Origin: an uncultured Fibrobacteraceae bacterium
GTDB taxonomy: Bacteria; Krumholzibacteriota; Krumholzibacteriia; LZORAL124-64-63
Reading direction: 5' to 3'
Assembly: GCA_964384825.1 (NCBI GenBank)
Contig: CAYLMM010000005.1
Location: 4,417-68,416 of the forward strand
DNA length: 64,000 nucleotides
Shown: positions 1-64,000 of the stretch, piece by piece
Position numbering within the stretch: position 1 is the stretch's first letter
Layout of the letters: each line of letters starts with the position of its first letter
Notes under the pieces: generated by a model
Seen by the model: the letters and a program-made list of their open reading frames with translations, nothing else
Databases searched by the model: none
What the model was told of the DNA's origin: nothing
Translations under genes and position numbers: made by a program

Positions 1-2
1 CC

Positions 3-758
3 GTTCTGGGCGATGTCGAAGTTTCCGGGCTGGTCGACGGCGACGTCGTCGCGATCGGCGGTTCGATCAAGCTCTATGACAACGCCGAGGTCAACGGCAA
101 CGTCGTGTCGGTCTTCGGCGAGGTGGAACGGGACGATTCGGTCGTCATCCACGGGAGGGTCACTTCGATCGATCTTTCCGGCGTCTCGGGATTCGATCTT
201 CCCCATCGGATCCAGAGAGGTCCGGCCGGGTTCTTCGCCAAGAGTTCCCTGCTGATCGTTCTTGGCCTGTTCGTCCTGCTGATGTTCGCCGTGCTGCCGC
301 GGGCCCGCTTGATGCGGATCTTGGACAACCTGCGGGCGAGCCCCCGTCGCGCTCTCGGCGTCGGTCTGCTCTGGACGATCGTCGGCCACGTGGCCCTGGC
401 CGTGCTGGTGGCCCTGCTGGTGGTCACGATCATCGGCATCCCCCTGGCCCTGTTGCTGCTGCTGGCCTACATGATCCTGGGCCTGGTCGCTGTGGGCGCG
501 GTATCCCGGGTGGTGGGCGAACTCGTCTTGTCGCGCCGGGGTGTTGCCGACTCCTCCGAATGGATGGGGATGGTCATCGGTCTGCTGGTGATCTCGCTGC
601 CGACGGTGGCGGGGTTGATCCTGTCGCCGCTTCCCTTGATCGGCTGGATCGGCCGCCTGCTGGAACTGGTCGGGCTGATCGTCCATTTCCTGGTCTACTG
701 CTACGGCGCGGGCGCCATCTTCGCCAGCCGTTTCGGTTCCGGGCGGCTCGGCGCCTGA
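3..758 (+). CDS. 5'-partial; bactofilin-like (polymer-forming cytoskeletal) N-terminal repeats fused to a polytopic membrane domain
   Basis: The in-frame translation from nt 3 gives 'VLGDVEVSGLVDGDVVAIGGSIKLYDNAEVNGNVVSVFGEV..HGRVTSIDLSG', a bactofilin-type beta-helical repeat, followed by four or more hydrophobic helices. The ORF continues beyond the window start. Confidence 0.45.
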   Translation, partial: VLGDVEVSGLVDGDVVAIGGSIKLYDNAEVNGNVVSVFGEVERDDSVVIHGRVTSIDLSGVSGFDLPHRIQRGPAGFFAKSSLLIVLGLFVLLMFAVLPRARLMRILDNLRASPRRALGVGLLWTIVGHVALAVLVALLVVTIIGIPLALLLLLAYMILGLVAVGAVSRVVGELVLSRRGVADSSEWMGMVIGLLVISLPTVAGLILSPLPLIGWIGRLLELVGLIVHFLVYCYGAGAIFASRFGSGRLGA

Positions 759-1038
759 ATTTTTCCCCACTTCTTGGTGCGGATTTTTCCCCACATCGAC
801 GCGTCGCGCTGAGCCACGTGCTCGGCATGGCTGTTCCCGCCTGTTTCATGTCTTTCTAAGATATTGCAGTTGAATGATTTGGGGAATTCGCTCCACGGTC
901 TGCGAATGGCGGTTCCGTCGTCTTGACGGGGCATGCTGCGTGCCCAATGGAAAGAGGGAGTTACGACGGGGTGCCATGAGGGATCGGAAAGGAGCATCAG
1001 GGATGATCAGGGAGCGTCAGGGAACATCGGGTAGCAGG

Positions 1039-2121
1039 ATGGCGCAGGATGGATTCCGGTTCCGGAATCCGGCGGCCGCGCTTCGCGCCGATCGGAGGCG
1101 CCCGGCTGATGTCGTCCTGATGATCCTGGTGCTGCTGGGATTCCTGCTGACCTGCGCGCTTTCCTCGTCCGCCGCGGAAATCGTCAACAACGGCGCCATG
1201 ACCGTACGCGTGCATACGCCCGACGATCTGTCATCGCGCATCGTCGAACGTGACGGCCGCCGCGTGCTCCGCTCGCCGGACGGTTCCGAGGTCGAGCTGA
1301 TGGCCGGTCCCGATGATCCGCGCCTGCTGCGGCGGGCGGGCTCGTTCACGGCTCTGCCGGTCGACGTGGTTGGCGATGCGATCCGGGCGATCCACACCGT
1401 GGCGCCGCGCCTGGTCTGCGACGTGCTGCTGCTGCCCGCTCCTCCGGTCGCCGAGGGCGGGAGCTTCGCCCGCGGCAACGTCGTCTACCTTTCGCCCTCG
1501 TTCGGAACGGCTCCGGCCACCTCGGTCGCCGAGCTGATCACCCACGAACTCGGCCATGTCCTGACCTGGGCGTACTTCGATTGCCGGACCGATCTCTGGC
1601 GCGAATATTTCCGGTTGCGCGGTCTGTCCGACGCGGCCAACGGTCCTGCCGCCGTTCACGCCTGGCGGGCCCGCGAGATCCTGGCGGAGGACCTGCGCCA
1701 CCTGTTCGGAGGCGAACTGGCCGTCGCCTGCGGTGTGATCGAGAATCAGATGATCCCGTTGCCGGAAGAGGTCGCCGGTCTGGAAATCTTCCTGCGGGAC
1801 GCCGTCAGCGGCTCGCCCGGCGTCTCGGCGCCCCTGCTTTGCCGCGCTCATCCCAATCCCTGCAATCCCCGCACGACGATCACCATGTCGCTGGCATCGG
1901 TGCCGGTCGGCGCCGATCCCGCCGCCGCCCGGCTCGCGGTCTTCGATCTGCGCGGACGGATGATCAAGCGCGTCGACGGCGGTTCCGCGGCCGACGGGAT
2001 CCTCTCCCTGACGTGGGACGGTCGCGATTCCGGCGGTCGCGAGGCCCCTTCCGGCCGCTACCTCTACCGCGTCGAGTGGGCCGGCGCGCGGGGTGCCGGC
2101 GCCGTGATGCTCGTCCGCTGA
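1039..2121 (+). CDS. secreted HExxH zinc-metallopeptidase-like protein with a C-terminal T9SS type-A (FlgD-Ig-like) sorting domain
   Basis: Signal-peptide-like 'MILVLLGFLLTCALSSSAAE'. 'LITHELGHVLTWAYFD' is an HExxH motif. The C-terminus 'HPNPCNPRTTITMSLA...AVFDLRGRMIKRV...SGRYLYRVEW' is a T9SS CTD. ATG 1039 is chosen inside track ORF 874..2121. Confidence 0.55.
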   Translation: MAQDGFRFRNPAAALRADRRRPADVVLMILVLLGFLLTCALSSSAAEIVNNGAMTVRVHTPDDLSSRIVERDGRRVLRSPDGSEVELMAGPDDPRLLRRAGSFTALPVDVVGDAIRAIHTVAPRLVCDVLLLPAPPVAEGGSFARGNVVYLSPSFGTAPATSVAELITHELGHVLTWAYFDCRTDLWREYFRLRGLSDAANGPAAVHAWRAREILAEDLRHLFGGELAVACGVIENQMIPLPEEVAGLEIFLRDAVSGSPGVSAPLLCRAHPNPCNPRTTITMSLASVPVGADPAAARLAVFDLRGRMIKRVDGGSAADGILSLTWDGRDSGGREAPSGRYLYRVEWAGARGAGAVMLVR

Positions 2122-2225
2122 CGATTCCGCATCGGCTTCCGCCTCGTCTCACGCTCCATTTTCGGCCGAACGATCACGCCGCACGTATTCCGGGGGGCGC
2201 CCGGGAGCGGTCCGATCGGGGTCGG

Positions 2226-4073
2226 TCACTTGACGAGGGTGATTCGGCCCTGGGCCGCCGGGACGCCGTTCATCCGCAGGCGGTAGAGGTAGACGCCGGA
2301 AGGGAGGGGGCGGCCCGAGGCGTCGCGCCCGTTCCAGCGGCGGGCGTGTTCGCCGACCGGCAGATCGCCGGCCGCATCGGCGTGGACGCGACGGCCGCGG
2401 GCGTCGAAGATCTCGAGATCGATCGCACCGGGCTCGTCCAGCCGGAAGGAGATCGTGGTGGCGGGGTTGAATGGGTTGGGCCGGGCCCCGTGCAGGATCA
2501 GCGGCATCGGCGGCCGCGTTCCGACATCGGTGACCGGATCGACGATCTCGCGGATCTCGTCGAGGTTGATGTATCCCATCGGGCCCGTTTCCTGGTCGAT
2601 GATCTCCAGGACCACCGTCCGGCCCTGGAACGGGCGGATGTTCCAACGGCGGGCTTCGAGGGCGTCGTTCCCGTTGCCGGTGGCGCTCAACAGGATCTCT
2701 TCGGTCGTGGCATCCAACAGGGAGAAGGTGCAGGTTGCGGGGTATTCCCCGCCTCCGATCAGGAAATCCAGGAAGTCTCCCACCAGCACGTGCTCATGGC
2801 TGCGGATCCGTCCGGTCGCCGAATCGCCGAGCCGGGATCCGGGTGATCCGATCAGGCTCATCGGGCCCTGGTAGAATTCGGCGCTGCCGAAGTACGAGTT
2901 GCCCGCCGAGCCGATCGCGGGATCGCCGCGCTGCACCGGATTCTCGCGCCAGGTCGGATTGCCCGCGGCGATGGATCCCTCCAGCACAGCCCAGTCACGC
3001 TCCAGAGGATGCGGGCGCAGGACGTCCGGCGCGTCGTATCCGTCGAAGGACAGGGTGTCGATCCGCACCACGGATTCGAAATACCCGAAGGCCGGCTGCA
3101 GGGTCATCACGTAGCGGGAATAGATGAAGACGCCGGTGTCGAACGAGTCGATTTCCGGGGCGATGCCGTAATCGAAGATGGAGCGGTCGGCCATGGTCCA
3201 GGCGCCGAAGGCGTCGGCCGCGATGTGGCTCGTGCCCTGCTCGTCGTACTCCGAGAAGAACAGGTGGTGGATGCCGTCGATCTCCAGATACTGGTTGCTC
3301 TCGAGGTCGTGCCAGATCGGCGTGCCGTCGGCGCCGTCGTGGACGAAGGCCGGGCCGTTGCCGGTCCAGTGGACCAGGTCGGTCGAGACGGCGCTGTGCG
3401 AGACGCCGATCCGCGAGTCGGGATACTGGGGCGACGGCATGCCGGCGGTGTTCAGCATCATCCACTGGCCGCCTGAGCGGAACAGGCAGGGATCGCGGAA
3501 CGAACTCCATTCCTCGGCCGGATCCCATTGATAGGTTTCCGGGTCGGGCTCGAAGATCGGATTGGCGGGATCCTTCCACCAGGTGAACAGGTCGTCCGAC
3601 CAGGCCAGGCAGGCGCGCTGGACCTTCAGGGAATCGACGCCGGTGTACATCATCGCCCAGCGTCCCGCGTTCTGGTCGAAGACGACCTCGGGCGCCCATA
3701 CGTCCTGGGCGTCCCACCAGCCTTGCCCGGCGAGCAGGGCGGGGGCGTGGATCGTCCAATGCCTCAGATCCATGCTGGTGGCGTGGCCCAGCGTCTTGCC
3801 CGAGGAGTTCAGATAAGCCTCGTCGTAGGCGATGTAGAAGATGTGGTAGACGGAATCCGGGCGCACGATGCAGAAGTCGCGCACGCCGTGATCGGGATCG
3901 ACGAAGTAGGCCTGCTCGAAATCGATGTCGATCAGCGCCGAGGCGGCGGCAGGCAGCAACAACAGCGGCAGCATCAGCAGCAACAGGGAGGCGACCGGAA
4001 GCGAGGGGCCCGGCACGATACGGCCGGGCCGGTTCGCACGGCTCGCTGAGAGGGGGCGGTTGCGCGGGGACAA
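2226..4073 (-). CDS. GH32-like five-bladed beta-propeller glycoside hydrolase (beta-fructosidase/levanase-like) with T9SS type-A CTD
   Basis: 'VYHIFYIAYDEAYLNSSGKTLGHATSMDLRHW' matches the GH32 block 'YHLFYQ..WGHA.S.DL.HW', and 'FRDPCLF' is the RDP motif. The C-terminal 'ARPNPFNPATTISFRL...LEIFDARGRRV...SGVYLYRLRMNG' is a T9SS CTD. The start is uncertain. TTG at 4073 is preceded by GGAGG; alternatives are GTG 4016 and ATG 3974. The hydrophobic signal segment is 'LLLLMLPLLLLPAAASA'. Confidence 0.6.
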   Translation of the reverse strand: MSPRNRPLSASRANRPGRIVPGPSLPVASLLLLMLPLLLLPAAASALIDIDFEQAYFVDPDHGVRDFCIVRPDSVYHIFYIAYDEAYLNSSGKTLGHATSMDLRHWTIHAPALLAGQGWWDAQDVWAPEVVFDQNAGRWAMMYTGVDSLKVQRACLAWSDDLFTWWKDPANPIFEPDPETYQWDPAEEWSSFRDPCLFRSGGQWMMLNTAGMPSPQYPDSRIGVSHSAVSTDLVHWTGNGPAFVHDGADGTPIWHDLESNQYLEIDGIHHLFFSEYDEQGTSHIAADAFGAWTMADRSIFDYGIAPEIDSFDTGVFIYSRYVMTLQPAFGYFESVVRIDTLSFDGYDAPDVLRPHPLERDWAVLEGSIAAGNPTWRENPVQRGDPAIGSAGNSYFGSAEFYQGPMSLIGSPGSRLGDSATGRIRSHEHVLVGDFLDFLIGGGEYPATCTFSLLDATTEEILLSATGNGNDALEARRWNIRPFQGRTVVLEIIDQETGPMGYINLDEIREIVDPVTDVGTRPPMPLILHGARPNPFNPATTISFRLDEPGAIDLEIFDARGRRVHADAAGDLPVGEHARRWNGRDASGRPLPSGVYLYRLRMNGVPAAQGRITLVK

Positions 4074-4102
4074 GACAGCCTCCGGGCTCGGGCGATCGTC
4101 GA

Positions 4103-4813
4103 TCAGCGGAACAACTCCTTGACCGTACCCCAACTGAGGTCGGCGTTGGGAACCAGAACCTCCATGATGACGGTGAAGGCCAGGGGCGTGACGTCGGTCA
4201 CGGTTTCGGTGCGGCTCACCTGCTGGTAGCCTTCGGCGACGAATTCCAGATCGTAGGTCCGGCCCGGCTCGAGATGGCCGATGGTCAGCTCGAAGGAGCC
4301 CGGCGCCGGCGTGTAGGTTCCGATCAGTTCGCCGGACAGGTTGTCGACGACCACCGCGCGCAGGTCGGCGGGGGGGACGGCCGGATCATCGCGCAATTCG
4401 ATGGTGGCGATCATGGAGCCCGGTGCTCCTGTCCAGGTGTACGTGGAACCGATCTCGTCCAGCTGCACGGTGAACACGCCCGGCGTCGCGACATCGACCG
4501 GGATCAGCGGAGGATCCGCGGCCAGGACCACTGCGGCGGGATCGTCGGGATCGGCTCCGTACTTGGGATCGTTGGGGCCGCCGACCCAGAACTGGAACCA
4601 GTGCATGCCCGCCTCGGGGATGATGACCGGGCAGGACCAGACGTTGTCGGCCGTCAGTTCCATGTCGACCTGGCTGCAGTTCCCGGAGCCGTCGCTCCAG
4701 ACGAAGGCGAGGGCTTCCTGGGTGCTGTCGAATGCCGATGCGGACGATGCGGCCAGGATGATGACGATGCAACCGGCGAGCAGGGTGCGGAAGCTGGGAT
4801 GAAAACCGGACAT
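4103..4813 (-). CDS. secreted hypothetical protein with the conserved C-terminal tail '...VPNADLSWGTVKELFR'
   Basis: GGAG lies 8 nt upstream of ATG 4813. Signal peptide 'MSGFHPSFRTLLAGCIVIILAASSASA'. No recognisable catalytic motif. The tail is shared with 6275..7270. Confidence 0.55.
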   Translation of the reverse strand: MSGFHPSFRTLLAGCIVIILAASSASAFDSTQEALAFVWSDGSGNCSQVDMELTADNVWSCPVIIPEAGMHWFQFWVGGPNDPKYGADPDDPAAVVLAADPPLIPVDVATPGVFTVQLDEIGSTYTWTGAPGSMIATIELRDDPAVPPADLRAVVVDNLSGELIGTYTPAPGSFELTIGHLEPGRTYDLEFVAEGYQQVSRTETVTDVTPLAFTVIMEVLVPNADLSWGTVKELFR

Positions 4814-4852
4814 CGGTGACGCTCCATCGCTTGATAGGTGGCCAAACATCAA

Positions 4853-4930
4853 TAATTATCCTAATTGAGCATTAATTATATCATTCCCGGCCTGGATGGG
4901 ACAAGATGATATGCAGCACAATTTGATGTT
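4853..4930. promoter_or_regulatory. AT-rich divergent promoter island between the 4813(-) and 5039(+) genes
   Basis: The stretch 'caataattatcctaattgagcattaattatatcatt' has much lower GC than the flanks. On the minus strand it reads TTGTCC-N18-TATAAT, about 60 nt upstream of ATG 4813. Confidence 0.4.
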
Positions 4931-5038
4931 TTGCGGATGCCGAGGCAAGATCCATTCTTGTTCGGGGTGGAAACCGGGATTTTCGGTTCCTATCTTGCAA
5001 GCAGGGCCCGGATGATCGTATCCGCGGGAGGAGGAAGG

Positions 5039-6118
5039 ATGAGGATGCCGTTCCGTTCGAGAGCCGGCCTGGCCGTGTCCATGGCGGTCGTCGTTCTCGC
5101 CTTGCTGATCGTCGCGGCGGCCGGTTCGGCCGCGCCCAGGCTGCCCGAGATGAGGCAGGAGCATCTGCGCGCCCTGGCCGGGGTGGATTCGCTGATCGCC
5201 GCCGTGCGGTACGGGGCGGCCGAGCAGCAGGCCCGGCTGCTGCTCGGCAGGCCCCATCTCGACGATGATGTCCACTGGCAGGCCGAGCAGAGGCTGGGGC
5301 TGGCGCTGCATCGGCAGGGGCGGCTCGACGAGGCGCTCGACCACATGGAGAAGGCCGCCCTGTGGGCTCCGATGGTGTCGGTCAACCATCAGAACCTGGC
5401 CGCTCTGCTGATCGATATGGGGCGGACCGGCCGCGCGCTCGGGGAGTGGCGCGAGGCCGTGGAGCTCGATCCGCAGAACTGGCGGCTCAACCTGGATTAT
5501 GCGCAGGTGCTGGTCGATTTCGGCCAGTACGATCGCGCCGAACGGTATCTGGAGGCGGCGGAGATGATCGCCCCGGACCGGATCGAGGTCGTCCGCGGCT
5601 GGGCGCGGCTTCATCTCGAAAGAGGGGAACCGGCGGCGGCGCTGCCGTATCTTGAGACCCTTTACGCCGAGGAACCGGATATCGAGACACGCAGGTTGCT
5701 GGCCGAGGCGCGGCTGGCCGCGGGGCGTTCCGGGGATGTCCGGGATCTGCTGGCGCCCCATTGGGAATCCCTGGACGGGACCGAAATGGCTCTGGTCCTG
5801 CGCGCCGATCATCAGCAGGGCGATGCGACCCGCGCCGCCTCGCTGGTGATGGGATTGAAGGATGGGCGGCCCGCTCCGTTGCCGGCCGACATCTGGGCGC
5901 TGGCTTCGGCCCTCTGCGCGGACGCTGCGCACAAGGAGGACGGGCTGCTGCTGATCCGCCAGGCCGTGCTCCTGGATCCGGACAACGCCCTCTATCGCAA
6001 CAATATGGTTTCGTTGCTCTATGCCCTGGGCCGCGACGAGGAAGCCGAACGGGAGTGGCGGATCGTCATCCGGTTGGATCCTTCCCTCGCCGGGAACAGG
6101 ACCGAAATTTCTGAATAA
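5039..6118 (+). CDS. secreted TPR-repeat protein
   Basis: RBS GGAGGAGGA lies just upstream of ATG 5039. Signal peptide 'MRMPFRSRAGLAVSMAVVVLALLIVAAAGSAA'. The protein has multiple TPR-like helical repeats. Confidence 0.6.
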   Translation: MRMPFRSRAGLAVSMAVVVLALLIVAAAGSAAPRLPEMRQEHLRALAGVDSLIAAVRYGAAEQQARLLLGRPHLDDDVHWQAEQRLGLALHRQGRLDEALDHMEKAALWAPMVSVNHQNLAALLIDMGRTGRALGEWREAVELDPQNWRLNLDYAQVLVDFGQYDRAERYLEAAEMIAPDRIEVVRGWARLHLERGEPAAALPYLETLYAEEPDIETRRLLAEARLAAGRSGDVRDLLAPHWESLDGTEMALVLRADHQQGDATRAASLVMGLKDGRPAPLPADIWALASALCADAAHKEDGLLLIRQAVLLDPDNALYRNNMVSLLYALGRDEEAEREWRIVIRLDPSLAGNRTEISE

Positions 6119-6163
6119 AGGACGGCCGGGCGTTGCCGAAAAATGTAATTATGGTCGGGATAA

Positions 6164-6192
6164 TTGATCTAAGGTTCTGATCGTGCTATAAT
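6164..6192 (+). promoter_or_regulatory. sigma-70-type promoter candidate TTGATC-N17-TATAAT
   Basis: -35 TTGATC at 6164-6169 and a perfect TATAAT at 6187-6192, within an AT-rich stretch about 80 nt upstream of ATG 6275. Confidence 0.45.
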
Positions 6193-6274
6193 TGTTCGAT
6201 CGGTGGAAAGAATCGCCCGCGAATTCCGCGTCCCCACGTGTGGACGGGCGACTTCACGAAAGGATTCGCACTCT

Positions 6275-7270
6275 ATGTTGAAGAACCGGGAAAAGCCCGA
6301 TGGCCGCTGCGCGGTCATGCTGGCGGTTCTCTCGCTGGTCGCGGTCTGGGCGGCGTCCGGGTTCGCCGGAGTCTGCACGGAAATCTCGCCGACCAGTGAA
6401 AACGTCATCAACTACCATGTCGATTACCTGCCCAGGATCGATTTCCTGCCGCCCGACGGTGTCGACGGCGATTGTCCGCGGCCGCTGCCTGCGAATCTGC
6501 CGCAGACCGTATCGCTCGAAATCTACGCCTACAATCTGAACCGCGACCTGCTCGGGGCGGAGTTCAGGATCGTCGCCGACGCGCCGATCCAGGACTTCAC
6601 GCCGGGCCCCGGACTGATGATGGTCGCCGGCGACATCCACAACCTTTCGGCGACCACCTGGGTGGACGACATCCGGTTGTCGAGCGCGGGAGAGCCCGGG
6701 CCGGTCATGCTCGGCACCGTCAGCGTGCTGGCCGAAGCCGGCGTCGAGGGTTTCTGCCTCGACCTGGTCGGATTCGGCGGCGGCGAAACCGCGGTGATGA
6801 GCGTCGAGCTTCTCGGCGACATCCCCGCCCTGTCGCCGCGGCACGGCGCCAGCGTCGGGGCCGGTGACTACTATCATTGCCAGCCGCCCCTGTGCGAGGA
6901 ACCGCATCTGCCGATCCTGGACTTCGAGGCCCTGCAGAGCGGCGGACTGGTGATCGAGCTGGGCTGGATCGCCGGCGAAGGCAACATGACGATGATCCGT
7001 TATCGCTACGACGGCTTCGCCCCCACGACGATCCATGACGGATTCCAACTGGTGCTGATGCCCACCGAGCCGGGCCAGAGCTATTCCTTCGTCCATCCGT
7101 ATCCCCGCCACCAGCACTACTGGTACACGATCTTCAACCTGACCAAGTTCGGTTGCGAGGTCGTCCGCGCGAGCCAGGTCGAATCGGGATCCACCCTGAC
7201 CGCCTCGGTCGACGAGAGCGTGCCGGCCGAGGATTCCAGCTGGGGCGCGGTCAAGAGCCTGTACCGCTGA
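6275..7270 (+). CDS. secreted hypothetical protein with the conserved C-terminal tail '...VPAEDSSWGAVKSLYR'
   Basis: RBS AAAGGA precedes ATG 6275. Signal peptide 'MLKNREKPDGRCAVMLAVLSLVAVWAASGFAG'. Apart from the last ~30 residues it is unrelated to 4103..4813. Confidence 0.55.
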   Translation: MLKNREKPDGRCAVMLAVLSLVAVWAASGFAGVCTEISPTSENVINYHVDYLPRIDFLPPDGVDGDCPRPLPANLPQTVSLEIYAYNLNRDLLGAEFRIVADAPIQDFTPGPGLMMVAGDIHNLSATTWVDDIRLSSAGEPGPVMLGTVSVLAEAGVEGFCLDLVGFGGGETAVMSVELLGDIPALSPRHGASVGAGDYYHCQPPLCEEPHLPILDFEALQSGGLVIELGWIAGEGNMTMIRYRYDGFAPTTIHDGFQLVLMPTEPGQSYSFVHPYPRHQHYWYTIFNLTKFGCEVVRASQVESGSTLTASVDESVPAEDSSWGAVKSLYR

Positions 7271-7291
7271 CAGCCCGGATGATCGGGACCC

Positions 7292-7330
7292 CCGCCGCCG
7301 CGGCCGACGCCGCGGCGGCTTCCGTTTCTG
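7292..7330 (+). terminator. GC-rich hairpin followed by a T-rich tract (intrinsic terminator candidate)
   Basis: 'cgccgccgcgg-ccgac-gccgcggcggc' is a perfect 10-bp inverted repeat, followed by 'ttccgtttctg', 22 nt after the 7270 stop. Confidence 0.45.
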
Positions 7331-7431
7331 CAGGGTTTGATCCCCGGCGGCCGAAGGTGTAGCTTGAAAAGCCGTCGGACGTCGTCCGCTCCGATTCCTC
7401 GGAACCGCACTTCGAGCCAGGGAGATCGCTC

Positions 7432-8352
7432 ATGATGCCGCGCAGACATCGGGAACAGTCCTTCGCTCCGATCCTGCTGCTCGCATTGCTTTCGCTGTGG
7501 GGATGCGCGCCCGCGCCGGCCGGAAAGGCGGTCGAGGCCGGGCCGTCCGCCGCGCGGTCGGGAAAGATGTTGGAGAGGCCGGTCGCCGACGGGCCGTGGC
7601 GTCTCCATCTGCTTTCGCGATGCGCCGGAACCGCCGGCCACCGGGTCGACGCCGCCGCGCGCGACGTGCTGATCCGTTGCGGCGAGCTCTTCCGCTACGG
7701 CGAGGGGGGGGACGGGATCGTGGCCCTGGAAATGTATCTGGCCGGGAATGCACGACCCGACCCGCTCGTCCTGCTGACCCTCGGGCAGCTCTACGTGATG
7801 GCCGGCCAGGGCGTGCCCGAACTCGTGCCGGGCGAGGGGCCCGCCGCCGATACCGGGGACTGGGAACGCAACCGGAAAAGGTTCCTGGCCCGGGCCCGGA
7901 CCGTGCTGGAATCGGTCGGCGAACTGCGGCCGGACGATTCGGCGGTGGATTATCTGATCGCCGACGCCCTGCGGGCCGGCGGCGACCTCGCCGGAGCGGA
8001 AACGCGGGTGGCCGGGGGAATGGAGAAATGCACCATCCCGGCGAGCATGGACATCCTCGCGCGCTACCAGGAACTGCTGCGCACGCCGGCCGCCCAGATC
8101 GACGGACCGGCGCCGGATTACCCCGCCGAACTGGCCGATCGGGGGATCGCGGGCGATGTCGTCCAGGATCTCCTGGTGGCGCCGGACGGGACCGTGGCCC
8201 AGGTCGAAACGATCCGGCAGCCCGACCGGCGGCTGGCCCGCAGCGCCGCCAGGGCCCATTCCCAGGCCCGATTCTCGCCGGCCAGGGTGGGGAAATATCC
8301 CGTCTGGTCGTGGGCGCGCGTGACGACCCGGTTCGGAGCCGGGGAGGACTGA
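7432..8352 (+). CDS. lipoprotein with helical N-domain and a TonB C-terminal-like domain
   Basis: Lipobox 'LLSLWGCAP'. The C-terminal 'PDYPAELADRGIAGDVVQDLLVAPDGTVAQVETIRQ...FSPARVGKYPVWSWARVTTRF' matches the TonB-C fold signature. Confidence 0.55.
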   Translation: MMPRRHREQSFAPILLLALLSLWGCAPAPAGKAVEAGPSAARSGKMLERPVADGPWRLHLLSRCAGTAGHRVDAAARDVLIRCGELFRYGEGGDGIVALEMYLAGNARPDPLVLLTLGQLYVMAGQGVPELVPGEGPAADTGDWERNRKRFLARARTVLESVGELRPDDSAVDYLIADALRAGGDLAGAETRVAGGMEKCTIPASMDILARYQELLRTPAAQIDGPAPDYPAELADRGIAGDVVQDLLVAPDGTVAQVETIRQPDRRLARSAARAHSQARFSPARVGKYPVWSWARVTTRFGAGED

Positions 8353-8520
8353 GCGGGGAATCGGCGGGGCGAAATGAACTCCCGGTTGATTTACAAGGGG
8401 TTGGACCCTTATTTTACGCAGTGGTCCCCGCCCTCACCGTGGTGACCGGTTCGCATACCAACGAGACAAGACGGCAAGGCCGGCTCGCGGCCCTGTGGCC
8501 TGTGAAACCGCCACGGAGGT

Positions 8521-9936
8521 TTGGTTTTGAAGAAGCTGTTTGACCTGCGGATCCTCTCGTTCGCGATCGTCGGCGCTCTGCTGGTCGTCGTCGCGGTAGG
8601 ATGCTCCACACGTCCGGACGAGACCGAGGAACTGCCCATCTCGGGGAACCATTCCCCCGGCGAAATCTACATGGTCACTTCCGACACCTCTTCCGCCGGC
8701 TACCATTATCTCGAGCCGGAAATCTCGCCGGATCTTTCGCGGGTCATCTTCACGGCCGACTGGGGCGCCATTCCCGATCCCGGCAACGACGATGACATCC
8801 CGCCGACCATCCGTCAGCTGGTCCTCTCGACCAATGAACCGCAGGAGCAGCCGCTGATTTCGCTGACCCAGGCGAACACGATGCTGCTGCTGGTGGCGGA
8901 CTATACCGACACGATCGGTTCTTCGGTCGTGGTCCAGCGTCCGGCCAACACCCGGAACAAGGGCAACCCCAGCTGGATCGACGACCAGCACATCCTCTAC
9001 TGGATGGACACCAACCGCGGTTCGCGCCTGTTCCAGTCCGAGGTGTCCGCCGGGATCATCGCCGGCACCGAGATCGTTCCCAACAAGATCTTCCGCGAGG
9101 AGGACGAGGACCGGTCGACCAATTTCCAGTACTGGATGCACCGCTCGCCCGCGCTTTCGCCCGACGGGCAGTGGCTCCTGTTCAGCCGCTTCGGCTACCG
9201 GGACATCGACGATCTGACCACCTACACGCGGCAGGCCCTGTGGGCCGTCCGCATGCCCCAGATCGGGGATTTCCAGGTGCGCGACGCGATCCAGGTGACC
9301 GCCGAGGCCGCCGTTTGCGACGCTCCGGCCTGGTCGCCGGACGGCCGCACCATCGTGTTCCATGCCACGACCGACATCGCGGCGGGATCCGGGGTTATCT
9401 ACGACGACGAGAACTGGAGCCAGGAGCTCTTCTCGGTCGATTTCGACACGACCGGATACGCCGCCGGCGAGATGCCTCTCAACCGCGGCCTGTCCCGCCT
9501 GACCTACTCGCCGCCCGCCTCCGGCAACCCGACGCTGGTGCGGAACGAGAAGCCCTGCTTCTCGCCCGACGGCGGCACGATCGCCTTCGTCTCCGATCGC
9601 CGCGCTCCGACGATCACGCTGTACGAGCGCAGCATCTGGTCGATCCCCTTCGACGGCAGCCTAGAACCGGAGATCCTGTTCTTCTCCCGCTTCGACGACG
9701 TCGATGTGAGCTATGTGCCCGGATTCAGCAATACCTTGGTGTTCTCGAGCGCGATGGGATTCCCCACCGAGATGCTCGACCGTCTCTACGAAGAGGCCCT
9801 GGTGCGGATCAAGACGGAGAATCCGACCTTCTCCGACGCCTGGATCATCGAGAGGGCCCAGGAAGAACGGACCGCCCTGGAGTTCTTCGAGCGGGTCATG
9901 AGCCACGTGTTCGTCTTCACGCCCGGCGTGGAATGA
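8521..9936 (+). CDS. TolB-like beta-propeller lipoprotein (WSPDG/PD40-type repeats)
   Basis: TTG start at 8521 or 8527, with GGAGG immediately upstream. Lipobox 'VAVGCS'. Repeated 'LSPDGQWLLFSR', 'PAWSPDGRTIVFH' and 'PCFSPDGGTIAFVSDR' motifs. Confidence 0.55.
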   Translation: MVLKKLFDLRILSFAIVGALLVVVAVGCSTRPDETEELPISGNHSPGEIYMVTSDTSSAGYHYLEPEISPDLSRVIFTADWGAIPDPGNDDDIPPTIRQLVLSTNEPQEQPLISLTQANTMLLLVADYTDTIGSSVVVQRPANTRNKGNPSWIDDQHILYWMDTNRGSRLFQSEVSAGIIAGTEIVPNKIFREEDEDRSTNFQYWMHRSPALSPDGQWLLFSRFGYRDIDDLTTYTRQALWAVRMPQIGDFQVRDAIQVTAEAAVCDAPAWSPDGRTIVFHATTDIAAGSGVIYDDENWSQELFSVDFDTTGYAAGEMPLNRGLSRLTYSPPASGNPTLVRNEKPCFSPDGGTIAFVSDRRAPTITLYERSIWSIPFDGSLEPEILFFSRFDDVDVSYVPGFSNTLVFSSAMGFPTEMLDRLYEEALVRIKTENPTFSDAWIIERAQEERTALEFFERVMSHVFVFTPGVE

Positions 9937-10571
9937 TGGCGATGGGCGAATCCGATCTGCGGCGCGAGATCGTCCGGATCGGCAAGCTGCTCTACGACCG
10001 CCAACTGATCGTCGCCGCCGAAGGCAACCTCTCGGGTCGCCTCGGCGGCGATCTCTTTCTGACGACGCCCTCGGGCGTCTGCAAGGGCGACCTCACTCCC
10101 TACGGACTTGTCGTCGTGGACGGGCAGGGGAGGATCCATCGCGCCGGCGGCGCCAGCGCCAGCAGCGAATGGCCCCTGCACCGCGAGATCTACGCCCGCC
10201 GCCCCGACGTCGCGGCGATCTGCCACGCCCACGCTCCCTACGCCACAGCCTTCGCCTGCGCGGGCAGGACCCTGGACACCGCCCTGCTGCCCGAGGCCGT
10301 GCTGGTGCTCGGGAAGGTGCCCCTGGCGGTCTACGGCACGCCCTCGACCGAGGAGGTGCCGGCCTCGATCCGCGACCTGATCGTCGATCACGACGCCGTC
10401 CTGCTGGCCAACCACGGGATCGTGGCCTGCGGGCCGGACCTGGTGACCGCCTTCCACAGGCTCGAGACCGTCGAGAGGCTGGCCCAGATCACGTTCCTGG
10501 CCGAGGCCCTGGGCGGAGGCAAGCCGCTCGATCCCGCCCGCATCGCGGCGCTGCTGCGGACCCGCGGCTGA
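9933..10571 (+). CDS. class II aldolase/adducin-family protein (fuculose-phosphate aldolase / MTRu-1-P dehydratase-like)
   Basis: '...HREIYARRPDVAAICHAHAPYATAFA...LANHGIVACG' carries the class II aldolase His-motifs. ATGA start/stop overlap with the upstream gene. The track ORF 9171..10571 over-extends upstream. Confidence 0.65.
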   Translation: MMAMGESDLRREIVRIGKLLYDRQLIVAAEGNLSGRLGGDLFLTTPSGVCKGDLTPYGLVVVDGQGRIHRAGGASASSEWPLHREIYARRPDVAAICHAHAPYATAFACAGRTLDTALLPEAVLVLGKVPLAVYGTPSTEEVPASIRDLIVDHDAVLLANHGIVACGPDLVTAFHRLETVERLAQITFLAEALGGGKPLDPARIAALLRTRG

Positions 10572-10611
10572 TCCACCCTCATCCATTCCCTTCCATACGT
10601 TCCACCCGGTT

Positions 10612-10638
10612 CATCCGGTCCATCCGGTCCATCCGGTC
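10612..10638. repeat. 3 x 9-bp tandem repeat 'catccggtc' within a degenerate CCATCC-rich tract (10571..10638)
   Basis: Direct reading gives 'tcatccggtc catccggtc catccggtc'. The preceding 40 nt are degenerate copies: atccaccctc, atccattccc, ttccatacgt, tccacccggt. Confidence 0.5.
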
Positions 10639-10648
10639 GCCGGGCACG

Positions 10649-10677
10649 AAAAAAGGGGAGCGCCGAAGCGCTCCCCC
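10649..10677 (-). terminator. rho-independent terminator of the outer-membrane protein gene
   Basis: The minus strand reads GGGGAGCGC-ttcg-GCGCTCCCC followed by TTTTTT, 30 nt downstream of the 10707 stop. Confidence 0.7.
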
Positions 10678-10706
10678 GTCAGGCGTACCGCCTAGGCGGC
10701 AGATCC

Positions 10707-11951
10707 CTAGAACAGGACCTTGGTGCCCATGAAGGCGAAGACGACGTTGTCGGAATCGTCATCGAACATGTCGCCGGGCATGAAGAAGCCCAGGCCGCCC
10801 TCGAAGTGGACGTCGTCGCTGTACATGTAGTTCAGCTTGATGTCCAGCTCGGAGCCGATGTCGTCCTCGTCGCCGTCGTCGACCTCGGCCTCGGTGAACA
10901 TGAAGTAGTCCAGGCCGACGTCGAGATTCTCGACGGGCATGAAGCCGGCGGCGATCCGCAGGGCCTGGATGTCGGTCCAGGTGGTTTCGCCGTACTGCTC
11001 GGCGATGTCCATCATGCCCAGGAAGTCGTGACGCGAAGAGAAGGGCGCGTAGTACGCCGTCATGTCTTCGCTGTCGTCCTGGCCGCTGGCCATGTTGTAC
11101 TCGAAGCCGATGTACGGGTTGTACTCGGAATCGAAGTCGTAGAACAGGCCGGCGTAGAAGGCGTTCGAGCTGATGTCGGTCTCGGAGATCTCGTCGGTGC
11201 CGCTGTTCAGGGTGCCTTCGCCGTAGAAGTGGAAGCTGTCCTTCTGGTAGTCGACCAGGACGCCCATGGTCCACATCTTGGTGTTGTCGACCTCGTCGGC
11301 TTCGTCCCAGTTCTCCATGGTGGTCAGCAGGATGTAGGGCTCGACGTAGAGCTCGGGCATGGCGTCGTAGTGGAAGTACACGCCGCGCATGTCGATGTCG
11401 CCCTCGCCCTCGGAATACTTGCCCCACTCGCCTTCGTACAGCTTCAGGCAGAGCAGGTCGAACCAGCCCTTCTCGAAGACGTAGTGGCCCTTGAAGCCGT
11501 CGAAGAAGATCTCGTGGTGGAAGTCCCAGTCATCGGTGCCGATGACCCGCTCGCGACCGTAGGCCAACTGCATGCGGCCGGCGCTGGCGTCGAAGCCGTC
11601 GAACAGGAAGTCGGTCAGGGTGAAGTTGGCCTCGTAGACATCGACGTCCTCGGGCTCGACGCCCTCGTGCCAATACTCGGCGTCGTCGTCCCAGGTGCCG
11701 AAGTCGAAGTAGTCCTGCAGGCCGATGGTGAAGTATCCACCATCGAATTCGCCGCTCAGGTTGATCCGGGCGCGCATCTCGGCGAAGCCGTAGGCGTCGT
11801 CGTTGTCGCCGTCGTTGTCCAGGTTGTTCCAACCCTGCCAACGCCACCACAGCTCACCGTCAACTCCGCCCGCCACCGCCGCACTGGTGGCGACGCCCAT
11901 GCCGACCAGCAGGGCCAGGGCGAAGATAAGCAGCATCAATCGCTTCATCAT
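10707..11951 (-). CDS. acidic outer-membrane beta-barrel protein (alginate-export/AlgE-like porin family)
   Basis: GGAGGAG lies 8 nt upstream of ATGATG. Signal peptide 'MMKRLMLLIFALALLVGMGVATSAAVAGG'. The sequence is very D/E/aromatic-rich with alternating beta-strand patterns and a C-terminal '...VFAFMGTKVLF' (terminal Phe). Confidence 0.5.
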   Translation of the reverse strand: MMKRLMLLIFALALLVGMGVATSAAVAGGVDGELWWRWQGWNNLDNDGDNDDAYGFAEMRARINLSGEFDGGYFTIGLQDYFDFGTWDDDAEYWHEGVEPEDVDVYEANFTLTDFLFDGFDASAGRMQLAYGRERVIGTDDWDFHHEIFFDGFKGHYVFEKGWFDLLCLKLYEGEWGKYSEGEGDIDMRGVYFHYDAMPELYVEPYILLTTMENWDEADEVDNTKMWTMGVLVDYQKDSFHFYGEGTLNSGTDEISETDISSNAFYAGLFYDFDSEYNPYIGFEYNMASGQDDSEDMTAYYAPFSSRHDFLGMMDIAEQYGETTWTDIQALRIAAGFMPVENLDVGLDYFMFTEAEVDDGDEDDIGSELDIKLNYMYSDDVHFEGGLGFFMPGDMFDDDSDNVVFAFMGTKVLF

Positions 11952-12057
11952 TTGAGTGTCTCCTCCATGAAAGGACAAGCCAGAATGCTATCGATCTTTC
12001 TTCCAGGGGCAGAACCCGCGCGGGCACCACGGGGGTTCCTGAGAATTCGGATCGATA

Positions 12058-13311
12058 TCACCTCCTCTCGTACAATGAAGTCAGCCTCTCCGTTATGGCC
12101 GACCAACTAAACCGCTTTTCGATGATCTCGCGTGCGCGGCGCGCCCGCGTTATCGTCGCGGATCTATTTTCGATCGCTTCGATGATCGCCCGGGCGAACG
12201 AATCGTCCGCCGCTGCGACCATCAGGGCGTCGTCCTTCCGCTCGACGATGCCCTCGGCGCCGATCGGCGTGGTCACCACCGGAATGCCCCGGGCCATGGC
12301 TTCGAGGATCTTGATCTTGATCCCGCCGCCCTCCCGGAGCGGCGCCACGAACAGCCGGCAATCCCGGTAGAGTTCCTCGAGGTCGTCCACGTAGCCGACG
12401 CCCCGGACGCCCTCGTCCTCGCGGCCGAGCCCGGAAATGAAAGCGTCCGAACCGCGCCCGGCAAGAACGAGTTGCCGTAATTCCGTATATTGGGCAACCA
12501 CCGGCCAAACCCTGTCAACCAAAAATTTAGCTGCGCTTCTGTTTGGGCGATGTTCGAAACTGCCGACGAAAAGCAGCTTCGCCGGACCGTCCCGTCGCCA
12601 CACCGGCCGCACCCGGTCGACGTCGATTCCCAGCGGCACGGTCACGCAGTCGCGGCCGCCGGCGGATTCGAGCAGGATCCGGTCCTGGTCGGTGACGCAG
12701 AGCGTAGTGTCGGCCCATGTCGAGGCGTCTCTCTCCAGATGCCGCCAACGATGGGCGCTGAGTCGTAACTGAAATTTTTTCAGAATGTTGCCGGTTTGGG
12801 CGGCTCTGCGTTCCCGGGGCAGGGAGCCGAGCTCATGCGTGTCGATCAGCAATCGCGGGAGCCGCGAGCCGGCGGTGTCGATGCGGTCGCGCCAGCGGCG
12901 GATGTCGTGCAGGATGCGACCCATCTGCAGATATTCCACCTGAACGACGTCGGGTTCGGCCGCGGCCACGGCCTCGACGACGCGCCGGGAGAGCCCGGGC
13001 GACCAGTATTTCTCGGCGTAGAAGGGATAGCCCGTTTTCAGGCTTCTCAGCCCTGCGCGAAAACGCCTTATCATCAAGCGCCCGCGGGATCCGCCTGAGG
13101 CGTGGCGGTCGAGGTAGGGGATCGCAACCAGTTCGACACCGAGGTCGGCGGCCGTCCGGGCGGTGAGGTCTTCCTCTCCGGGACGGAGCAGCGAGACCAG
13201 CACTACGTCGTGGCGGCGGGCCAGATGACGGACCATGGCACGGACGGAAACGCCTCCGCCGTGGCCGACCCGGCGATGGGGCAGATAGGGTGTCAGCACC
13301 AGCACGCGCAT
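12058..13311 (-). CDS. GT4-family glycosyltransferase
   Basis: 'REGGGIKIKILEAMARGIPVVTTPIG' is the GT4 E-x7-E/GGI motif. GT-B architecture. Confidence 0.7.
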   Translation of the reverse strand: MRVLVLTPYLPHRRVGHGGGVSVRAMVRHLARRHDVVLVSLLRPGEEDLTARTAADLGVELVAIPYLDRHASGGSRGRLMIRRFRAGLRSLKTGYPFYAEKYWSPGLSRRVVEAVAAAEPDVVQVEYLQMGRILHDIRRWRDRIDTAGSRLPRLLIDTHELGSLPRERRAAQTGNILKKFQLRLSAHRWRHLERDASTWADTTLCVTDQDRILLESAGGRDCVTVPLGIDVDRVRPVWRRDGPAKLLFVGSFEHRPNRSAAKFLVDRVWPVVAQYTELRQLVLAGRGSDAFISGLGREDEGVRGVGYVDDLEELYRDCRLFVAPLREGGGIKIKILEAMARGIPVVTTPIGAEGIVERKDDALMVAAADDSFARAIIEAIENRSATITRARRAREIIEKRFSWSAITERLTSLYERR

Positions 13312-13341
13312 GGGGGACTTCCGTTTCCCGTTAGCCGCGGC

Positions 13342-13626
13342 TCAGAACGTGACGTAGCCGTGGCTGGCGGCCAGATCCTTCTTGACCTTTTCCATCTCGA
13401 CCTCGAATTCGGGGGACCCGTCCTCGAGGTAGGGCTTGTGCTGGTGAAGCCATGCGGCGGCTTCCTCGTCGATCTGATCCTCGATCTGCAGATCCTTCAG
13501 GATCGTGCTCTCGATCAGATGGCGGAAACGGTCCTCGTCGATCTCGAGATCGATGTGCTCCTCGTCGAGCAGGGCATCGGTGATCTTGCTGGCGAGGATG
13601 CCGATCCGTTCCTCGGATAATCTCAT
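13342..13626 (-). CDS. DUF507-family small protein (paralogue 2)
   Basis: GGAG RBS. The 94-aa product 'MRLSEERIGILASKITDALLDEEHIDLEIDEDRF...' is about 35% identical to the neighbouring 13653..13934 product. The track ORF 13342..13995 over-extends. Confidence 0.5.
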   Translation of the reverse strand: MRLSEERIGILASKITDALLDEEHIDLEIDEDRFRHLIESTILKDLQIEDQIDEEAAAWLHQHKPYLEDGSPEFEVEMEKVKKDLAASHGYVTF

Positions 13627-13652
13627 TGCATTCACTCCGCGGCGGCGGTCAC

Positions 13653-13934
13653 CTAGAGGGTGAACCCCTTCTTCTTGGCGATCTCGCGCTTCATCTTCGC
13701 GCGCAGCGCACCGTAGTCCATTTCGCGGGCCCGGATCTCGATGCGGTGCTCGTCGAGCAGTTCGTCGACCTCGGCCTCGATGGCCTCTTCGGCCTTCATG
13801 TTGTCGTAGATGACGTCGGCCACGGCCCGGAATACGAGATCGCCGTTGGTCTGGATGTGGACCTTCCCGTGGGTCTCGATCATCCTGACGATCTTCTCGG
13901 ACAGATAGTCGATCTTGTTGGGTGAGAGTCTCAC
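13653..13934 (-). CDS. DUF507-family small protein (paralogue 1)
   Basis: The 93-aa product 'MRLSPNKIDYLSEKIVRMIETHGKVHIQTNGDLVFRAVADVIYDN...' has the same 'MRLS' start and acidic helical architecture as the downstream paralogue. Confidence 0.5.
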   Translation of the reverse strand: MRLSPNKIDYLSEKIVRMIETHGKVHIQTNGDLVFRAVADVIYDNMKAEEAIEAEVDELLDEHRIEIRAREMDYGALRAKMKREIAKKKGFTL

Positions 13935-14092
13935 GTCGGCCTCCGCGTACGGTTCCAGGGGGCGAAGATACCGGACGCCCCTTACAAGCGACCATTCAAC
14001 GCTTTCGAGTCGTTCTTGGCAAGGTCAAATCGCCGTTTTAATGTGAGGGGCGTCCCATGGGCTCCGGCGTATCGACAGGAGAGGTTGCCCGG

Positions 14093-16054
14093 ATGACGAG
14101 AAGCGAACGTCGCAGACTGTTCTGGATGGTGACCGGCGCGGCCCTGATCCTGCGGACCGCGCATATCCTTCTGATGCGGGACAACCCCCTGTTCGACCAT
14201 CCCGCCATGGATGCGGCCATATACGACCGATGGGCGCGCGGGCTGGCGGAAGGGGCCTGGCCCTTCGCCGCTCCCTTCTGCAGGGCGCCCCTCTTTCCCC
14301 TGATTCTGGGGGGGCTCTATGGCCTTTTCGACGCGGCCCGCCTGCCGGTTCAGCTGGCGCTGGGATCGATCTCGGCCCTCGGCGCGGGGTTCTCGGGCCT
14401 GGCCGCGGCGCGGATCTGGGGCCGGCGGTCGGGATACTGCGCCGGGCTGCTCCATGCGACGCTGTGGACGAGCATCTACTTCTCGGCCGAACTGCTGCCC
14501 GCGGCCTTGACGGCGACCTTGGTCGCGGCGGCGCTCTGGCTGCTGCTGGACCGCGACCAGGGTGTTCCGGCCGGAGGTCGGCGGCTGGCGGCCGAGGGGG
14601 GCGTCCTGGGACTGGCGGCGATCGCGAAGCCCGCCGTCCTGATCGTCCTGCCGGCGTTGCTGTGGCATCTGGCGCGCCGGTCCGAGACGCGGCCGGGCCG
14701 CGGCGCCTGGGCCGCCCTGGCGCTGGGGATTCTGCTGCCGATCCTGCCGGTGACCGCGGTCAACGTCCTGCGCGGCGGCGATGCCGTGCTGATCGCGAGC
14801 GGCGGCGGCATCGATTTCCACATCGGCAACAACGCCCTGTCGGATGGGAGCTCGACCCTGGTGCCGGGCGCCGGGCTCGCGGGGGCCGGCGGCTGTCGGG
14901 ACGCCGCCGGCGGTGCCGAGCAGATCGTCGGCGGGGAGTCGAAACCTTCCGCCGTGGACCGCCACTACTTGCGCGAGGGGATCCGATTCTGGCTGCGGGA
15001 GCCGGAGGCGGCCCTGAAGCTCTACGGCCGGAAATTGCGGATGCTGCTGGGGGCCGGGGAGCGTTCGCGGGACAAGTTCATCCATCCCTGGCGGGAATGG
15101 TCGCCGCTGTTGCGCCTGCCGGTCTGGCCGGGATGGACGGCGATGCTGGCGCTGGCGGTCGTCGGGATCCGGCGGCGCTGGACCGGAGCCGAAACGCGCG
15201 GATTGCTGACGGGTTTCGCCGGGTTCTACGCCCTGTCGATCCTGCTGTTCTGCGTGAACGCACGCATGCGGCTGCCGCTGGCGGCGATGATGACGATTCC
15301 GGCCGGGGCGGGGCTGGAGGCCCTGTGGATCGCGGTCCGCCGGCGCCGGCTGGAGGTTCCGAAGGCGGCCCTGGCGGCGGCGGCCGTCCTGGGGATCCTT
15401 TCGTTCGCAGACCTGATGTCCTTCGATCGGCACCGGGCGCAGGACAATCCTTTCCATCATTACATGCTGGGCGAAGCCCGGGCCGCAGCGGGGGAGGCGG
15501 CCGAAGCGGAGAGGGAATACCGTCTGGCGCTCGATCTCCGGCGCGGCCATCCCCAGGCCCGATTCGACGCCGTCGAGGAGGATCTCTACGCCGGCCTCGC
15601 GGCGGCGCTTGCCGAACAGGGGAAATCCCGCGAGGCCCTCGAGGTTCACCAGCGATGGGTGCGGCGGCTTCCCGGCACCATCGAGGGGAGGCTGGGGCTG
15701 GGCGCTGCGCTGCTGGCGGCCGGACGCATCGACGATGCCGCCGCCCAGTTCGAGATCACCCTGCGTTCGGTTCCCGACGATCCCCGCGCCCGTCTGGGCT
15801 ATGCCTGGATCCAGTACCACAACGGGAATCTCGGCGCCGCGCTGCGGACCTTCCGGAGTCTCGACCGGGAGAAACCCGATCATCGGGCCCGTTTCGGGGT
15901 GGGGCTCTGCCTGATGAAGCAGAAGCGGTTCCGCCAGGCCGAACGGGCTTTCCGCGATGCGCTGGAGCTGCGGCCGGGGGATCCGGAGATCCTGGAGCGG
16001 CTCGAGGACATCCGCGAAAAGACCGGGCGGGACGGGGAATCTCAGGGCCGGTAG
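14093..16054 (+). CDS. ArnT/PMT-like (GT39/GT83) polytopic membrane glycosyltransferase fused to C-terminal TPR repeats
   Basis: AGGAGAGG RBS before ATG 14093. There are ten or more TM helices with a conserved 'D-x-P' loop ('LMRDNPLFDHPAMDAAIYDRWARG'), followed by several TPR repeats. The overlapping ORFs 13982..16327(-) and 14230..17193(+) are GC artefacts. Confidence 0.55.
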   Translation: MTRSERRRLFWMVTGAALILRTAHILLMRDNPLFDHPAMDAAIYDRWARGLAEGAWPFAAPFCRAPLFPLILGGLYGLFDAARLPVQLALGSISALGAGFSGLAAARIWGRRSGYCAGLLHATLWTSIYFSAELLPAALTATLVAAALWLLLDRDQGVPAGGRRLAAEGGVLGLAAIAKPAVLIVLPALLWHLARRSETRPGRGAWAALALGILLPILPVTAVNVLRGGDAVLIASGGGIDFHIGNNALSDGSSTLVPGAGLAGAGGCRDAAGGAEQIVGGESKPSAVDRHYLREGIRFWLREPEAALKLYGRKLRMLLGAGERSRDKFIHPWREWSPLLRLPVWPGWTAMLALAVVGIRRRWTGAETRGLLTGFAGFYALSILLFCVNARMRLPLAAMMTIPAGAGLEALWIAVRRRRLEVPKAALAAAAVLGILSFADLMSFDRHRAQDNPFHHYMLGEARAAAGEAAEAEREYRLALDLRRGHPQARFDAVEEDLYAGLAAALAEQGKSREALEVHQRWVRRLPGTIEGRLGLGAALLAAGRIDDAAAQFEITLRSVPDDPRARLGYAWIQYHNGNLGAALRTFRSLDREKPDHRARFGVGLCLMKQKRFRQAERAFRDALELRPGDPEILERLEDIREKTGRDGESQGR

Positions 16055-16401
16055 GTCGCGGCGGTCGTAGGCGTTTCGTGGACGGTGACCTCGGCCAGGG
16101 CGGGCAGGGCCGGCCGCAGCCGGTCGAAGATCCAGCGCGCCATCAGCTCGGCGGTGGGATTCTCCAGGCCTGGCACCTCGTTCAGGATCCGGTGATCCAG
16201 TTCCTCCCGCAGAGGCTCGAAGGCGACGCCGATATCCCCGAAATCCATCAGCCAGCCGGTCTCGGGATCGGGTTCTCCTTCGATCGCCAGGTCGACGACG
16301 TAGGTATGGCCGTGCATCCGGGAGCATTTGTGTTCATCGGAGACGCGGGGCAGGCGGTGGGCGGCGTCGAAGCCGAAGGATTTGGTGATGCGGGTCGGCA
16401 T
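16042..16401 (-). CDS. queD: 6-carboxy-5,6,7,8-tetrahydropterin synthase
   Basis: 'AAHRLP....CSRMHGHTY' carries the C-x3-HGH zinc motif of the PTPS/QueD family. 119 aa. Confidence 0.8.
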   Translation of the reverse strand: MPTRITKSFGFDAAHRLPRVSDEHKCSRMHGHTYVVDLAIEGEPDPETGWLMDFGDIGVAFEPLREELDHRILNEVPGLENPTAELMARWIFDRLRPALPALAEVTVHETPTTAATYRP

Positions 16402-16434
16402 GGTTCCCCCTCGGGACGGAACGGGCGGGCGGAA

Positions 16435-17040
16435 TCAGGAATCCTCGGCGTTTTCGGCCGCCGTCTCGACGGCGGATTCCTCCACGGGCGGTTCGAAACA
16501 GCGGCGGCAGCGGGCTTCGTAGGTGCCCTGGGCGCCGACGACGATCTTGTCGCGGTTCTCGGTCAGGCGTTGCGTATGCCCGGCCGGATTGCCGCAGCGG
16601 ACGCAGATGGCCAGCTGCTTGGTCACGTATTCGGCGATGGCCATCAGTTGCGGGACCGGTTCGAAGGGACGGCCCCTGTAGTCCTGGTCCAGGCCGGCCA
16701 CGATGACCCGCTTGCCCAGATTGGCCAGCCGGTCGCAGACGTCCATGATGCCGGAATCGAAGAACTGCACCTCGTCGATGCCCACGACCTCGGTCTTGTC
16801 CTCGACCAGGGCGAAGATCTCGGAACTCGACGAGACCGGGGTGCTCGGCAGCCTCTGCTGGCTGTGCGAAACGATGTCCGTTTCGTCGAAACGGTCGTCG
16901 AGGGCCGGTTTGAAGAGCTGGACCCGCTGCCGCGCGATCTCGGCTCGACGCACGCGACGGATCATCTCCTCGCTCTTGCCGCTGAACATCGGTCCGCAGA
17001 TGACCTCGATCCAGCCCGTCTTGCCCTGGATGACCTGCAT
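16435..17040 (-). CDS. tdk: thymidine kinase
   Basis: '[16 protein letters not shown]' is a P-loop and '[13 protein letters not shown]...CRRC' is a zinc ribbon. GGAGG lies 5 nt upstream of ATG 17040. Confidence 0.85.
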
Positions 17041-17197
17041 GACACCTCCGCGGGACCCTGCGATCCCCTCCGAGCGACGGGCCATTCCGCCGCGTGGGCG
17101 AATGTACGCCACGGGGCGGGGGTTCGCCAGTTCCGAATCCGGCCGGATGGAGGTTGCCGCTTTGCCCGGGCGGTCGCGGCCCTTATACTCTGACCCC

Positions 17198-18025
17198 ATG
17201 TGGACAAGAAACGAATTCCGGAAGCTGGTCGATCCGCCCGTGATCGGCATGGTGCATCTGCGGGCCCTGCCCGGTTCCCCCGGCTGGCAGGGGGACCTCG
17301 ACGCGGTCGGTGAGGCTGCCCTGCGCGACGCCGCGGCCCTGGCCGACGGCGGCGTCGGCGCGTTGATGGTCGAGAACTATCACGACGTTCCCTTCTTCGC
17401 CGGAGCGGTCCCCGCGGTCACGGTCGCGGCCATGACCCGGCTGGCGGGCGCGATCGTCGACGCCCATCCCGGCCTGCCGGTCGGAGTGAACGTCCTGCGC
17501 AACGATGCAGCCGCGGCCCTGGCGGTGGCCGCTGCGACCGGCGCGCGCTTCGTGCGGGTGAACGTCCTGTGCGGGGCGGTGGTCGCCGACCAGGGGCTGA
17601 TCCGGTCCGATGCGGCCCGCGTCCTGCGCCTGCGGCGGGAACTGGGCCTGGAATCGGTCGGGATCATGGCCGATCTCGCGGTCAAGCACGCCGCGCCCCT
17701 GGCCCCCCGGCCGATCGCCGAGGAGGCGGCCGATCTGCGCCGCCGGGCTCTGGCCGACGCGATCATCGTGTCGGGAGCCGCGACCGGCGCCGCGACCGAT
17801 CCGGCCCGGGCGGCCGCGGTCCGCGCCGCCGAACCGGACGCTCCCGTGCTGGTGGGCAGCGGCATGACCATCGAAAACCTGGACGGGTTCGCCGGGACGG
17901 TCGACGGGTACATCATCGGAACCTCGTTGCAGCAACCGGGACCCGACGGCCGGCCGGTCGTCTCGGCCCGCAGGACGGCCGCTTTCACATCCGCCGTCGC
18001 CGCCCTGCAACAAGCGGATTCCTAA
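17198..18025 (+). CDS. BtpA/SgcQ-family TIM-barrel protein
   Basis: '[16 protein letters not shown]...[12 protein letters not shown]' is the BtpA family signature. Confidence 0.6.
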
Positions 18026-18035
18026 GAGGAGGATC

Positions 18036-19067
18036 ATGCGCATCCTGGTGACCGGCGGGGCCGGATTCATCGGCTCGAATTTCGTCCGATACCTGCTCGG
18101 AGAAGGCGGCGACCGGGTCGTGAACCTGGACCTGCTGACCTATGCCGGCAATCTCGAGAACCTGGCCGGCCTCGAGGACCGAGACGATTACCGCTTCGTG
18201 CGCGGGGACATCGGCGACGCCGACCTGGTACGGGAACTGATGACGCAGGAGCGGATCGAGGCGGTGGTCAACTTCGCAGCCGAGAGCCATGTGGACCGCT
18301 CCATCGACGGGCCGCGCCTCTTCCTGCAGACCAACCTGATGGGAACCCAGACCCTGCTCGAGGCCGCGCGGGGCGCCGGGGTCGAGCGTTTCCTGCAGGT
18401 GAGCACCGACGAGGTCTACGGGTCCCTGGGTTCCGAAGGCCTGTTCACCGAGCGATCCCCGCTGCGGGCGAATTCCCCGTATTCGGCGAGCAAGGCCGCG
18501 GCCGATCTGCTGTGCCGGGCCTACCACAAGACCTACGGCTTCCCCGTGCTGACCACCCGGTGCAGCAACAACTACGGCCCCTACCAGTTTCCCGAGAAGC
18601 TGATCCCCCTGATGATCGCCAACGCCTTGGACGACAAGCCGTTGCCGGTCTACGGCGACGGCCGCAACGTGCGCGATTGGCTCTACGTCGAGGATCACTG
18701 CCGCGCCCTGGACCTCGTCCTGCGCAAGGCCGAACCCGGGTCGGTCTACAACATCGGCGGCAACAACGAGATGGAGAACATCCGGATCGTGAAGCTGCTG
18801 CTCGAACTGCTGGGCAAGGACGATTCGCTCATCCAGTACGTCACCGATCGCCCGGGCCACGACCGGCGCTACGCGATCGACGCCGGGCTGATCCGCGACG
18901 ATCTGGGCTGGGAGCCGGCCCACACCTTCGACCAGGGTATCCGCGAGACGGTGCGGTGGTACCTGGACAATCGCACGTGGTGGGAACGCATCCGCAGCGG
19001 GGACTACCAGCACTACTACAGGAAGATGTACGGCGACGACGGACGCCACCGGGAGCGGCGGCCGTGA
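18036..19067 (+). CDS. rfbB: dTDP-glucose 4,6-dehydratase
   Basis: 'MRILVTGGAGFIGSNFVRY' Rossmann motif, 'YSASKAAAD' YxxxK motif, and the RmlB-specific C-terminal region. Confidence 0.85.
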   Translation: MRILVTGGAGFIGSNFVRYLLGEGGDRVVNLDLLTYAGNLENLAGLEDRDDYRFVRGDIGDADLVRELMTQERIEAVVNFAAESHVDRSIDGPRLFLQTNLMGTQTLLEAARGAGVERFLQVSTDEVYGSLGSEGLFTERSPLRANSPYSASKAAADLLCRAYHKTYGFPVLTTRCSNNYGPYQFPEKLIPLMIANALDDKPLPVYGDGRNVRDWLYVEDHCRALDLVLRKAEPGSVYNIGGNNEMENIRIVKLLLELLGKDDSLIQYVTDRPGHDRRYAIDAGLIRDDLGWEPAHTFDQGIRETVRWYLDNRTWWERIRSGDYQHYYRKMYGDDGRHRERRP

Positions 19068-19756
19068 CCGCCGCCCTGACGCTCCCCGGCGGCCGGAGCC
19101 TGGCTCTGGACGATTCGGTGAGAGCCGGGCTGAGCGCGGGGGTCCTGGTCTGCGAGGGCGTGTCGGTGCGGGAGGAGCCGGCGGTGTGGTCGGAAACCGC
19201 CGAATTGGCCGCCCGCCTGCGCGAGGATCACGCCGGCCGCCTGCCGAGCGAGATCCCCGGACTGCGCGAGGCCCGCGATCTCTACAAAGCCTTCGGCATG
19301 GAGCCCACCCGCCACCGTCCGAGCAGCGAGGCCCTGCTGCGGCGCGTGCTCAGGGGCAAGGATCTCTACCGCATCTCCAACGCCGTGGACTGCTGCAACC
19401 TGGCCAGCCTCTCGTTCCTGCTGCCGATCGGGATGTACGATCTGGATCTGGTCGAGGGGGATGTCGTGCTGCGCACCGGCCGCGAGGGCGAGCAGTATCC
19501 GGGAATCCGCAAGGGGCCGGTCCACCTCGCCGGGCGCCTCGGCCTCTTCGACGCCGCCGGAGGCTTCGGCTCGCCCACCAGCGATTCGCTCCGCACCTCG
19601 GTGCGCGACGCCACGACCAGCCTGCTGGCGGTCATCATGGCCACCGCCTCGTACCCCCGGAATCCGATGCGAGCCAACGTCTCGCTGCTGGCCGATCTCT
19701 TCACCCGCCACTGCGAAGGCCGGGTCACCTTCACCGCCCTGCTCCCCGAAAACTGA
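19064..19756 (+). CDS. stand-alone B3/4 domain protein (PheT B3/B4-like)
   Basis: The GTG start overlaps the rfbB stop (GTGA). 'REARDLYKAFGMEPTRHRPSSEALLRRVLRGKDLYRISNAVDCCNLASL' is typical of B3/4 domains. Confidence 0.55.
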   Translation: MTAALTLPGGRSLALDDSVRAGLSAGVLVCEGVSVREEPAVWSETAELAARLREDHAGRLPSEIPGLREARDLYKAFGMEPTRHRPSSEALLRRVLRGKDLYRISNAVDCCNLASLSFLLPIGMYDLDLVEGDVVLRTGREGEQYPGIRKGPVHLAGRLGLFDAAGGFGSPTSDSLRTSVRDATTSLLAVIMATASYPRNPMRANVSLLADLFTRHCEGRVTFTALLPEN

Positions 19757-19798
19757 CCGCGAGATATCTCCGCAGGGGAACGCATGTCGCCGCCCCGG

Positions 19799-21151
19799 TC
19801 AGTCGTCCTGTTGCGGAAACGTCTTGCGGACCCAGCTCTCGGCGGAGGCGCGGTCGGAAAGGGCGCCCTCGAGCTGGCGGGTCTCGAGCTCGCGCAGGAT
19901 GCGGCCGAGCACGGGTCCGCGGGGGTAGCCCATCGCCATCAGGTCGCGGCCGCTGAGCAGGGGGGCGGGAGCCAACTGCTCGATGTCGAGCTCTTCGAGC
20001 ATGCGCAGGCAGTAGGCGTGGTTGGAGAGATCGCCGTGGCTGGCCAGGCAGTCCAGGCGATGCAGTTCGAGGTGGTCGGCGAAGTCCGGTTGGCGCAGGA
20101 ATCGTTTCAGGGTCGCGGGCTTCATCTTCTGCACGTCGATGAACCGCAGATGCTGGGCCACCAGGTCGGCCGCCTTGGCGACGACATCGCGCGGCAGCCT
20201 CAACCTGGCGCCGATCTCCCTGGTCATCCGCGCGCCGACCTTGGCGTGGCCGTGGAACCGGATGCGGTCGCTGCGGGTCAGGGTGGAGGGCTTGCCGACA
20301 TCGTGCAGCAGCGCCGCGAGCATCAGCGGCAGGGGGCGGGCCGTGGCGGCGGCGAGCAGGAGCATCGTGTGCGTCCAGACGCATCCTTCGGGATGGTAGG
20401 CCGGAGGCTGGGGGACCCCGTGCATGGCGGCGACCTCCGGCAGGATGATCTCCAGCAGGCCGGATGTGCGCAGGATCTCGAGGCCGGTGACGGGATCGGG
20501 GCCGGTCAGCAGGCGCGTGAACTCCTGGCCGATCCTCTCGGCGGCGACGGCCCGGATCATCTCCCGGCACGATGCGAGGCCGGCGCGGACGGATTCGTCG
20601 GGGACCAGCCCGCACTGGGCGGCCATGCGCGCGGCCCGCAGCAGGCGCAGCCCGTCCTCGCCGAAGCGGTCGGCCGGCTCGCCGACGGTGCGCAGGATCC
20701 GGGCGCGGCAATCGCTCAGGCCGCCGACGGTGTCGAGGATGGCGCCGTCGTCGGGGTCGAGGTACAGGGCGTTGACGGTGAAGTCGCGGCGGTGGGCGTC
20801 GACGGCGGGATCGTCGGTGAAGGCGACGTCGTCGGGATGGCGGCCGTCGGAATAGCGCCCTTCCCGGCGGAAGGTGGCGGTCTCGATCATGATGCCGTCC
20901 GACGGGACGAGCACGACCCCGAAGGCGGCGCCGACCAGGCGGCTGCCGGGGAAGAGTTCGGCGATGCGGTCGGGGCGGGCGTCGGTGGCGACATCGAAAT
21001 CGCCGGGAATCAGGCCGAGCACGAGATCGCGCACCGCGCCGCCGACCAGCAGCGCCCGATGCCCCGAGGCTCTCAATCTGCGCACGACCGCGACCGCGGG
21101 TGCGGCGGCGTCGGGCAGGGGGGCTGCGAGGTTGTCGGTCACGGGGCCCAT
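19799..21151 (-). CDS. cca: CCA tRNA nucleotidyltransferase with HD domain
   Basis: 'LLVGGAVRDLVLG...DFDVATDA' nucleotidyltransferase motif, and 'HDVGK...HGH' HD domain. Confidence 0.8.
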   Translation of the reverse strand: MGPVTDNLAAPLPDAAAPAVAVVRRLRASGHRALLVGGAVRDLVLGLIPGDFDVATDARPDRIAELFPGSRLVGAAFGVVLVPSDGIMIETATFRREGRYSDGRHPDDVAFTDDPAVDAHRRDFTVNALYLDPDDGAILDTVGGLSDCRARILRTVGEPADRFGEDGLRLLRAARMAAQCGLVPDESVRAGLASCREMIRAVAAERIGQEFTRLLTGPDPVTGLEILRTSGLLEIILPEVAAMHGVPQPPAYHPEGCVWTHTMLLLAAATARPLPLMLAALLHDVGKPSTLTRSDRIRFHGHAKVGARMTREIGARLRLPRDVVAKAADLVAQHLRFIDVQKMKPATLKRFLRQPDFADHLELHRLDCLASHGDLSNHAYCLRMLEELDIEQLAPAPLLSGRDLMAMGYPRGPVLGRILRELETRQLEGALSDRASAESWVRKTFPQQDD

Positions 21152-21241
21152 CTTTCTTTGCCGTCTCCGGTCGGGCGCGGTATCCTCGGGCGGATCACCG
21201 CGAGTATTCCACAGAACCCTTTCGCTGGCCAGGAATCACCG

Positions 21242-22513
21242 ATGCATCATGCGAAGAACCGTCTGCCGATACTGATCCTCGCGCTGTCCTGTCTCGTGTC
21301 GCCGGCGGTCGCCGCCGAGGTTCCCGCGCCGCCGGATTCGGCGGCCATCGCGACCATGGTCCGGACCCTCTCGGCGCCCGATTTCGCGGGCCGGGGCAAC
21401 GGCACCGTCGAGGCCTTCGCCGCCGCGGATACGGTGGCGGCCTGGTTCGCGGCCGCGGGGTTGGCTCCGCCGCCGGACGGGAAGGGATGGTTCCGGGATT
21501 TCCCCCTGCCGGGCCTGACGCTTCCGGGCCGCAACGTGCTGGGCTGGCTGCCGGGCGCGGGCGCGTTGGCGGACGAGATCGTGTTGATCGGCGCCCATTA
21601 CGATCATCTGGGGAAGGTGGCGTCCGTCGACGGAGCCGCAGACCGCTATTTTCCGGGCGCCGACGACAACGCCAGCGGCGTCGCGGTGCTGGTCGAGACG
21701 GCCCGCATCCTGGCGGACCGGGCGCGGGCCGGGGCCGATACGCTTCGCCGCAGCGTGATGGTGGCCGGGTTCGCGGGCGAGGAGATAGGGCTGCTGGGTT
21801 CGCGCAGCCTCGCCCGCCGACCCGTCCCGCATGCTCCGGTTGCGATGATCAACATCGACACAGTGGGACGGCTGCGCGGCGGGCGCGTGCAGATCGGAGG
21901 CCTCGATTCTGCCGCTTCCTTCGCCGCCATGGTCGCGCGGAACGCCGAAGGTCTGGGGCTCGGGATCAAGCCCTTGCGCGGGGACTGGGCCGCCAGCGAC
22001 CAGGCGTCGTTTCTGGCCGCCGGCGTGCCGTCGCTGTTCTTCTTCACCGGGCCCTATCCCGAATACCACACCCCGGAAGACCGCTGGCCCCTGGTGTCGT
22101 TCCCCGGCATGGTGCGCGTCGCATCCCTGGTCGCGGCCGTGGCCAGGGATCTGACGATCGATCCCCGGCCGGTCGTCGCGACCATCGAGACCGACACGGC
22201 CGCGGACGCCATGTCCCGGTCGCAGGCTCCGGAGGGCAAGGCCGAGCGGGCCTGGCTGGGCATCATTCCGGATTTCACCGCCGAGGGGCCGGGGGTGCGT
22301 CTGGGCGGGGTCATGCCCGGCAGCCCGGCCGAATCGGCGGGTCTGCGGAAGGGCGATCTGCTGGTGGAATTCGCCGGCGAGCCCGTCGCCGATCTGCCCG
22401 CTTTGACCGTGCTGCTGCGGACCCATGCGGCGGGCGAGAGGGTCGCGGCGGTCGTCGAGCGCGAGGGCCGCGCGGTGGAATTCGCGGTGACGTTGAAGCG
22501 CAGGCGTCGCTAG
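21242..22513 (+). CDS. secreted M28-family aminopeptidase with C-terminal PDZ domain
   Basis: Signal peptide 'MHHAKNRLPILILALSCLVSPAVAA'. 'GAHYDHLG' and 'GADDNASGVAVLVE' are M28 zinc ligand motifs. The C-terminal '...GVRLGGVMPGSPAESAGLRKGDLLVEFAG' is a PDZ domain. Confidence 0.7.
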   Translation: MHHAKNRLPILILALSCLVSPAVAAEVPAPPDSAAIATMVRTLSAPDFAGRGNGTVEAFAAADTVAAWFAAAGLAPPPDGKGWFRDFPLPGLTLPGRNVLGWLPGAGALADEIVLIGAHYDHLGKVASVDGAADRYFPGADDNASGVAVLVETARILADRARAGADTLRRSVMVAGFAGEEIGLLGSRSLARRPVPHAPVAMINIDTVGRLRGGRVQIGGLDSAASFAAMVARNAEGLGLGIKPLRGDWAASDQASFLAAGVPSLFFFTGPYPEYHTPEDRWPLVSFPGMVRVASLVAAVARDLTIDPRPVVATIETDTAADAMSRSQAPEGKAERAWLGIIPDFTAEGPGVRLGGVMPGSPAESAGLRKGDLLVEFAGEPVADLPALTVLLRTHAAGERVAAVVEREGRAVEFAVTLKRRRR

Positions 22514-23454
22514 GAGGCCTCGGGCGCGCGCCGCCGACGGCGTCCGGGCACGGTCGGATGCGGCTCGACGTGGGCCACGGCCTCGTAAAGTTCGGTCGCG
22601 CTGTTCTCTAGAGCCTGCTCGAGGCGGTCGGCGATGGCGTGGCCCTCCTCGACGGTGATGTCCGGCTCGACGGTGATCGAGATGTCGACGGTGTACACCG
22701 AACCGCGGGGCCGGATGCGCAGCCGCGAGACCGAGATCACGCCGGGCACGGTCGCGGCCGTGGCGCGGACCTCGGAAACGAACTCCTCGTCGGGCATGGT
22801 CTCCAGGACGATCATCGCGTTGTTGCGCAGCAGCTCCCATCCCATTTTCAGGATCAAGAGCGAGATCACGGCCGCCGCGACGCTGTCGAGGATCGGCAGC
22901 CCGGCCATGGCGCCGCCGATGCCGATCGCCGCGCCGACCGATGAGAGCGCGTCGGAGCGGTGGTGCGCGGCGTTGCTGCGCAGGGCGGGGGAATGATGGA
23001 TCCTGCCTGCCAGGTCCGTGTAGCGGGCCATCCCCTCCTTGGCGACGATCGAGACGCCCGCCGCGATCAAGGCGGGGAATTCGGGATGGGATCCGGTGCC
23101 GGTGACGATGTTGCCGATCGCTTGGCGTCCCAGCAGAACGCCGGTCACCAGCAGCAGCAGCGATACGCCCAGGGCGCCCAGGGTCTCGTAGTGCTGGTGT
23201 CCGTAGGGATGGTCGCGGTCGGGCGGGATGGCGCTGGCCTTCAGCGCCACGAAGACGCCGACGTCGCCGGCCAGATCGGAGAACGAGTGGACTCCGTCGG
23301 CGATCAGCGAAGCGGATCCGGCGAGCAGGCCCACGACGATCTTCAGGACAGTCAGCGCGATGTTGCCCGCCATGCCCGCGACCGTGCAGAAGACCGGCCG
23401 CAGCCATCGCGTCTCCCTGCGGCGCGCATCGCGATCAGGATCGTTGCTGGTCAT
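22510..23454 (-). CDS. cation diffusion facilitator (CDF) transporter
   Basis: 'SLIADGVHSFSDL' is the TM2 motif, and 'DHPYGHQHYE' is also present. Six TM helices plus a cytoplasmic domain. Confidence 0.75.
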   Translation of the reverse strand: MTSNDPDRDARRRETRWLRPVFCTVAGMAGNIALTVLKIVVGLLAGSASLIADGVHSFSDLAGDVGVFVALKASAIPPDRDHPYGHQHYETLGALGVSLLLLVTGVLLGRQAIGNIVTGTGSHPEFPALIAAGVSIVAKEGMARYTDLAGRIHHSPALRSNAAHHRSDALSSVGAAIGIGGAMAGLPILDSVAAAVISLLILKMGWELLRNNAMIVLETMPDEEFVSEVRATAATVPGVISVSRLRIRPRGSVYTVDISITVEPDITVEEGHAIADRLEQALENSATELYEAVAHVEPHPTVPGRRRRRAPEAS

Positions 23455-23464
23455 CCCGCCTCCA

Positions 23465-25258
23465 TCAGGATCCCGAATACAGGTCCTCGATGACGTCGTG
23501 GTACTTCCGCTGGATCACCCGGCGCTTCACCTTCAACGTCGGAGTGAGCTCGCCCGACTCCAGCGTGAACTCGTTGCGCAGCAGGGCGAATTTCTTGACG
23601 GTGCTGTACTTCGGCAGCTTCCGGTTCACGTATTCGAGGGCCCGCCGGTACTTGGCCTGCACCTCCGGATGCCGCTCGAGATCGTCGTGGCCTTCCCACG
23701 TGATGCCGCGTTCCCTGGCCCATTTCTCCAGGTTCTCGAAGTTGGGCACCAACAGGGCGATCATATAGGGGCGGTGATCGCCGATCACCACCGAATTCGA
23801 GATGAACTTGTTCTTCGCGAAAGCGTTCTCGATCGGCTGCGGCGCGATGTTCTTGCCGCCGGCGGTGACGATCAGATCCTTCTTGCGGTCGGTGATGAAC
23901 AGGAAGCCGTCGCCGTCGATGTGGCCGATGTCGCCGGTCCGGAACCATCCGTCGTCGCTCAGCGCCTCCCGCGTGGCCTCGTCGTTCTTGAAGTAGCCCG
24001 GCGTCACCTGAGGGCCGCGGGCCAGGATCTCGCCGTCGTCGGCGATCCGGATCTCGGTCTCGGGGAAGGGTTTGCCGACGCTGCCCACCCTCTGGGCGCC
24101 GAAGAGATTGGCGGTCAGGATCGGTGATGTCTCGGTCAGCCCGTAGCCCTCGAGACAGGTCATGCCGGCGGTGTTGAAGAACTGGTTGATGTGCGGCGCC
24201 AACGGTGCGCCGCCGGAGACGAAGAACCGGATCCGGCCGCCGGTGCGGGCGCGCAGCTTGGCGAAGACCAGCTTGTCGACGATCGCCAGCTGGAAGTTTA
24301 GCCACGCCGAGGGCTTCTTCCCGGCCCGTTCGACCAGCCGCAGATCATGCACGACCTTCTTGGCCCAGATGAAGATGTTGCGCTTGATCGGCGATCCGCC
24401 CATCGCCGCGGTGTTGATGCGGTCGAAGACCTTCTCCAGGAACCGCGGCACGCAGATCATGATCGTCGGCCGGATGGCCATCATGTCCGCGCCCACGGTG
24501 TCGGGGTTGCCCGCGATCGCCATTCCGATGCCGTTGGCGAGCATGGCGTAATAGCCGCAGGTCCGTTCCAGCGCGTGCGACAGCGGCAGGAACGAAAGCA
24601 CGCGGTCGCTCGTGTACAGGGAAATGGCCTGAACCGCCTGCCGGATGTTCGAGACGATGTTGCCGTGGGTCAGGATCACGCCCTTGGGCCTGCCCGTGGT
24701 GCCGGAAGTGTAGAGGATGGTCGCGATGTCGTCCTTCCCGGAGGGGCCGCAGGGCGGCAGCCCGTCGCCGGGAATCTTTTCGAGCAGGTTCTCGCCGATC
24801 TCCATCAGCCGGTCGAAGGTCATCATGTCCGGCAGATCGCTGCGGTCGAAGCAGACGACGTCCTTGAGCGAGGGGATCCGGTCGCGGACGGCGTGGATCT
24901 TGCGGGCCTGGTCCGGCGTCGAGACGAAGATGATGCCGGGTTCGCAGTCGTTCAGGATGTAGGCGATGTCGTCCTGCCCGAGCGTGGGATAGATGGGCAC
25001 GTCGGAGGCGCCGGCGCAGAGGACGGCCAGATCGCTCAGGATCCATTCGAGGCGGTTCTCGCTGAGGATCGCGACCCGGTCGCCGGGTCCGAGCCCGAGC
25101 GATTCGAGCGCCAGCCTCAGCGCCCGGATCCGGCGTCCGATCTCCTCGCTCGGAATGTCGGTGTAGACGCCGGCGTCGTCGCGAACCGAAATCATATCCG
25201 GCCGCGGGGTGTTCGCGATGGCGTCGAAAATCAACTGGGGGATGGTTTCGGCGGGCAT
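23465..25258 (-). CDS. long-chain fatty-acid--CoA ligase (AMP-dependent synthetase)
   Basis: 'ILYTSGTTGRPKGVILTHGN' is the AMP-binding box. 'GYGLTETS' and the C-terminal FACS region are present. RBS AGGGGAG precedes ATG 25258. The track ORF over-extends to 25612. Confidence 0.75.
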   Translation of the reverse strand: MPAETIPQLIFDAIANTPRPDMISVRDDAGVYTDIPSEEIGRRIRALRLALESLGLGPGDRVAILSENRLEWILSDLAVLCAGASDVPIYPTLGQDDIAYILNDCEPGIIFVSTPDQARKIHAVRDRIPSLKDVVCFDRSDLPDMMTFDRLMEIGENLLEKIPGDGLPPCGPSGKDDIATILYTSGTTGRPKGVILTHGNIVSNIRQAVQAISLYTSDRVLSFLPLSHALERTCGYYAMLANGIGMAIAGNPDTVGADMMAIRPTIMICVPRFLEKVFDRINTAAMGGSPIKRNIFIWAKKVVHDLRLVERAGKKPSAWLNFQLAIVDKLVFAKLRARTGGRIRFFVSGGAPLAPHINQFFNTAGMTCLEGYGLTETSPILTANLFGAQRVGSVGKPFPETEIRIADDGEILARGPQVTPGYFKNDEATREALSDDGWFRTGDIGHIDGDGFLFITDRKKDLIVTAGGKNIAPQPIENAFAKNKFISNSVVIGDHRPYMIALLVPNFENLEKWARERGITWEGHDDLERHPEVQAKYRRALEYVNRKLPKYSTVKKFALLRNEFTLESGELTPTLKVKRRVIQRKYHDVIEDLYSGS

Positions 25259-25467
25259 GCTCGCTCCCCTCGTCGCCGGCGGTGCCGGCGCGAATGCCAG
25301 ATCAGGGTTTCCGGACCCATAGAAAAAGGGGTCCGCGCCTTTTCGCCCTCCGGGATGATCCGAAGGGGCCTGAACGAGCGAGGACCTGTTGGACGTTGAC
25401 AATTCATATCGACGTGAGGAACCTGTGTCAACCCCGGTACCGAGTCCCAATCCACGGGAGAAGTGAC

Positions 25468-26283
25468 ATGAACCGCATTGGAACCGCCTTGACGATCGGC
25501 CTGATCCTGACCATCGGCCTGGCGACGGTCCTGCCTTCCGCGGCCCGGGCCGACGTGGATAGGCTGCGCGAGAATTGCCGCGAGGCCTACGACCGAGGCG
25601 ATCTGGCCGCATCCCGCGCCGCTGCCGATTCCGCCCTGGCCGAACTTCCCGGCGATTACCAGTCGTCCTGGATGCTGGCGCGGGTCCTGATCGACATCGG
25701 CAACCGCGAGCAGGAGAAGAAGGTGCGCAAGGGCATCTACAAGATGGCCGTCGATCACGCGCGAGCCGCCGTGGCCGCCGAACCGGACGATACCTGGGGC
25801 CACCACTACCTTGCCGCGGCGGTCGGCAAGCTGGCCCTGACCGAGGGCGGCAAGAAGAAGATCGAGCTTTCCAAGGAAGTGCGCGAAGAGGCGCAGCGGG
25901 CGCTCGAATGCGATCCCGCCAACGACAAGTCCCACCACATCCTGGGCCGCTGGAACCGCGAGGTCGCGACCCTCAGCCCGGTGCTCAAGCTGGCCGCGAA
26001 GATCGTCTACGGCGGCGTGCCCGAGGGCGCCTCGAAGGAGAAGGCCGAACAGCATTTCCTCGAGGCGATCCGTCTTCATCCCGAGCACATCAACCATCAT
26101 CTCGAACTCGGGGTGACCTACATGTCGATGAAGCGTTACGAAGATGCGATCGAGCAGTTCGCGATCGTGGCCGAGTTGCCCGAACGGGATCCCAACGACG
26201 CCGATTACAAGGACGAAGCCGTCCTGATGACGACCCGATGCGAAAAGAGAATCGAGCGTGGGCAGAGGGACCGATCCCGATAG
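25468..26283 (+). CDS. secreted TPR-like helical-repeat protein
   Basis: GGGAGAAG RBS. Signal peptide 'MNRIGTALTIGLILTIGLATVLPSAARA'. Helical repeats are present but there is no catalytic motif. Confidence 0.5.
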   Translation: MNRIGTALTIGLILTIGLATVLPSAARADVDRLRENCREAYDRGDLAASRAAADSALAELPGDYQSSWMLARVLIDIGNREQEKKVRKGIYKMAVDHARAAVAAEPDDTWGHHYLAAAVGKLALTEGGKKKIELSKEVREEAQRALECDPANDKSHHILGRWNREVATLSPVLKLAAKIVYGGVPEGASKEKAEQHFLEAIRLHPEHINHHLELGVTYMSMKRYEDAIEQFAIVAELPERDPNDADYKDEAVLMTTRCEKRIERGQRDRSR

Positions 26284-27445
26284 CGGAGCTTCGCGCGGGG
26301 ACGGGCCGGCCGCCCTGCGCCGCGCGTTGCTGGCCTGGTACGACGCGGAGGCCCGGCCGCTCCCCTGGCGGGAGCGGCCGGATCCCTATGGCGTCTGGAT
26401 CTCCGAGATCATGCTCCAGCAGACCACAATGGCCGCCGCGGTGCCGTACTGGGAGCGCTTCCTGGAACGTTTTCCCGACGTGCGGTCCCTGGCGGACGCC
26501 TCCGAGCAGGAGGTGCTGACTCTCTGGGCGGGCCTCGGCTACTACCGCCGCGCCCGCAGCCTGCACGCCGCGGCCCGGATGATCGTCCGCGACCGCGGCG
26601 GCGATCTGCCGCGCACCGCGGCCGAATGGCGTCTTCTGCCGGGCGTCGGCGCATACACCGCCGGAGCCGTGGCCAGCATCGCCGCGGCGGAGCAGGTGGC
26701 CGCGGTCGACACCAACGCCCGGCGGGTCCTGCTGCGGCTCTTCTGCGCGTCGGCCGCCGAGGCCGCCGGGATCGGCGAGGCGCGTCTGCGGACGCTGGCC
26801 GATTCGCTCGTGGATCCGCTACGGCCGGGCGACTGGAACCAGGCCCTGATGGAACTCGGCGCCCGGATCTGCCTGCCCCGCGATCCCCGTTGCGCAAGCT
26901 GTCCGGTCGGATGGTCGTGCCGCGCCCGCTCCGCCGGGGATCCGGGCTCCATCCCCGAAGCGAAGCCGAGGGCCCGGGCCCTGCCCGTGCGGCTCTCGGT
27001 GCTGCTGCTGCGCCGCGGCGATTCGGCCCTCCTGACGCCGTCCGGAACGCCGGCCGCCGTTTCCTGCCCGGCCTGGGGGAGGCCACGGCGCGAGGATTTT
27101 TCCGGTCTCTTCGCTGGGTTCTCGGGATTGCCGACGACCCCCTGGTATCCACGCCCCGCGTCCGCCGGCGCGGATCCCGATCCCGCCGCCGCCCCGGACG
27201 CCTGGTCGCGGTGGCTCGGCGCGAGGATCTCCGCGCCGCCGCCGGTGATCGTCGTCGGCGAATTCCGGCATGCGATCACCGTCTACCGTCTGGCTGTGAC
27301 GGTCTGCCGCGCGGATCTGGCCCCGGATGCCGGCGGCCGGTGGCCCCGGGGCTGGACCTGGGGGCCGATCGACGGCAACGACGCCGCTCCGGTATCCAAC
27401 CTGACCCGCAAGGCCCTGTCCGCCGCCGCGGGAACGGCGGGCTGA
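26258..27445 (+). CDS. mutY: A/G-specific adenine DNA glycosylase
   Basis: 'PWRE..DPYGVWISEIMLQQT' HhH-GPD motif, 'CLPRDPRCASCPVGWSC' 4Fe-4S loop, and a C-terminal NUDIX-like domain. Confidence 0.75.
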   Translation: MGRGTDPDSGASRGDGPAALRRALLAWYDAEARPLPWRERPDPYGVWISEIMLQQTTMAAAVPYWERFLERFPDVRSLADASEQEVLTLWAGLGYYRRARSLHAAARMIVRDRGGDLPRTAAEWRLLPGVGAYTAGAVASIAAAEQVAAVDTNARRVLLRLFCASAAEAAGIGEARLRTLADSLVDPLRPGDWNQALMELGARICLPRDPRCASCPVGWSCRARSAGDPGSIPEAKPRARALPVRLSVLLLRRGDSALLTPSGTPAAVSCPAWGRPRREDFSGLFAGFSGLPTTPWYPRPASAGADPDPAAAPDAWSRWLGARISAPPPVIVVGEFRHAITVYRLAVTVCRADLAPDAGGRWPRGWTWGPIDGNDAAPVSNLTRKALSAAAGTAG

Positions 27446-27580
27446 AAACCCGATTCCATTAGGCGTATCGCATCCAATAAATAGCGCAACCAGTTGTTGC
27501 CGCTGCGCCCGGGCCTTGGTTATGATGACCATCGCCACGGTCAGCGTCCGCGCTTCGACTCGACGGCCCCGGGAGGAACC

Positions 27581-30500
27581 ATGCCGCCAACCAGCGACGC
27601 CGCGCCCCGGTTGCGTTACGTCACCGCCGCCGCCCTCTTCGACGGCCATGATGCGTCGATCAACATCATCCGCCGTCTTCTGCAGCAGTCGGGCGCCGAG
27701 GTCATCCATCTGGGCCACAACCGCTCGGTTCCGGATATCGTCCGCGCCGTCCTGCAGGAGGACGCCGACGGGGTCGCGGTCAGCAGCTACCAGGGCGGGC
27801 ACATGGATTTCTTCGGTTTCCTGGTCGATGAACTCGCCCGGCGGAACCTGGGGCGGGTGGCGGTTTTCGGAGGCGGCGGCGGGGTGATCATTCCCGAGGA
27901 GATCGCCGAGCTGGAGGCGGCCGGGGTCGAGAAGATCTATTCGCCCGAGGACGGACGCGAACTCGGACTGACGGGCATCATCGACGACATGAACGAGCGG
28001 ACGCGCCGGCGGGCGGCGGAGCCGAAGGAGATTCCCGGGTCGGCGCCGGGCGCGCCTCCGGCCGAAGACGTGGCGCTGGCCCGGATCCTGACCGCCGCCG
28101 AGAACGGCGGGCCCGGTTCCGGTGCGCGGCTCCCGGCCAATCCGCCGCCGGTGGTGGGAATCACCGGCACCGGCGGCGCCGGCAAAAGCTCGCTGACCGA
28201 CGAACTGCTGCGGCGCTACCTAGCCGCCCATCCCGATCATTCGGTGGCGGTCCTGGCGGTCGATCCCAGCAAGCGGCGCACCGGCGGCGCCCTGCTCGGC
28301 GACCGCATCCGGATGAACGCCATCCACGACGACCGGTGCTTCGTGCGGAGTTTCGCCACCAGGGGCGCCCGCGGCGAGTTGAGCCGCGCCCTGGAGCCCT
28401 GCCTCGACGAGGTTCGCCGCCGCGGCTTCGACCTCGTGCTGATCGAGACCAGCGGCATCGGCCAGGGCGATTCAGCGGTCAGCGAGATCAGCGACATCTC
28501 CCTCTACGTGATGACCCGCGAATTCGGAGCCCCGAGCCAGCTCGAGAAGATCGACATGATCGATTTCGCCGATCTGATCGTGATCAACAAGTTCGACCGT
28601 CCCGGTTCCGAGGACGCCCTGCGCGACGTCCGCAAGCAGTGGCGCCGCAGCCGGGTGGATTTCGAAACCCCGGACGACGGGCTGCCGGTCTTCGGCACCA
28701 TCGCCAGCCGTTTCGACGACGAGGGGACCAACGTCCTGTTCGCCCAGCTCGACGGCATGATCGCCGCGCGCCGCAGCGCGCGATCGGATGCGGTCCCGAC
28801 CGCCGCGGTGCCCGGGCCGAGGGCCTCGACCGCAAGGTCCGCGATCATTCCCGAGGACCGGGTCCGCTACCTGGGGGAGATCGCCGCGGCCGTGCGCCGC
28901 TATCGCGAAGAGACCGAAAGGGACGCCGAACGCGTCCGGCGCTGCGCCTCGTTGGCCAGAGCCCTGGGCGAGTTAGACGACGGCGATCGCGAGGCTCGCG
29001 CCGTCCTGGAGGCGAAGCTGGAAGCCGCCCGGGCCGCAGCGGGCGAGGCCGTCCTGGCGGAGGCCGCGTCCTGGGACGGACTGGTAGAACTGTACGGCCG
29101 CGACGAGGTCTCCGTACGCGTCCGCGACCGCGATCTCTCCTTCGAGTCGCGGTTCCGGACCCTTTCGGGAACCAGCCTGCCCAAGGTGGCTCTGCCTCGT
29201 CTCTCGGACCCGGGCGACCGCCTGCGCTGGCTGCGGATGGAGAACGTGCCGGGATCCTTCCCCTACACCGGCGGCGTCTTCCCCTTCCGGCGCACCGACG
29301 AGGATCCCAAGCGCCAGTTCGCCGGCGAAGGCTCGCCGGCCCGCACCAACCGCCGCTTCCACTACCTCTGCGACGAGGAACGAGCCAAGCGGTTGAGCAC
29401 GGCCTTCGACAGCCTGACCCTCTACGGCGAGGATCCCGACCCGCGTCCCGACATCTACGGGAAGATCGGCGAGGGCGGCGTCTCGGTCTGCACGCTCGAC
29501 GACATGAAGCGCCTCTACGCGGGTTTCGATCTATGCCACCGGAATACGAGCGTCTCGATGACCATCAACGGTCCGGCCCCGATCCTGTTGGCGATGTTCT
29601 TCCGCGCCGCCATCGACCGCCGGATCGAGCAGCGGCAGCAGGAACTCGGCCGCGATCCGGACGAGGGCGAACGCCGGACGGCGGCGGCCGAGACCCTGCG
29701 CACGGTGCGCGGCACCGTCCAGGCCGACATCCTCAAGGAGGATCAGGCCCAGAACACCTGCATCTTCGCCACCGAATTCGCCTTGCGTCTGATGGGAGAC
29801 GTCCAGGAATTCTTCATCGAAAACGGGATCCGCAACTACTATTCGGTGTCGATCAGCGGCTACCACATCGCCGAGGCGGGGGCCAACCCGATCAGCCAAC
29901 TGGCCTTCACGCTGGCCAACGGCCTGACCTACGTCGAATCCTACCTGGCGCGGGGGATGGACATCGACGACTTCGCCCCCAACCTGTCGTTCTTCTTCAG
30001 CAACGGGCTCGACGCCGAGTACACCGTCATCGGCAGGGTCGCCCGCCGCATATGGGCCGTGGCGATGCGGGACCGCTACGGGGCGGGAGAGCGCAGCCGG
30101 AAGCTGAAGTACCACATCCAGACCTCCGGCCGCTCGCTCCATGCGCAGGAGATCGATTTCAACGACATCCGCACCACCCTGCAGGCGCTGATGGCGATCC
30201 ACGACAACTGCAATTCGTTGCACACCAATTCCTACGACGAGGCGATCACCACGCCGAGCGAGGAATCGGTCCGCCGCGCGATGGCCATCCAGCTGATCAT
30301 CAATCGCGAGCTCGGCTGGGCGAAGAACGAGAATCCGCTGCAGGGGTCGGCCCTGATCGAGGAACTGACTGATCTGGTCGAAGAGGCGGTCCTGATCGAA
30401 TTCGAGAACATCTCCCGCCGCGGCGGGGTTCTCGGGGCGATGGAGACGCAGTACCAGCGCGGACGGATCCAGGAAGAAAGCCTCATCTACGAACATCTGA

Positions 30501-30811
30501 AGCATTCCGGCGAACTGCCCGTCGTCGGGGTCAACACATTCGTCAACCCCGGCGGCAGCCACGACGCTTCCCGCGATCTGACCCTGGCCCGGACCGATGC
30601 CGGCGAAAAGGACGATCGTCTGAGGGATCTGGCCGCTTTCCAGGCCCTTCACGCCGCCGAGGCCCCGGCCGCCCTGGACCGGTTGCGCGAGACGGTCCTG
30701 TCCGGCGGCAATGTCTTCTCCGAACTCCTCGAAACGGTCGGGTGCTGCTCCCTGGGGCAGATCACGCACGCTCTCTACGAAGTGGGAGGGCAGTACCGCC
30801 GGGCCATGTGA
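27581..30811 (+). CDS. icmF: fused isobutyryl-CoA mutase (B12-binding domain + MeaB-like G-protein + mutase substrate domain)
   Basis: N-terminal 'DGHDASINIIRRLLQQSGAEVIHLGHNRS' is a B12-binding DxHxxG-type domain. 'GITGTGGAGKSSLTDEL' is the MeaB P-loop. The C-terminal region is the methylmalonyl-CoA mutase catalytic fold. Total 1076 aa. GGGAGGAACC precedes ATG 27581. Confidence 0.75.
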   Translation: MPPTSDAAPRLRYVTAAALFDGHDASINIIRRLLQQSGAEVIHLGHNRSVPDIVRAVLQEDADGVAVSSYQGGHMDFFGFLVDELARRNLGRVAVFGGGGGVIIPEEIAELEAAGVEKIYSPEDGRELGLTGIIDDMNERTRRRAAEPKEIPGSAPGAPPAEDVALARILTAAENGGPGSGARLPANPPPVVGITGTGGAGKSSLTDELLRRYLAAHPDHSVAVLAVDPSKRRTGGALLGDRIRMNAIHDDRCFVRSFATRGARGELSRALEPCLDEVRRRGFDLVLIETSGIGQGDSAVSEISDISLYVMTREFGAPSQLEKIDMIDFADLIVINKFDRPGSEDALRDVRKQWRRSRVDFETPDDGLPVFGTIASRFDDEGTNVLFAQLDGMIAARRSARSDAVPTAAVPGPRASTARSAIIPEDRVRYLGEIAAAVRRYREETERDAERVRRCASLARALGELDDGDREARAVLEAKLEAARAAAGEAVLAEAASWDGLVELYGRDEVSVRVRDRDLSFESRFRTLSGTSLPKVALPRLSDPGDRLRWLRMENVPGSFPYTGGVFPFRRTDEDPKRQFAGEGSPARTNRRFHYLCDEERAKRLSTAFDSLTLYGEDPDPRPDIYGKIGEGGVSVCTLDDMKRLYAGFDLCHRNTSVSMTINGPAPILLAMFFRAAIDRRIEQRQQELGRDPDEGERRTAAAETLRTVRGTVQADILKEDQAQNTCIFATEFALRLMGDVQEFFIENGIRNYYSVSISGYHIAEAGANPISQLAFTLANGLTYVESYLARGMDIDDFAPNLSFFFSNGLDAEYTVIGRVARRIWAVAMRDRYGAGERSRKLKYHIQTSGRSLHAQEIDFNDIRTTLQALMAIHDNCNSLHTNSYDEAITTPSEESVRRAMAIQLIINRELGWAKNENPLQGSALIEELTDLVEEAVLIEFENISRRGGVLGAMETQYQRGRIQEESLIYEHLKHSGELPVVGVNTFVNPGGSHDASRDLTLARTDAGEKDDRLRDLAAFQALHAAEAPAALDRLRETVLSGGNVFSELLETVGCCSLGQITHALYEVGGQYRRAM

Positions 30812-30984
30812 TCAGGAGACGGTCTCGTAAAATTGCACCGGTGTTGCGTTTGAGATTTGACATTAAGAGTCCGCTTTTTCATCTTACGATAATCGCCGGC
30901 CGGAGGCGGGAGAAGCGCACAGGGGGGGAGGAGCCCGGTCAGTGCCAGCGCATCAATGATCGTACGACCTCAAGGAAGGGCCCA

Positions 30985-31383
30985 ATGCTTCAGATCACTC
31001 GCCAGACCGAGTACGCCATCCGCGGCTTGATGGAACTTGCCGAACGGGATTCCAGTGCGCCCGTGCGCCTCAAATCCCTCGCCGAGGCCTGCGAAGTTTC
31101 CGAGGCGTTCCTCGCCAAGATCTTCCAGATGCTCTCCCAGCACAACATCGTGAAATCCCATCGCGGAGTTAAAGGTGGATTCTCCATCGGGCGCAGCCCC
31201 GAAGAGATCACCCTGCTGGAGATCGTCGATATCTGCGAAGGCGGTATTTCCCTGAATCACTGCCTGCGCAAGGTGGATCCCTGCAACCGCATCGAGAACT
31301 GCAAGATGAGCAACGTATGGGCGACGGCCCAGAAGGGGCTGGTCTCGGCCCTGGAGGGAACCTCGCTGCAGGACCTGCTCTGA
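30985..31383 (+). CDS. Rrf2-family transcriptional regulator (IscR/NsrR-like, three-Cys cluster site)
   Basis: The N-terminal wHTH 'LQITRQTEYAIRGLMELA' is a typical Rrf2 N-terminus. 'CLRKVDPCNRIENC' is a C-x7-C-x5-C Fe-S ligand pattern. Confidence 0.75.
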   Translation: MLQITRQTEYAIRGLMELAERDSSAPVRLKSLAEACEVSEAFLAKIFQMLSQHNIVKSHRGVKGGFSIGRSPEEITLLEIVDICEGGISLNHCLRKVDPCNRIENCKMSNVWATAQKGLVSALEGTSLQDLL

Positions 31384-31435
31384 TCCTTCCCGATCTGACG
31401 CAGGTGAATCCCGTTGATTCCGGTGCCGGCCGGCG

Positions 31436-32503
<1,068 letters not shown>

Positions 32504-32679
32504 GCTTCCTCGTTTCGGTTCGGCGACGGCGCGGCGCGCGCCCCGCATCGGGCCTTGACACTCCGGCGAGCAGACGTGCAAAGTTGCAGCGAGCCGTCCG
32601 GGACCGTCGCTGAAGAAATAGCGCGCCCCGGAGCCCGGCGCAAGGGGATCCCCGGCCGACACGAACGGAGGCACAAGCG

Positions 32680-34041
<1,362 letters not shown>

Positions 34042-34224
34042 ACGCAACAGGTCGTGAAGGGATTGACAGGTGGTATCCTGCACCCTAGTTTGATAGAATA
34101 TCAGAGGGAGGGACTCCTCGTCCCCCAGATGAATCCGTCCTCCTGGAGGATGGACAGATCCCGAGCGATCGGGAGCCGGTTTCGAGAGCGTGTACAGTGC
34201 ACGTTCGTTACTACGGAGAGGGAA

Positions 34225-34548
34225 ATGAAGAAAGCATTATGTGCCATGACGATGGTCACTCTGGTGCTTCTTCCCGCTTTGGTGGCGACGCCCGCCTTCG
34301 CTTCCCCTGCCGTCCAGGTGATCAACCCGACAACCCAGACGTGCCCGCCGTCGATCGATGACTCCATCGACGGCCCGCAAGAGTACGGTCTGGACGGAGA
34401 TCCGGACGATGCCATCATCGGCAACAAGGGCAAACCCGTCATTAACAACACCAGTGGTGTGGTTTTGCCGCAGGGGATGCTGATCAACGAATTGCTGGAT
34501 TGCCTGTACGGCATGGCAGCCAGCATCGTGCAGGCGGTCGCCTTGTAG
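34225..34548 (+). CDS. small secreted Cys-containing protein (107 aa), low-GC relative to the genome
   Basis: GGAGAGGGAA RBS. Signal peptide 'MKKALCAMTMVTLVLLPALVATPAFA'. The mature ~80 aa is acidic ('DGPQEYGLDGDPDD') with two Cys. Local GC is clearly lower than in the flanking genes. Confidence 0.45.
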   Translation: MKKALCAMTMVTLVLLPALVATPAFASPAVQVINPTTQTCPPSIDDSIDGPQEYGLDGDPDDAIIGNKGKPVINNTSGVVLPQGMLINELLDCLYGMAASIVQAVAL

Positions 34549-34566
34549 AATCCTCTTCGGAGGATT
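34549..34566 (+). other. perfect 7-bp hairpin with TTCG tetraloop immediately after the stop of the small secreted gene
   Basis: 'aatcctc-ttcg-gaggatt' begins 1 nt after TAG 34546-34548. No U-tract follows directly; a T7 run sits about 38 nt downstream at 34604-34610. Confidence 0.4.
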
Positions 34567-34646
34567 CCGGGCTGAAGCTGCGCCTGGGGCAGAGAACAAC
34601 AAGCGGATCGTTTTTTTGCCCACCTACTCGCCAGGGGACAAAAACG

Positions 34647-37600
34647 ATGAGTGACAACATCGAAGGCCGCAAACGCAAGGACGCCGATCGTTCGGTGCCT
34701 CGAATTGTGCGTGGCGGCGGGGACCTCGACCGGCTCGAAGAGATCGGGGACCTGCATTTCGAAGCTTCCGCCTTTTCTTCCGCGCTGGAGTATTACCAGC
34801 GTTTGCTGGATGCCGCCCGTTACGATCTCATCGATCCCGCCCGTTCCCTCGGCATTCTGCGCAAGAGCATAGACGCCGCCCTGAACCTGGGCGATCATGC
34901 CCTGGCCGAGGGCCTGCTGGCCCGCGCCTCCGATTTCGCCGGTCCGGATTCCGACCTCGATTCCGAGGACCGCATGATGCTGCTGGCCCCGATCATGGGC
35001 CGCCGGGCCGGTCTGCTGGCCAATCGCAGTTCCTACGCCAAGGCCCTGCAGCTCGCCAAACACGCCTTCGCGGTGCTGGCCATCACCGACGACCACAAGG
35101 AAGTGGCCAACCTCCAGGTCACCATGGGCGTCTGCCACCAGCGCCTGGGCCGCCCCGGCAAGGCCGAGGAATTCTACACCGACGCCCTGGCCACCTTCCG
35201 CCGAATCGGCGATGAGCTGGGCACGGCCATCCTCTACAACAACCTCGCCCTGCTGCAGAAGAACAGCTGCCGCTGGGACCGCGCGCTGCAGCTCCAGGAG
35301 AAGGCCGTCGCCGTGGCCCGCCGCCACGGGGCGACCCATCTGCTCTCGCGCCTCTACCTCAACGAGGGCATCATCCTGCGCAAGACCGGCCGTCTGGGCG
35401 AGGCTCGGGCCAGTCTCGAGAAATGTCTCCGGCTGTCGCGCAGCCTGGGCGACATCGCCCGCCAGACCAAGGCTTCCCTGGCCCTCGGATATCTCGAACT
35501 CGAAGAGGGGCACCAGGCCCGGGCCGAGGAGATGATCATCGCCGGCAAGACGCTGGCCGAAGAGGGCGGCTTCGTTCGCGAGGCCACCATCGCCGACGAG
35601 TATCTCGGCGACATCCTGCTTTCCCGCGGCGAGATCGACAAGGCGCTCTACAATTACCAGCTGGGCCTGCGCAAGACCCAGGTGATCGGCAAGGTGACCG
35701 ATCTCGAGGGCGAACTTCTTCGCCGCAGCGCCGAGGCCTACCGACTGCGCGGCGAGATCGACGAAGCCATCTCCACCGGCCAGGCGGCTGTCGCGGTCTG
35801 CGAATCCTGCGGCGAGGAATACGAACTCGGATTCTGTTTCCGGACCCTGGGCCAGGCCTTCACCGAAGCCGGCGAGTTCTCCGAGGCCGACCGTTATTTC
35901 CGCGATTCGATCGGACAGTTCCGCCAGCAGAATCTCCAGGCCGAGATCAGCCGTTCGGTCCTGGCGTTCCTCGAAGCCCGGCTCCCGAGCGCCGGCCGGT
36001 CCGAACTGCTGCTGCTGCGCCGGTATCTGGTCGAGGCCATCGAACGCCGCGTGTCCGATGACGCTCTGCTGCGCGGCCTCCATCGCGGTCTGGCCGAGAT
36101 CCAGCTGCGGCTGGGACAATTCGAAGAGGCGCTGCTGACGGTGGCGGAACTCGATCGTCTCAGCGTTGGCGGTTCCGTCGGCGCGGAAGAGGACGAGGTC
36201 GCCGTTCTGCGCCAGCGCATCGAAAAGCGTCTTGCCGGAGACCTGTCCTCCGCCAAGGAGCATATGGAAGCCATGACCGCGGTTCCCGGCCTGGTCGAAG
36301 GGGAGGAGATCGCGGCCCAGAGCCTGGCGTCCATCCTGAAATCCGGACTGGCCAAGACGGGGGGCGATTCGGGCTTCCTTGCCCTGCGCCGGGCCGATTC
36401 CCGGATCGAAGTGATCGCGGCCGAAGGCGTTTCCGGCGGTTCGGCGGCGTCCTTGGCCGGTTGGTACTCGGACCGCTCCGGACATGATGATCCTGTCGCT
36501 CCCTTGGTCATGACCCGGATCGAGCCGGACAGCGAATTGGCCGTCGCGATCCCCGCGCTCGCCGATCTGGCGGACAGCTGCGTTTTCCTGCCCGTGACCC
36601 ATGAAGGCGTCGATTACGGCGTCCTGTTCCTGGCCAAGCGGAATTCCTCCGGCGCTCGAGCCTCGTTCTCCCGCGCCTCCCTGGAGTTCCTGACCGCCTA
36701 TCTCGGCTTCCTGGGCGTTTTCCTCGCCGCGGTGCCCGGTCGCCGTTCGAACGCCTCGCCGATCCCGATCGAGGAACGGGAATGCTTCGAGAACATCATC
36801 ACAGGCGACGAGCTGATGCTCGAACTGCTCGGTTTGATCCGCAAGGTCGCACCGAGCGAATTGACCGTCCTGCTGCACGGCGAGACGGGCACCGGCAAGG
36901 GGCTGCTCGCCTATGCCATCCACGCGCTGAGTTCTCGCAAGGACGACAGGTTCCTGGCGGTCAACTGCGCGGCCATTCCCGAATCGCTGCTCGAAAGCGA
37001 ACTGTTCGGCCATGTCCGGGGCAGCTTCACCGGTGCGGTCGCGGACAAGGCGGGCCTGCTGGTCGAGGCCGAGGGCGGAACCCTCTTCCTCGATGAGATC
37101 GGGAAGATGCCGCTGGCCATGCAGGGCAAGCTCCTGCACTTCCTCGACACCAAGGTCGTCCGCCCGGTGGGATCGAACATCGAACGGCGGGTGGATGTCC
37201 GCATCATCTGCGCGACCAAGGGCGATCTCCAGGAAATGGCGACCCGCGGCGACTTCCTCGAGGATCTCTACTACCGGCTGCTCGATTTCCCGCTGCGCGT
37301 GCCGCCCCTGCGCGAGCGTCCCGAGGATATCCGGTTGCTGGTCCAGCACTTCATCGCCCGCTTCGCCGCCGAACTGGGGCGTTCGGTCCCGGGCTTCACT
37401 TCCGCCGTGGCCGCGGCTCTCCAGAATTACCTCTGGCCGGGCAATGTTCGCGAACTCGAGAAGTGTCTGCGCCGCGCCATCGTACTGTCGCAGGACGACG
37501 ACATGCTCCGGCTCTCCCATCTGCCCGCCGAGATCGCGGGCGTCGGAGTCGAGAGCGGCGACCCGGCCCGCGTCGCGCCGTTGCGGGAAACCCTCAGCGC

Positions 37601-37733
37601 TGTCGAAAGCCGCGAGATAGCTGCGGCTTTGCGCGCGTCGGGCGGCAACAAGTCCGAAGCCGGACGCATGCTCGGCATCAGCTACCCCAGCCTGCTCAGA
37701 AAGATCCGCCTCTACGGGATCACTTCCGACTGA
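34647..37733 (+). CDS. large sigma-54 enhancer-binding protein: N-terminal TPR array + GAF-like domain + sigma-54 AAA+ + HTH (no receiver domain)
   Basis: About 700 aa of TPR-like repeats, followed by 'LLHGETGTGKGLLAYAIH', 'ESELFGHVRGSFTGA' (GAFTGA) and a C-terminal Fis-type HTH 'GGNKSEAGRMLGISYPSLLRKI'. 1028 aa. The antisense ORF 34101..37955 is an artefact. Confidence 0.75.
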   Translation: MSDNIEGRKRKDADRSVPRIVRGGGDLDRLEEIGDLHFEASAFSSALEYYQRLLDAARYDLIDPARSLGILRKSIDAALNLGDHALAEGLLARASDFAGPDSDLDSEDRMMLLAPIMGRRAGLLANRSSYAKALQLAKHAFAVLAITDDHKEVANLQVTMGVCHQRLGRPGKAEEFYTDALATFRRIGDELGTAILYNNLALLQKNSCRWDRALQLQEKAVAVARRHGATHLLSRLYLNEGIILRKTGRLGEARASLEKCLRLSRSLGDIARQTKASLALGYLELEEGHQARAEEMIIAGKTLAEEGGFVREATIADEYLGDILLSRGEIDKALYNYQLGLRKTQVIGKVTDLEGELLRRSAEAYRLRGEIDEAISTGQAAVAVCESCGEEYELGFCFRTLGQAFTEAGEFSEADRYFRDSIGQFRQQNLQAEISRSVLAFLEARLPSAGRSELLLLRRYLVEAIERRVSDDALLRGLHRGLAEIQLRLGQFEEALLTVAELDRLSVGGSVGAEEDEVAVLRQRIEKRLAGDLSSAKEHMEAMTAVPGLVEGEEIAAQSLASILKSGLAKTGGDSGFLALRRADSRIEVIAAEGVSGGSAASLAGWYSDRSGHDDPVAPLVMTRIEPDSELAVAIPALADLADSCVFLPVTHEGVDYGVLFLAKRNSSGARASFSRASLEFLTAYLGFLGVFLAAVPGRRSNASPIPIEERECFENIITGDELMLELLGLIRKVAPSELTVLLHGETGTGKGLLAYAIHALSSRKDDRFLAVNCAAIPESLLESELFGHVRGSFTGAVADKAGLLVEAEGGTLFLDEIGKMPLAMQGKLLHFLDTKVVRPVGSNIERRVDVRIICATKGDLQEMATRGDFLEDLYYRLLDFPLRVPPLRERPEDIRLLVQHFIARFAAELGRSVPGFTSAVAAALQNYLWPGNVRELEKCLRRAIVLSQDDDMLRLSHLPAEIAGVGVESGDPARVAPLRETLSAVESREIAAALRASGGNKSEAGRMLGISYPSLLRKIRLYGITSD

Positions 37734-37944
37734 TCCATTGCTCCTTTTTTGATTATCCCCGCCAGGACTGTAAAATTTTTTAATAATCCAACTTGTTGCA
37801 TACCAGGGCTTTACGTTTTTCACCCCCGGAGCTGTAAATGATTGTGATAATTTACGCGATTCCGCTTGCCGGCGACGATGCCGCCTTGCTATGTAACTCG
37901 TTGTCAGAAAGCAAGTTGCAATTATGTTAATAGTCTTCTGCTTC

Positions 37945-37960
37945 TGGTACGGCACCTGCT
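37945..37960 (+). promoter_or_regulatory. sigma-54-like -24/-12 element TGGTAC-N5-cTGCT (candidate)
   Basis: GG at 37946-47 and GC at 37958-59 with the canonical 10-nt spacing. 5/6 and 4/5 matches to TGGCAC-N5-TTGCW. It lies inside the 850-bp low-GC non-coding island. Confidence 0.3.
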
Positions 37961-38519
37961 GTAATCGAACCAGGAAGGGACCAGTTGCAGGGAACTTCTG
38001 GTTCTGGACAGGTTGCTGGGAATTTCGGGAATCCAGGAGGTGAATCGGGTTCGTTCTCCATGTGCTGACCGGCTGAGTGGAGATGTTTCATCGAGTAGTA
38101 TCCGCAGCGCGGTGGTCGAGAGGTGGGGTCCCGGTCATCGATGACAGTGGATGTGGAAACAATGAATCCGATTCGCGTTCTCCCTCTTAGAGGGTCCTGA
38201 AATTCCCAGCCCCGACACACCGAGATCTTCTGGAAAGAGCCTTTCCGTTCTTGAAATGGCGAGATTCAAGAACGGTCCAGCCATTGCGGGGCGGGCTCTT
38301 TCCTTCTTTTCCCCCTGGAATTTCCTCTTCGTTTTTCAGCGTCCCCTTCTGGGGAACGGGTTGCCCAATGGGGGACACAATCCGCTTTGCGGGAGACGTG
38401 TCAGGTGGGCTCCGTGTTGCGACCCATCCAACCCTGGTGTATTATTAATGCATTGAAAAATAATCTCTTACAGCTCAGTCTGGCTGGATTCCCCTGCGCG
38501 GCGTACTCTCGGGGATGAA

Positions 38520-38536
38520 CGGCACGGACCATGCGT
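38520..38536 (+). promoter_or_regulatory. sigma-54-like -24/-12 element cGGCACG-N4-aTGCg about 50 nt upstream of ATG 38585 (candidate)
   Basis: GG at 38521-22 and GC at 38533-34 with 10-nt spacing. GGCACG matches the -24 core. It is followed by a 45-nt leader with an AGGAG RBS. Confidence 0.35.
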
Positions 38537-38584
38537 AATGGTAATCGGGCAAACAAGAGCACGCTTCAGACAGGAGTTTCTGGC

Positions 38585-39586
38585 ATGAAGAACACACGCG
38601 GACACGATTGTCACGAAGTGGTGCCGCGGACGCACGCGGGATCCGGAATCCTGCATCACCCCTCGATTCCGGGTCCCCGCGCCGTCTGGCTGTTGCTCGG
38701 TCTGCTGGTTCTGGTCGCTCCGCTGCTTCTGGTGGGCGGGTGCGACGATGACGAAGTCGTCGCCGTCCCTGTCGATCAGACTCCGCCGCCGGTGCCCACG
38801 GGCATCTTCTCGGTGACCGGAGACGGCTTTGTGACCGTCTACTGGAACGATATCTACGACGAGGATCTGGCCGGCTACGACGTCTACCGCTACCAGGGCG
38901 ACGACCCGGTCGGCGGAGCCTACAACTACATCGGTTCGGTAGCCTGGGACGAGAATTTCGATTCCGAATCCCTGCTGCACTGGTTCGACGACCTGAACGT
39001 CGTGAATGGGGAGACCTACTATTACGCCGTGCTGGCCTATGATTATGCAGGCAACGAGAGCTATCTCAGTTTCGAGACCATCGTCGATACCCCGCGGCCG
39101 GCAGGCTACGATCTGGTCGTATTCGACCGCGCCGCTTCGCCGATCCGGTCGGGTGTCGATTTCTACGATTTCGATATGATGATCGGCGCCGAAGCTGTTC
39201 CCTACGACGCCGTGGACGCCGATGTCTATGTGACCTTCAGCGATGGCGTGCCTTTCGTGGAAGCGGCCCGGGAAGGGATCCTGCTGCAGGATTACGGCAC
39301 CGTGCTGCTGGACTGGGCGGACTACGCGCCCGCGGACGGGTATTCCGCCACGGGCCGGCTTGAACTGATCACCGGGCACGCCTACATCGTGCGGATCGTC
39401 GAGGAATACGAGATCGGCGGGACGCCGATCCAGGAATTGCATTACGCCAAATTCGGCGTCACCGCCATCGGTGCGGACGCCGTGACGATCGACTGGGCCT
39501 ACCAGGTCGATCGTGAAAATCCGGAGCTGGGCGCGCCCGACGGGCCGCCCGCGGCCGGAGGCGGAGCCGCCGTCGTGCGGTTCTGA
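38585..39586 (+). CDS. lipoprotein with fibronectin type III-like domain
   Basis: AGGAG RBS. Lipobox 'LLLVGGCDDD'. 'FSVTGDGFVTVYWNDIYDEDLAGYDVYRY...GETYYYAVLAYDYAGNES' is an FN3 signature. Confidence 0.55.
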   Translation: MKNTRGHDCHEVVPRTHAGSGILHHPSIPGPRAVWLLLGLLVLVAPLLLVGGCDDDEVVAVPVDQTPPPVPTGIFSVTGDGFVTVYWNDIYDEDLAGYDVYRYQGDDPVGGAYNYIGSVAWDENFDSESLLHWFDDLNVVNGETYYYAVLAYDYAGNESYLSFETIVDTPRPAGYDLVVFDRAASPIRSGVDFYDFDMMIGAEAVPYDAVDADVYVTFSDGVPFVEAAREGILLQDYGTVLLDWADYAPADGYSATGRLELITGHAYIVRIVEEYEIGGTPIQELHYAKFGVTAIGADAVTIDWAYQVDRENPELGAPDGPPAAGGGAAVVRF

Positions 39587-39592
39587 TAAAAC

Positions 39593-39609
39593 CGGACGGA
39601 TTATCCGTC
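39593..39609 (+). other. perfect hairpin ggacgga-tta-tccgtcc in the 35-bp gap between the FN3 lipoprotein and DUF4384 genes
   Basis: 7-bp stem, 3-nt loop and no U-tract, directly upstream of the GGGAGG RBS of the next gene. Confidence 0.35.
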
Positions 39610-39621
39610 CATGCCGGGAGG

Positions 39622-41385
39622 ATGACCATGGGACGCAAGGAGAAACGATACGATCGCTGCGAGCGGCGGAACTGCCGGGTTCTGCGGGCGGTGGTCCGTT
39701 CCGCCCTGCTCCTGTCGGCGATGGCCTTGCTGCTGACCGTGCCCGGAGCCGGCCTCGCCGCCGAGCGGGAGCAGTGGACGGATTACGACGCCCAGCCGTT
39801 GCGCGTGAACATCTGGCACGACCGCGACGAGGGCGACGTCTATCGGCGCGGCGAATCGGTTCGGGTCCACTTCGAGACCAAGCAGGACGCCTACGCGGTC
39901 GTCTATCGCATCGACGCCTCCGGCGAGGTGACGGTTCTCTGGCCGCGCAGCCGCATGGATGACGGATTCGTGTTCGGCGGGCACGTGTACAACCTGCCGT
40001 CGCCGGGCGCGCCGCGCATCAAGGTCGGGGCGGAGGACGGCATCGAATACATCGAGGCCGTGGTCTCGCTCTATCCCTTCGATCTGCGCGGTCTGGATCT
40101 CGATTTCCATCATGAGCGCGAGGATGTTTCCCGGGCGTTCTTCGTTGCGGGAGATCCCTTCCTGGCCATGAACGAGATCAACCACGAGATCACCGGGCTC
40201 GAGGATCCCGCGGACTTCGTGGTCACCAACTACACCAACTACTACGTCGGGCGCGAGGTGGCGCATCCGCGTTACATGTGCAGCCAGTGCCACGATGACG
40301 ACGTGCGGTACGAACCCTACCGCGACACCTGCTCCATCGAGATCCACTACGATTACGGCTGGTACAACGACTGGTACGGCCGCTACGGGTACTATCCGGT
40401 CTATTACTATCCGGCCTACTACTACGTCGATCCCTGGACATGGAGCCCGTGGGTGAACTACTGGTACCGTCCGTGGTACCGCTGGCCCGGCGGTTTCGCC
40501 TACAGCTGGGGCTGGGATTGCTACGTCTGGAACTACTCGCCCTACTGGCGGGGGGATTCCTGGGTTCGCTACAAGGCGGGCAACCGTCGCTACCGGCCTC
40601 TGGACAAGGGCGTCCGCTACAAGAGCCTGGCCGACGGCACTCCCTTCAATAATCCGAAAGGATTGGTCAAGACGGGTCGTCCGACGGCCGACATGGAATC
40701 GACGCTGCGGACCAAGACGATCGTCGCGCGTCCCGGGTCGAAGCCGGGCGGGGACGTGGCCAAGTCTCCGACCGCGGACAGGAAGATCTACAAGAACGTG
40801 GCCGCGCGCGATCGCGCGCCCGCCGTCATCGACAGGAGCGCCGCGCAGAAGTCCAAGGCCGGGCTGCGGATTCCCGGCGGTAGCCGCAGCAGCACCATCT
40901 CCACCGGCAAGGGCGCCCGGACGTTGTCCGGGAGCCGCGCGACCTCGTCGAGCCGGGTGAAATCGGTACCGCAGAGCGGGGCGTCCGGGAGTTCCGGGGA
41001 CAAGGTCCTGAAATCCCGTTCCGGCGGGGCCGCGAAGTCCAGCGGGACGGTGCGCAAATCGGTCGTGCCGCTGGAGAAGGGCTCGCGCGTCTGGAAGGGG
41101 CGCGGGGATACCGCCAAGTCTTCCGGCAAGGCGCAGGATTCCGCGGTCAGGAACCGGAACACCTCGGGCAAGTCGGGAACCGGCGGATCGTCCATCAGGG
41201 AATCCGGATCGAACCCGCAGCGCGAGCCGCGCAAGTCGCCCACGGTGAAGCCGGTGCCGCGCGGGGGATCTTCGCCGGTCAAGCGGCCCGCGCCGGTCAA
41301 GAGGTCGTCGCCGCGCAGCGGCAACCAGTCGAACGGCAAGTCCGGCGGCTCGACGACCAAGAACACCGGCGGCGGCCGGCGATGA
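39622..41385 (+). CDS. secreted DUF4384-domain protein with CXXCH motif, an extreme Tyr/Trp-rich segment and a long Ser/Gly/Lys/Arg-rich tail
   Basis: Signal/TM 'ALLLSAMALLLTVPGAGLAAE'. 'VRVHFETKQDAYAVVYRIDASGEVTVLWP' is the DUF4384 core. 'CSQCH' at 40279-40293. 'YDYGWYNDWYGRYGYYPVYYYPAYYYVDPWTWSPWVNYWYRPWYRWPGGFAYSWGWDCYVWNYSPYW' (~40340-40560). The tail of ~270 aa is S/G/K/R/T-rich low complexity. Confidence 0.6.
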   Translation: MTMGRKEKRYDRCERRNCRVLRAVVRSALLLSAMALLLTVPGAGLAAEREQWTDYDAQPLRVNIWHDRDEGDVYRRGESVRVHFETKQDAYAVVYRIDASGEVTVLWPRSRMDDGFVFGGHVYNLPSPGAPRIKVGAEDGIEYIEAVVSLYPFDLRGLDLDFHHEREDVSRAFFVAGDPFLAMNEINHEITGLEDPADFVVTNYTNYYVGREVAHPRYMCSQCHDDDVRYEPYRDTCSIEIHYDYGWYNDWYGRYGYYPVYYYPAYYYVDPWTWSPWVNYWYRPWYRWPGGFAYSWGWDCYVWNYSPYWRGDSWVRYKAGNRRYRPLDKGVRYKSLADGTPFNNPKGLVKTGRPTADMESTLRTKTIVARPGSKPGGDVAKSPTADRKIYKNVAARDRAPAVIDRSAAQKSKAGLRIPGGSRSSTISTGKGARTLSGSRATSSSRVKSVPQSGASGSSGDKVLKSRSGGAAKSSGTVRKSVVPLEKGSRVWKGRGDTAKSSGKAQDSAVRNRNTSGKSGTGGSSIRESGSNPQREPRKSPTVKPVPRGGSSPVKRPAPVKRSSPRSGNQSNGKSGGSTTKNTGGGRR

Positions 41386-41612
41386 GACCGGTTGTTGTTG
41401 CCGGTTGCCGATCGGCATGATCTTATTCATCTGGCGGGACGGGAACGCGCCCGGATCCTTGAAGAGGTTGGCACCCGAGAGGGAACGGAACGGCGCCCGA
41501 CCCGCCAGGAGTTTTCCAGTGGAACGCGGTGGGGCTGGAGCAGAAGGATTGCCGATCAGGGGCGGCAATGACGATGCTTCGGTCCCACCGGTGTTTATGG
41601 GCGCCTGATAAA

Positions 41613-41641
41613 TTGACGCCTGCATGGACGCTCTCTATAAT
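41613..41641 (+). promoter_or_regulatory. strong sigma-70-type promoter TTGACG-N17-TATAAT
   Basis: -35 TTGACG at 41613-18, exactly 17 nt spacer, perfect TATAAT at 41636-41, about 50 nt upstream of ATG 41695. Confidence 0.55.
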
Positions 41642-41694
41642 GCGCTGCGTTCCCCATCATCAGCATCCGGATTTCCGGGAAAGGCCCGCACTCA

Positions 41695-44600
41695 ATGCGC
41701 ATTAAGATATTCCGAGCCTTGTCTTTGATCGCCGCTTCCCTCGCCTGTCTGGGGGCCGTGGATGCTCTCGCCGATACGGCGGCGCATCCCTTGGCCGCGG
41801 CGTCCGACAGGGGCTTCCAGCGGCAACTGTACCGATCGGCCGAGCGTCTCGGTCTGGACGGGGATCCGTCCCTGCAGGCCGCGCGGCTCGATGGCCGCGG
41901 CGCTCCCGACAGCCTGAACGCCGTCGTGCTGCTCTGCGTGTTCGCCGACAGCCTGTTCTACAGCCAGGACGGTCCCGCCGATCAGCGTCAGATCTCGCTT
42001 CCCTTCGCTCCCTACGCCGCCCACGATTCGACCTTTTTCGATCACCAGATGCGGGATGTGGCCGCCTATTTCGACGCGGTCAGCGGCGGGAAGTTTACCT
42101 TTGCGTTCACGATCCATCCCGAATTCGTCGAACTGCCGCGGGGGATGGGGTGGTACGGCGACAACGAGGAGCATGGCGAGTACCGGGCGGGGCTGGTCGA
42201 GGACTCGATTCTCGGAGCCGACGCCGATGTCGATTTCTCGCTCTACGACACGGTCGTGCTGATCCACGCCGGAGCGGGCGAAGAGACCGACATCCTGGGG
42301 AACTCGCCGGAGCAGATCTACAGCGGGTACATGGGGCCGGACGACTTCGTGGCGGCGGTCGCCGATACGCTGCTCGAAGTACCCTACATAGAGACCGACG
42401 ACGTGATGCCGGGCGGCGAACCCGCGCGGGTGCGGCACGTGCTCGTGCTGCCGGAGAACGAATTCCAGGATTCCTACATGGGGTACGGCGGGTTCTACGG
42501 ATCCCTGGGGGTCTACTGCTTCGAGGTCGGGTTGCGGCTGGGCATGCTGTCGCTGAGCGACGCGACGCCGGCGGGCGTTCCCGACAGCCAAGGGATCGGC
42601 AACTTCGGCCTTATGGGTTACGGATTGTTCGTCGGGGCCGGCTACATCCCGTCGCATCCCTGCGCCTTCAACAAGGTTCTGATGGGCTGGCTGGATCCGG
42701 TGGCCGTGGATCCGGCTGCGGGCGGGTTCTGGAACCTGCCGCCGGTCGAGGGGGAGAGCGGGACCTGCGCCCGGGTCGACATTTCGGACCGGGAATACTG
42801 GTTGCTGGAGTACCGGCTGCAGGATCCGGACGGCAACGGGATCTTCTCGCTGCCGGGCGATCTGAACGGGAACAACATCCCCGATTTCTACGACGATGAC
42901 GGTCCGGACGGGTGGCCGGTCGGATACTTCGATCCCGCCGTCGACCGGCGCGAATGGCTGGACGGTTCGGAATTCGATTTCTACATGAGCGAGAATTCGG
43001 CCCGGGCGCAAGGTGTCAAGGGCGCCGGGAGCGGGCTCTATATCTGGCATGTCGACGAGGGCGTGATCCGCGACGCATTCGCCGGCGGGGAACGCGTCTT
43101 CAATTCGAACGCCGAACGCAAGGCTGTCGATCTGGAAGAGGCCGACGGCATCCAGGACCTGGACACCCGCGTGGGGACGCCGTTTCTGCTCGGCGGCGAC
43201 GACGACGCTTTCCGGGGCGAGGGCGCCGTCAGGTTCGGACCCGATACCAGGCCCTCGACCGCGACTGCCGGGGGGGCGTTCACCGGACTGGTCCTGGACT
43301 CGATCTCCCCGGTCGTGGCGGATTCCTCCCATGTGCCCGCCGGCGAAACGGCTCCGGTGATCCTCTATGCGCCGAGCATGAGTTTCCGCTGCAGCGTGGA
43401 ATCCGTCGGCATCGGAGACGCCGATCTGATTGCAGCGGTCGATCTGCCGGGCGTGGACCTGACCGGGATGCATCCCCTGGCGGCGGACCTGGACGTGCCG
43501 GCAGACGGCACCCGCGAGATCGTGCTGGCGGGTTCCGGGGGGCGCGTTTTCGCTTTCCGCGCCGACCTGTCCTCTCTGGCCGCCGCCCCCGCCGAGCGGG
43601 GCCTGCTGGCCCTGGGCACCGACGCGGACGGCGAACCGGCGGAATGGATCGGCCCGCCGGCTGTCGGGGACGTGGACCGGGACGGGCGTCCGGAGATCGT
43701 GCTGGCCGCGACGACCGGCCTCTACGTGTTCAACGGCGAGGACGGCTCCGAATACGCGGACATGGACGCGGATACCGACAGCTACGGCTTGATGCTGCCC
43801 ACCGCGGACATCGTTCAGCCGCTCCTGCTGCTGTCGCGGACGGACGTTCCGCAGTTCGCCGACATCGTGCTGGCGATGGAATCCGACAGCGGCGGCGCCT
43901 CCCTGATGCGCGTCGATGTCGCCGGGGACGGGGATGTTGCGATGCCGCTGCCCGAGCCCGCAGGCTCCTTCGCGGCCCCGCCCGTGTTCTGGGGCGGCAG
44001 GCTCTGGGCGCTGACCGTCGATGACCCGGGCGGCGCGCTGCTGCAGACTGCCGACGATGTCGTTGCCCTGCCCGCGGAACCTTCGGGCCTGAGGCCCCTG
44101 GCGGTTGGCGACGCCCTGCTGATCCCGCTGATCGAGGGCGACGCGGTCCTGGCCGTGGACCCCGGCGATCCCCGGATCCGCAGCTGGCAGGGCCCGGCGC
44201 TGCTTTCGCCGCCCGTTCCGGGCGTGGCGTTCATCTCCGAGGGCGCGTTCAACGTCTGCGGCGTGGAAGGATTTCCGCGGACCGGATGGCCGCGGCGACC
44301 GATCGATGCCGTCGAGCCGGGGCCGGGCGCCGCCGCGGCCGGCCCCGCCGTGATCGAGACCGCCGCCGGCGATCCGCTCTATCTCTTCGCGGCCCGGGAC
44401 GGCCGCCTGATGCTCTACGATTCCCGGGGAGAGGTTCCGGGAAACCTCTCGACCCTGGCGGGTCCCGGCGACGCGGCCGGGTCGCCGCTGATGATGGATC
44501 TCGGGGGGGACGGCGGGATCGATATAGTCGCGGCCGGGTCGTTCCCCCGGCTGACGGGCATCGATCCGGATTCCGGCGAGCCGGCGACCGAACCGTCCTC

Positions 44601-45012
44601 GAGCGTCATGCGATGGCGCATCGACGGGTTCGCCGCCGGGCGCGAGATCTGGCCGCAGTGGGGAGGCACGCCGCTGCGCTCGGCCGCGGCTCCCGAAGCC
44701 GGCGGCGGACCGGGCGAGGGGGACGGGTTGCTGGCGCCGGGCGGCGGCATCTGCTATCCGAATCCGCTGGGCGCGGGGCCGCTGCACGTGCGCGCCGAGG
44801 CCCTCGTCGATTGCGAGATATCGGTGACGTTGTACAACCTGGAAGGGGAGGTCGTGGCCTCGCCGCCGTCGGTGACGGCGATCGCCGGCGATCCGATAGA
44901 AGTGCTGCTGTCCGTGGACGGGGCTGCTTCCGGCGTTTATCTTTGCCGGTTGGAAGCCCGCGCCGGGGGCCGTACCGAAAAGAGCATCCGTCCCGTCGCG
45001 ATCGAGCGTTGA
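41695..45012 (+). CDS. large secreted M6/InhA-like domain protein (no canonical HExxH seen) with repeat-rich middle and T9SS type-A CTD
   Basis: Signal peptide 'MRIKIFRALSLIAASLACLGAVDALA'. The N-domain 'AVVLLCVFADS...VVLIHAGAGEE' resembles the immune-inhibitor-A (M6) fold. The C-terminal 'ICYPNPLGAGPLHVRAEALVDCEISVTLYNLEGEVV...SGVYLCRLEARAGG' is a T9SS CTD. 1105 aa. Confidence 0.5.
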   Translation: MRIKIFRALSLIAASLACLGAVDALADTAAHPLAAASDRGFQRQLYRSAERLGLDGDPSLQAARLDGRGAPDSLNAVVLLCVFADSLFYSQDGPADQRQISLPFAPYAAHDSTFFDHQMRDVAAYFDAVSGGKFTFAFTIHPEFVELPRGMGWYGDNEEHGEYRAGLVEDSILGADADVDFSLYDTVVLIHAGAGEETDILGNSPEQIYSGYMGPDDFVAAVADTLLEVPYIETDDVMPGGEPARVRHVLVLPENEFQDSYMGYGGFYGSLGVYCFEVGLRLGMLSLSDATPAGVPDSQGIGNFGLMGYGLFVGAGYIPSHPCAFNKVLMGWLDPVAVDPAAGGFWNLPPVEGESGTCARVDISDREYWLLEYRLQDPDGNGIFSLPGDLNGNNIPDFYDDDGPDGWPVGYFDPAVDRREWLDGSEFDFYMSENSARAQGVKGAGSGLYIWHVDEGVIRDAFAGGERVFNSNAERKAVDLEEADGIQDLDTRVGTPFLLGGDDDAFRGEGAVRFGPDTRPSTATAGGAFTGLVLDSISPVVADSSHVPAGETAPVILYAPSMSFRCSVESVGIGDADLIAAVDLPGVDLTGMHPLAADLDVPADGTREIVLAGSGGRVFAFRADLSSLAAAPAERGLLALGTDADGEPAEWIGPPAVGDVDRDGRPEIVLAATTGLYVFNGEDGSEYADMDADTDSYGLMLPTADIVQPLLLLSRTDVPQFADIVLAMESDSGGASLMRVDVAGDGDVAMPLPEPAGSFAAPPVFWGGRLWALTVDDPGGALLQTADDVVALPAEPSGLRPLAVGDALLIPLIEGDAVLAVDPGDPRIRSWQGPALLSPPVPGVAFISEGAFNVCGVEGFPRTGWPRRPIDAVEPGPGAAAAGPAVIETAAGDPLYLFAARDGRLMLYDSRGEVPGNLSTLAGPGDAAGSPLMMDLGGDGGIDIVAAGSFPRLTGIDPDSGEPATEPSSSVMRWRIDGFAAGREIWPQWGGTPLRSAAAPEAGGGPGEGDGLLAPGGGICYPNPLGAGPLHVRAEALVDCEISVTLYNLEGEVVASPPSVTAIAGDPIEVLLSVDGAASGVYLCRLEARAGGRTEKSIRPVAIER

Positions 45013-45092
45013 GACGCCGCGACGAGGCTGCAGGCCGGACGACCTTCTCCCGGATACCGGGCGGCGGCGGCGGCGATGAGACAGGAAGAGAG

Positions 45093-46034
45093 ATGACGTC
45101 GAGAAACAGCGCGAGCCTTGCGACGGTCCTGATGGTCCTTCTGGCGGGGATCCTCGCCGCCGCGGCTCCCGCCGCTGCCGGCGGAGACCCCGGCGACGCC
45201 GGATTCCTGTCGCTGCGCTTCCCGGTCGGGGCGCGGGAGACCGGAATGGGCGGGGCGGGAGTGGGCGCGGCCACCGGCGCCGCGGCCGTCTACTGGAACC
45301 CGGCCCGTCTGGCCTTCGAGCAGAAGGGCACCGATCTGCTCCTGCAGCATCAGAGGCTCTACGATCTGTTCGACAAGGAAACGGCGATCGTGGCCCACAA
45401 GACCGGTTCCGGAGCGCTGGGATTCTTCTTCTCGGGATTCTATTCCGACGACATCGAACGCTACGGCACCGAGCCGGTGGGCGTGCCCGAGGGATCGTTC
45501 AATCCCCAGCAGGTGGCGTTCGGGGTCTCCTATTCGCGGATGTTGAGTTCCGATCTGGCTGCGGGCCTGACCGTGAAATACCTGCACGAGGAGATCGACG
45601 TCTACGACGGTTCGAGCTTCGCTTTCGACATCTCGGTCGCGCACAAGGCCGTCGTCGAGGGATTGTGGCTCGGCGCCTCGCTGCAGAACCTGGGTTCGGG
45701 GATCAAGCTCAACGAGGTGGAGTACGACCTGCCCGTGACCCTGCGGGTCGGCATGGCCTACGATCCCACCCTGCCGTTCTTCGCCGGGAACGTCAGCTTC
45801 GCCGCCGACGTCCTGGTGCCCAACGACGGCAACGAGAAGGCGCATGTCGGCGTCGAGTACCGTCTGATGGACGTCCTGTCGCTGAGGGCGGGGACCAAGA
45901 TCAACTACGAGTCCCAGGGGCTGACCGCCGGCGCCGGCTTCCGCCGCGGCCGGGTCGAGGTGGGCTACGCCTACGAAGACATGGAAAACGATCTCGACGA
46001 TTCTCATCGTTTCGTGGTCGAACTGCATTACTAG
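45093..46034 (+). CDS. PorV/PorQ-like outer-membrane beta-barrel (T9SS-associated family)
   Basis: AGGAAGAGAG RBS. Signal peptide 'MTSRNSASLATVLMVLLAGILAAAAPAAA'. 'FLSLRFPVGARETGMGGAGVGAATGAAAVYWNPARLA' matches the PorV/PorQ/UPF0164 N-terminal signature. The protein has an alternating beta-strand pattern and ends '...RFVVELHY'. Confidence 0.55.
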   Translation: MTSRNSASLATVLMVLLAGILAAAAPAAAGGDPGDAGFLSLRFPVGARETGMGGAGVGAATGAAAVYWNPARLAFEQKGTDLLLQHQRLYDLFDKETAIVAHKTGSGALGFFFSGFYSDDIERYGTEPVGVPEGSFNPQQVAFGVSYSRMLSSDLAAGLTVKYLHEEIDVYDGSSFAFDISVAHKAVVEGLWLGASLQNLGSGIKLNEVEYDLPVTLRVGMAYDPTLPFFAGNVSFAADVLVPNDGNEKAHVGVEYRLMDVLSLRAGTKINYESQGLTAGAGFRRGRVEVGYAYEDMENDLDDSHRFVVELHY

Positions 46035-46040
46035 CGGGAA

Positions 46041-46793
46041 TCAGAGACCCGGGGGAGGGCCGTCGCAGAAGTCCAGAAGCTCCAGGCGCCCCTCCCGGAT
46101 CAATCCGTAGCCCTCGCGTCCGAGCCAGCCTCCGAGCGCCGCCAGGCGGCGTCCCCCGTGTTCCACGACGAACGGATGATGGACATGGCCGATCACGGCC
46201 GTGTCCCAGTCTCCGCGCATGTGCCGCAGGCGTTGCAGGGCGAGCTGCTCGATGCGGTCGGCCTCGTCGCGGGTCGCGGCGCGGCTGCGGCCGCTGAGCC
46301 AGGTGGAGATGGCGTAGAGGATCTCCGGATGGAGGGATTTGGCCAGCAGGACCCCCGCCCGGCGCCGCACGATCCAGCGGAAGGCGGCGTAGGCCAGGTC
46401 GCGGCCGAGCAGGCCGTCGCCGTGGATCATCCGGAACCTGGTGCCGCCGAGTTCCAGGGTCGTCGCCTCGCCGTCGGCCGAGCAGCCGTAGCGGCGGTGG
46501 AGATAGCCGGCCGCCCAGATGTCGTGGTTGCCGCCCACGAAGTGGATCCGCGTTCCGCTCTCGCGGACGCGGTCGAGGGCCTGCAGCAACCGTTCGTAGC
46601 CCTTGAGCCGGAAGTGGGGGTAATCGAACCAGAAATCGAAGATATCGCCGAGCATGACCAGATGGTCCGCCCGGCGACCGGTCTCGAGCAGTTCGAGGAA
46701 ACGGGCGAGCCGGGCCTTTTCCGCCGGGTCCGGGTCGAGATGGAAATGCGTGTCGGCCACCAGCAGCGCGGTGGCGGAAGTGTTGTTGCCCAT
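46041..46793 (-). CDS. lpxH: UDP-2,3-diacylglucosamine diphosphatase
   Basis: 'LLVADTHFH...DHLVMLGDIFDFW...GNHD' are calcineurin-like metallophosphoesterase motifs. The LpxH-specific C-terminal 'GHVHHP' is present. Confidence 0.7.
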   Translation of the reverse strand: MGNNTSATALLVADTHFHLDPDPAEKARLARFLELLETGRRADHLVMLGDIFDFWFDYPHFRLKGYERLLQALDRVRESGTRIHFVGGNHDIWAAGYLHRRYGCSADGEATTLELGGTRFRMIHGDGLLGRDLAYAAFRWIVRRRAGVLLAKSLHPEILYAISTWLSGRSRAATRDEADRIEQLALQRLRHMRGDWDTAVIGHVHHPFVVEHGGRRLAALGGWLGREGYGLIREGRLELLDFCDGPPPGL

Positions 46794-46881
46794 AGGCGCA
46801 AACTAGTATATGAATGCCGGCAGGGGGGCAACCATTATCTGCAGTGATGGCGTGAAGCCGGAATGGATTCGAGGAGGAGAC

Positions 46882-47397
46882 ATGGCGCTCTGGGAGGAAG
46901 TGAAGAGGAATCTGAGGGATTGGTACGGAACCGCCGCCGACAAGACCGGGGAACTGGCCAAGGTGGGTCTGCGGCGCTACGACATCTTCGGAATCAGCCG
47001 GGATATCGAGAGGCATTTCAGCGAGATCGGCAGCTTCGTCTACACGGCTGTCAACGAGGGGCGGACAGGTTTCGCCGAGGATCCGGTCCTGATGGGCCTG
47101 GTTGAGCAGGTTCGGGGACTCGAAGGCGAATTGAAGGCCAAGAAGCGGGAGATCGAGGAGATACGCGAGGAGGCTCGCCGCCGGAGCGAGAAAGAAGCCG
47201 CTGCCGCAGCTTCCGCAGCCGATCCCGCCGCACAGGGGGATTTCGTCGATGCCGATCCCGACGATATCGAGTATGCCGATTTCGAGCCCGCCGATACGGC
47301 CGGTCCTGACGCCGCGGACGCGGGCGCCGGATTCACGGCCGAGGAGCCCGGGGAGTCGGAGGAGCCCGGGGAGTCGGAGGAGCCCGAGAGGATTTGA
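46882..47397 (+). CDS. hypothetical coiled-coil protein with acidic tail containing an (EEPGES)n repeat
   Basis: GAGGAGGAGAC RBS. Coiled-coil 'GLEGELKAKKREIEEIREEARRRSEKE'. An 18-bp tandem repeat at 47341..47388 encodes 'EEPGESEEPGESEEPE'. Confidence 0.45.
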   Translation: MALWEEVKRNLRDWYGTAADKTGELAKVGLRRYDIFGISRDIERHFSEIGSFVYTAVNEGRTGFAEDPVLMGLVEQVRGLEGELKAKKREIEEIREEARRRSEKEAAAAASAADPAAQGDFVDADPDDIEYADFEPADTAGPDAADAGAGFTAEEPGESEEPGESEEPERI

Positions 47398-47601
47398 TTC
47401 CGGGCTTTCATTTGCAGAGCCGCCGAGGCCTTGACGGGGCTCGGCGGTTTCTGCTACACTGCCGATGTCGTTCCCTGCATACGCGGCCGTCCCCATGGCC
47501 GCAGGATATTTTCCCTTCCACCGTTGCGCTTCGGCGAAACGGGGCCAGCGCCCCGTTGTCTCCGGCGAACCCGTACCCGGCCCCCGGGCCTGGAGGACGG
47601 A

Positions 47602-49029
47602 ATGTCGAGCCGTAGATCCGGAAATTGCATCGGACGCATCGCGTGGCTGGCCGCCGCGTTGATCGCGATGATTCCGGTTTCCGCCTCGACCGGGGATCCG
47701 GGCGCGGATCTCTTCGCCGTGGACGATTCTCCGACGCCGGGATCGATGTTCACGGCGGTGGCCTCGGCCGCTCTCCCCTCGGTGGTCAGCATCCGCACCG
47801 TGCGCTCGGTCACGCACGGGGATCTGGATCTGGACCCGATGGAGCAGATGTACCGCCGCTACTTCCCGGGGGGCGAGCGGGGGGATCCCTTCGCTCGCCC
47901 CGGCAGCGGGACCGGATTCGTGGCCACGCGCGACGGGCACGTCATCACCAATCATCACGTCATCGCCCGGGCCGATGCGGTGAAGGTCCGTCTCAGCGGC
48001 GAGAAGCGGGATCGGCCCGCGACGGTCGTGGGCGTCGATCCGGCCAGCGATCTGGCCGTCCTGAGGATCGAGGCCGGTGTCGACTCGCCCGCGCTGGTGT
48101 TCGCCGACTCCGATTCGGTCAAGGTCGGGGATTGGGCGATCGCCGTCGGCAATCCCTTCGGCAACCTCGAAGGCAGCCTGACCGTCGGCGTGGTGAGCGC
48201 CAAGGAGCGCAGCGATCTGGTGATCGCCGGCGGCGGTCCCAGCTACCAGGACTTCCTGCAGACCGACGCTCCGATCAACTTCGGCAACAGCGGCGGACCG
48301 CTGCTGGACATCTCCGGGCGGGTGATCGGCGTGAACACGGCGGTCAAGGCGGGCGGCCAGGGGATCGGCTTCGCCATTCCCAGCAACCTGGTGCGGCGCG
48401 TCTGTTCGCAATTGATCGCCGACGGCCGCGTGGTCCGCGGGTATCTGGGCGCCCGGTTCGTCGATGCCGAGGGCGGCGGCGCCGTCCTGCTCGGCGTCCT
48501 GCCCGGCGCTCCGGCCGAGGCGGCCGGATTGCGGGAGGACGACGTGATCGTTTCCCTCGACGGCCACGGAATTCGCCGCGAACGCGATCTGAGGTTCGCG
48601 GTGGCCGCCGCCAGGGTCGGAGTGCCGGTACCCTGTTCTTTCCTGCGCGGCGGCGAGCGATCGACCGTCGAGGTCGTCCTGTCCGAGGCCGGGGCTCCCG
48701 GGGCCGCGGCCTGGAGGGGACTGACCGTGGCCGACGCGGCGGGCGAGGATCCCCGGGCGGAAGCCCTGCGCGAATCCCTGGGGATCGAGCCGCTCGCCGG
48801 CGCCCTGGTCGTCGCCGTCGAACCCGGTTCCGCCGCCGCCCGCAGCGGAATGAACGTCGGCGACGTCGTTCTGGACGCGATGGGCCGGTCGGTATCCGGA
48901 GCGGAGCAGTTCCGGGAGATTGTCGGCGGCTCGGCCGCCGGCGATCAGACCGTTCGCCTGCTGGTGGAATACGGCGGGGAACGGAGATACGTGGATGTCG
49001 GCCCCGGCGATCCCGGTCGGGTTCGATGA
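47602..49029 (+). CDS. degP: DegP/HtrA-family periplasmic serine protease with two PDZ domains
   Basis: GGAGGACGGA RBS. 'GSGFVATRDGHVITNHHVI' (His), 'DLAVLRI' (Asp) and 'GNSGGPLLD' (Ser), followed by two PDZ domains. Confidence 0.8.
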   Translation: MSSRRSGNCIGRIAWLAAALIAMIPVSASTGDPGADLFAVDDSPTPGSMFTAVASAALPSVVSIRTVRSVTHGDLDLDPMEQMYRRYFPGGERGDPFARPGSGTGFVATRDGHVITNHHVIARADAVKVRLSGEKRDRPATVVGVDPASDLAVLRIEAGVDSPALVFADSDSVKVGDWAIAVGNPFGNLEGSLTVGVVSAKERSDLVIAGGGPSYQDFLQTDAPINFGNSGGPLLDISGRVIGVNTAVKAGGQGIGFAIPSNLVRRVCSQLIADGRVVRGYLGARFVDAEGGGAVLLGVLPGAPAEAAGLREDDVIVSLDGHGIRRERDLRFAVAAARVGVPVPCSFLRGGERSTVEVVLSEAGAPGAAAWRGLTVADAAGEDPRAEALRESLGIEPLAGALVVAVEPGSAAARSGMNVGDVVLDAMGRSVSGAEQFREIVGGSAAGDQTVRLLVEYGGERRYVDVGPGDPGRVR

Positions 49030-49105
49030 TCTGTGGCTGAAAGCGGCCCGTTTTTGTATTGTATGCGGAAGCCGGTCGAACCCCGTAAGCGAGAGGAGGC
49101 AGGAG

Positions 49106-49960
49106 ATGGCTGGACGCAAGTTCACACTACCCCCTGCCCACGAGAAGAGTCTCGAAGTCTACTTCCGCGAGATCAACAGGTACGCTCTTCTCAGCAAGGA
49201 GGAGGAAGCGGAATTGGGCCGTCGGATCCACGAGGGCGACGAGGAAGCCCTCAAGCGACTCGTGCAGGCCAACCTCCGCTTCGTTGTCACCGTTGCGAAG
49301 CGCTACATGAACCAGGGCCTCGGTCTGGTCGACCTGATCAACGAGGGCAACATCGGGTTGCTCAAGGCGGCCCACCGTTTCGACGAGACCCGTGGGTTCA
49401 AGTTCATCTCCTACGCCGTGTGGTGGATCCGCCAGTCGATCCTGCAGTCGCTGCTGGATCATTCCCGGCTGGTGCGGCTTCCCCAGAACCAGACCGCGCT
49501 GCTGCTGAAGGTCAATCGCGCCCGCACCCGTCTGCAGTGCGCGGGCACCGACGATCCTTCGCCGCGGCAGATCGCCGAGGAGTTGCAGCAGCCCGAGGCC
49601 GACGTGCTGAGGGTGATGGCCTGCAGCGGCCAGGAGATCGGACTGGACGACGTGGGCGCCGACGGGCGCGACCGTCCGTTGTCGGAATGCCTCGCCGCCG
49701 AGGATCAGGAAGCGCCGGACGAGCATCTCTACGAACGCGTGATGCGGGAAGACATCCGTCGCAGCCTCGCGGTGCTGACGCCGCGGGAGGGATTGATCGT
49801 CACCCTCTATTACGGTCTCGCCGATGAGGAGGCCTACACGCTCGAGGAGATCGGACGCCGGCTGGGCCTGACCCGCGAGAGGATCCGTCAGATCAAGGAG
49901 AAGGCCTTGCGCAAGATGCGGCAGTCGGTCGGCAAGGAACTGCTTCGGGATTACGCCTGA
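49106..49960 (+). CDS. RNA polymerase sigma factor, sigma-70 family (compact RpoD/RpoS-like, regions 2-4)
   Basis: GAGAGGAGGCAGGAG RBS. 'LVQANLRFVVTVAKRY...LINEGNIGLLKAAHRFDETRGFKFISYAVWWIRQSI' is region 2. Region 4 HTH is 'TLEEIGRRLGLTRERIRQIKEKALRKMR'. Confidence 0.8.
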   Translation: MAGRKFTLPPAHEKSLEVYFREINRYALLSKEEEAELGRRIHEGDEEALKRLVQANLRFVVTVAKRYMNQGLGLVDLINEGNIGLLKAAHRFDETRGFKFISYAVWWIRQSILQSLLDHSRLVRLPQNQTALLLKVNRARTRLQCAGTDDPSPRQIAEELQQPEADVLRVMACSGQEIGLDDVGADGRDRPLSECLAAEDQEAPDEHLYERVMREDIRRSLAVLTPREGLIVTLYYGLADEEAYTLEEIGRRLGLTRERIRQIKEKALRKMRQSVGKELLRDYA

Positions 49961-49992
49961 GGCCCGTTTCCGGCCGCCGTCCGCACGTGATT

Positions 49993-50020
49993 GTTGACAA
50001 ACCAACCTGGATCGGTATGT
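49993..50020 (+). promoter_or_regulatory. sigma-70-type promoter candidate TTGACA-N16-TATGTT
   Basis: Perfect -35 TTGACA at 49993-98 and TATGTT at 50015-20, about 25 nt upstream of ATG 50046. Confidence 0.3.
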
Positions 50021-50045
50021 TTCTTGCCGATATCGGGCCGAGAAC

Positions 50046-50993
50046 ATGCCGTGCCGGGAGGGCATCATCAGCTTGCTGCGCAGGACCTACACATTCCTCT
50101 ACGTACCCGAGGATCTCGCCGAGACGCGTGAACTGAAGTTCTCGCGTCGTGCGCTGCTGTCCGTCGGCGCGGTTTTGTCGGTCTGCCTGCTGGCGACCGT
50201 CTTCTACGCGGTGGGTCTGTTCGAGGGCACCAGCTGGCTGCCGGGAGGATCGCGGATCCAGCGCCACGCGACCGAGGTCTCGGCCCGGGCCGATCTGATG
50301 GAGAGCAAGGTCGCCCGTCTGCGCGAGGATCTGGATCAGTCCTTCGCCATGCACGAGCAGGTCGCCACGGCGATGGGCCTCGAGCCCCTGGACGCGGACG
50401 TGCGCGAGGCCGGCATCGGCGGGCGTCGCCCCGCGGTCTCGGTGGCCGATCTGGGCGACGGCGAATCCTCGGATCTGATCGTCCTGCAGTCCGCGCTGGA
50501 CAAGATGCTGCGCCAGGCCAACATCCAGCACCAGGGCTACCGGGCCCTGCTGGACACCCTGTCGGGCCGCGAATCGGTTCTGGACCATCTGCCCTCGATC
50601 CGGCCGGTCGACGTCGGCTGGCTCAGCTCGCGCTACGGGAAGCGGAAGGATCCCTTCACCGGGAAGCTGGCCTTCCACCGGGGGCTGGACTATTCGATCC
50701 CCTTCGGGACGCCGGTGCGGGCCACCGCCGCGGGCGTCGTCGTCTCCGTCCGCAACGACCGCGGGCTGGGACGGGTGATCAAGATCGATCACGGCAACCG
50801 CATCACCACCCGGTACGCCCATCTCTCGCGCTGGCTGGTCAAAAAGGGCGATCGCGTCGTCCGGGGCCAGGTCATCGCCGAGTCCGGCAGCTCCGGGCGC
50901 TCCACCGCGCCGCATCTGCACTACGAGGTGGCGGTGGACGGCCGGCACGTGAATCCGCTGCCCTACGTGCTGGACTCCTACGCGATCCGCTGA
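50046..50993 (+). CDS. M23-family (LytM-domain) peptidoglycan endopeptidase, EnvC/NlpD-like
   Basis: N-terminal TM and coiled coil. 'FHRGLDYSIPFGTPVRATAAGVV...IDHGNRITTRYAHLS...GSSGRSTAPHLHYEV' are M23 motifs. Confidence 0.75.
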   Translation: MPCREGIISLLRRTYTFLYVPEDLAETRELKFSRRALLSVGAVLSVCLLATVFYAVGLFEGTSWLPGGSRIQRHATEVSARADLMESKVARLREDLDQSFAMHEQVATAMGLEPLDADVREAGIGGRRPAVSVADLGDGESSDLIVLQSALDKMLRQANIQHQGYRALLDTLSGRESVLDHLPSIRPVDVGWLSSRYGKRKDPFTGKLAFHRGLDYSIPFGTPVRATAAGVVVSVRNDRGLGRVIKIDHGNRITTRYAHLSRWLVKKGDRVVRGQVIAESGSSGRSTAPHLHYEVAVDGRHVNPLPYVLDSYAIR

Positions 50994-51055
50994 AATCGAC
51001 ATCATCTCCTGTTTGCATCGGTCGTGACCTGTGATACTTTTTCCACGCCCGCTCC

Positions 51056-52435
51056 ATGCGGGGGCGGGAAGAGGAGCGCCGATCGGGCATGAGGCCTATC
51101 CGGATCAGAAAATCGCGCCGCATCGGTGTTGCGATGCCGTACGCCGTCCTGTGGGCGGCGTTGTGCCTGCTGATCGCCGGGGCCGGCGAAGCGCGGGCCG
51201 CGGTGTTCGTCGACCAGGTTCGGTACTGGACGGCCCCCGATCATACGCGCATCGTGCTGGATCTTTCCGGGCCGGCGCGCTACGAGGTCCGGCGAGTCGG
51301 CGATCCCGAGCGGATCGCCGTCAACGTTCCCGGCGCCCGGTTCCGCGGGACCGCGAAGATTCCGGTCGGCGACGGGGTGATCGAGCGGATCCGGCGCAAC
51401 GCGCTGCGCTCGCGGGCCCAGGTGGTTCTGGATCTGGAATCGGCGCGGGAATACCGGCACTTCGTCCTGAAGGCGGCGGCCGGCCGGCCGGACCGCATCG
51501 TGATCGACGTCTTCCGCGGATCGCAGCGCCCGGCCGGCGAGGCGGCCACGGTGGAGGCCGCGCCCGCGCCCGAACCGAAGCCGCAGACGGCACCCTTTAC
51601 CGTCGTGATCGATCCGGGGCACGGCGGGATGGATCCCGGAGCCATCCGCAACGGTGTGCGCGAGAAGGACGTCGTGCTGAAGATCGCCCGGGAACTGGCG
51701 GCGATCTTCGACGACCGCCCCGGCTACCGGGCCGTTCTGACGCGCAAGGGAGATTATTTCGTCAGCCTGGCCGACCGGGTGAAGTTCGCCAAGCGCGAGG
51801 GGGGGGACATGTTCCTCTCCATCCACGCCAACACCAATCGCAAGCGGACGCTCAAGGGGATGGAAGTCTATTTCCTCTCGTTGAAGGGGGCGACCGATCG
51901 CGAGGCGCGGGAGCTGGCGGACAAGGAGAACGCGTCCGATCTGGTGGGCCTGATGCCCGAGGATCACCGGGGCGACGAGGTCCTCTCGATCCTGATGGAT
52001 CTGAGGATGTCCCGGGTCCTGGACAATTCGAGCCGGCTGGCCGAGCAGATCCTTGGCGCCGCCCGCCGTTCCGACGTGGTCGGGGGGCGCAAGGTGAAGC
52101 AGGCCGGCTTCCAGGTCCTGAAGTCGCTGGCGATGCCCTCGGCCCTGGTCGAGACGGCCTATCTGTCGAACTCGTCGGACCGCGAGCTGCTGTCGTCGGC
52201 TTCGGGGCGGCGGAGGCTGGCCCAGGTCATCGCCGACGGCGTGTTCATCCATCGCGGGGACGAGGTGATCGCGGCCGGCGAACGGACGTGGTCGCGCGTC
52301 TACCGCGTCGAGCGCGGCGATACGCTCTGGGAGCTGGCGCGGGATCACGGCACGACGATCACCGAGATCCGCGAACGCAACGGACTGAAGTCGAGCGGCC
52401 TGCTGGTGGGGCAGAAATTGAAACTCCCGCAGTGA
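51056..52435 (+). CDS. amiC: N-acetylmuramoyl-L-alanine amidase (AMIN + Amidase_3 + C-terminal LysM), AmiC-like
   Basis: 'VVIDPGHGGMDPGA...FLSIHANT...E.AYLSN' is the Amidase_3 motif set. C-terminal LysM 'YRVERGDTLWELARDHGTTITEIRERNGL'. The start is uncertain: ATG 51056 or ATG 51089 ('MRPIRIRKS'), with GAGGAG about 15 nt upstream. Confidence 0.7.
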   Translation: MRGREEERRSGMRPIRIRKSRRIGVAMPYAVLWAALCLLIAGAGEARAAVFVDQVRYWTAPDHTRIVLDLSGPARYEVRRVGDPERIAVNVPGARFRGTAKIPVGDGVIERIRRNALRSRAQVVLDLESAREYRHFVLKAAAGRPDRIVIDVFRGSQRPAGEAATVEAAPAPEPKPQTAPFTVVIDPGHGGMDPGAIRNGVREKDVVLKIARELAAIFDDRPGYRAVLTRKGDYFVSLADRVKFAKREGGDMFLSIHANTNRKRTLKGMEVYFLSLKGATDREARELADKENASDLVGLMPEDHRGDEVLSILMDLRMSRVLDNSSRLAEQILGAARRSDVVGGRKVKQAGFQVLKSLAMPSALVETAYLSNSSDRELLSSASGRRRLAQVIADGVFIHRGDEVIAAGERTWSRVYRVERGDTLWELARDHGTTITEIRERNGLKSSGLLVGQKLKLPQ

Positions 52436-52445
52436 CGGGGCACCG

Positions 52446-53375
52446 ATGAATCGTCTCGGATTGAAGATCTTCTGCTTTCTGGTCGCGGTGATCATCTGGA
52501 TCCAGGTCGCCGGCGGGCATGTCGTGGTGCGCGAGGTCCGACTGCCCCTCGATCTGGCCGGCCTGCAGCCCGGGCTGACGCTGGTGGGCAACGAGTGGCC
52601 CGATTCGGTGCCCGTGCGCGCCCAGGGCAGCAAGTGGCAGTTCTTCCTGAACCGCTATTTCGGACGGGACCTGGGCCATGTCATGGTCGATCTGGGACAG
52701 GTCGAGGCGCCGACCGATCTGCTGCGCGAGATCACCGTCAACGACGTGGAATCGCCGTTGGCCGATCTCGACATCTCGCCTCCGCTCTGGCTCCGCCTGA
52801 ACGTCGACCGCCTGGATTCCCTGCGCGTACCGGTCGCCGTCCACCTGGTCGGCGTGCTGCCCGGAGACAGGATGCTGATGGAGCCGGTGACCGCCGAGCC
52901 CGATTCGGTGGTGCTGACCGGCCCGACGCGCTTCCTGGACGGGGCCGCCGCCCGGACCGAGCCCCTCGATCTGGCCAAGCAGCGCGACAGCGCTCGCCCG
53001 GAGCGAAGGATCGTCGCCTCCGACCCGTTTCTGAATCCGCGGCCCGAGGCCGTGGAACTGGCGCTCTCGGTGGCGCCGGTGGCCAGCCGCAACTTCGAAC
53101 ACGTCCCGGTCGTGCCCCTGGTCGATGCGGGGCAGCCGTCGGTCGAGGTCTTCCCGCCGGTGGCGAATCTGACCGTCCGCGGGCCGGCCGATTCGGTCCG
53201 CGTCGTCACGGCCGCGGATCTGTCGGTGACCGTCTCGCTGACCGGTCTCGAACCGGGGGTCCACCACCTGGGGGCGCAGGTCCTCCTGCCGGAGCGCTTC
53301 GGCCTGGTTTCCCTCGAGCCCGATGAATTCATGGTCGTGATCGGCAACGGGGCTGGCGCCGGGGGCGATCGCTGA
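52446..53375 (+). CDS. membrane-anchored YbbR/CdaR-like repeat protein (tentative)
   Basis: N-terminal TM 'LKIFCFLVAVIIWIQVAG', followed by three or four ~80-aa repeats with the 'V.V.L.G.P.G' pattern typical of YbbR domains. Confidence 0.35.
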   Translation: MNRLGLKIFCFLVAVIIWIQVAGGHVVVREVRLPLDLAGLQPGLTLVGNEWPDSVPVRAQGSKWQFFLNRYFGRDLGHVMVDLGQVEAPTDLLREITVNDVESPLADLDISPPLWLRLNVDRLDSLRVPVAVHLVGVLPGDRMLMEPVTAEPDSVVLTGPTRFLDGAAARTEPLDLAKQRDSARPERRIVASDPFLNPRPEAVELALSVAPVASRNFEHVPVVPLVDAGQPSVEVFPPVANLTVRGPADSVRVVTAADLSVTVSLTGLEPGVHHLGAQVLLPERFGLVSLEPDEFMVVIGNGAGAGGDR

Positions 53376-53436
53376 TCAACTTGTCCCGATCGGGGCCGCG
53401 AGAACGCATCGAATCCAACGCTGACGGGAGTAGGAC

Positions 53437-54711
53437 ATGGATCTGCGCTACCGGCGTCCCAAGGGGACGCGGGACATCCTCCTCGAAGAGGTAGAACGCT
53501 GGCACTGGTGCGAGGAGCGCTGGCGCGAGGTGCTGGAGAGGTTCGGCTTCGGCGAGATCCGCACGCCGCTGATCGAGCCGACCGACCTGTTCACCCGCTC
53601 GGTGGGCGAGGGGACCGACATCGTCGACAAGGAGATGTACACCTTCCAGACCAAGGGGAACGAGAGCCTGACCCTGCGGCCGGAGGCGACCGCCTCGGTG
53701 GTGCGCGCGTACCTGGAGAACGGTCTCACGCGCCAGCCGGGCACCCTGAAGTTCTATTACATGGGGCCGATGTTCCGGTACGACCGGCCCCAGGCCGGCC
53801 GCTACCGCCAGTTCCACCAGGTGGGAGTGGAGGCGATCGGATCGTCCAGCCCGGTGCTCGACGCCGAGGTCATCCGCACGGCCATGGCCCTTTTCGAGGC
53901 CGTCGACGCGGAATCGCTGACCGTCCAGATCAACAGCATCGGCTGCCCGGAATGCCGGCCCGCCTACGTGGCCGACCTGCGCGCCTGGGCCTCGGCCCAC
54001 GCCGATCTCTTCTGCCGCACCTGCCAGGCCAGGATCGAGGTCAACCCCCTGCGGCTCTTCGACTGCAAGGAGGAGAGCTGCCAGGAGGCCCTGGGCGGGT
54101 TCCGCCCGATCTCCGAATCCCTCTGCGACCGGTGCCGCGAACATCATTCGGTCCTGCGCGAGGCGCTGGATGATCTGGGAGTCGATTTCGAGGAGGCGCC
54201 CAACCTGGTGCGCGGCCTCGACTACTACACCCGCACCACCTTCGAGATCTCGGCGCGGCAGGATCTGCGCCAGAGCGCCCTCTGCGGGGGCGGACGCTAC
54301 GACGGTCTTGTCGCCCAGTGCGGCGGGACCGACACGCCCGCGGTCGGTTTCTCGGTGGGGATCGAACGGGTGATCCGGCATCTCTACCCCGATGCGGTGG
54401 ACCCCCAGCGCAGCCGCCAGTCGAAAGTCGACGTGTACATGGTCTGTCTCGGCCCCGCGGCCCAGTCCTACGGCCTGGTGCATTCCGACCTGCTGCGCGG
54501 TTTCTGCCGCGTCGAGGTCGACACCACCGGCCGGTCGGCCAAGGCCCAGATGAAATCCGCGGACAGCCGCGGCGCCAAGATCGTTCTGATCGCCGGCGAC
54601 GACGAGATCGCCGACGGATCCTTCCAACTCAAGAATCTGCAAACCGGTCACCAGGAGGCGGTCCAGCACGGGGCGCTGCTCTCGGTGGTGCGGGAGGTGC
54701 TCGACCTGTGA
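53437..54711 (+). CDS. hisS: histidine--tRNA ligase
   Basis: '[11 protein letters not shown]', '[23 protein letters not shown]' (motif 2) and 'GGGRYDGL' (motif 3). Confidence 0.9.
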
Positions 54712-54716
54712 CAGGA

Positions 54717-56489
54717 ATGAACGGAACGCCGCTGCGGACCCACCGCTGCGGCGAGATCAACGTGGAAATGGCCGGGGCGGAAGTCCGCCTGGCCGGCTGG
54801 GCGGGCAAGATCCGCGAGATGGGCGGCGTGACCTTCATCGGTCTGCGCGACCGCTGGGGCGTGGTGCAGGTCGTCTTCGAGAGCGACGAACTGGTCGCCG
54901 CGGCCCGTCAGGTGAAGCTCGAATCGGTGATCTCGATATCCGGGCGCGTCCGTCCGCGTCCCGAGGGCATGGTCAACGAACAGATGGCCACCGGGGCGGT
55001 GGAGGTCGTGGTCGAGGGGATGACCCTGCTGAACGGCTGCGTGCCGTTGCCCTTCCAGGTCGACCAGGCAGGGCAGGCCTCGGACGAACTGCGTCTCAAG
55101 TACCGCTACATCGATCTGCGCAATCCGCGCATGGCCAGGAATCTCGAGGTCCGGCACCGCGTCGCCCAGTCGGTGCGCACCTTCCTCTCGGGGGAGGATT
55201 TCCTGGAGATCGAGACCCCCCTGCTGATCAAGACGACCCCCGAGGGGGCCCGCGACTACGTGGTCCCGAGCCGCGTCCAGAAGGGCACGTTCTACGCTCT
55301 GCCCCAGTCGCCCCAGCTCTACAAGCAGATTTTGATGGTCTCGGGCGTCGACCGCTATTTCCAGCTGCCCCGTTGTCTGCGCGACGAGGATCTGCGCAAG
55401 GACCGGCAGCCGGAGCACACCCAGATCGACATGGAGATGAGCTTCGTCACCGAGGCGGAGGTCTACGATCTTGTCGAGCGGATGATGGCCAAGCTCTGCC
55501 GCGAATCGATCGGCCTGGAGGTCGAAACGCCCTTCCCGCGCATCAGCTACCGCGACGCGATGAACCTCTACGGTTCGGACAAGCCCGATCTGCGCTTCGG
55601 CTGCCCGATCCAGGATCTCGCCGAAGCGGTGCCGGGCTGCGGCTTCGGCGTGTTCGAGAAGGCCGTCGAGGCCGGCGGCGCCGTGCGGGCGATCTTCGCG
55701 CGCGGACTCTCGGGCTACAGCCGCAAGCAGATCGGCGAACTGGAAGAGATCGCCAAGCGCCGCGGCGCCGGCGGCCTGGCCTTCACCAAGGTCACCGCCG
55801 AGGGCTGCGAGGGCGGCATCGCCAAGTTCCTCTCCCCGGAATTCCGGCAGGCGCTGCTGGCCAATCCCGAATGCCGCGAGGGCGATCTCGTGCTCTTCGG
55901 CGCCGGCGACCCGCAGGTGGCGCTGACGGCCCTGGGCGCGGTGCGCCTCGAACTCGCCGAGCGCGAGGGCTGGGTCCCGCCGGGTTCCTGGTCCTTCGCC
56001 TGGGTGCGCCATTTCCCGATGTTCGAGCCGAACGGCGAAGGCGACGGCTGGACCGCCTGCCATCACATGTTCACCATGCCCGACGAGCAGGGTCTGGCCG
56101 TGCTGGATTCCGATCCCGGTTCGGTCCACGCCCATCTCTACGACCTGGTCTGCAACGGCGTCGAGCTCGGTTCGGGCAGCATCCGCGTCCACCGGCGCGA
56201 CATCCAGGAGAAGATCTTCCGGATCGTGGGCATGGAGCCAGAGGAGTACGAGGCCAAGTTCGGGTTCTTCCTCGAGGCCCTCGAACACGGCGCGCCGCCG
56301 CACGGCGGGATCGCGCTGGGGCTCGACCGGATCATCATGCTGCTGACCGACAGTCCGTCCCTGCGCGACGTGATCGCGTTTCCGAAGACCCATCTGGCGA
56401 CCTCGCCGCTCGACGGGGCGCCGGGGACGATCAGCGGGGCGCAACTCGAGGAGCTGGGGCTGAGCATCGTGCCCGAGAGCGAGGATTGA
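54717..56489 (+). CDS. aspS: aspartate--tRNA ligase
   Basis: OB-fold N-domain, '[13 protein letters not shown]', '[28 protein letters not shown]' (motif 2) and '[19 protein letters not shown]' (motif 3). The ATG lies 5 nt after the hisS stop. Confidence 0.9.
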
Positions 56490-57490
56490 TGCCGCAGAAC
56501 GAGAGCCGCGTCGTCAGCCGCAAGCCGGGGGAGATCCGGATCTCCCTGGCGGACGTCGACCAGTTCGCCCTGCTGGGCGGACGCGACGCCAACCTGCGCC
56601 TGCTGCAGGACCGGTTCGAAGGCACGATCACCGTCCGCGGCGACACCATGCTGCTCAAGGGCGAGAAGTCCGAACTGGATCTGATGACGGTTGTCGTGCT
56701 GGCCCTGATCGAGATGGTCGAGCACGGCCAGGTGCCGGACGAGGTGACCCTCGGCTACGTTCTGGAGAGGGCCGGCGCGGAGGGCGAAGCCGAGGATCTC
56801 TCCGGAGAGGATCCCCTGTTCTTCGCCTCCGACAGCCGGCGCGCCATTCGGCCCAAGACGACGGGCCAGCGCGACTACGTCGAGGCGATCCGGGCGCACG
56901 ACGTGGTCTTCGCGGTGGGGCCGGCCGGTACGGGCAAGACCTATCTCGCGGTCGTGGTGGCCATGGATTTCCTGAAGCGGAGGCTGGTGGACCGCGTGGT
57001 GCTGGTGCGCCCGGCGGTCGAGGCCGGCGAGCAGCTGGGATTCCTGCCCGGCGACCTCCAGGAGAAGATCGATCCCTATCTGCGCCCCCTGTACGACGCG
57101 CTGGCCGACACCCTCGGACCGAGCCAGATCCAGCGGTACATGTCCAGCGGGGTGATCGAGGCGGCGCCGCTGGCGTACATGCGCGGGCGCACCTTGAACA
57201 ACGCGTTCGTCATTCTCGACGAGGCCCAGAACACGACTCTCGGCCAGATGAAGATGTTCCTGACGCGGCTCGGCTACCAGTCGAAGGCGGTCATCACCGG
57301 CGACGTGACCCAGATCGATCTGCGGGGCGAGAAGCAGTCGGGCCTGGTGCGGGTGAGGCGGATCCTGGACCGTACCGAGGGAGTGGCCTTCGTCGATCTG
57401 GACCGGCGCGACGTCGTCCGGCATCCGCTGGTGCGGCGCATCGTCGAGGCCTTCCGGATGGCGGAGGACGCGGACGACGGCAAGGAGTGA
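56489..57490 (+). CDS. phoH: PhoH-family ATPase (YbeZ)
   Basis: 'VFAVGPAGTGKTYLAV' Walker A and the PhoH signature 'LDEAQNTT'. ATGA overlap with the aspS stop. Confidence 0.85.
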   Translation: MPQNESRVVSRKPGEIRISLADVDQFALLGGRDANLRLLQDRFEGTITVRGDTMLLKGEKSELDLMTVVVLALIEMVEHGQVPDEVTLGYVLERAGAEGEAEDLSGEDPLFFASDSRRAIRPKTTGQRDYVEAIRAHDVVFAVGPAGTGKTYLAVVVAMDFLKRRLVDRVVLVRPAVEAGEQLGFLPGDLQEKIDPYLRPLYDALADTLGPSQIQRYMSSGVIEAAPLAYMRGRTLNNAFVILDEAQNTTLGQMKMFLTRLGYQSKAVITGDVTQIDLRGEKQSGLVRVRRILDRTEGVAFVDLDRRDVVRHPLVRRIVEAFRMAEDADDGKE

Positions 57491-57493
57491 CCC

Positions 57494-59764
57494 ATGCGCT
57501 GGTTCTCGATTTCCTGGCCCGGTTTCCTGGCGCGCCGCAAGGTCCGCGAAGGGCGCCCGCCCGGACGCGGCAACGGCCGCCGTTCTGTCGATTCGTTCGA
57601 CCGGCGCATGCTCGTCGGTCCGCTGGTCGCTGCCGTCGGTCTGCTGGTCCTGTTCCAGCTGCTGTTCCCCATCACGCCGCGGGTGGATTCCGAATTTCCC
57701 GCCGAAGGCGAGATCGCGGACCGGGAGATCCGCGCCCCCTTCGCCTTCTCGTCCCCGCTGCTGGAACGCGACGTCGAGATGCGCCGGCTGCAGAAGGTCC
57801 TGGTCGAGCCGCCGGTGCTGCGCCGTCTGCCCGACGAGGCCGGCAAGTCCCGGGCGCGGTTCGATAGCTGGCGGGACGCCTTCCTGATGCACGTCTCGCT
57901 GACCGACCTGTCGATCGACGAGCGGGTCGGCCTGCTGCTGATGCGTTTCCCCGAAGTCTCGCCCGAGGATCTCGAGAACGCCTTCGCGCTGCCGGATCCC
58001 GTCGGATTCTGCGAGGCCCTGGGCGACGCCATCGACGAGATCCATGCAGCCGGGGTGGTTGACAACCTGCCGCCCGGCAACTACAGCAAGGTCCTGATCC
58101 TGTCGGCCGACGGCGAAACCACCGGGGATCTGGACGCCCTCACGCCGCAGGACGAACTGAGCGGCGTGCTCGCCGCCGCCCTCCAGAAGCGGGGGCTGAC
58201 CGGCGAGATCGCCCGCCGAGGCGGCTTGCTGGCGCGTTCCTTCCTGGGGCCGAACCTGGTCTACAGCCCCGACGCGACGCAGGCCCGGCGCGAAGAGGCC
58301 CGCGCTTCGGTGCCGACGGTCCGCGAATTCATCAAGGGGGAGCGGATCGTCGGCCGCGGCGACCGCGTCACCGAGCAGGAAGGGGTCTTCCTGATCTCCC
58401 TGCACGACGAACTGGTGGCCAGGGGCAGCATCGGCGCCTCCGGCGGGCTGTTCTGGCGGCGTGCCTCCCGGCTGCTGCTGGCGGCCGGCCTGCTGCTGAT
58501 CTTCGGCTGGATCGGCTGGATCCAGTTCCCGCACATTTTGCTGCGGCTGCGCCAGCTGATCGCCGTCACGGCGGTCTTCGCGGTGTTTCTCGCGTTCGCT
58601 GCCTTCGCGCTCGACCAGCCCGAGCTCGGTCCCTTCGCCGTTCCGGTTCCCCTGCTGGCCGTGCTGCTGACCGTCCTGTTCCGGGACCGGGTCGGCTATC
58701 CGATGACCGGCCTGGCGGCCGGGATGCTCGCGCTGGTGGTCGGCGTGCAGCCGGTCTGGCTGATCTGCTGGCTGATCGTCGGCCTGGTGTCGGTGACGAT
58801 GGTCCGCCGCATCAGGCATCGCGACCAGTTCTACAAGGCGATCGCCGTGCTGGTCTTCCTGCAGGTCTTCCTGATCACCATGGCGCGGCTGACGTCGTCC
58901 GCGGCGGTCGCCGGCACGGCCGGCGGCGCGTATTTCGCGGGCGTCCTGTCGCCGATCGCGTCGGTGGCGCTGGCCCTGTTCCTGCTGCCGGTCATCGAAC
59001 CGCTGGTGGGGATCTCCAGCGATCTGACCCTGCTCGAGCTCTCGGACCTGAACCATCCGCTGCTCAAGAGGATGGCCCTGGAATCGCAGGGGACCTTCCA
59101 TCACTGCCAGGTCGTGGCCCAGCTGGCCGAGAACGCGGCGCGCGCCATCGGAGCCAACTCGCTGCTGACCAGGGTCGGGGCCCTCTTCCACGACATCGGC
59201 AAGATGAACAAGCCGGAGTACTACGTGGAGAATCAGGGCGGCGGCCCCAACAAGCACGACGAACTGAGCCCGAGCATGAGCGCGCTGGTCGTTTCGTCCC
59301 ACGTCAAGGAGGGGATCGAGATGGCGCGGCGGTGGCGTCTGCCGCAGGCGGTCATCGACTTCATCCCCGAGCACCACGGCACCAGCGTGATGAAGTACTT
59401 CTACCACAAGGCGCTCGAGGGCGAGGGGAACGAGACGGTCAAGGTCGACGACTTCCGCTACCCCGGTCCCCGGCCGCATTCGCGCGAGACCGCGATCCTG
59501 ATGCTGGCCGACGCTGTCGAGGCCTCGACCCGTTCGCTGGCCAAGCCCACGCCCGGCCGGATCCGCGAGATGACCAAGCAGATCGTCGACGAGCGGATGC
59601 TCAGCGGGGAACTGGACGAATGCCACTTGACGCTCAGCGATCTGGCCCGGATCCGCGAATCGTTCATCCCGCTGCTGGCCGGCATCCATCACTCGCGCAT
59701 CGCCTACCCTGGCCAGCGTGAAACCGCGGCCGCCGGCGGCGGCGCGGGGAGGACCGAATCATGA
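57494..59764 (+). CDS. 7TM receptor with intracellular HD hydrolase domain (YqfF/PgpH-like)
   Basis: Seven TM helices in the centre. The C-terminal HD is 'HCQVVAQLAENAARAIGANSLLTRVGALFHDIGK...HHGTS'. It sits in the classic phoH-yqfF-ybeY position. Confidence 0.8.
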   Translation: MRWFSISWPGFLARRKVREGRPPGRGNGRRSVDSFDRRMLVGPLVAAVGLLVLFQLLFPITPRVDSEFPAEGEIADREIRAPFAFSSPLLERDVEMRRLQKVLVEPPVLRRLPDEAGKSRARFDSWRDAFLMHVSLTDLSIDERVGLLLMRFPEVSPEDLENAFALPDPVGFCEALGDAIDEIHAAGVVDNLPPGNYSKVLILSADGETTGDLDALTPQDELSGVLAAALQKRGLTGEIARRGGLLARSFLGPNLVYSPDATQARREEARASVPTVREFIKGERIVGRGDRVTEQEGVFLISLHDELVARGSIGASGGLFWRRASRLLLAAGLLLIFGWIGWIQFPHILLRLRQLIAVTAVFAVFLAFAAFALDQPELGPFAVPVPLLAVLLTVLFRDRVGYPMTGLAAGMLALVVGVQPVWLICWLIVGLVSVTMVRRIRHRDQFYKAIAVLVFLQVFLITMARLTSSAAVAGTAGGAYFAGVLSPIASVALALFLLPVIEPLVGISSDLTLLELSDLNHPLLKRMALESQGTFHHCQVVAQLAENAARAIGANSLLTRVGALFHDIGKMNKPEYYVENQGGGPNKHDELSPSMSALVVSSHVKEGIEMARRWRLPQAVIDFIPEHHGTSVMKYFYHKALEGEGNETVKVDDFRYPGPRPHSRETAILMLADAVEASTRSLAKPTPGRIREMTKQIVDERMLSGELDECHLTLSDLARIRESFIPLLAGIHHSRIAYPGQRETAAAGGGAGRTES

Positions 59765-60294
59765 GGGTGGAGATAGCCGATCGCCTGTGCGCGGGACACG
59801 CAGCGCCACCGCCCGACCTGGCGGCGCTGATCGCCAGGCTCGCCGAAGGCGCCGGACTGCCCGACTGGACGGTGGCGCTGGCCTGGATCGAGGACGAACC
59901 CATGACCGAGCTCAACGGCCGGTACCGCGGCAAGGACAAGGTGACCGACGTCCTTTCCTTCTCGTACCTCGAGCAGGAGGGCGCCGGGGAGCCCGCCCTG
60001 ACCCGCGGCGCGGCCGGCGCCCGCACCGATCTGTGGCCCGCGGCGGGGGCGGTTCCCGGCGAACCGGTGGGCGAGATCGTGATCGCGACGGAATTCGTGG
60101 CCGCGCGCTGCGCCGAGAACGGCTGGCCGCTGCGCGACGAGATCGCGCTGCTGGCGGTCCACGGATTGCTGCACGTGCTGGGATGGGATCACGAGGATCC
60201 GGCCGAAGCCGCCGGAATGCGCGAACTGGAGACCGAACTGCTGGCGCGGGAGGGCATCGACCATCCCCTGCGCGGGAAAGGGGACCGGATCTGA
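59761..60294 (+). CDS. ybeY: rRNA maturation endoribonuclease YbeY
   Basis: 'HGLLHVLGWDHE' is the H3xH5xH zinc motif. 4-nt overlap with the upstream stop. Confidence 0.85.
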   Translation: MRVEIADRLCAGHAAPPPDLAALIARLAEGAGLPDWTVALAWIEDEPMTELNGRYRGKDKVTDVLSFSYLEQEGAGEPALTRGAAGARTDLWPAAGAVPGEPVGEIVIATEFVAARCAENGWPLRDEIALLAVHGLLHVLGWDHEDPAEAAGMRELETELLAREGIDHPLRGKGDRI

Positions 60295-61607
60295 TGGACG
60301 CCGACCTGTCAGGGACATTCGCGGTGGGGACGGCTGCGCTGGCTCTGGGCGCCTATCTGGCGGCGCTGCTGCTGATCGGCCTGCTGGCCGCCTTCTCGCG
60401 GGTGAACAACCTGCACCGCAACGGCCTGATCGAGCCCGAGAACCTCGACGGCATCCTCGTCTCGCATCTGGATGCTCCCGGTCGGTTCGTCTCGGCCGTG
60501 GCGGCGCTCTATCTGGCCGCGACGGCGGTGGGCGTTTTCGCGACCGGCCGCTCGATAGCCTCGCTGTGGCCCCAGGCCGGCGGATGGCGCCTGTACCTGC
60601 CGACGGCCCTGGTCGTTCTGGCGGCCTGGTCGGTCGGCGGCGCCCTGGTGAAGAACGCGGCCGCCGGAGCATCGCTCGGCTACGCCCGCTGGATGGGGCG
60701 CATCCTGCTGCCCGCCTGCTGGCTGCTGCGTCCCTGGACCGCCCTGCTCGACGCCCTGGACACCGGCGGCGATGCGCTGTGGTCGGTCGACGCCGCGCCG
60801 CACCTGTCGGCCGGCGAGATCCGCAGCCTGATCTCCGAGGACGAGGAGGGCGTCGGCCTGGAGGACGACGAGCGGGAGATGATCCACAGCATCATCGAGT
60901 TCCACGATTCGATCGTGCGCGAGATCATGGTGCCGCGGATCGACGTGGTGTCGCTGCCGGCCGACGCGACGGTCGACGACGCGATCCGGACGGTCGACGA
61001 ATGCAACCACTCGCGGATCCCGGTCTACGAGGGCAGCATCGACAGGATCACCGGCCTGCTCTACGCCAAGGACCTGCTGGCCCTGGTGCGCGACGGGCGG
61101 ATGGTGGATTCCGGCCGGACGGTCGGCGACCTGGCCCGCCCGGCGTACTTCATCCCCGAGAGCAAGAAGCTGGACGAGACGCTGGCCGAGCTGAAGGCCG
61201 AACGCATCCACATGGCCATCGTGATCGACGAGTACGGCGGCACGGCGGGGCTGGTCACCATGGAGGACGTCCTCGAGGAGATCGTCGGCGAGATCGAGGA
61301 CGAATTCGACGCCGCCGAGAGCCTGTTCGAATGGATCGACGCGCGCACGCTGCGGGTGGATCCGAAGATCGACCTGGAGGACCTGATCGAAGTCCTGGGC
61401 GTGGACCTGCCGACCGACGAGGGCAGCGAGACGCTCGCGGGTCTGATCTACGAGGCCGCAGGGAGGGTGCCGGAGAAGGGCGACCAGGTCACAATCGCCG
61501 GCCTCGCTGTCGTGGTCGAGGGCGTGGCCGACCAGCGCATCCTGCAGGTCCGCCTGGCCGCGGCCGAGGATCTGCCGGGCCATCGCGAGAGGGAGAAGGA
61601 GTCCTGA
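60294..61607 (+). CDS. corC: CNNM/CorC-family transporter (DUF21 + CBS pair + CorC_HlyC)
   Basis: DUF21 membrane domain, '[22 protein letters not shown]' CBS motifs, and a C-terminal transporter-associated domain. ATG overlaps the ybeY stop (TGATG). Confidence 0.8.
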
Positions 61608-62266
61608 TGGGGCGTCTGCGGCAGAACTTCCTGACCGGCCTGGTGGCCCTCACGCCGCTGGCGATCACCGTGTGGATCCTGTGGCGCTTCTACGTCCTGG
61701 TCGACGGGGCGGTGCGGCCGCTGCTCGAACGGGTGCCGGTGCTGCGCGAGAACGTGCCGCCCTTCGCGATGACCGTCTCGGGCGTCGTCGCCAGCGTCCT
61801 GATCGTGACCCTGGTCGGCCTGTTCACCAAGAACCTGATCGGCATCGCGTTCTTCAACGTGGTCGAGAGGCTGCTGACCCGCATCCCGATCATCAAGGGG
61901 ATCTTCTCGGCGACCAAGCAGATCGCCGGGGTTTTCCTGCAGGACCGTCGCACCGCTTTCCAGAAGGTCGTGCTCTTCGAATATCCGCGGCGCGGAGTCT
62001 ATTCCATCGGTTTCGTCACCCATGAGGACCTGCGTCACGAGCTGGTGCACGTCTTCCTGCCCACGACGCCCAACCCCACATCGGGGTTCATGCTGGTGCT
62101 GCCGAGCACGGAGGTCCAGGTGCTGGACATGGGCGTCGAAGAGGGGATCCAGATGATCATCTCGGGCGGAGCGGTTACCGGCGGGGCCCACATCGAAGGC
62201 ATCGAACGTCTGTCCCGGGGGATCGCCGGATCGCCCGGACCGCAGAAGGGAGGTGACCGGTCGTGA
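61607..62266 (+). CDS. DUF502-family membrane protein
   Basis: Two N-terminal TM helices plus a conserved 'RIPIIKGIFSATKQI' region. ATG overlaps the upstream stop (TGATG). Confidence 0.6.
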   Translation: MGRLRQNFLTGLVALTPLAITVWILWRFYVLVDGAVRPLLERVPVLRENVPPFAMTVSGVVASVLIVTLVGLFTKNLIGIAFFNVVERLLTRIPIIKGIFSATKQIAGVFLQDRRTAFQKVVLFEYPRRGVYSIGFVTHEDLRHELVHVFLPTTPNPTSGFMLVLPSTEVQVLDMGVEEGIQMIISGGAVTGGAHIEGIERLSRGIAGSPGPQKGGDRS

Positions 62267-63690
62267 GCGAGGAAACGGACCGCAACCGGACGCCGCAGCC
62301 CGCCGCCGAGGATTCCTTCCTCGACCCCGCGCACCTCGAGCAGGCGCGGCGCGAATACGTGCGCTTCTTCGAGACCTGCCTGCGCGAGGGGCGCGAAGAC
62401 GAGCTGTCCGCGACCGCCCGCGAGCTGTCGCCCGGCGACCTCTCGGAGATCGTCCGGCCTCTGAGCGTCGAGGATACCGCCAAGGTCATCCAGCTTCTGC
62501 CGCTCGACCAGGCGTCGGACGTGCTGGCCGAGATCAACAACCGCAGCTTCGAGGCCCTGATGCAGCTGCTGGACATCGAGTCCATCGCCGACATCGTCGA
62601 GGAGATGCCCTCGGACGAGGCCACCGACCTGCTGGGCGAGCTCGAGGACGAGAAGGCCCGCGAGATCCTGGCCGCGATGGAGGAGGAGGAGCGCGGCGAG
62701 GTCGTCGAGCTGCTGCAGTATTCCCCCGACACCGCCGGCGGGCTGATGGCCAAGGAGTTCGTCGTCGTACCGGAGGATGCCACCTGCCGCGCCGCGGTCG
62801 AGGCCGTGCGGTCGGTCGAGCAGGAGGACGAGGACGAGCTCGATCAGCTGCACTTCATATTCGTCGTCGACGGGGCGCAGCGCCTGGTCGGGCGCATCCC
62901 GCTGGTCAAGATGCTGCTCGAGCCGTGGAGCATGCCGGTCGCCAACATCATGGAGCGCGATCCCCATTTCGTGAGCGTGGACCTGGACCAGGAGATGGTC
63001 GCCCAGTTCGTGCGCGACCACGACCTGGTGACCCTGCCGGTGGTCGACGAGGACCGGGTGCTGCTCGGCGTGATCTCGGCCGACGACGTGCTCGACGTCC
63101 TGGAGGAGGAGGCTTCGGAGGACATCTCCCGCCTGGCCGGCACCAGCGCCGAGGAGCTGGGCGAGACCTCGTCGTTCAAGGTCGCCCGCGCCCGGCTGCC
63201 CTGGCTGCTCGGGGCGCTTGCGGGGCAGATCGGCTGCGTCTTCATGATGCAGCATTTCGAGGCTTCCCTGTCGGCCACCGTCGCGTTGGCCTTCTTCATC
63301 CCCGCGATCATGGCGATGGGGGGCAACACCGGCATCCAGACCTCCTCGGTGGTCGTGCGCGGGCTGGCCACCGGAGAGGTGGACGTCTACCACATCGGGC
63401 GTTATCTGCTGCGCGAGCTGGGCACCGCGCTGATCACCGGCGGACTGGTTTCGATCAGCCTCTACCTGATCGCCGGCCTGGTCTTCGGCGACAAGGATCT
63501 GGCGATGGTGCTGATGGCCGCCATGATGGCGGTCATCGTGTTCGCGGCCCTGGCCGGCACCGCGATTCCGTTGATGCTGCACAAGGCCGGCATCGACCCG
63601 GCGATCGCGACGGGGCCCTTCATCACCACCACCAACGATCTCACGGCCATCCTGATCTATCTCGGGATGGCGACGTTGATGATCCACTGA
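62263..63690 (+). CDS. mgtE: magnesium transporter MgtE
   Basis: MgtE N-domain, CBS pair and five-TM MgtE domain with 'GNTGIQ'. The GTG start overlaps the upstream stop. Confidence 0.85.
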   Translation: MSEETDRNRTPQPAAEDSFLDPAHLEQARREYVRFFETCLREGREDELSATARELSPGDLSEIVRPLSVEDTAKVIQLLPLDQASDVLAEINNRSFEALMQLLDIESIADIVEEMPSDEATDLLGELEDEKAREILAAMEEEERGEVVELLQYSPDTAGGLMAKEFVVVPEDATCRAAVEAVRSVEQEDEDELDQLHFIFVVDGAQRLVGRIPLVKMLLEPWSMPVANIMERDPHFVSVDLDQEMVAQFVRDHDLVTLPVVDEDRVLLGVISADDVLDVLEEEASEDISRLAGTSAEELGETSSFKVARARLPWLLGALAGQIGCVFMMQHFEASLSATVALAFFIPAIMAMGGNTGIQTSSVVVRGLATGEVDVYHIGRYLLRELGTALITGGLVSISLYLIAGLVFGDKDLAMVLMAAMMAVIVFAALAGTAIPLMLHKAGIDPAIATGPFITTTNDLTAILIYLGMATLMIH

Positions 63691-63702
63691 GCGGAGAGCG
63701 GC

Positions 63703-64000
63703 GTGAGCGTGCTTTCCCAACCGTCGGTCGCCGCCGACGCGATGGTGCTGCGGACCTGGCCCACCGGCGAGACGAGCGTGGTCGCCTCGCTGCTGACCGC
63801 CGACCACGGCTACGTGCGGGTGATCGCCAAGGGCGCCCGCGGCGCTCGGTCCACGTTGCGGGCCCTGGTCCAGCCGGGGCGGCTGGCTGCCCTGGAGTTC
63901 AGCCTGAGCCCGGGCCGCGATCTGCAGTATCTGCGGGGCGGCCAGGTCCTGCTCGATCCCCTGGCCTCGGACAACACCCTCGAAAGGACGGCCTACCTGC
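63703..64000 (+). CDS. recO: 3'-partial DNA repair protein RecO (N-terminal OB domain)
   Basis: 'AMVLRTWPTGETSVVASLLTADHGYVRVIAKGAR' is a typical RecO N-terminus. It runs off the window end. Confidence 0.7.
   Translation, partial: MSVLSQPSVAADAMVLRTWPTGETSVVASLLTADHGYVRVIAKGARGARSTLRALVQPGRLAALEFSLSPGRDLQYLRGGQVLLDPLASDNTLERTAYL

What the first reader, a model, noticed from the sequence alone, without database searches (positions are those of the whole stretch)
37734..38584. 850-bp low-GC non-coding island with sigma-54-like promoter elements: candidate ncRNA or micro-peptide locus
In a roughly 69% GC genome where intergenic gaps are otherwise 0-150 bp, this stretch is far more AT-rich ('ttttttgattatcc', 'aaaattttttaataatcc', 'gttgcaattatgttaatag'). 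It has no convincing CDS of 60 aa or more. It contains 'TGGTAC-ggcac-cTGCT' at 37945..37960 and 'GGCACG-gacc-aTGCg' at 38520..38536, both with exact 10-nt GG-to-GC spacing, directly downstream of a sigma-54 activator gene. There is a possible 39-codon Cys/Trp-rich ORF (37924..38043, 'MLIVFCFWYGTCCNRTRKGPVAGNFWFWTGCWEFRESRR'), but it lacks an RBS. The island may encode a regulatory RNA, an enhancer (UAS) array for the bEBPs, or a small hydrophobic peptide.
Basis: seen in the sequence. Interest (0 to 1): 0.55.

Follow-up and report, generated by a model that had tools for sequence, protein, structure and literature searches.

The report
Sigma-54-driven structured small RNA gene
The AT-rich gap holds a previously undescribed ~340-base structured non-coding RNA gene with its own sigma-54 promoter, enhancer sites and terminator, followed by a second sigma-54 promoter for the neighbouring cell-surface operon; its function has not been tested.

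Summary
Window 37734-38584 is the lowest-GC 851-nt stretch of the window (51.6% against 67.0%). It lies between a TPR-type sigma-54 activator gene and a lipoprotein operon, and it has no conserved ORF.

The spacer is conserved in more than 20 related uncultured genomes and metagenome contigs, variously labelled Ca. Eisenbacteria, 'Fibrobacteraceae' and 'Gemmatimonas'. It resolves into three modules:

1. An enhancer-type upstream region. It has a 17-bp AT-rich palindrome at -177 and a degenerate copy at -113 from promoter P1, plus an IHF-like site at -52.
2. Sigma-54 promoter P1 (37945-37960), followed by a ~342-nt RNA (about 37970-38312, + strand). The RNA has a 5' hairpin, a three-way-junction core and a Y-shaped intrinsic terminator.
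3. A GTCC/GGAC palindrome, a second IHF-like site and sigma-54 promoter P2 (38520-38535), which drives the lipoprotein/DUF4384/M6-like operon.

Covariation for the RNA is very strong. In the core, 93.8% of cells are paired and 38 of 43 pairs show compensatory change. In the 3' domain the figures are 95.4% and 14 of 20. No shuffle reached the observed pairing or covariation score.

Rfam has no match. The 39-codon ORF is rejected. The closest analogue is crcZ downstream of cbrB. Function is inferred to be trans-regulatory and is untested.

The parts
34647..37733 (+). Gene for a TPR-domain sigma-54 activator (bEBP, 1028 aa), immediately upstream of the island. A second, response-regulator-type bEBP gene lies at 32680-34041.
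   Evidence: Pfam finds TPR_12, Sigma54_activat (7e-63), AAA_lid_14 and HTH_8. The gene call comes from L001. Synteny is conserved in L003-L009, L011, L015 and 18 metagenome loci.
37769..37785 (.). UAS-1: a 17-bp AT-rich palindrome, TGTAAAATTTTTTAATA (consensus TRTNAA-N5-TTNAYA), at -177 from the GG of P1. It is the putative bEBP-binding enhancer site.
   Evidence: The motif occurs at -172 to -180 and/or -110 to -113 in 19 of 23 homologues. There are 23 hits against 0.3 in shuffles, a 38-fold excess over the background of all loci. Alignment A1 has invariant columns here.
37833..37849 (.). UAS-2: a degenerate second copy, TGTAAATGATTGTGATA, at -113 from P1, about 64 bp from UAS-1.
   Evidence: The site is read from the window sequence. 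This position carries a full match in L005-L007, L017, L022, L024, L034, L036 and L038. In the window it has one mismatch to the pattern.
37894..37906 (.). IHF-like site TAACTCGTTGTCA (pattern YAA-N4-TTG-N2-W) at -52 from P1, between the enhancer and the promoter.
   Evidence: A match to the relaxed pattern YAA-N4-TTG-N2-W lies at -50 to -52 in 9 of 23 homologues, and at -37/-38 in three more. This is a consensus match only.
37945..37960 (+). Sigma-54 promoter P1, TGGTACGGCACCTGCT, with GG at 37946-47 and GC at 37958-59. The predicted transcription start is about 37970.
   Evidence: GG-N10-GC is invariant in all 8 aligned spacers. It lies 39-48 nt upstream of the first RNA block in nearly all true homologues.
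37970..38312 (+). The ~342-nt structured non-coding RNA. The 5' end is predicted from P1 and the 3' end from the terminator U-tract.
   Evidence: L009 is 80% identical over 37973-38313 while the flanking proteins are only 58-71% identical. MFE z-score is -3.8 on the + strand and -2.3 on the - strand. No ORF is conserved. Rfam has no match.
37977..38005 (+). 5' hairpin (stem 37977-37984 / 37998-38005). Its loop carries the conserved block UG(C/U)AGGGA (37986-37993).
   Evidence: TG(C/T)AGGGA is invariant in all 8 independently aligned spacers. It was then part of the scan pattern, so its constancy in the metagenome hits is by construction. A hairpin presenting AGGGA in the loop is the MFE fold in 24 of 24 homologues, with different stem sequences. 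RNAalifold on a MAFFT alignment failed because of register differences.
38015..38210 (+). Central domain: a long closing stem P2 (38036-38054 / 38162-38179, extended in this genome by 38015-38030 / 38195-38210) enclosing a three-way junction.
   Evidence: Inverted repeats I1 and I2. Model R1 hits 38033-38182 at 56.4 bits, E 2e-10. On A6, 93.8% of cells are paired, 38 of 43 pairs show compensatory change, and the covariation score is 0.694 against at most 0.175 for slid controls, with 0 of 500 shuffles reaching it.
38056..38082 (+). Hairpin P3. Its loop carries the conserved block ACCGGC (38068-38073).
   Evidence: ACCGGC is invariant in the 8 independently aligned spacers. Helix 3 of A6 has 6 of 7 pairs with changes on both sides.
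38084..38161 (+). Long arm P4-P7: P4 38084-89 / 38156-61, P5 38100-06 / 38145-52, P6 38111-13 / 38137-39, and an apical stem 38118-21 / 38129-32 closing the heptaloop GGUGGGG (38122-38128).
   Evidence: GA(G/T)GTGGGGT is invariant in the 8 independently aligned spacers. Helices 4-7 of A6 all show compensatory changes.
38229..38312 (+). 3' domain, a Y-shaped intrinsic terminator. The base stem is GAAAGAGCC/GGCUCUUUC (38233-42 / 38293-302). Hairpin T1 (38246-53 / 38267-74) has the conserved loop GGCGAGA (38258-64). A second small hairpin follows, then the U-rich tail CCUUCUUUUCC.
   Evidence: Model R2 scores 84.5 bits, E 1.6e-21, in the window and hits 23 homologues. On A10, 95.4% of cells are paired and 14 of 20 pairs show compensatory change, with 0 of 500 shuffles reaching the observed pairing. 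Every homologue folds to the same Y shape on its own. The simple terminator scan missed it because the 'loop' is branched.
38341..38356 (.). Palindrome GTCCCCTTCTGGGGAA (GTCC-N6-8-GGAC), 179 nt upstream of the P2 match. It is the putative enhancer site for P2.
   Evidence: A GTCY...RGAM match lies 143-247 nt upstream of P2 in 20 of the 23 homologues with a P2; one of these, L034, has a weak match. The arm sequences are conserved rather than covarying, which fits a DNA site better than an RNA helix.
38446..38458 (.). IHF-like site TAATGCATTGAAA, about 75 nt upstream of P2.
   Evidence: This is a pattern match with one mismatch to YAA-N4-TTGATW. Comparable sites were found in only a minority of homologues.
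38520..38535 (+). Sigma-54 promoter P2, CGGCACGGACCATGCG, for the downstream operon. The predicted 5' UTR is about 38 nt.
   Evidence: A TGGCAY-N5-NTGC match lies upstream of the lipoprotein gene in all 23 homologues that extend far enough. It is followed by a short leader (about 20-60 nt) with a GGAG-type RBS. It is also present in the distant loci L010-L012, L014 and L015.
38585..39586 (+). First gene of the P2 operon: a 333-aa lipoprotein-like protein with a signal peptide and ...VGGC lipobox. It is followed by a DUF4384 protein (39628-41385) and an M6-like/FG-GAP protein (41695-45012).
   Evidence: ORF and RBS. Pfam finds DUF4384 and FG-GAP_3. NCBIfam gives sub-threshold hits to the T9SS-dependent M6-like inactivated metalloprotease and a T9SS sorting tail.

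Best explanation
The island is a compact sigma-54 regulatory module that contains a stand-alone gene for a structured non-coding RNA.

Shown by sequence, conservation and covariation:
- A conserved -24/-12 promoter (P1, 37945-37960). Upstream of it lie two 17-bp AT-rich palindromes at fixed distances (-177 and -113) and an IHF-like site (-52).
- A ~342-nt transcript on the + strand (about 37970-38312). It folds into a 5' hairpin, a three-way-junction core and a branched intrinsic terminator. It carries four conserved single-stranded blocks: AGGGA, ACCGGC, GGUGGGG and GGCGAGA.
- A second conserved sigma-54 promoter (P2, 38520-38535) with its own GTCC/GGAC palindrome. P2 drives the lipoprotein/DUF4384/M6-like surface-protein operon.

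Inferred:
- One or both of the bEBPs encoded just upstream (the TPR-type and the response-regulator-type) bind the palindromes. With IHF-assisted looping they activate sigma-54 RNA polymerase at P1 and P2.
- The RNA and the envelope operon are therefore co-induced outputs of one signalling module.
- The RNA is released at its terminator and acts in trans as a regulator. It would use its conserved exposed loops to bind a protein or complementary RNAs.

Which partner it binds is unknown.
For: - Spacer: it is retained (640-850 bp) with the same flanking genes in 9 genome loci and 18 metagenome loci.
- Promoters: P1 and P2 are conserved.
- UAS motif: it sits at fixed positions in 19 of 23 homologues, with 23 hits against 0.3 in shuffles.
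- Conservation: L009 is 80% identical in nucleotides across 37973-38313, although the neighbouring proteins are only 58-71% identical.
- Core model R1: it finds every syntenic homologue except the low-GC clade (L005/L007/L024, 10-19 bits) and none of the 11 non-syntenic pattern hits. The sense strand scores 41-160 bits against 21-34 bits for the antisense strand.
- Covariation: core 93.8% paired, 38 of 43 pairs compensatory; 3' domain 95.4% paired, 14 of 20 pairs compensatory. Shuffle and slid controls are far lower.
- Independent folds: MFE folds of all subgroups give the same architecture.
- Coding: no conserved ORF.
- Synteny-blind search: a DNA pattern scan of metagenomes recovered the RNA only in this genomic context.
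- Precedent: crcZ lies immediately downstream of cbrB and needs CbrB plus RpoN (PMC5113210).
Against: - There are no expression data. The transcription start, the 3' end and sigma-54 dependence are predictions.
- Neither promoter motif is above chance within the single window.
- The pair counts were made on alignments fitted to the covariance models, which leans towards the model structure.
- The simple terminator scan found no terminator. One homologue (L006) lacks a clear U-tract and is missed by R2.
- No target, partner or repeated binding motif was identified, so the trans-acting step is inference.
- Read-through from P1 into the operon cannot be excluded.
- Which bEBP binds which palindrome is not tested.
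Confidence: 0.75

Rival explanations
1. The structured RNA is a cis-acting leader (a riboswitch- or attenuator-like element). Transcription from P1 would run into the lipoprotein operon. The conserved three-way-junction domain would sense a ligand or protein and decide whether the Y-shaped terminator forms.
For: A structured domain followed directly by an intrinsic terminator, on the same strand and upstream of an operon, is the classic layout of a transcriptional riboswitch. The conserved junction and invariant loops could form a binding pocket. The RNA is always next to the same operon.
Against: - A complete, conserved sigma-54 promoter (P2) with its own upstream palindrome and a short leader (about 20-60 nt) lies between the terminator and the gene in all 23 homologues that extend far enough.
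- The terminator-to-P2 distance is long and variable, about 210-510 nt.
- The linker between core and terminator varies in sequence and length, and L025 carries an insertion of about 100 nt. This argues against a conserved antiterminator.
- The terminator itself carries a conserved loop (GGCGAGA), which suggests a role beyond an expression platform.
Confidence: 0.13
2. The island is only regulatory DNA: enhancer sites, IHF sites and promoters for the downstream operon. On this view the conserved blocks between P1 and P2 are protein-binding DNA, not a functional RNA.
For: Several conserved elements are clearly DNA-type sites, being palindromes with conserved arm sequences at fixed distances. 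Sigma-54 systems often have long upstream regulatory regions.
Against: - 52 of 63 modelled base pairs keep pairing through changes on both sides, which DNA-site conservation does not produce.
- The models show strong strand asymmetry.
- A promoter sits directly upstream and a stem plus U-tract directly downstream of the conserved structure.
Confidence: 0.04
3. The island encodes a small protein, such as the 39-codon Cys/Trp-rich ORF at 37924-38043 or another micro-ORF.
For: Short ORFs exist on both strands. Close relatives share peptide similarity in several frames.
Against: - The ORF's ATG lies 21 nt upstream of the -24 element, so it is outside the predicted transcript, and it has no RBS.
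- No ORF is conserved in position, frame, strand or length across the 24 homologues. Some homologues have no ORF of 40 codons or more.
- Similarity appears in several frames and on both strands at once, as expected from nucleotide conservation.
- Indels between homologues are not multiples of three.
Confidence: 0.02

Closest known systems
CrcZ sRNA downstream of cbrB (Pseudomonas)
   Same: The sRNA gene lies immediately downstream of the gene for a sigma-54 activator. It is transcribed from its own RpoN promoter, which requires that activator (PMC5113210). By my recollection its size is comparable, about 400 nt against about 342 nt here.
   Different: There is no sequence or structure match: Rfam gives nothing at gathering score or at E up to 10. 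By my recollection CrcZ works through several repeated A-rich motifs that titrate Hfq/Crc. This RNA has no repeated motif. It has single copies of four conserved loops and a three-way junction. The activator here has a TPR sensor domain rather than a receiver domain, and the phylum is different.
Other sigma-54-dependent sRNAs encoded next to their activator: Qrr1/LuxO (Vibrio), GlmY/GlrR (Enterobacteria), Pxr/PxrR (Myxococcus). Recalled from my own knowledge, not tested here.
   Same: They share the regulatory logic of a bEBP plus sigma-54 (with IHF for GlmY) driving a small RNA gene adjacent to the regulator gene.
   Different: By my recollection those RNAs are about 100-190 nt, with simple stem-loops and defined seed or decoy mechanisms. 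None matches this region in Rfam. This RNA is about twice as long, with about 63 modelled covarying base pairs in three domains.
Transcriptional riboswitches and attenuator leaders
   Same: A conserved multi-helix junction is followed by an intrinsic terminator on the coding strand upstream of an operon.
   Different: A separate conserved promoter (P2) with its own enhancer site lies between the terminator and the operon. The distance to the start codon is 270 nt or more. No conserved antiterminator was seen. No known riboswitch family matches.
CsrB/RsmZ-type protein-sequestering RNAs
   Same: The 5' hairpin presents AGGGA in its loop, which resembles a CsrA/RsmA GGA-loop site. The overall idea of a structured RNA acting through exposed loops also fits.
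   Different: Those RNAs carry many GGA loops, whereas only one is conserved here. There is no Rfam match.

Membership tests
Sigma-54 (RpoN) dependent promoter with enhancer | GG and GC doublets exactly 10 nt apart in a TGGCAC-N5-TTGCW-like context, conserved in orthologous positions | tested here: met
   P1 is TGGTAC-GGCAC-CTGC and P2 is CGGCAC-GGACC-ATGC. GG/GC are invariant in A1. P1 is present in nearly all homologues and P2 in all 23 that extend far enough. Within the single window the motif is not above chance.
Sigma-54 (RpoN) dependent promoter with enhancer | Upstream activator sites (palindromes) about 100-200 bp upstream, and a bEBP encoded in the genome | tested here: met
   TRTNAA-N5-TTNAYA lies at about -175 and about -111 in 19 of 23 homologues. 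GTCC..GGAC lies 143-247 nt upstream of P2. Two bEBP genes lie directly upstream. Binding itself was not tested.
Sigma-54 (RpoN) dependent promoter with enhancer | Transcription requires RpoN and ATP hydrolysis by the bEBP | not testable with these tools
   This needs reporter or in vitro transcription assays.
Structured non-coding RNA gene | Base pairs maintained by compensatory substitutions across homologues | tested here: met
   In A6, 38 of 43 pairs show compensatory change and 93.8% of cells are paired. In A10 the figures are 14 of 20 and 95.4%. Shuffle and slid controls are far lower. The caveat is that both alignments were fitted to the covariance models.
Structured non-coding RNA gene | No conserved reading frame | tested here: met
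   No ORF is shared in position, frame or strand among the 24 homologues.
Structured non-coding RNA gene | A discrete transcript is detected | not testable with these tools
Intrinsic (Rho-independent) terminator | G+C-rich stem immediately followed by a U-tract | tested here: met
   The base stem GAAAGAGCC/GGCUCUUUC is followed by CUUCUUUU. The same arrangement occurs in 22 of 24 homologues. It is atypical because the stem encloses two hairpins, so the simple scan missed it.
Any Rfam 15 family (including CrcZ, Qrr, GlmY/GlmZ, 6S, CsrB/RsmZ and riboswitches) | Covariance-model score at or above the family's gathering threshold | tested here: not met
   There were 0 matches in the whole window at gathering score. 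At E up to 10 on 37500-38800 there were only three chance-level hits of 14-17 bits, against thresholds of 45-75.
Riboswitch / cis-acting leader | Lies in the 5' UTR of the regulated gene with no intervening promoter, with mutually exclusive terminator and antiterminator pairing | tested here: not met
   A conserved P2 promoter and its enhancer lie between the terminator and the gene. The linker is variable and no conserved antiterminator was seen. An explicit search for alternative pairing was not run.
CsrB/RsmZ-like or CrcZ-like protein sponge | Multiple repeated binding motifs (GGA loops, or A-rich CA motifs) | tested here: not met
   Only one conserved AGGGA loop and one ARN-like stretch (CAACAAGAAGG) are present. 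There is no repeat family in the region.
Small-protein gene | Conserved ORF with an RBS inside the transcript | tested here: not met
   The ORF 37924-38043 starts upstream of P1, has no RBS and is not conserved.

The most novel reading that the evidence does not exclude
The RNA is the founding member of a new class of large, complex-folded bacterial RNAs. On this reading its conserved three-way junction and four conserved loops form a specific binding surface for a protein or small ligand. It would then act as a sensor or sequestering RNA, feeding back on the sigma-54 module or on surface-protein (T9SS cargo) production in an uncultured phylum, rather than as an ordinary base-pairing sRNA. More distant relatives (L011, L015) carry a different sigma-54-driven RNA at the same position. 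That suggests an old, evolving RNA slot within this module.
Probability: 0.25. Interest if true: 0.8.

Novelty: new variant of a known kind. Interest (0 to 1): 0.6.

Why it matters
The finding adds a well-supported, previously undescribed structured RNA family. It is about 342 nt long, with about 63 modelled base pairs, most of them covarying, and it has no Rfam match.

The RNA comes from a candidate phylum with no cultured members and essentially no known RNA regulators. Unusually, its regulatory inputs can be read directly from the sequence: a sigma-54 promoter, enhancer palindromes, an IHF-like site and adjacent activator genes.

The finding also shows that the 'activator gene followed by a sigma-54-dependent sRNA' arrangement, known from Proteobacteria (cbrB-crcZ and others), recurs in the FCB-related Eisenbacteria lineage. 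This gives a concrete handle for studying how these organisms control a cell-surface operon. The two distinct palindrome types next to two bEBP genes make a testable model of promoter-specific activation.

Tried and rejected
- Rfam at gathering score on the whole window, and at E up to 10 on the island, gave nothing meaningful. No tRNA or tmRNA was found.
- The simple terminator scan found none, because the terminator stem is branched.
- RNAalifold on raw MAFFT alignments of the whole RNA, the core and the 5' hairpin gave poor or empty consensus structures because helices were out of register between subgroups. This was solved with subgroup folds and covariance models.
- Eleven of the 29 metagenome pattern hits turned out to be chance. 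They have no synteny, no promoter, no 3' domain and no CM hit.
- The core model does not detect the RNA in the distant loci L010-L016, and only weakly in the low-GC clade L005/L007/L024.
- I looked by eye for loop-loop or loop-leader complementarity: L1 with J3/4, loops with the operon 5' UTR, and an SD-mimic reading of GGAGGUG. Nothing was consistent across homologues.
- Literature searches found no description of an Eisenbacteria RNA motif.
- Micro-peptide reading: rejected.
- Third covariance model (for the 5' hairpin): not built.
Full report
**Observation.** Window 37734-38584 is 51.6% G+C in a 67.0% G+C window. It is the lowest-GC 851-nt stretch of the whole 64 kb, and the most AT-rich part is 37734-37944 at 42.7%. 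It lies between two + strand genes. Upstream is a 1028-aa protein with TPR repeats, a sigma-54 interaction AAA+ domain and a Fis-type HTH, ending at 37733. Downstream is a 333-aa lipoprotein-like gene that starts at 38585 behind an AGGAG RBS. A second sigma-54 activator of the response-regulator type is encoded just before, at 32680-34041. Taken alone in one window, such a motif is not above chance, with 1 hit against 0.83 expected. The 39-codon ORF exists.

**Relatives.** The exact lipoprotein sequence places the window on a metagenome scaffold, MUDA16-1 (ENA ERZ23495300). A protein-seeded scan of one genome per species returned 14 loci from uncultured bacteria labelled Ca. Eisenbacteria, 'Fibrobacteraceae', 'Gemmatimonas' and others. 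Nine of them keep the order TPR-bEBP, 640-850-bp spacer, lipoprotein; the seven with enough upstream sequence also show the RR-bEBP. L009 is 80% identical over window 37973-38313, although its flanking proteins are only 71% and 58% identical.

Alignment of eight spacers revealed invariant blocks: TG(C/T)AGGGA, ACCGGC, GA(G/T)GTGGGGT and GGCGAGA, plus the nearly invariant GCTCTTT, and two invariant GG-N10-GC promoters. A synteny-blind DNA pattern made from three of those blocks was scanned over the metagenome collection and gave 29 loci. Eighteen of them are true homologues: 17 have the same flanking genes, and the short contig L045 has the promoter and the RNA only. The other 11 lack synteny, promoter, 3' domain and model hits, and are chance matches.

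**The RNA.** Independent MFE or alifold folds of every subgroup give the same architecture:
- A 5' hairpin presenting AGGGA in its loop.
- A long stem (P2) closing a three-way junction.
- A hairpin (P3) whose loop holds ACCGGC.
- A long arm (P4-P7) ending in a hairpin closed by GA/UC, with the heptaloop (G/U)GUGGGG.
- After a variable linker, a Y-shaped 3' domain. Its base stem GAAAGAGCC/GGCUCUUUC is followed by a U-tract, and its first branch carries the loop GGCGAGA.

Three of these blocks were part of the scan pattern. Their invariance is therefore independent only in the eight genome-derived spacers.

A covariance model of the core (R1: 152 positions, 43 pairs, built from 10 sequences) finds every syntenic homologue except the low-GC clade at 41-160 bits on the sense strand, against 21-34 bits antisense. 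It places the window copy at 38033-38182 (56.4 bits, E 2e-10). On the resulting 21-sequence alignment 93.8% of cells form standard pairs and 38 of 43 pairs show changes on both sides. The covariation score is 0.694 against at most 0.175 when partners are slid, and 0 of 500 shuffles reach the observed values.

A model of the 3' domain (R2: 85 positions, 20 pairs) hits window 38229-38312 (84.5 bits) and 23 homologues, including the divergent low-GC clade. There, 95.4% of cells are paired and 14 of 20 pairs show compensatory change. These alignments are fitted to the models, which favours the structure. However, the margin over the controls is very large, and the independent folds agree.

No ORF is conserved in position, frame, strand or length. 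Rfam 15 has no match at gathering score in the whole window, and only chance-level hits at E up to 10 in the island.

**Transcription signals.** P1 (TGGTACGGCACCTGCT, 37945-37960) lies 39-48 nt upstream of the first RNA block in nearly all homologues. The predicted start (about 37970) therefore coincides with the foot of the 5' hairpin.

Upstream of P1, a 17-bp AT-rich palindrome (TRTNAA-N5-TTNAYA) occurs at -172 to -180 and/or -110 to -113 in 19 of 23 homologues. That is 23 hits against 0.3 in shuffles, a 38-fold excess over background. In the window these are 37769-37785 and a one-mismatch copy at 37833-37849. An IHF-like YAA-N4-TTG site lies at about -51 in 9 of 23 homologues (window 37894-37906).

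Downstream of the terminator, a different palindrome lies 143-247 nt upstream of P2 (GTCC-N6-8-GGAC; window 38341-38356). Its arms are conserved in sequence rather than covarying. P2 itself (window 38520-38535) is present in all 23 homologues that extend far enough. It is followed by a short leader (about 20-60 nt) with a GGAG-type RBS, and it also occurs in the more distant loci that lack the RNA. The operon encodes a lipoprotein, a DUF4384 protein and a protein with sub-threshold similarity to T9SS-dependent M6-like inactive metalloproteases.

**Interpretation.** The island is fully accounted for by enhancer + IHF + P1, then a ~342-nt structured RNA with its own terminator, then enhancer + P2 + leader of a surface-protein operon. 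The following steps are inferred, not shown:
- The adjacent bEBPs bind the palindromes.
- The two palindrome types correspond to the two bEBPs.
- Transcription starts at about 37970 and stops at about 38312.
- The RNA works in trans.

I favour a trans-acting regulatory RNA for three reasons. First, the operon has its own conserved promoter between the terminator and the gene. Second, the linker and the terminator-to-gene distance are long and variable. Third, the terminator domain carries a conserved loop.

A riboswitch-like leader remains the main rival (about 0.13). A DNA-only reading and a micro-peptide reading are contradicted by covariation and by the ORF analysis.

**Comparison with known systems.** The closest analogue is crcZ, which sits immediately downstream of cbrB and is transcribed from an RpoN promoter that needs CbrB (PMC5113210). 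Qrr/LuxO, GlmY/GlrR and Pxr/PxrR follow the same logic; I recall these from my own knowledge and did not test them here. The present RNA is not a member of any of those families. It lacks the repeated motifs of sponge RNAs, and it is longer and more elaborately folded than typical base-pairing sRNAs. No paper describing an Eisenbacteria RNA motif was found. I therefore rate it a new RNA family that is a variant of a known regulatory kind.

**In passing.** Two more distant Eisenbacteria loci (L011, L015) have the same layout but a different P1-driven transcript. It begins with a shared hairpin, CGGAGGGGGGGACCUCCAA, which suggests an evolving RNA slot in this module.

Noticed in passing
L015:3410-3590 and L011:5400-5780: More distant Ca. 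Eisenbacteria loci keep the layout of TPR-bEBP, spacer, P2 and lipoprotein. Their P1-like sigma-54 promoter is followed by a different RNA. It starts with a shared hairpin, CGGAGGGGGGGACCUCCAA, and ends in a terminator. Models R1 and R2 do not hit it. It may be a divergent homologue or a positional analogue.
   Followed up: partly
window 38341-38381: Besides the GTCC..GGAC palindrome, a further conserved half-site-like block GGGGACA(C) lies about 25 nt downstream (window 38372-38379). The two palindrome types (AT-rich before P1, GTCC/GGAC before P2) next to two bEBP genes suggest one activator per promoter.
   Followed up: partly
window 38118-38132, and RBS regions of homologues: In most homologues the apical hairpin sequence GGAGGUGGGG contains the same GGAGGUG that serves as the Shine-Dalgarno sequence of the downstream genes in several relatives. 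Where the variable position is U (GAUGUG) the resemblance is lost, so an SD-mimic role is doubtful.
   Followed up: partly
L025: between the core domain and the 3' domain of the RNA: One homologue carries an insertion of about 100 nt in the linker between the core and the terminator domain, which shows that this linker is not constrained.
   Followed up: no
L006:700-800: The 71% G+C homologue has the GGCGAGA hairpin but no clear U-tract after the base stem, and R2 misses it. Termination there may work differently.
   Followed up: no
window 34101-37955 (- strand): A 1284-codon ORF on the opposite strand to the bEBP gene runs into the island. It is a typical high-GC shadow ORF, not a gene.
   Followed up: no
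window 34225-34548: A 107-aa ORF with no Pfam or NCBIfam match sits between the two bEBP genes and was called as a gene on the source scaffold. Its role is unknown.
   Followed up: partly
L018/L028/L031 and L020/L021/L027: Two groups of non-syntenic metagenome hits to the three-block DNA pattern are similar within each group in the ~75 nt upstream of the match, and are probably conserved coding regions elsewhere. They are unrelated to the RNA: they have no promoter, no 3' domain and no CM hit.
   Followed up: partly
window 41695-45012: The third operon protein shows sub-threshold similarity to T9SS-dependent M6-like inactivated metalloproteases and a weak T9SS sorting tail. This points to a secreted or surface function for the P2 operon.
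   Followed up: partly

What the first reader, a model, noticed from the sequence alone, without database searches (positions are those of the whole stretch)
39622..41385. DUF4384 protein with CXXCH motif, a ~75-aa segment that is ~45% Tyr/Trp, and a 270-aa Ser/Gly/Lys/Arg tail
After a DUF4384 core the protein has a lone c-type-haem-like 'CSQCH'. This is followed by 'YDYGWYNDWYGRYGYYPVYYYPAYYYVDPWTWSPWVNYWYRPWYRWPGGFAYSWGWDCYVWNYSPYWRGDSWVRY'. That aromatic density is typical of adhesive, amyloid-like or phase-separating low-complexity regions, or of carbohydrate- or mineral-binding surfaces. The C-terminal third is a basic, unstructured S/G/K/R/T-rich tail ('SGKSGTGGSSIRESGSNPQREPRKSPTVKPVPRGGSSPVKRPAPVKR'). 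Such tails are typical of peptidoglycan- or nucleic-acid-binding, or of secreted scaffold proteins. The protein is exported (signal/TM anchor) and sits in the putative sigma-54 cargo block.
Basis: seen in the sequence. Interest (0 to 1): 0.65.

Follow-up and report, generated by a model that had tools for sequence, protein, structure and literature searches.

The report
Exported haem-motif protein with folded aromatic domain
This gene encodes a phylum-wide, uncharacterised envelope protein of uncultured Krumholzibacteriota; it joins an Ig-like domain to a new, tightly conserved domain that is about 45% tyrosine/tryptophan and carries an invariant haem-attachment motif, and it ends in a long positively charged floppy tail.

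Summary
ORF 39622-41385 (+; likelier start 39628) has a signal peptide, DUF4384 (E 8.5e-14), one CSQCH, a 75-aa block with 45% Tyr/Trp (chance about 4e-29) and a tail of net charge +46.

All 163 family sequences that cover the motif region have one [PA]R[YF]xCxxCH plus a Cys 11-20 residues after the His. The aromatic block is as conserved as the DUF4384 core (0.60 mean identity, no gaps) and AlphaFold2 predicts it folded (pLDDT 86-92). It is therefore a folded domain, not a low-complexity, amyloid or phase-separating region. It is also a Krumholzibacteriota elaboration, because deeper relatives keep CxxCH...C but lack it. Residues 411-587 are predicted disordered and conserved only in composition.

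No Pfam, NCBIfam or PDB relative exists beyond the Ig-like part. The gene always follows an Fn3 lipoprotein gene behind a sigma-54 promoter (71 of 77 loci), next to a TPR sigma-54 activator.

Best reading (not proven): a new family of exported monohaem c-type protein, possibly His/Cys-ligated. Main rival: a structural metal or disulfide site.

In passing I found an undescribed ~340-nt structured RNA just upstream, driven by a second sigma-54 promoter.

The parts
34644..37733 (+). TPR (MalT-like) sigma-54 activator (bEBP) gene, the probable regulator of the unit
   Evidence: Pfam Sigma54_activat E 7e-63, TPR_12, AAA_lid_14 and HTH_8. It lies immediately upstream in every locus long enough to show it, including distant lineages.
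38520..38535 (+). Proximal sigma-54-type -24/-12 promoter element (cGGCACGGACCATGCg) ahead of the lipoprotein gene
   Evidence: Read from the sequence and aligned with homologues. The pattern .GGCA[CT]N5.TGC. occurs within 350 nt upstream of the lipoprotein gene in 71 of 77 loci, including L085, L087, L090 and L091.
38582..39586 (+). Partner gene: Fn3-type lipoprotein (334 aa) with lipobox ...GC followed by DDDE
   Evidence: It is called as a gene. It is homologous in all lineages at 35-40% identity, E 1e-42 to 1e-49. The N-terminal domain matches a solved Fn3-like protein at E 1.5e-7. It has no Pfam or NCBIfam hit. The acidic run after the Cys resembles the Bacteroidota lipoprotein export signal (PMC5080379).
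39622..41385 (+). Target CDS (587 aa; probable true start 39628, giving 585 aa)
   Evidence: The family has 221 clusters at E<=1e-3 and is found in 83 species-level genomes.
39622..39759 (+). Signal peptide region (residues 1-46)
   Evidence: It has a basic n-region and a hydrophobic core, and homologues end in A-x-A|Q. AlphaFold2 predicts a helix at residues 19-36. Mean identity is only 0.23.
39838..40068 (+). DUF4384 Ig-like beta-sandwich (residues 73-149)
   Evidence: Pfam PF14326 at E 8.5e-14. pLDDT is 94-97. Foldseek finds only Ig, macroglobulin and GbpA-type sandwiches.
40069..40269 (+). Family-specific extension (residues 150-216: YPFDLR, DFHHE, GDPFLAMNE helix, VTNY strand)
   Evidence: This is the most conserved region, with mean identity 0.69. 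pLDDT is 80-96. The 'GDPFLA.N' motif is kept in all tiers.
40279..40293 (+). CSQCH (residues 220-224), the candidate covalent haem c attachment site
   Evidence: C220, Q222, C223 and H224 are invariant. All 163 family sequences that cover the motif region have exactly one CXXCH, always as [PA]R[YF]xCxxCH.
40330..40332 (+). Invariant third Cys (C237) in the 'DPYxxxC' motif, a candidate distal ligand
   Evidence: It is present in every motif-bearing sequence, 11-20 residues (mostly 13-14) after the His. P232 and Y233 are also invariant.
40348..40572 (+). Tyr/Trp-rich block (residues 243-317), a folded aromatic domain
   Evidence: It is 45.3% Y+W. Mean identity is 0.60 with no gaps, and 21 of 34 Y/W positions are at least 90% aromatic. 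pLDDT is 86-92 over residues 231-280 in the full-length model. It contains a 15-nt (YYPxY) repeat. It is absent in short-type relatives.
40573..40851 (+). Residues 318-410: weakly conserved linker with segments predicted to dock on the fold
   Evidence: pLDDT is 82 and 79 at residues 351-370 (helix 356-364) and 90 at 391-400. Mean identity is 0.27.
40852..41382 (+). Polycationic disordered tail (residues 411-587)
   Evidence: pLDDT is 39-51. Composition is conserved but sequence is not: the family median net charge is +38, with K+R 23% and S+G+T+P 43%. There is an 18-nt repeat at 41272-41313.
41056..41106 (+). Conserved Trp-containing linear motif inside the tail (KSVVPLEKGSRVWKGRG; family consensus [IV]RPVEPRxKGsRIWxGGR)
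   Evidence: V481, P483, R489 and W491 are invariant or nearly so. Related islands are 'RRWTRPV[IV]RN' in tier 2 and 'RPGRLWQGRDE' in short-type relatives. pLDDT here is low, so it is not docked in the monomer model.
41399..41417 (+). Terminator-like hairpin after the target stop codon
   Evidence: an 8-pair stem followed by a T-rich tail.
41613..41641 (+). Sigma-70-like promoter (TTGACG-17-TATAAT) ahead of the next gene
   Evidence: 11 of 12 matches, against a shuffle mean of 0.2. This suggests the sigma-54 unit is bicistronic.
41695..45012 (+). Neighbour: M6-like (probably inactive) metalloprotease with FG-GAP and a T9SS C-terminal domain
   Evidence: NCBIfam NF052323 at E 1.5e-47 (162 bits, below the 600-bit cut-off), M6 domain at 2.3e-16 and Por_Secre_tail at 1.7e-3. 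Pfam FG-GAP_3 also matches. It is syntenic in most lineages.
45093..46034 (+). Neighbour: PorV/PorQ-family outer-membrane barrel
   Evidence: NCBIfam NF033709 at 161.8 bits, above the 90-bit cut-off. It is syntenic.

Best explanation
The gene encodes a Sec-exported cell-envelope protein of a family found throughout Krumholzibacteriota. After the signal peptide come an Ig-like DUF4384 beta-sandwich and a conserved extension. A new folded domain follows. I propose that this domain carries one haem c, covalently attached at CSQCH with His224 as proximal ligand. The invariant Cys237 (or Tyr233) in the 'DPYxxxC' motif would be the distal ligand.

The Tyr/Trp-rich block forms the folded shell of this domain. 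It is not a low-complexity region. The last ~180 residues are a polycationic disordered tail. The tail contains a short conserved Trp motif, which I infer tethers the protein to anionic envelope material or to a partner.

The protein is made together with an Fn3 lipoprotein from a sigma-54 promoter, which is probably driven by the adjacent TPR activator. It lies next to a T9SS-anchored pseudo-protease and a PorV-like barrel. I therefore infer that it works as a redox-active or ligand-sensing component of an inducible envelope or surface complex.

Shown: the architecture, conservation, predicted fold and disorder, the promoter element and the synteny. Inferred: haem attachment, the ligand set, the tethering role and the exact location.
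For: - Motif conservation: every one of the 163 family sequences that cover the motif region has exactly one CXXCH, always as [PA]R[YF]xCxxCH. All of them also have a third Cys 11-20 residues after the His. This holds across tiers that share only about 25-35% identity.
- Chance: a CXXCH is expected 0.0009 times per protein of this size.
- Export: the N-terminus looks like a signal peptide with an A-x-A|Q site, and there is no T9SS CTD, lipobox or second hydrophobic segment.
- Host haem capacity: Krumholzibacteria MAGs encode OmcS, Cyc2, cbb3, NrfAH and Hao (PMC7914226). Krumholzibacteriota are among the phyla reported with unusually many secreted multihaem proteins per MAG (PMC11495043). That study's MAG set includes L026, L027 and L050, which carry this gene.
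- Aromatic block: it is conserved like a folded core (identity 0.60, no gaps) and predicted folded (pLDDT 86-92).
- Tail: it is predicted disordered (pLDDT 39-51) and always polycationic (median net charge +38).
- Regulation and context: a sigma-54 -24/-12 element is present in 71 of 77 loci. A terminator-like hairpin follows the gene, and a sigma-70-like promoter precedes the next gene. The lipoprotein partner is homologous in all lineages. The cassette order is invariant in about 80 genomes.
Against: - No haem was or can be observed here.
- There is no sequence or fold similarity to any known cytochrome c family. Pfam at E<=0.1 returns only DUF4384, NCBIfam returns nothing, the PDB profile search returns nothing, and Foldseek returns no hit at E<=1e-3.
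- No ccm, ccs or res gene was seen among the window ORFs I scanned. Their presence in this particular genome was not tested.
- No universally conserved His or Met distal ligand exists. H215, H163/H164 and M183 are lost in tiers 2 and 3, so the ligand assignment is a guess.
- Three conserved Cys plus a His could equally bind a structural metal.
- Exporting a tail of net charge around +40 through Sec is unusual.
- Synteny is conserved across the whole phylum, so it discriminates function only weakly.
- Tier-3 aromatic relatives sit next to Tol-Pal genes, without the lipoprotein.
Confidence: 0.42

Rival explanations
1. The CxxCH...C cluster is not a haem site. It is a structural metal site (for example Zn bound by Cys3His) or a disulfide clamp that staples the aromatic domain. 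On this reading the protein is a non-redox envelope scaffold or ligand-binding protein, with an Ig-like domain, an aromatic binding surface and a cationic tether.
For: - Three invariant Cys and one invariant His lie within 18 residues.
- There is no similarity to any cytochrome family or fold.
- No conserved Met or His distal ligand exists.
- DUF4384 otherwise occurs as an accessory, presumably binding, domain of caspases and kinases.
- Tier-3 relatives lie next to Tol-Pal genes, and HtrA, M23 and AmiC lie nearby in the window. This fits an envelope-structural role.
Against: - The His is invariably the residue right after the second Cys, which is the signature of haem c attachment (established knowledge).
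- From general knowledge, neighbouring residues rarely ligate one Zn together, and the CxxC follows a helical turn and not a zinc-knuckle hairpin.
- The odd number of conserved Cys argues against a purely disulfide role (C300 is variable).
- In hosts that mature many c-type cytochromes, an exposed periplasmic CXXCH would be expected to receive haem (established knowledge of Ccm and Ccs promiscuity).
Confidence: 0.3
2. One reading: the Tyr/Trp block is an adhesive, amyloid-like or phase-separating low-complexity region. The protein would be a secreted sticky scaffold, comparable in composition to mussel foot proteins, extensins or silaffins.
For: - The composition is extreme: 45% Y/W followed by an S/G/K/R tail.
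- The block contains a short YYPxY repeat.
- In tier-3 relatives the block shifts position and reaches 53% Y+W, which shows compositional plasticity over long evolutionary distances.
- Homologue tails carry tandem repeats and silaffin-like S/K/G runs.
Against: - Within the main family the block aligns without gaps at 0.60 identity and has about 20 invariant W, Y and P positions.
- AlphaFold2 predicts defined strands and helices with pLDDT 86-92.
- The block directly adjoins the invariant CxxCH...C module and is conserved along with it.
- Low-complexity, prion-like regions normally evolve by composition, as the tail does here (identity 0.29).
Confidence: 0.08
3. The aromatic block is embedded in or crosses a membrane, because Tyr and Trp favour membrane interfaces. 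This would leave the polycationic tail in the cytoplasm, or anchor the protein in the outer membrane, making it a bitopic or monotopic membrane protein.
For: - Both the N-terminal n-region and the C-terminal tail are strongly basic, which would satisfy the positive-inside rule if both were cytoplasmic.
- Exporting a segment of net charge around +40 is energetically awkward (inference).
Against: - The block contains regularly spaced Pro residues plus Asp, Asn and Arg, and has no 18-20-residue apolar helix.
- AlphaFold2 packs it as short strands and helices against the soluble core.
- Most homologues have a cleavable A-x-A|Q signal peptide.
- Short-type relatives lack the block yet keep a charged tail.
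Confidence: 0.05
4. The protein is itself a T9SS substrate or surface-attached cargo, like its M6-like neighbour.
For: It sits next to a T9SS-CTD protein and a PorV/PorQ-family barrel. The window encodes other T9SS-type cargo.
Against: - No Por_Secre_tail, CHU_C or FlgD_ig match was found at E<=0.1.
- The C-terminus is a disordered basic tail, not a beta-sandwich CTD.
- The M6-like gene appears to have its own sigma-70-type promoter.
- The M6-like and PorV-like genes are missing next to P0189, while the lipoprotein and target pair persists.
Confidence: 0.05

Closest known systems
DUF4384 (Pfam PF14326) domain proteins
   Same: Residues 73-149 are a bona fide DUF4384 Ig-like beta-sandwich, scoring 51.8 bits against a 27-bit cut-off. 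Public annotation of the family is simply 'DUF4384 domain-containing protein'.
   Different: DUF4384 is otherwise reported as an accessory domain of caspase-like proteases and Ser/Thr kinases. The CxxCH...C module, the aromatic domain and the cationic tail occur only in this architecture. A profile of that module finds just 57 hits among 1.84 billion representatives.
Monohaem c-type cytochromes built on non-globular or beta-rich scaffolds, such as cytochrome f and the Cyc2 fused cytochrome-porins (from general knowledge)
   Same: It is an exported protein with a single CXXCH on a largely beta scaffold. The motif 'C[SA]QCH' is the same as in mitochondrial cytochrome c (CAQCH).
   Different: No sequence or fold similarity to any cytochrome was detected. 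Haem binding is unproven, no canonical Met or His sixth ligand is conserved, and there is no porin barrel.
His/Cys-ligated c-type haem proteins (SoxAX, TsdA, DsrJ; from general knowledge)
   Same: It has a CXXCH plus a strictly conserved extra Cys in an exported protein. In those families the extra Cys is the distal thiolate ligand and gives sulfur-related or sensing chemistry.
   Different: There is no homology. The fixed Cys spacing of about 13 residues after the His is peculiar to this family. No sulfur-metabolism genes lie in the neighbourhood.
PorQ-PorZ and PorV-PorU type pairs of the type IX secretion attachment complex (for the neighbours)
   Same: A PorV/PorQ-family barrel above its curated cut-off lies next to a large beta-propeller protein with a T9SS CTD.
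   Different: The target itself has no CTD. The M6-like neighbour scores far below the NF052323 equivalog cut-off (162 against 600 bits). The organisms are not Bacteroidota.
Tyr-rich or cationic structural proteins (extensins, mussel foot proteins, silaffins; from general knowledge)
   Same: The composition is similar: dense Tyr together with basic Ser/Gly/Lys/Arg-rich segments.
   Different: Those proteins are low-complexity and evolve by composition. Here the aromatic block is position-specifically conserved and predicted folded. Only the tail behaves like such a region.

Membership tests
DUF4384 (PF14326) | Match to the Pfam model above the gathering threshold | tested here: met
   The score is 51.8 bits against a 27-bit cut-off, E 8.5e-14, at residues 73-149.
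c-type cytochrome | CXXCH haem-attachment motif | tested here: met
   CSQCH is at residues 220-224. The motif is invariant in all 163 sequences that cover the motif region.
c-type cytochrome | Export of the apoprotein to the periplasmic side (Sec signal peptide) | tested here: met
   The N-terminus has a basic n-region and a hydrophobic core, and most homologues have A-x-A|Q. No dedicated signal-peptide predictor was available, so this rests on reading the sequence.
c-type cytochrome | Host encodes a cytochrome c maturation system (Ccm or Ccs/Res) | tested here: inconclusive
   None was seen among the window ORFs I scanned. The literature reports many c-type and multihaem cytochromes in Krumholzibacteria, in a MAG set that includes carriers L026, L027 and L050. 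The window's own genome could not be searched.
c-type cytochrome | Covalently bound haem | not testable with these tools
   This needs haem staining, mass spectrometry or spectroscopy of the protein.
c-type cytochrome | Sequence or fold similarity to a known cytochrome c class | tested here: not met
   Pfam at E<=0.1 gives only DUF4384. NCBIfam gives nothing. The PDB profile search's best hit is E 0.049 to neuropilin. Foldseek against the PDB gives no hit at E<=1e-3 for either model.
Low-complexity, amyloid or phase-separating region (for the aromatic block) | Compositional but not positional conservation, with predicted disorder | tested here: not met
   Mean identity is 0.60 with no gaps, about 20 positions are invariant, and 21 of 34 Y/W positions are at least 90% aromatic. 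pLDDT is 86-92 with defined secondary structure.
Intrinsically disordered polycationic tail | Low predicted order, conserved composition and charge, variable length and sequence, repeat turnover | tested here: met
   pLDDT is 39-51 for residues 411-587. Identity is 0.29. Net charge ranges from +18 to +66 with median +38, and tail length has a median of 283 aa. Tandem repeats occur in the window and in homologues.
T9SS cargo (type A or B C-terminal domain) | C-terminal Por_Secre_tail, CHU_C or FlgD_ig-type sorting domain | tested here: not met
   The target has no such hit at E<=0.1. Its neighbour at 41695-45012 does have one.
Sigma-54-dependent operon | Conserved GG-N10-GC (-24/-12) element upstream and an adjacent bEBP gene | tested here: met
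   The window has cGGCACGGACCATGC at 38520-38535. The pattern is present in 71 of 77 loci. The TPR bEBP gene lies immediately upstream. Transcription itself was not measured.

The most novel reading that the evidence does not exclude
This is the founding member of a new class of envelope c-type haem protein. A single, possibly thiolate- or tyrosinate-ligated, haem would be buried in a folded domain made of nearly half Tyr and Trp. That would be a built-in aromatic relay for radical or hole transfer, or for oxidative Tyr cross-linking. A polycationic disordered tail would hold it at the envelope. Together with a probably surface-exposed Fn3 lipoprotein and an upstream ~340-nt structured RNA, it would form the output of a dedicated sigma-54/TPR-activator regulon found across the sampled Krumholzibacteriota.
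Probability: 0.12. Interest if true: 0.8.

Novelty: new variant of a known kind. Interest (0 to 1): 0.55.

Why it matters
Krumholzibacteriota have no cultured member, and their envelope biology is unknown. This protein and its lipoprotein partner were found in 83 species-level genomes of the phylum. They sit under a dedicated sigma-54 activator, so they probably perform a core, inducible envelope function.

If the CXXCH binds haem, the family would add a structurally new kind of c-type cytochrome. Its ligand set would be unusual and its aromatic shell exceptionally dense. That bears on how redox cofactors are housed, and on electron or radical transfer through Tyr/Trp arrays. These organisms have also been proposed to cycle iron.

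It is also a clean natural example of a folded domain with about 45% Tyr+Trp, which is useful for protein-design and fold-space studies. If the site turns out to be a structural metal site, the finding is a lineage-specific envelope scaffold of more modest interest.

Tried and rejected
- Model geometry: the model coordinates are not exposed, so I could not measure the geometry of the Cys/His cluster.
- PDB sequence search: a profile search found nothing meaningful.
- Rfam: nothing was found in 33000-48000.
- Literature: DUF4384 appears only as an accessory domain. Nothing links Krumholzibacteriota with T9SS. The 'PorV2' hit was a text artefact.
- Sigma-54 consensus in the window alone: the scan was not significant (17 matches against 15.5 expected). 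Only the comparison across loci made the promoter convincing.
- Maturation genes: I looked for ccm, ccs and res genes among about 20 further window ORFs and found none. The other CXXCH in the window is in a cytoplasmic acyl-CoA synthetase.
- Per-MAG haem counts: the supplement tables of PMC11495043 were truncated in storage.
- Readings rejected: T9SS cargo, because there is no CTD. A membrane-spanning aromatic block, because it has no apolar helix, is predicted to pack on the core, and is absent in short-type relatives. A Tat signal, because RR motifs are not consistently placed among homologues.
Full report
**1. Observation**

The ORF 39622..41385 (+) of 587 aa is present as described. The likelier start is the second ATG at 39628. 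The GGGAGG Shine-Dalgarno at 39616-39621 abuts the first ATG and lies 6 nt before the second. Gene callers on two public contigs that encode an identical protein give 585 aa.

- Pfam DUF4384 matches residues 73-149 at E 8.5e-14, 51.8 bits against a 27-bit cut-off.
- The only CXXCH is CSQCH at residues 220-224. Other Cys are at 237 and 300, and two lie in the pre-signal region.
- The quoted aromatic segment is residues 243-317, with 21 Tyr and 13 Trp in 75 residues (45.3%).
- Twenty-three other proteins of this window average 3.6% Y+W. Their highest 75-aa window reaches 0.21, so P(>=34 of 75) is 3.7e-29. A CXXCH is expected 0.0009 times in a protein of this length.
- The tail from residue 317 has 44 S, 38 G, 31 R and 29 K, with 60 K+R against 14 D+E.

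**2. Conservation**

A search with residues 1-372 found 221 protein clusters. The best 120 are almost all 540-650 aa, share 49-67% identity and cover at least 83% of the query.

- In alignments of 23, 116 and 76 members, C220, Q222, C223, H224, P232, Y233 and C237 are invariant. About 20 Trp, Tyr and Pro positions of the aromatic block are also invariant.
- Mean pairwise identity by region: DUF4384 core 0.60, extension (151-216) 0.69, CxxCH loop 0.60, aromatic block 0.60 with no gaps, residues 318-410 0.27, tail 0.29.
- 21 of the 34 Y/W positions stay aromatic in at least 90% of sequences.

**3. How far the module reaches**

I built a profile of residues 196-335 only, leaving out DUF4384 and the tail. 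Run against 1.84 billion representative proteins, it gave 57 hits at E<=1e-3 and 37 at E<=1e-10. Those on full-length proteins lie at about residues 177-350 of 400-690-aa proteins, so the module exists in only one architecture.

- Tier 2 (E 1e-26 to 1e-17) keeps everything, with a differently worded aromatic block and the tail motif 'RRWTRPV[IV]RN'.
- Tier 3 and a further 36 clusters keep the signal peptide, DUF4384, 'GDP[FY]LA.N', '[YH]PRYxCxxCH' and 'DPYxxxC'.
- In tier 3 the aromatic block is either displaced behind an acidic linker and even more extreme (up to 53% Y+W), or essentially absent at 11-23%.
- Across 165 collected sequences, 163 have exactly one CXXCH in the same context. The two exceptions are N-terminally truncated fragments. 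The third Cys is never missing.

The ancestral, universally constrained element is therefore CxxCH plus Cys. The Tyr/Trp-rich domain is a later elaboration that is characteristic of the main Krumholzibacteriota lineage. The tail is always charged, with net charge +18 to +66 and median +38. It evolves by composition and by repeats.

**4. Structure prediction**

- An AlphaFold2 model of residues 47-345 gave pTM 0.84. pLDDT was 84-97 through residue ~216 and 58-78 beyond.
- In the full-length model the aromatic region is confident, with ten-residue block means of 74, 86, 92, 86, 89, 86, 68, 74 and 83 for residues 221-310. It contains short strands and one helix.
- Extra segments at 351-370 (pLDDT 82 and 79) and 391-400 (pLDDT 90) are also predicted ordered.
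- Residues 411-587 sit at pLDDT 39-51, including the conserved Trp motif.
- Foldseek against the PDB found nothing at E<=1e-3 for either model. The top hits are nanobodies, complement MG domains and GbpA domains, which correspond to the DUF4384 sandwich.
- A profile search of PDB sequences found nothing, and NCBIfam has no model for the protein.

The aromatic block thus behaves as a folded domain with no recognisable relative. Only the last ~177 residues behave as an intrinsically disordered region.

**5. Taxonomy**

A scan of one genome per GTDB species found the gene in 83 genomes. All are MAGs of Krumholzibacteriota/Krumholzibacteriia. Some carry submitter labels such as Fibrobacteraceae, Latescibacterota or Gemmatimonas. 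Three of them are classified by GTDB as p__Krumholzibacteriota; o__LZORAL124-64-63. There is no cultured representative and no literature on the family.

**6. Genomic context and regulation**

Wherever the contig is long enough, the gene order is invariant in about 80 loci:

1. RR-type sigma-54 activator
2. a ~100-aa ORF
3. TPR sigma-54 activator
4. a gap of 700-1200 bp in most loci
5. Fn3 lipoprotein
6. the target
7. M6-like/FG-GAP protein with a T9SS CTD
8. PorV/PorQ-family barrel
9. Metallophos (opposite strand)

- A tier-2 member keeps the whole cassette.
- A 440-aa short-type member in a distant lineage also keeps it.
- Another short-type member keeps only the TPR activator, the lipoprotein and the target.
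- The lipoprotein is homologous everywhere at 35-40% identity, E 1e-42 to 1e-49.
- The deeply conserved core is therefore activator, lipoprotein and target.
- The aromatic tier-3 members instead lie divergently next to a tolQRAB-pal-ybgF cluster.

A sigma-54 -24/-12 element (window cGGCACGGACCATGC, 38520-38535) lies within 350 nt upstream of the lipoprotein gene in 71 of 77 loci, including the distant lineages. By my estimate from base composition, chance would give about 2% per locus. Only 35-41 nt separate the lipoprotein stop from the target start. After the target come a terminator-like hairpin (41399-41417) and a near-consensus sigma-70-type promoter ahead of the M6-like gene. The sigma-54 unit is therefore probably bicistronic.

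**7. Location**

- The target has a signal peptide but no lipobox, no T9SS CTD and no second hydrophobic segment. The default location is therefore periplasmic or envelope-associated.
- The partner lipoprotein has an Fn3 N-terminal domain (E 1.5e-7 to a solved Fn3-like protein).
- Directly after its lipidated Cys it has an acidic run (C-DDDE, C-DSDDD, C-DDDDD). This resembles the Bacteroidota lipoprotein export signal (SDDDD, SDDFE, QKDDE; PMC5080379). That hints at surface exposure, but only by analogy across phyla.
- The neighbours are a PorV/PorQ-family barrel above its curated cut-off and an M6-like protein with a T9SS tail. They point to an outer-membrane or surface complex.

**8. Haem or not**

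Arguments for haem:

- The motif is the canonical haem c attachment signature and is invariant across lineages that share only 25-35% identity.
- The conserved His sits directly after the second Cys.
- The protein is exported.
- Members of this phylum make many c-type cytochromes. One Krumholzibacteria MAG encodes OmcS, Cyc2, cbb3, NrfAH and Hao (PMC7914226). Krumholzibacteriota are reported among the phyla with the most secreted multihaem proteins per MAG (PMC11495043). That study's MAG set includes L026, L027 and L050, which carry this gene.

Arguments against:

- There is no similarity to any cytochrome family or fold.
- No conserved Met or His sixth ligand exists. H215, H163/164 and M183 are lost in the deeper tiers.
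- No maturation genes were seen in the part of the window I scanned.
- Three Cys plus a His could form a structural metal site.

The invariant C237 (or Y233) 13 residues after the His would be the natural distal ligand. That would make this a His/Cys- or His/Tyr-ligated haem, a class associated with low redox potentials, sensing or sulfur chemistry (general knowledge). I put haem attachment at roughly 0.55. The composite explanation, which adds the tethering role and the envelope-complex role, I put at 0.42.

**9. Comparison with known systems**

The protein is a true member of DUF4384 only through its N-terminal domain. It meets the motif and export criteria of c-type cytochromes but fails the similarity criterion, and its haem cannot be tested here. 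I therefore describe it as working like a monohaem c-type protein and do not file it in any cytochrome class. It is not T9SS cargo. Its aromatic block is not a low-complexity region, while its tail is a genuine polycationic disordered region.

The closest analogies are:

- beta-scaffold monohaem cytochromes (cytochrome f, Cyc2)
- His/Cys haem proteins (SoxAX, TsdA, DsrJ)
- for the neighbours, PorQ-PorZ-type T9SS attachment pairs

**10. Found in passing**

The gap between the activator gene and the lipoprotein gene holds a second sigma-54 element (window 37945-37960). About 25 nt downstream is a conserved 'GTTGCAGGGA' box, and the stretch ends in an intrinsic terminator, GAAAGAGCC...GGCTCTTTCyTTTTTT.

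- RNAalifold on 16 diverse copies predicts 53 pairs in 9 helices, 35 of them with compensatory double changes.
- 91% of cells are paired, against 39-59% when the 3' partners are slid.
- 35 pairs change on both sides, against 15-19 in the slid controls.
- None of 500 shuffles reaches the observed values.
- An nhmmer profile finds the element in the window and 71 loci, always in the same place and on the same strand.
- Rfam 15 has no match.

This looks like an undescribed ~340-nt sigma-54-dependent structured RNA (window ~37970-38311). It belongs to the same regulatory neighbourhood as the target.

**11. Verdict**

This is a real, strongly conserved and uncharacterised protein family. Its low-complexity reading of the aromatic block is not supported.

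- Novelty: a new variant of a known kind, namely an exported CXXCH protein on an Ig-like scaffold with a fold that has no known relative.
- Interest: 0.55. The folded 45% Tyr/Trp domain and the invariant CxxCH...C module would surprise a specialist, and they can be tested directly. Function and cofactor remain inferred.

Noticed in passing
window 37945-38311 (+): An apparently undescribed ~340-nt structured RNA lies between the TPR activator gene and the lipoprotein gene. It starts just after a second sigma-54 -24/-12 element (37945-37960) and has a conserved 5' box GTTGCAGGGA. It ends in an intrinsic terminator. RNAalifold predicts 53 pairs, 35 with compensatory changes. 91% of cells are paired against 59% or less in slid controls, and 0 of 500 shuffles reach the observed values. 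nhmmer finds it in 72 sources, and Rfam 15 has no match.
   Followed up: yes
window 38582-39586 (+): The partner lipoprotein, conserved in all lineages, has an Fn3 N-terminal domain and an unknown C-terminal domain ('HYAKF..V.IDWAYQ..NPEL'). An acidic run directly after its lipidated Cys resembles the Bacteroidota surface-export signal.
   Followed up: partly
window 41695-46034 (+): An M6-like metalloprotease homologue with FG-GAP repeats and a T9SS C-terminal domain lies next to a PorV/PorQ-family barrel. The first matches the NCBIfam 'inactivated M6' model at E 1.5e-47 but below the cut-off. The pair resembles a dedicated cargo and anchor pair and has its own sigma-70-like promoter at 41613-41641.
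   Followed up: partly
L086:7290-9149 and L088:8001-9758: Divergent family members with an even more extreme aromatic block (up to 53% Y+W, behind an acidic linker) are not in the sigma-54 cassette. They lie divergently next to a complete tolQ-tolR-tolA-tolB-pal-ybgF cluster.
   Followed up: partly
window 39616-39630: The annotated first ATG (39622) directly abuts the GGGAGG ribosome-binding site. The ATG at 39628 has normal 6-nt spacing and is the start chosen by public gene calls, giving 585 aa.
   Followed up: yes
window 32680-37733 (+): Two sigma-54 activator genes sit in tandem, a response-regulator type and a TPR type, with a conserved ~100-aa ORF of no known family between them (34222-34548). 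The arrangement is conserved in nearly all loci.
   Followed up: no
window 874-4133: Other probable T9SS cargo is present. It includes a GH32/GH43-like enzyme with a FlgD_ig/CHU_C-type C-terminal tail (2226-4133, minus strand) and a 415-aa protein with a FlgD_ig tail (874-2121). This shows that the organism uses T9SS-type sorting.
   Followed up: no
P0134, P0137, P0139 (homologue tails); window 41272-41313: The disordered tails of homologues carry lineage-specific tandem peptide repeats, for example 'KRSAPSRPRPxV', 'SKPRQGQQKPSVDR' and 'PQRSAPQRERVE'. The window copy has an 18-nt (SPVKRP) repeat. This indicates rapid turnover by repeat expansion.
   Followed up: no
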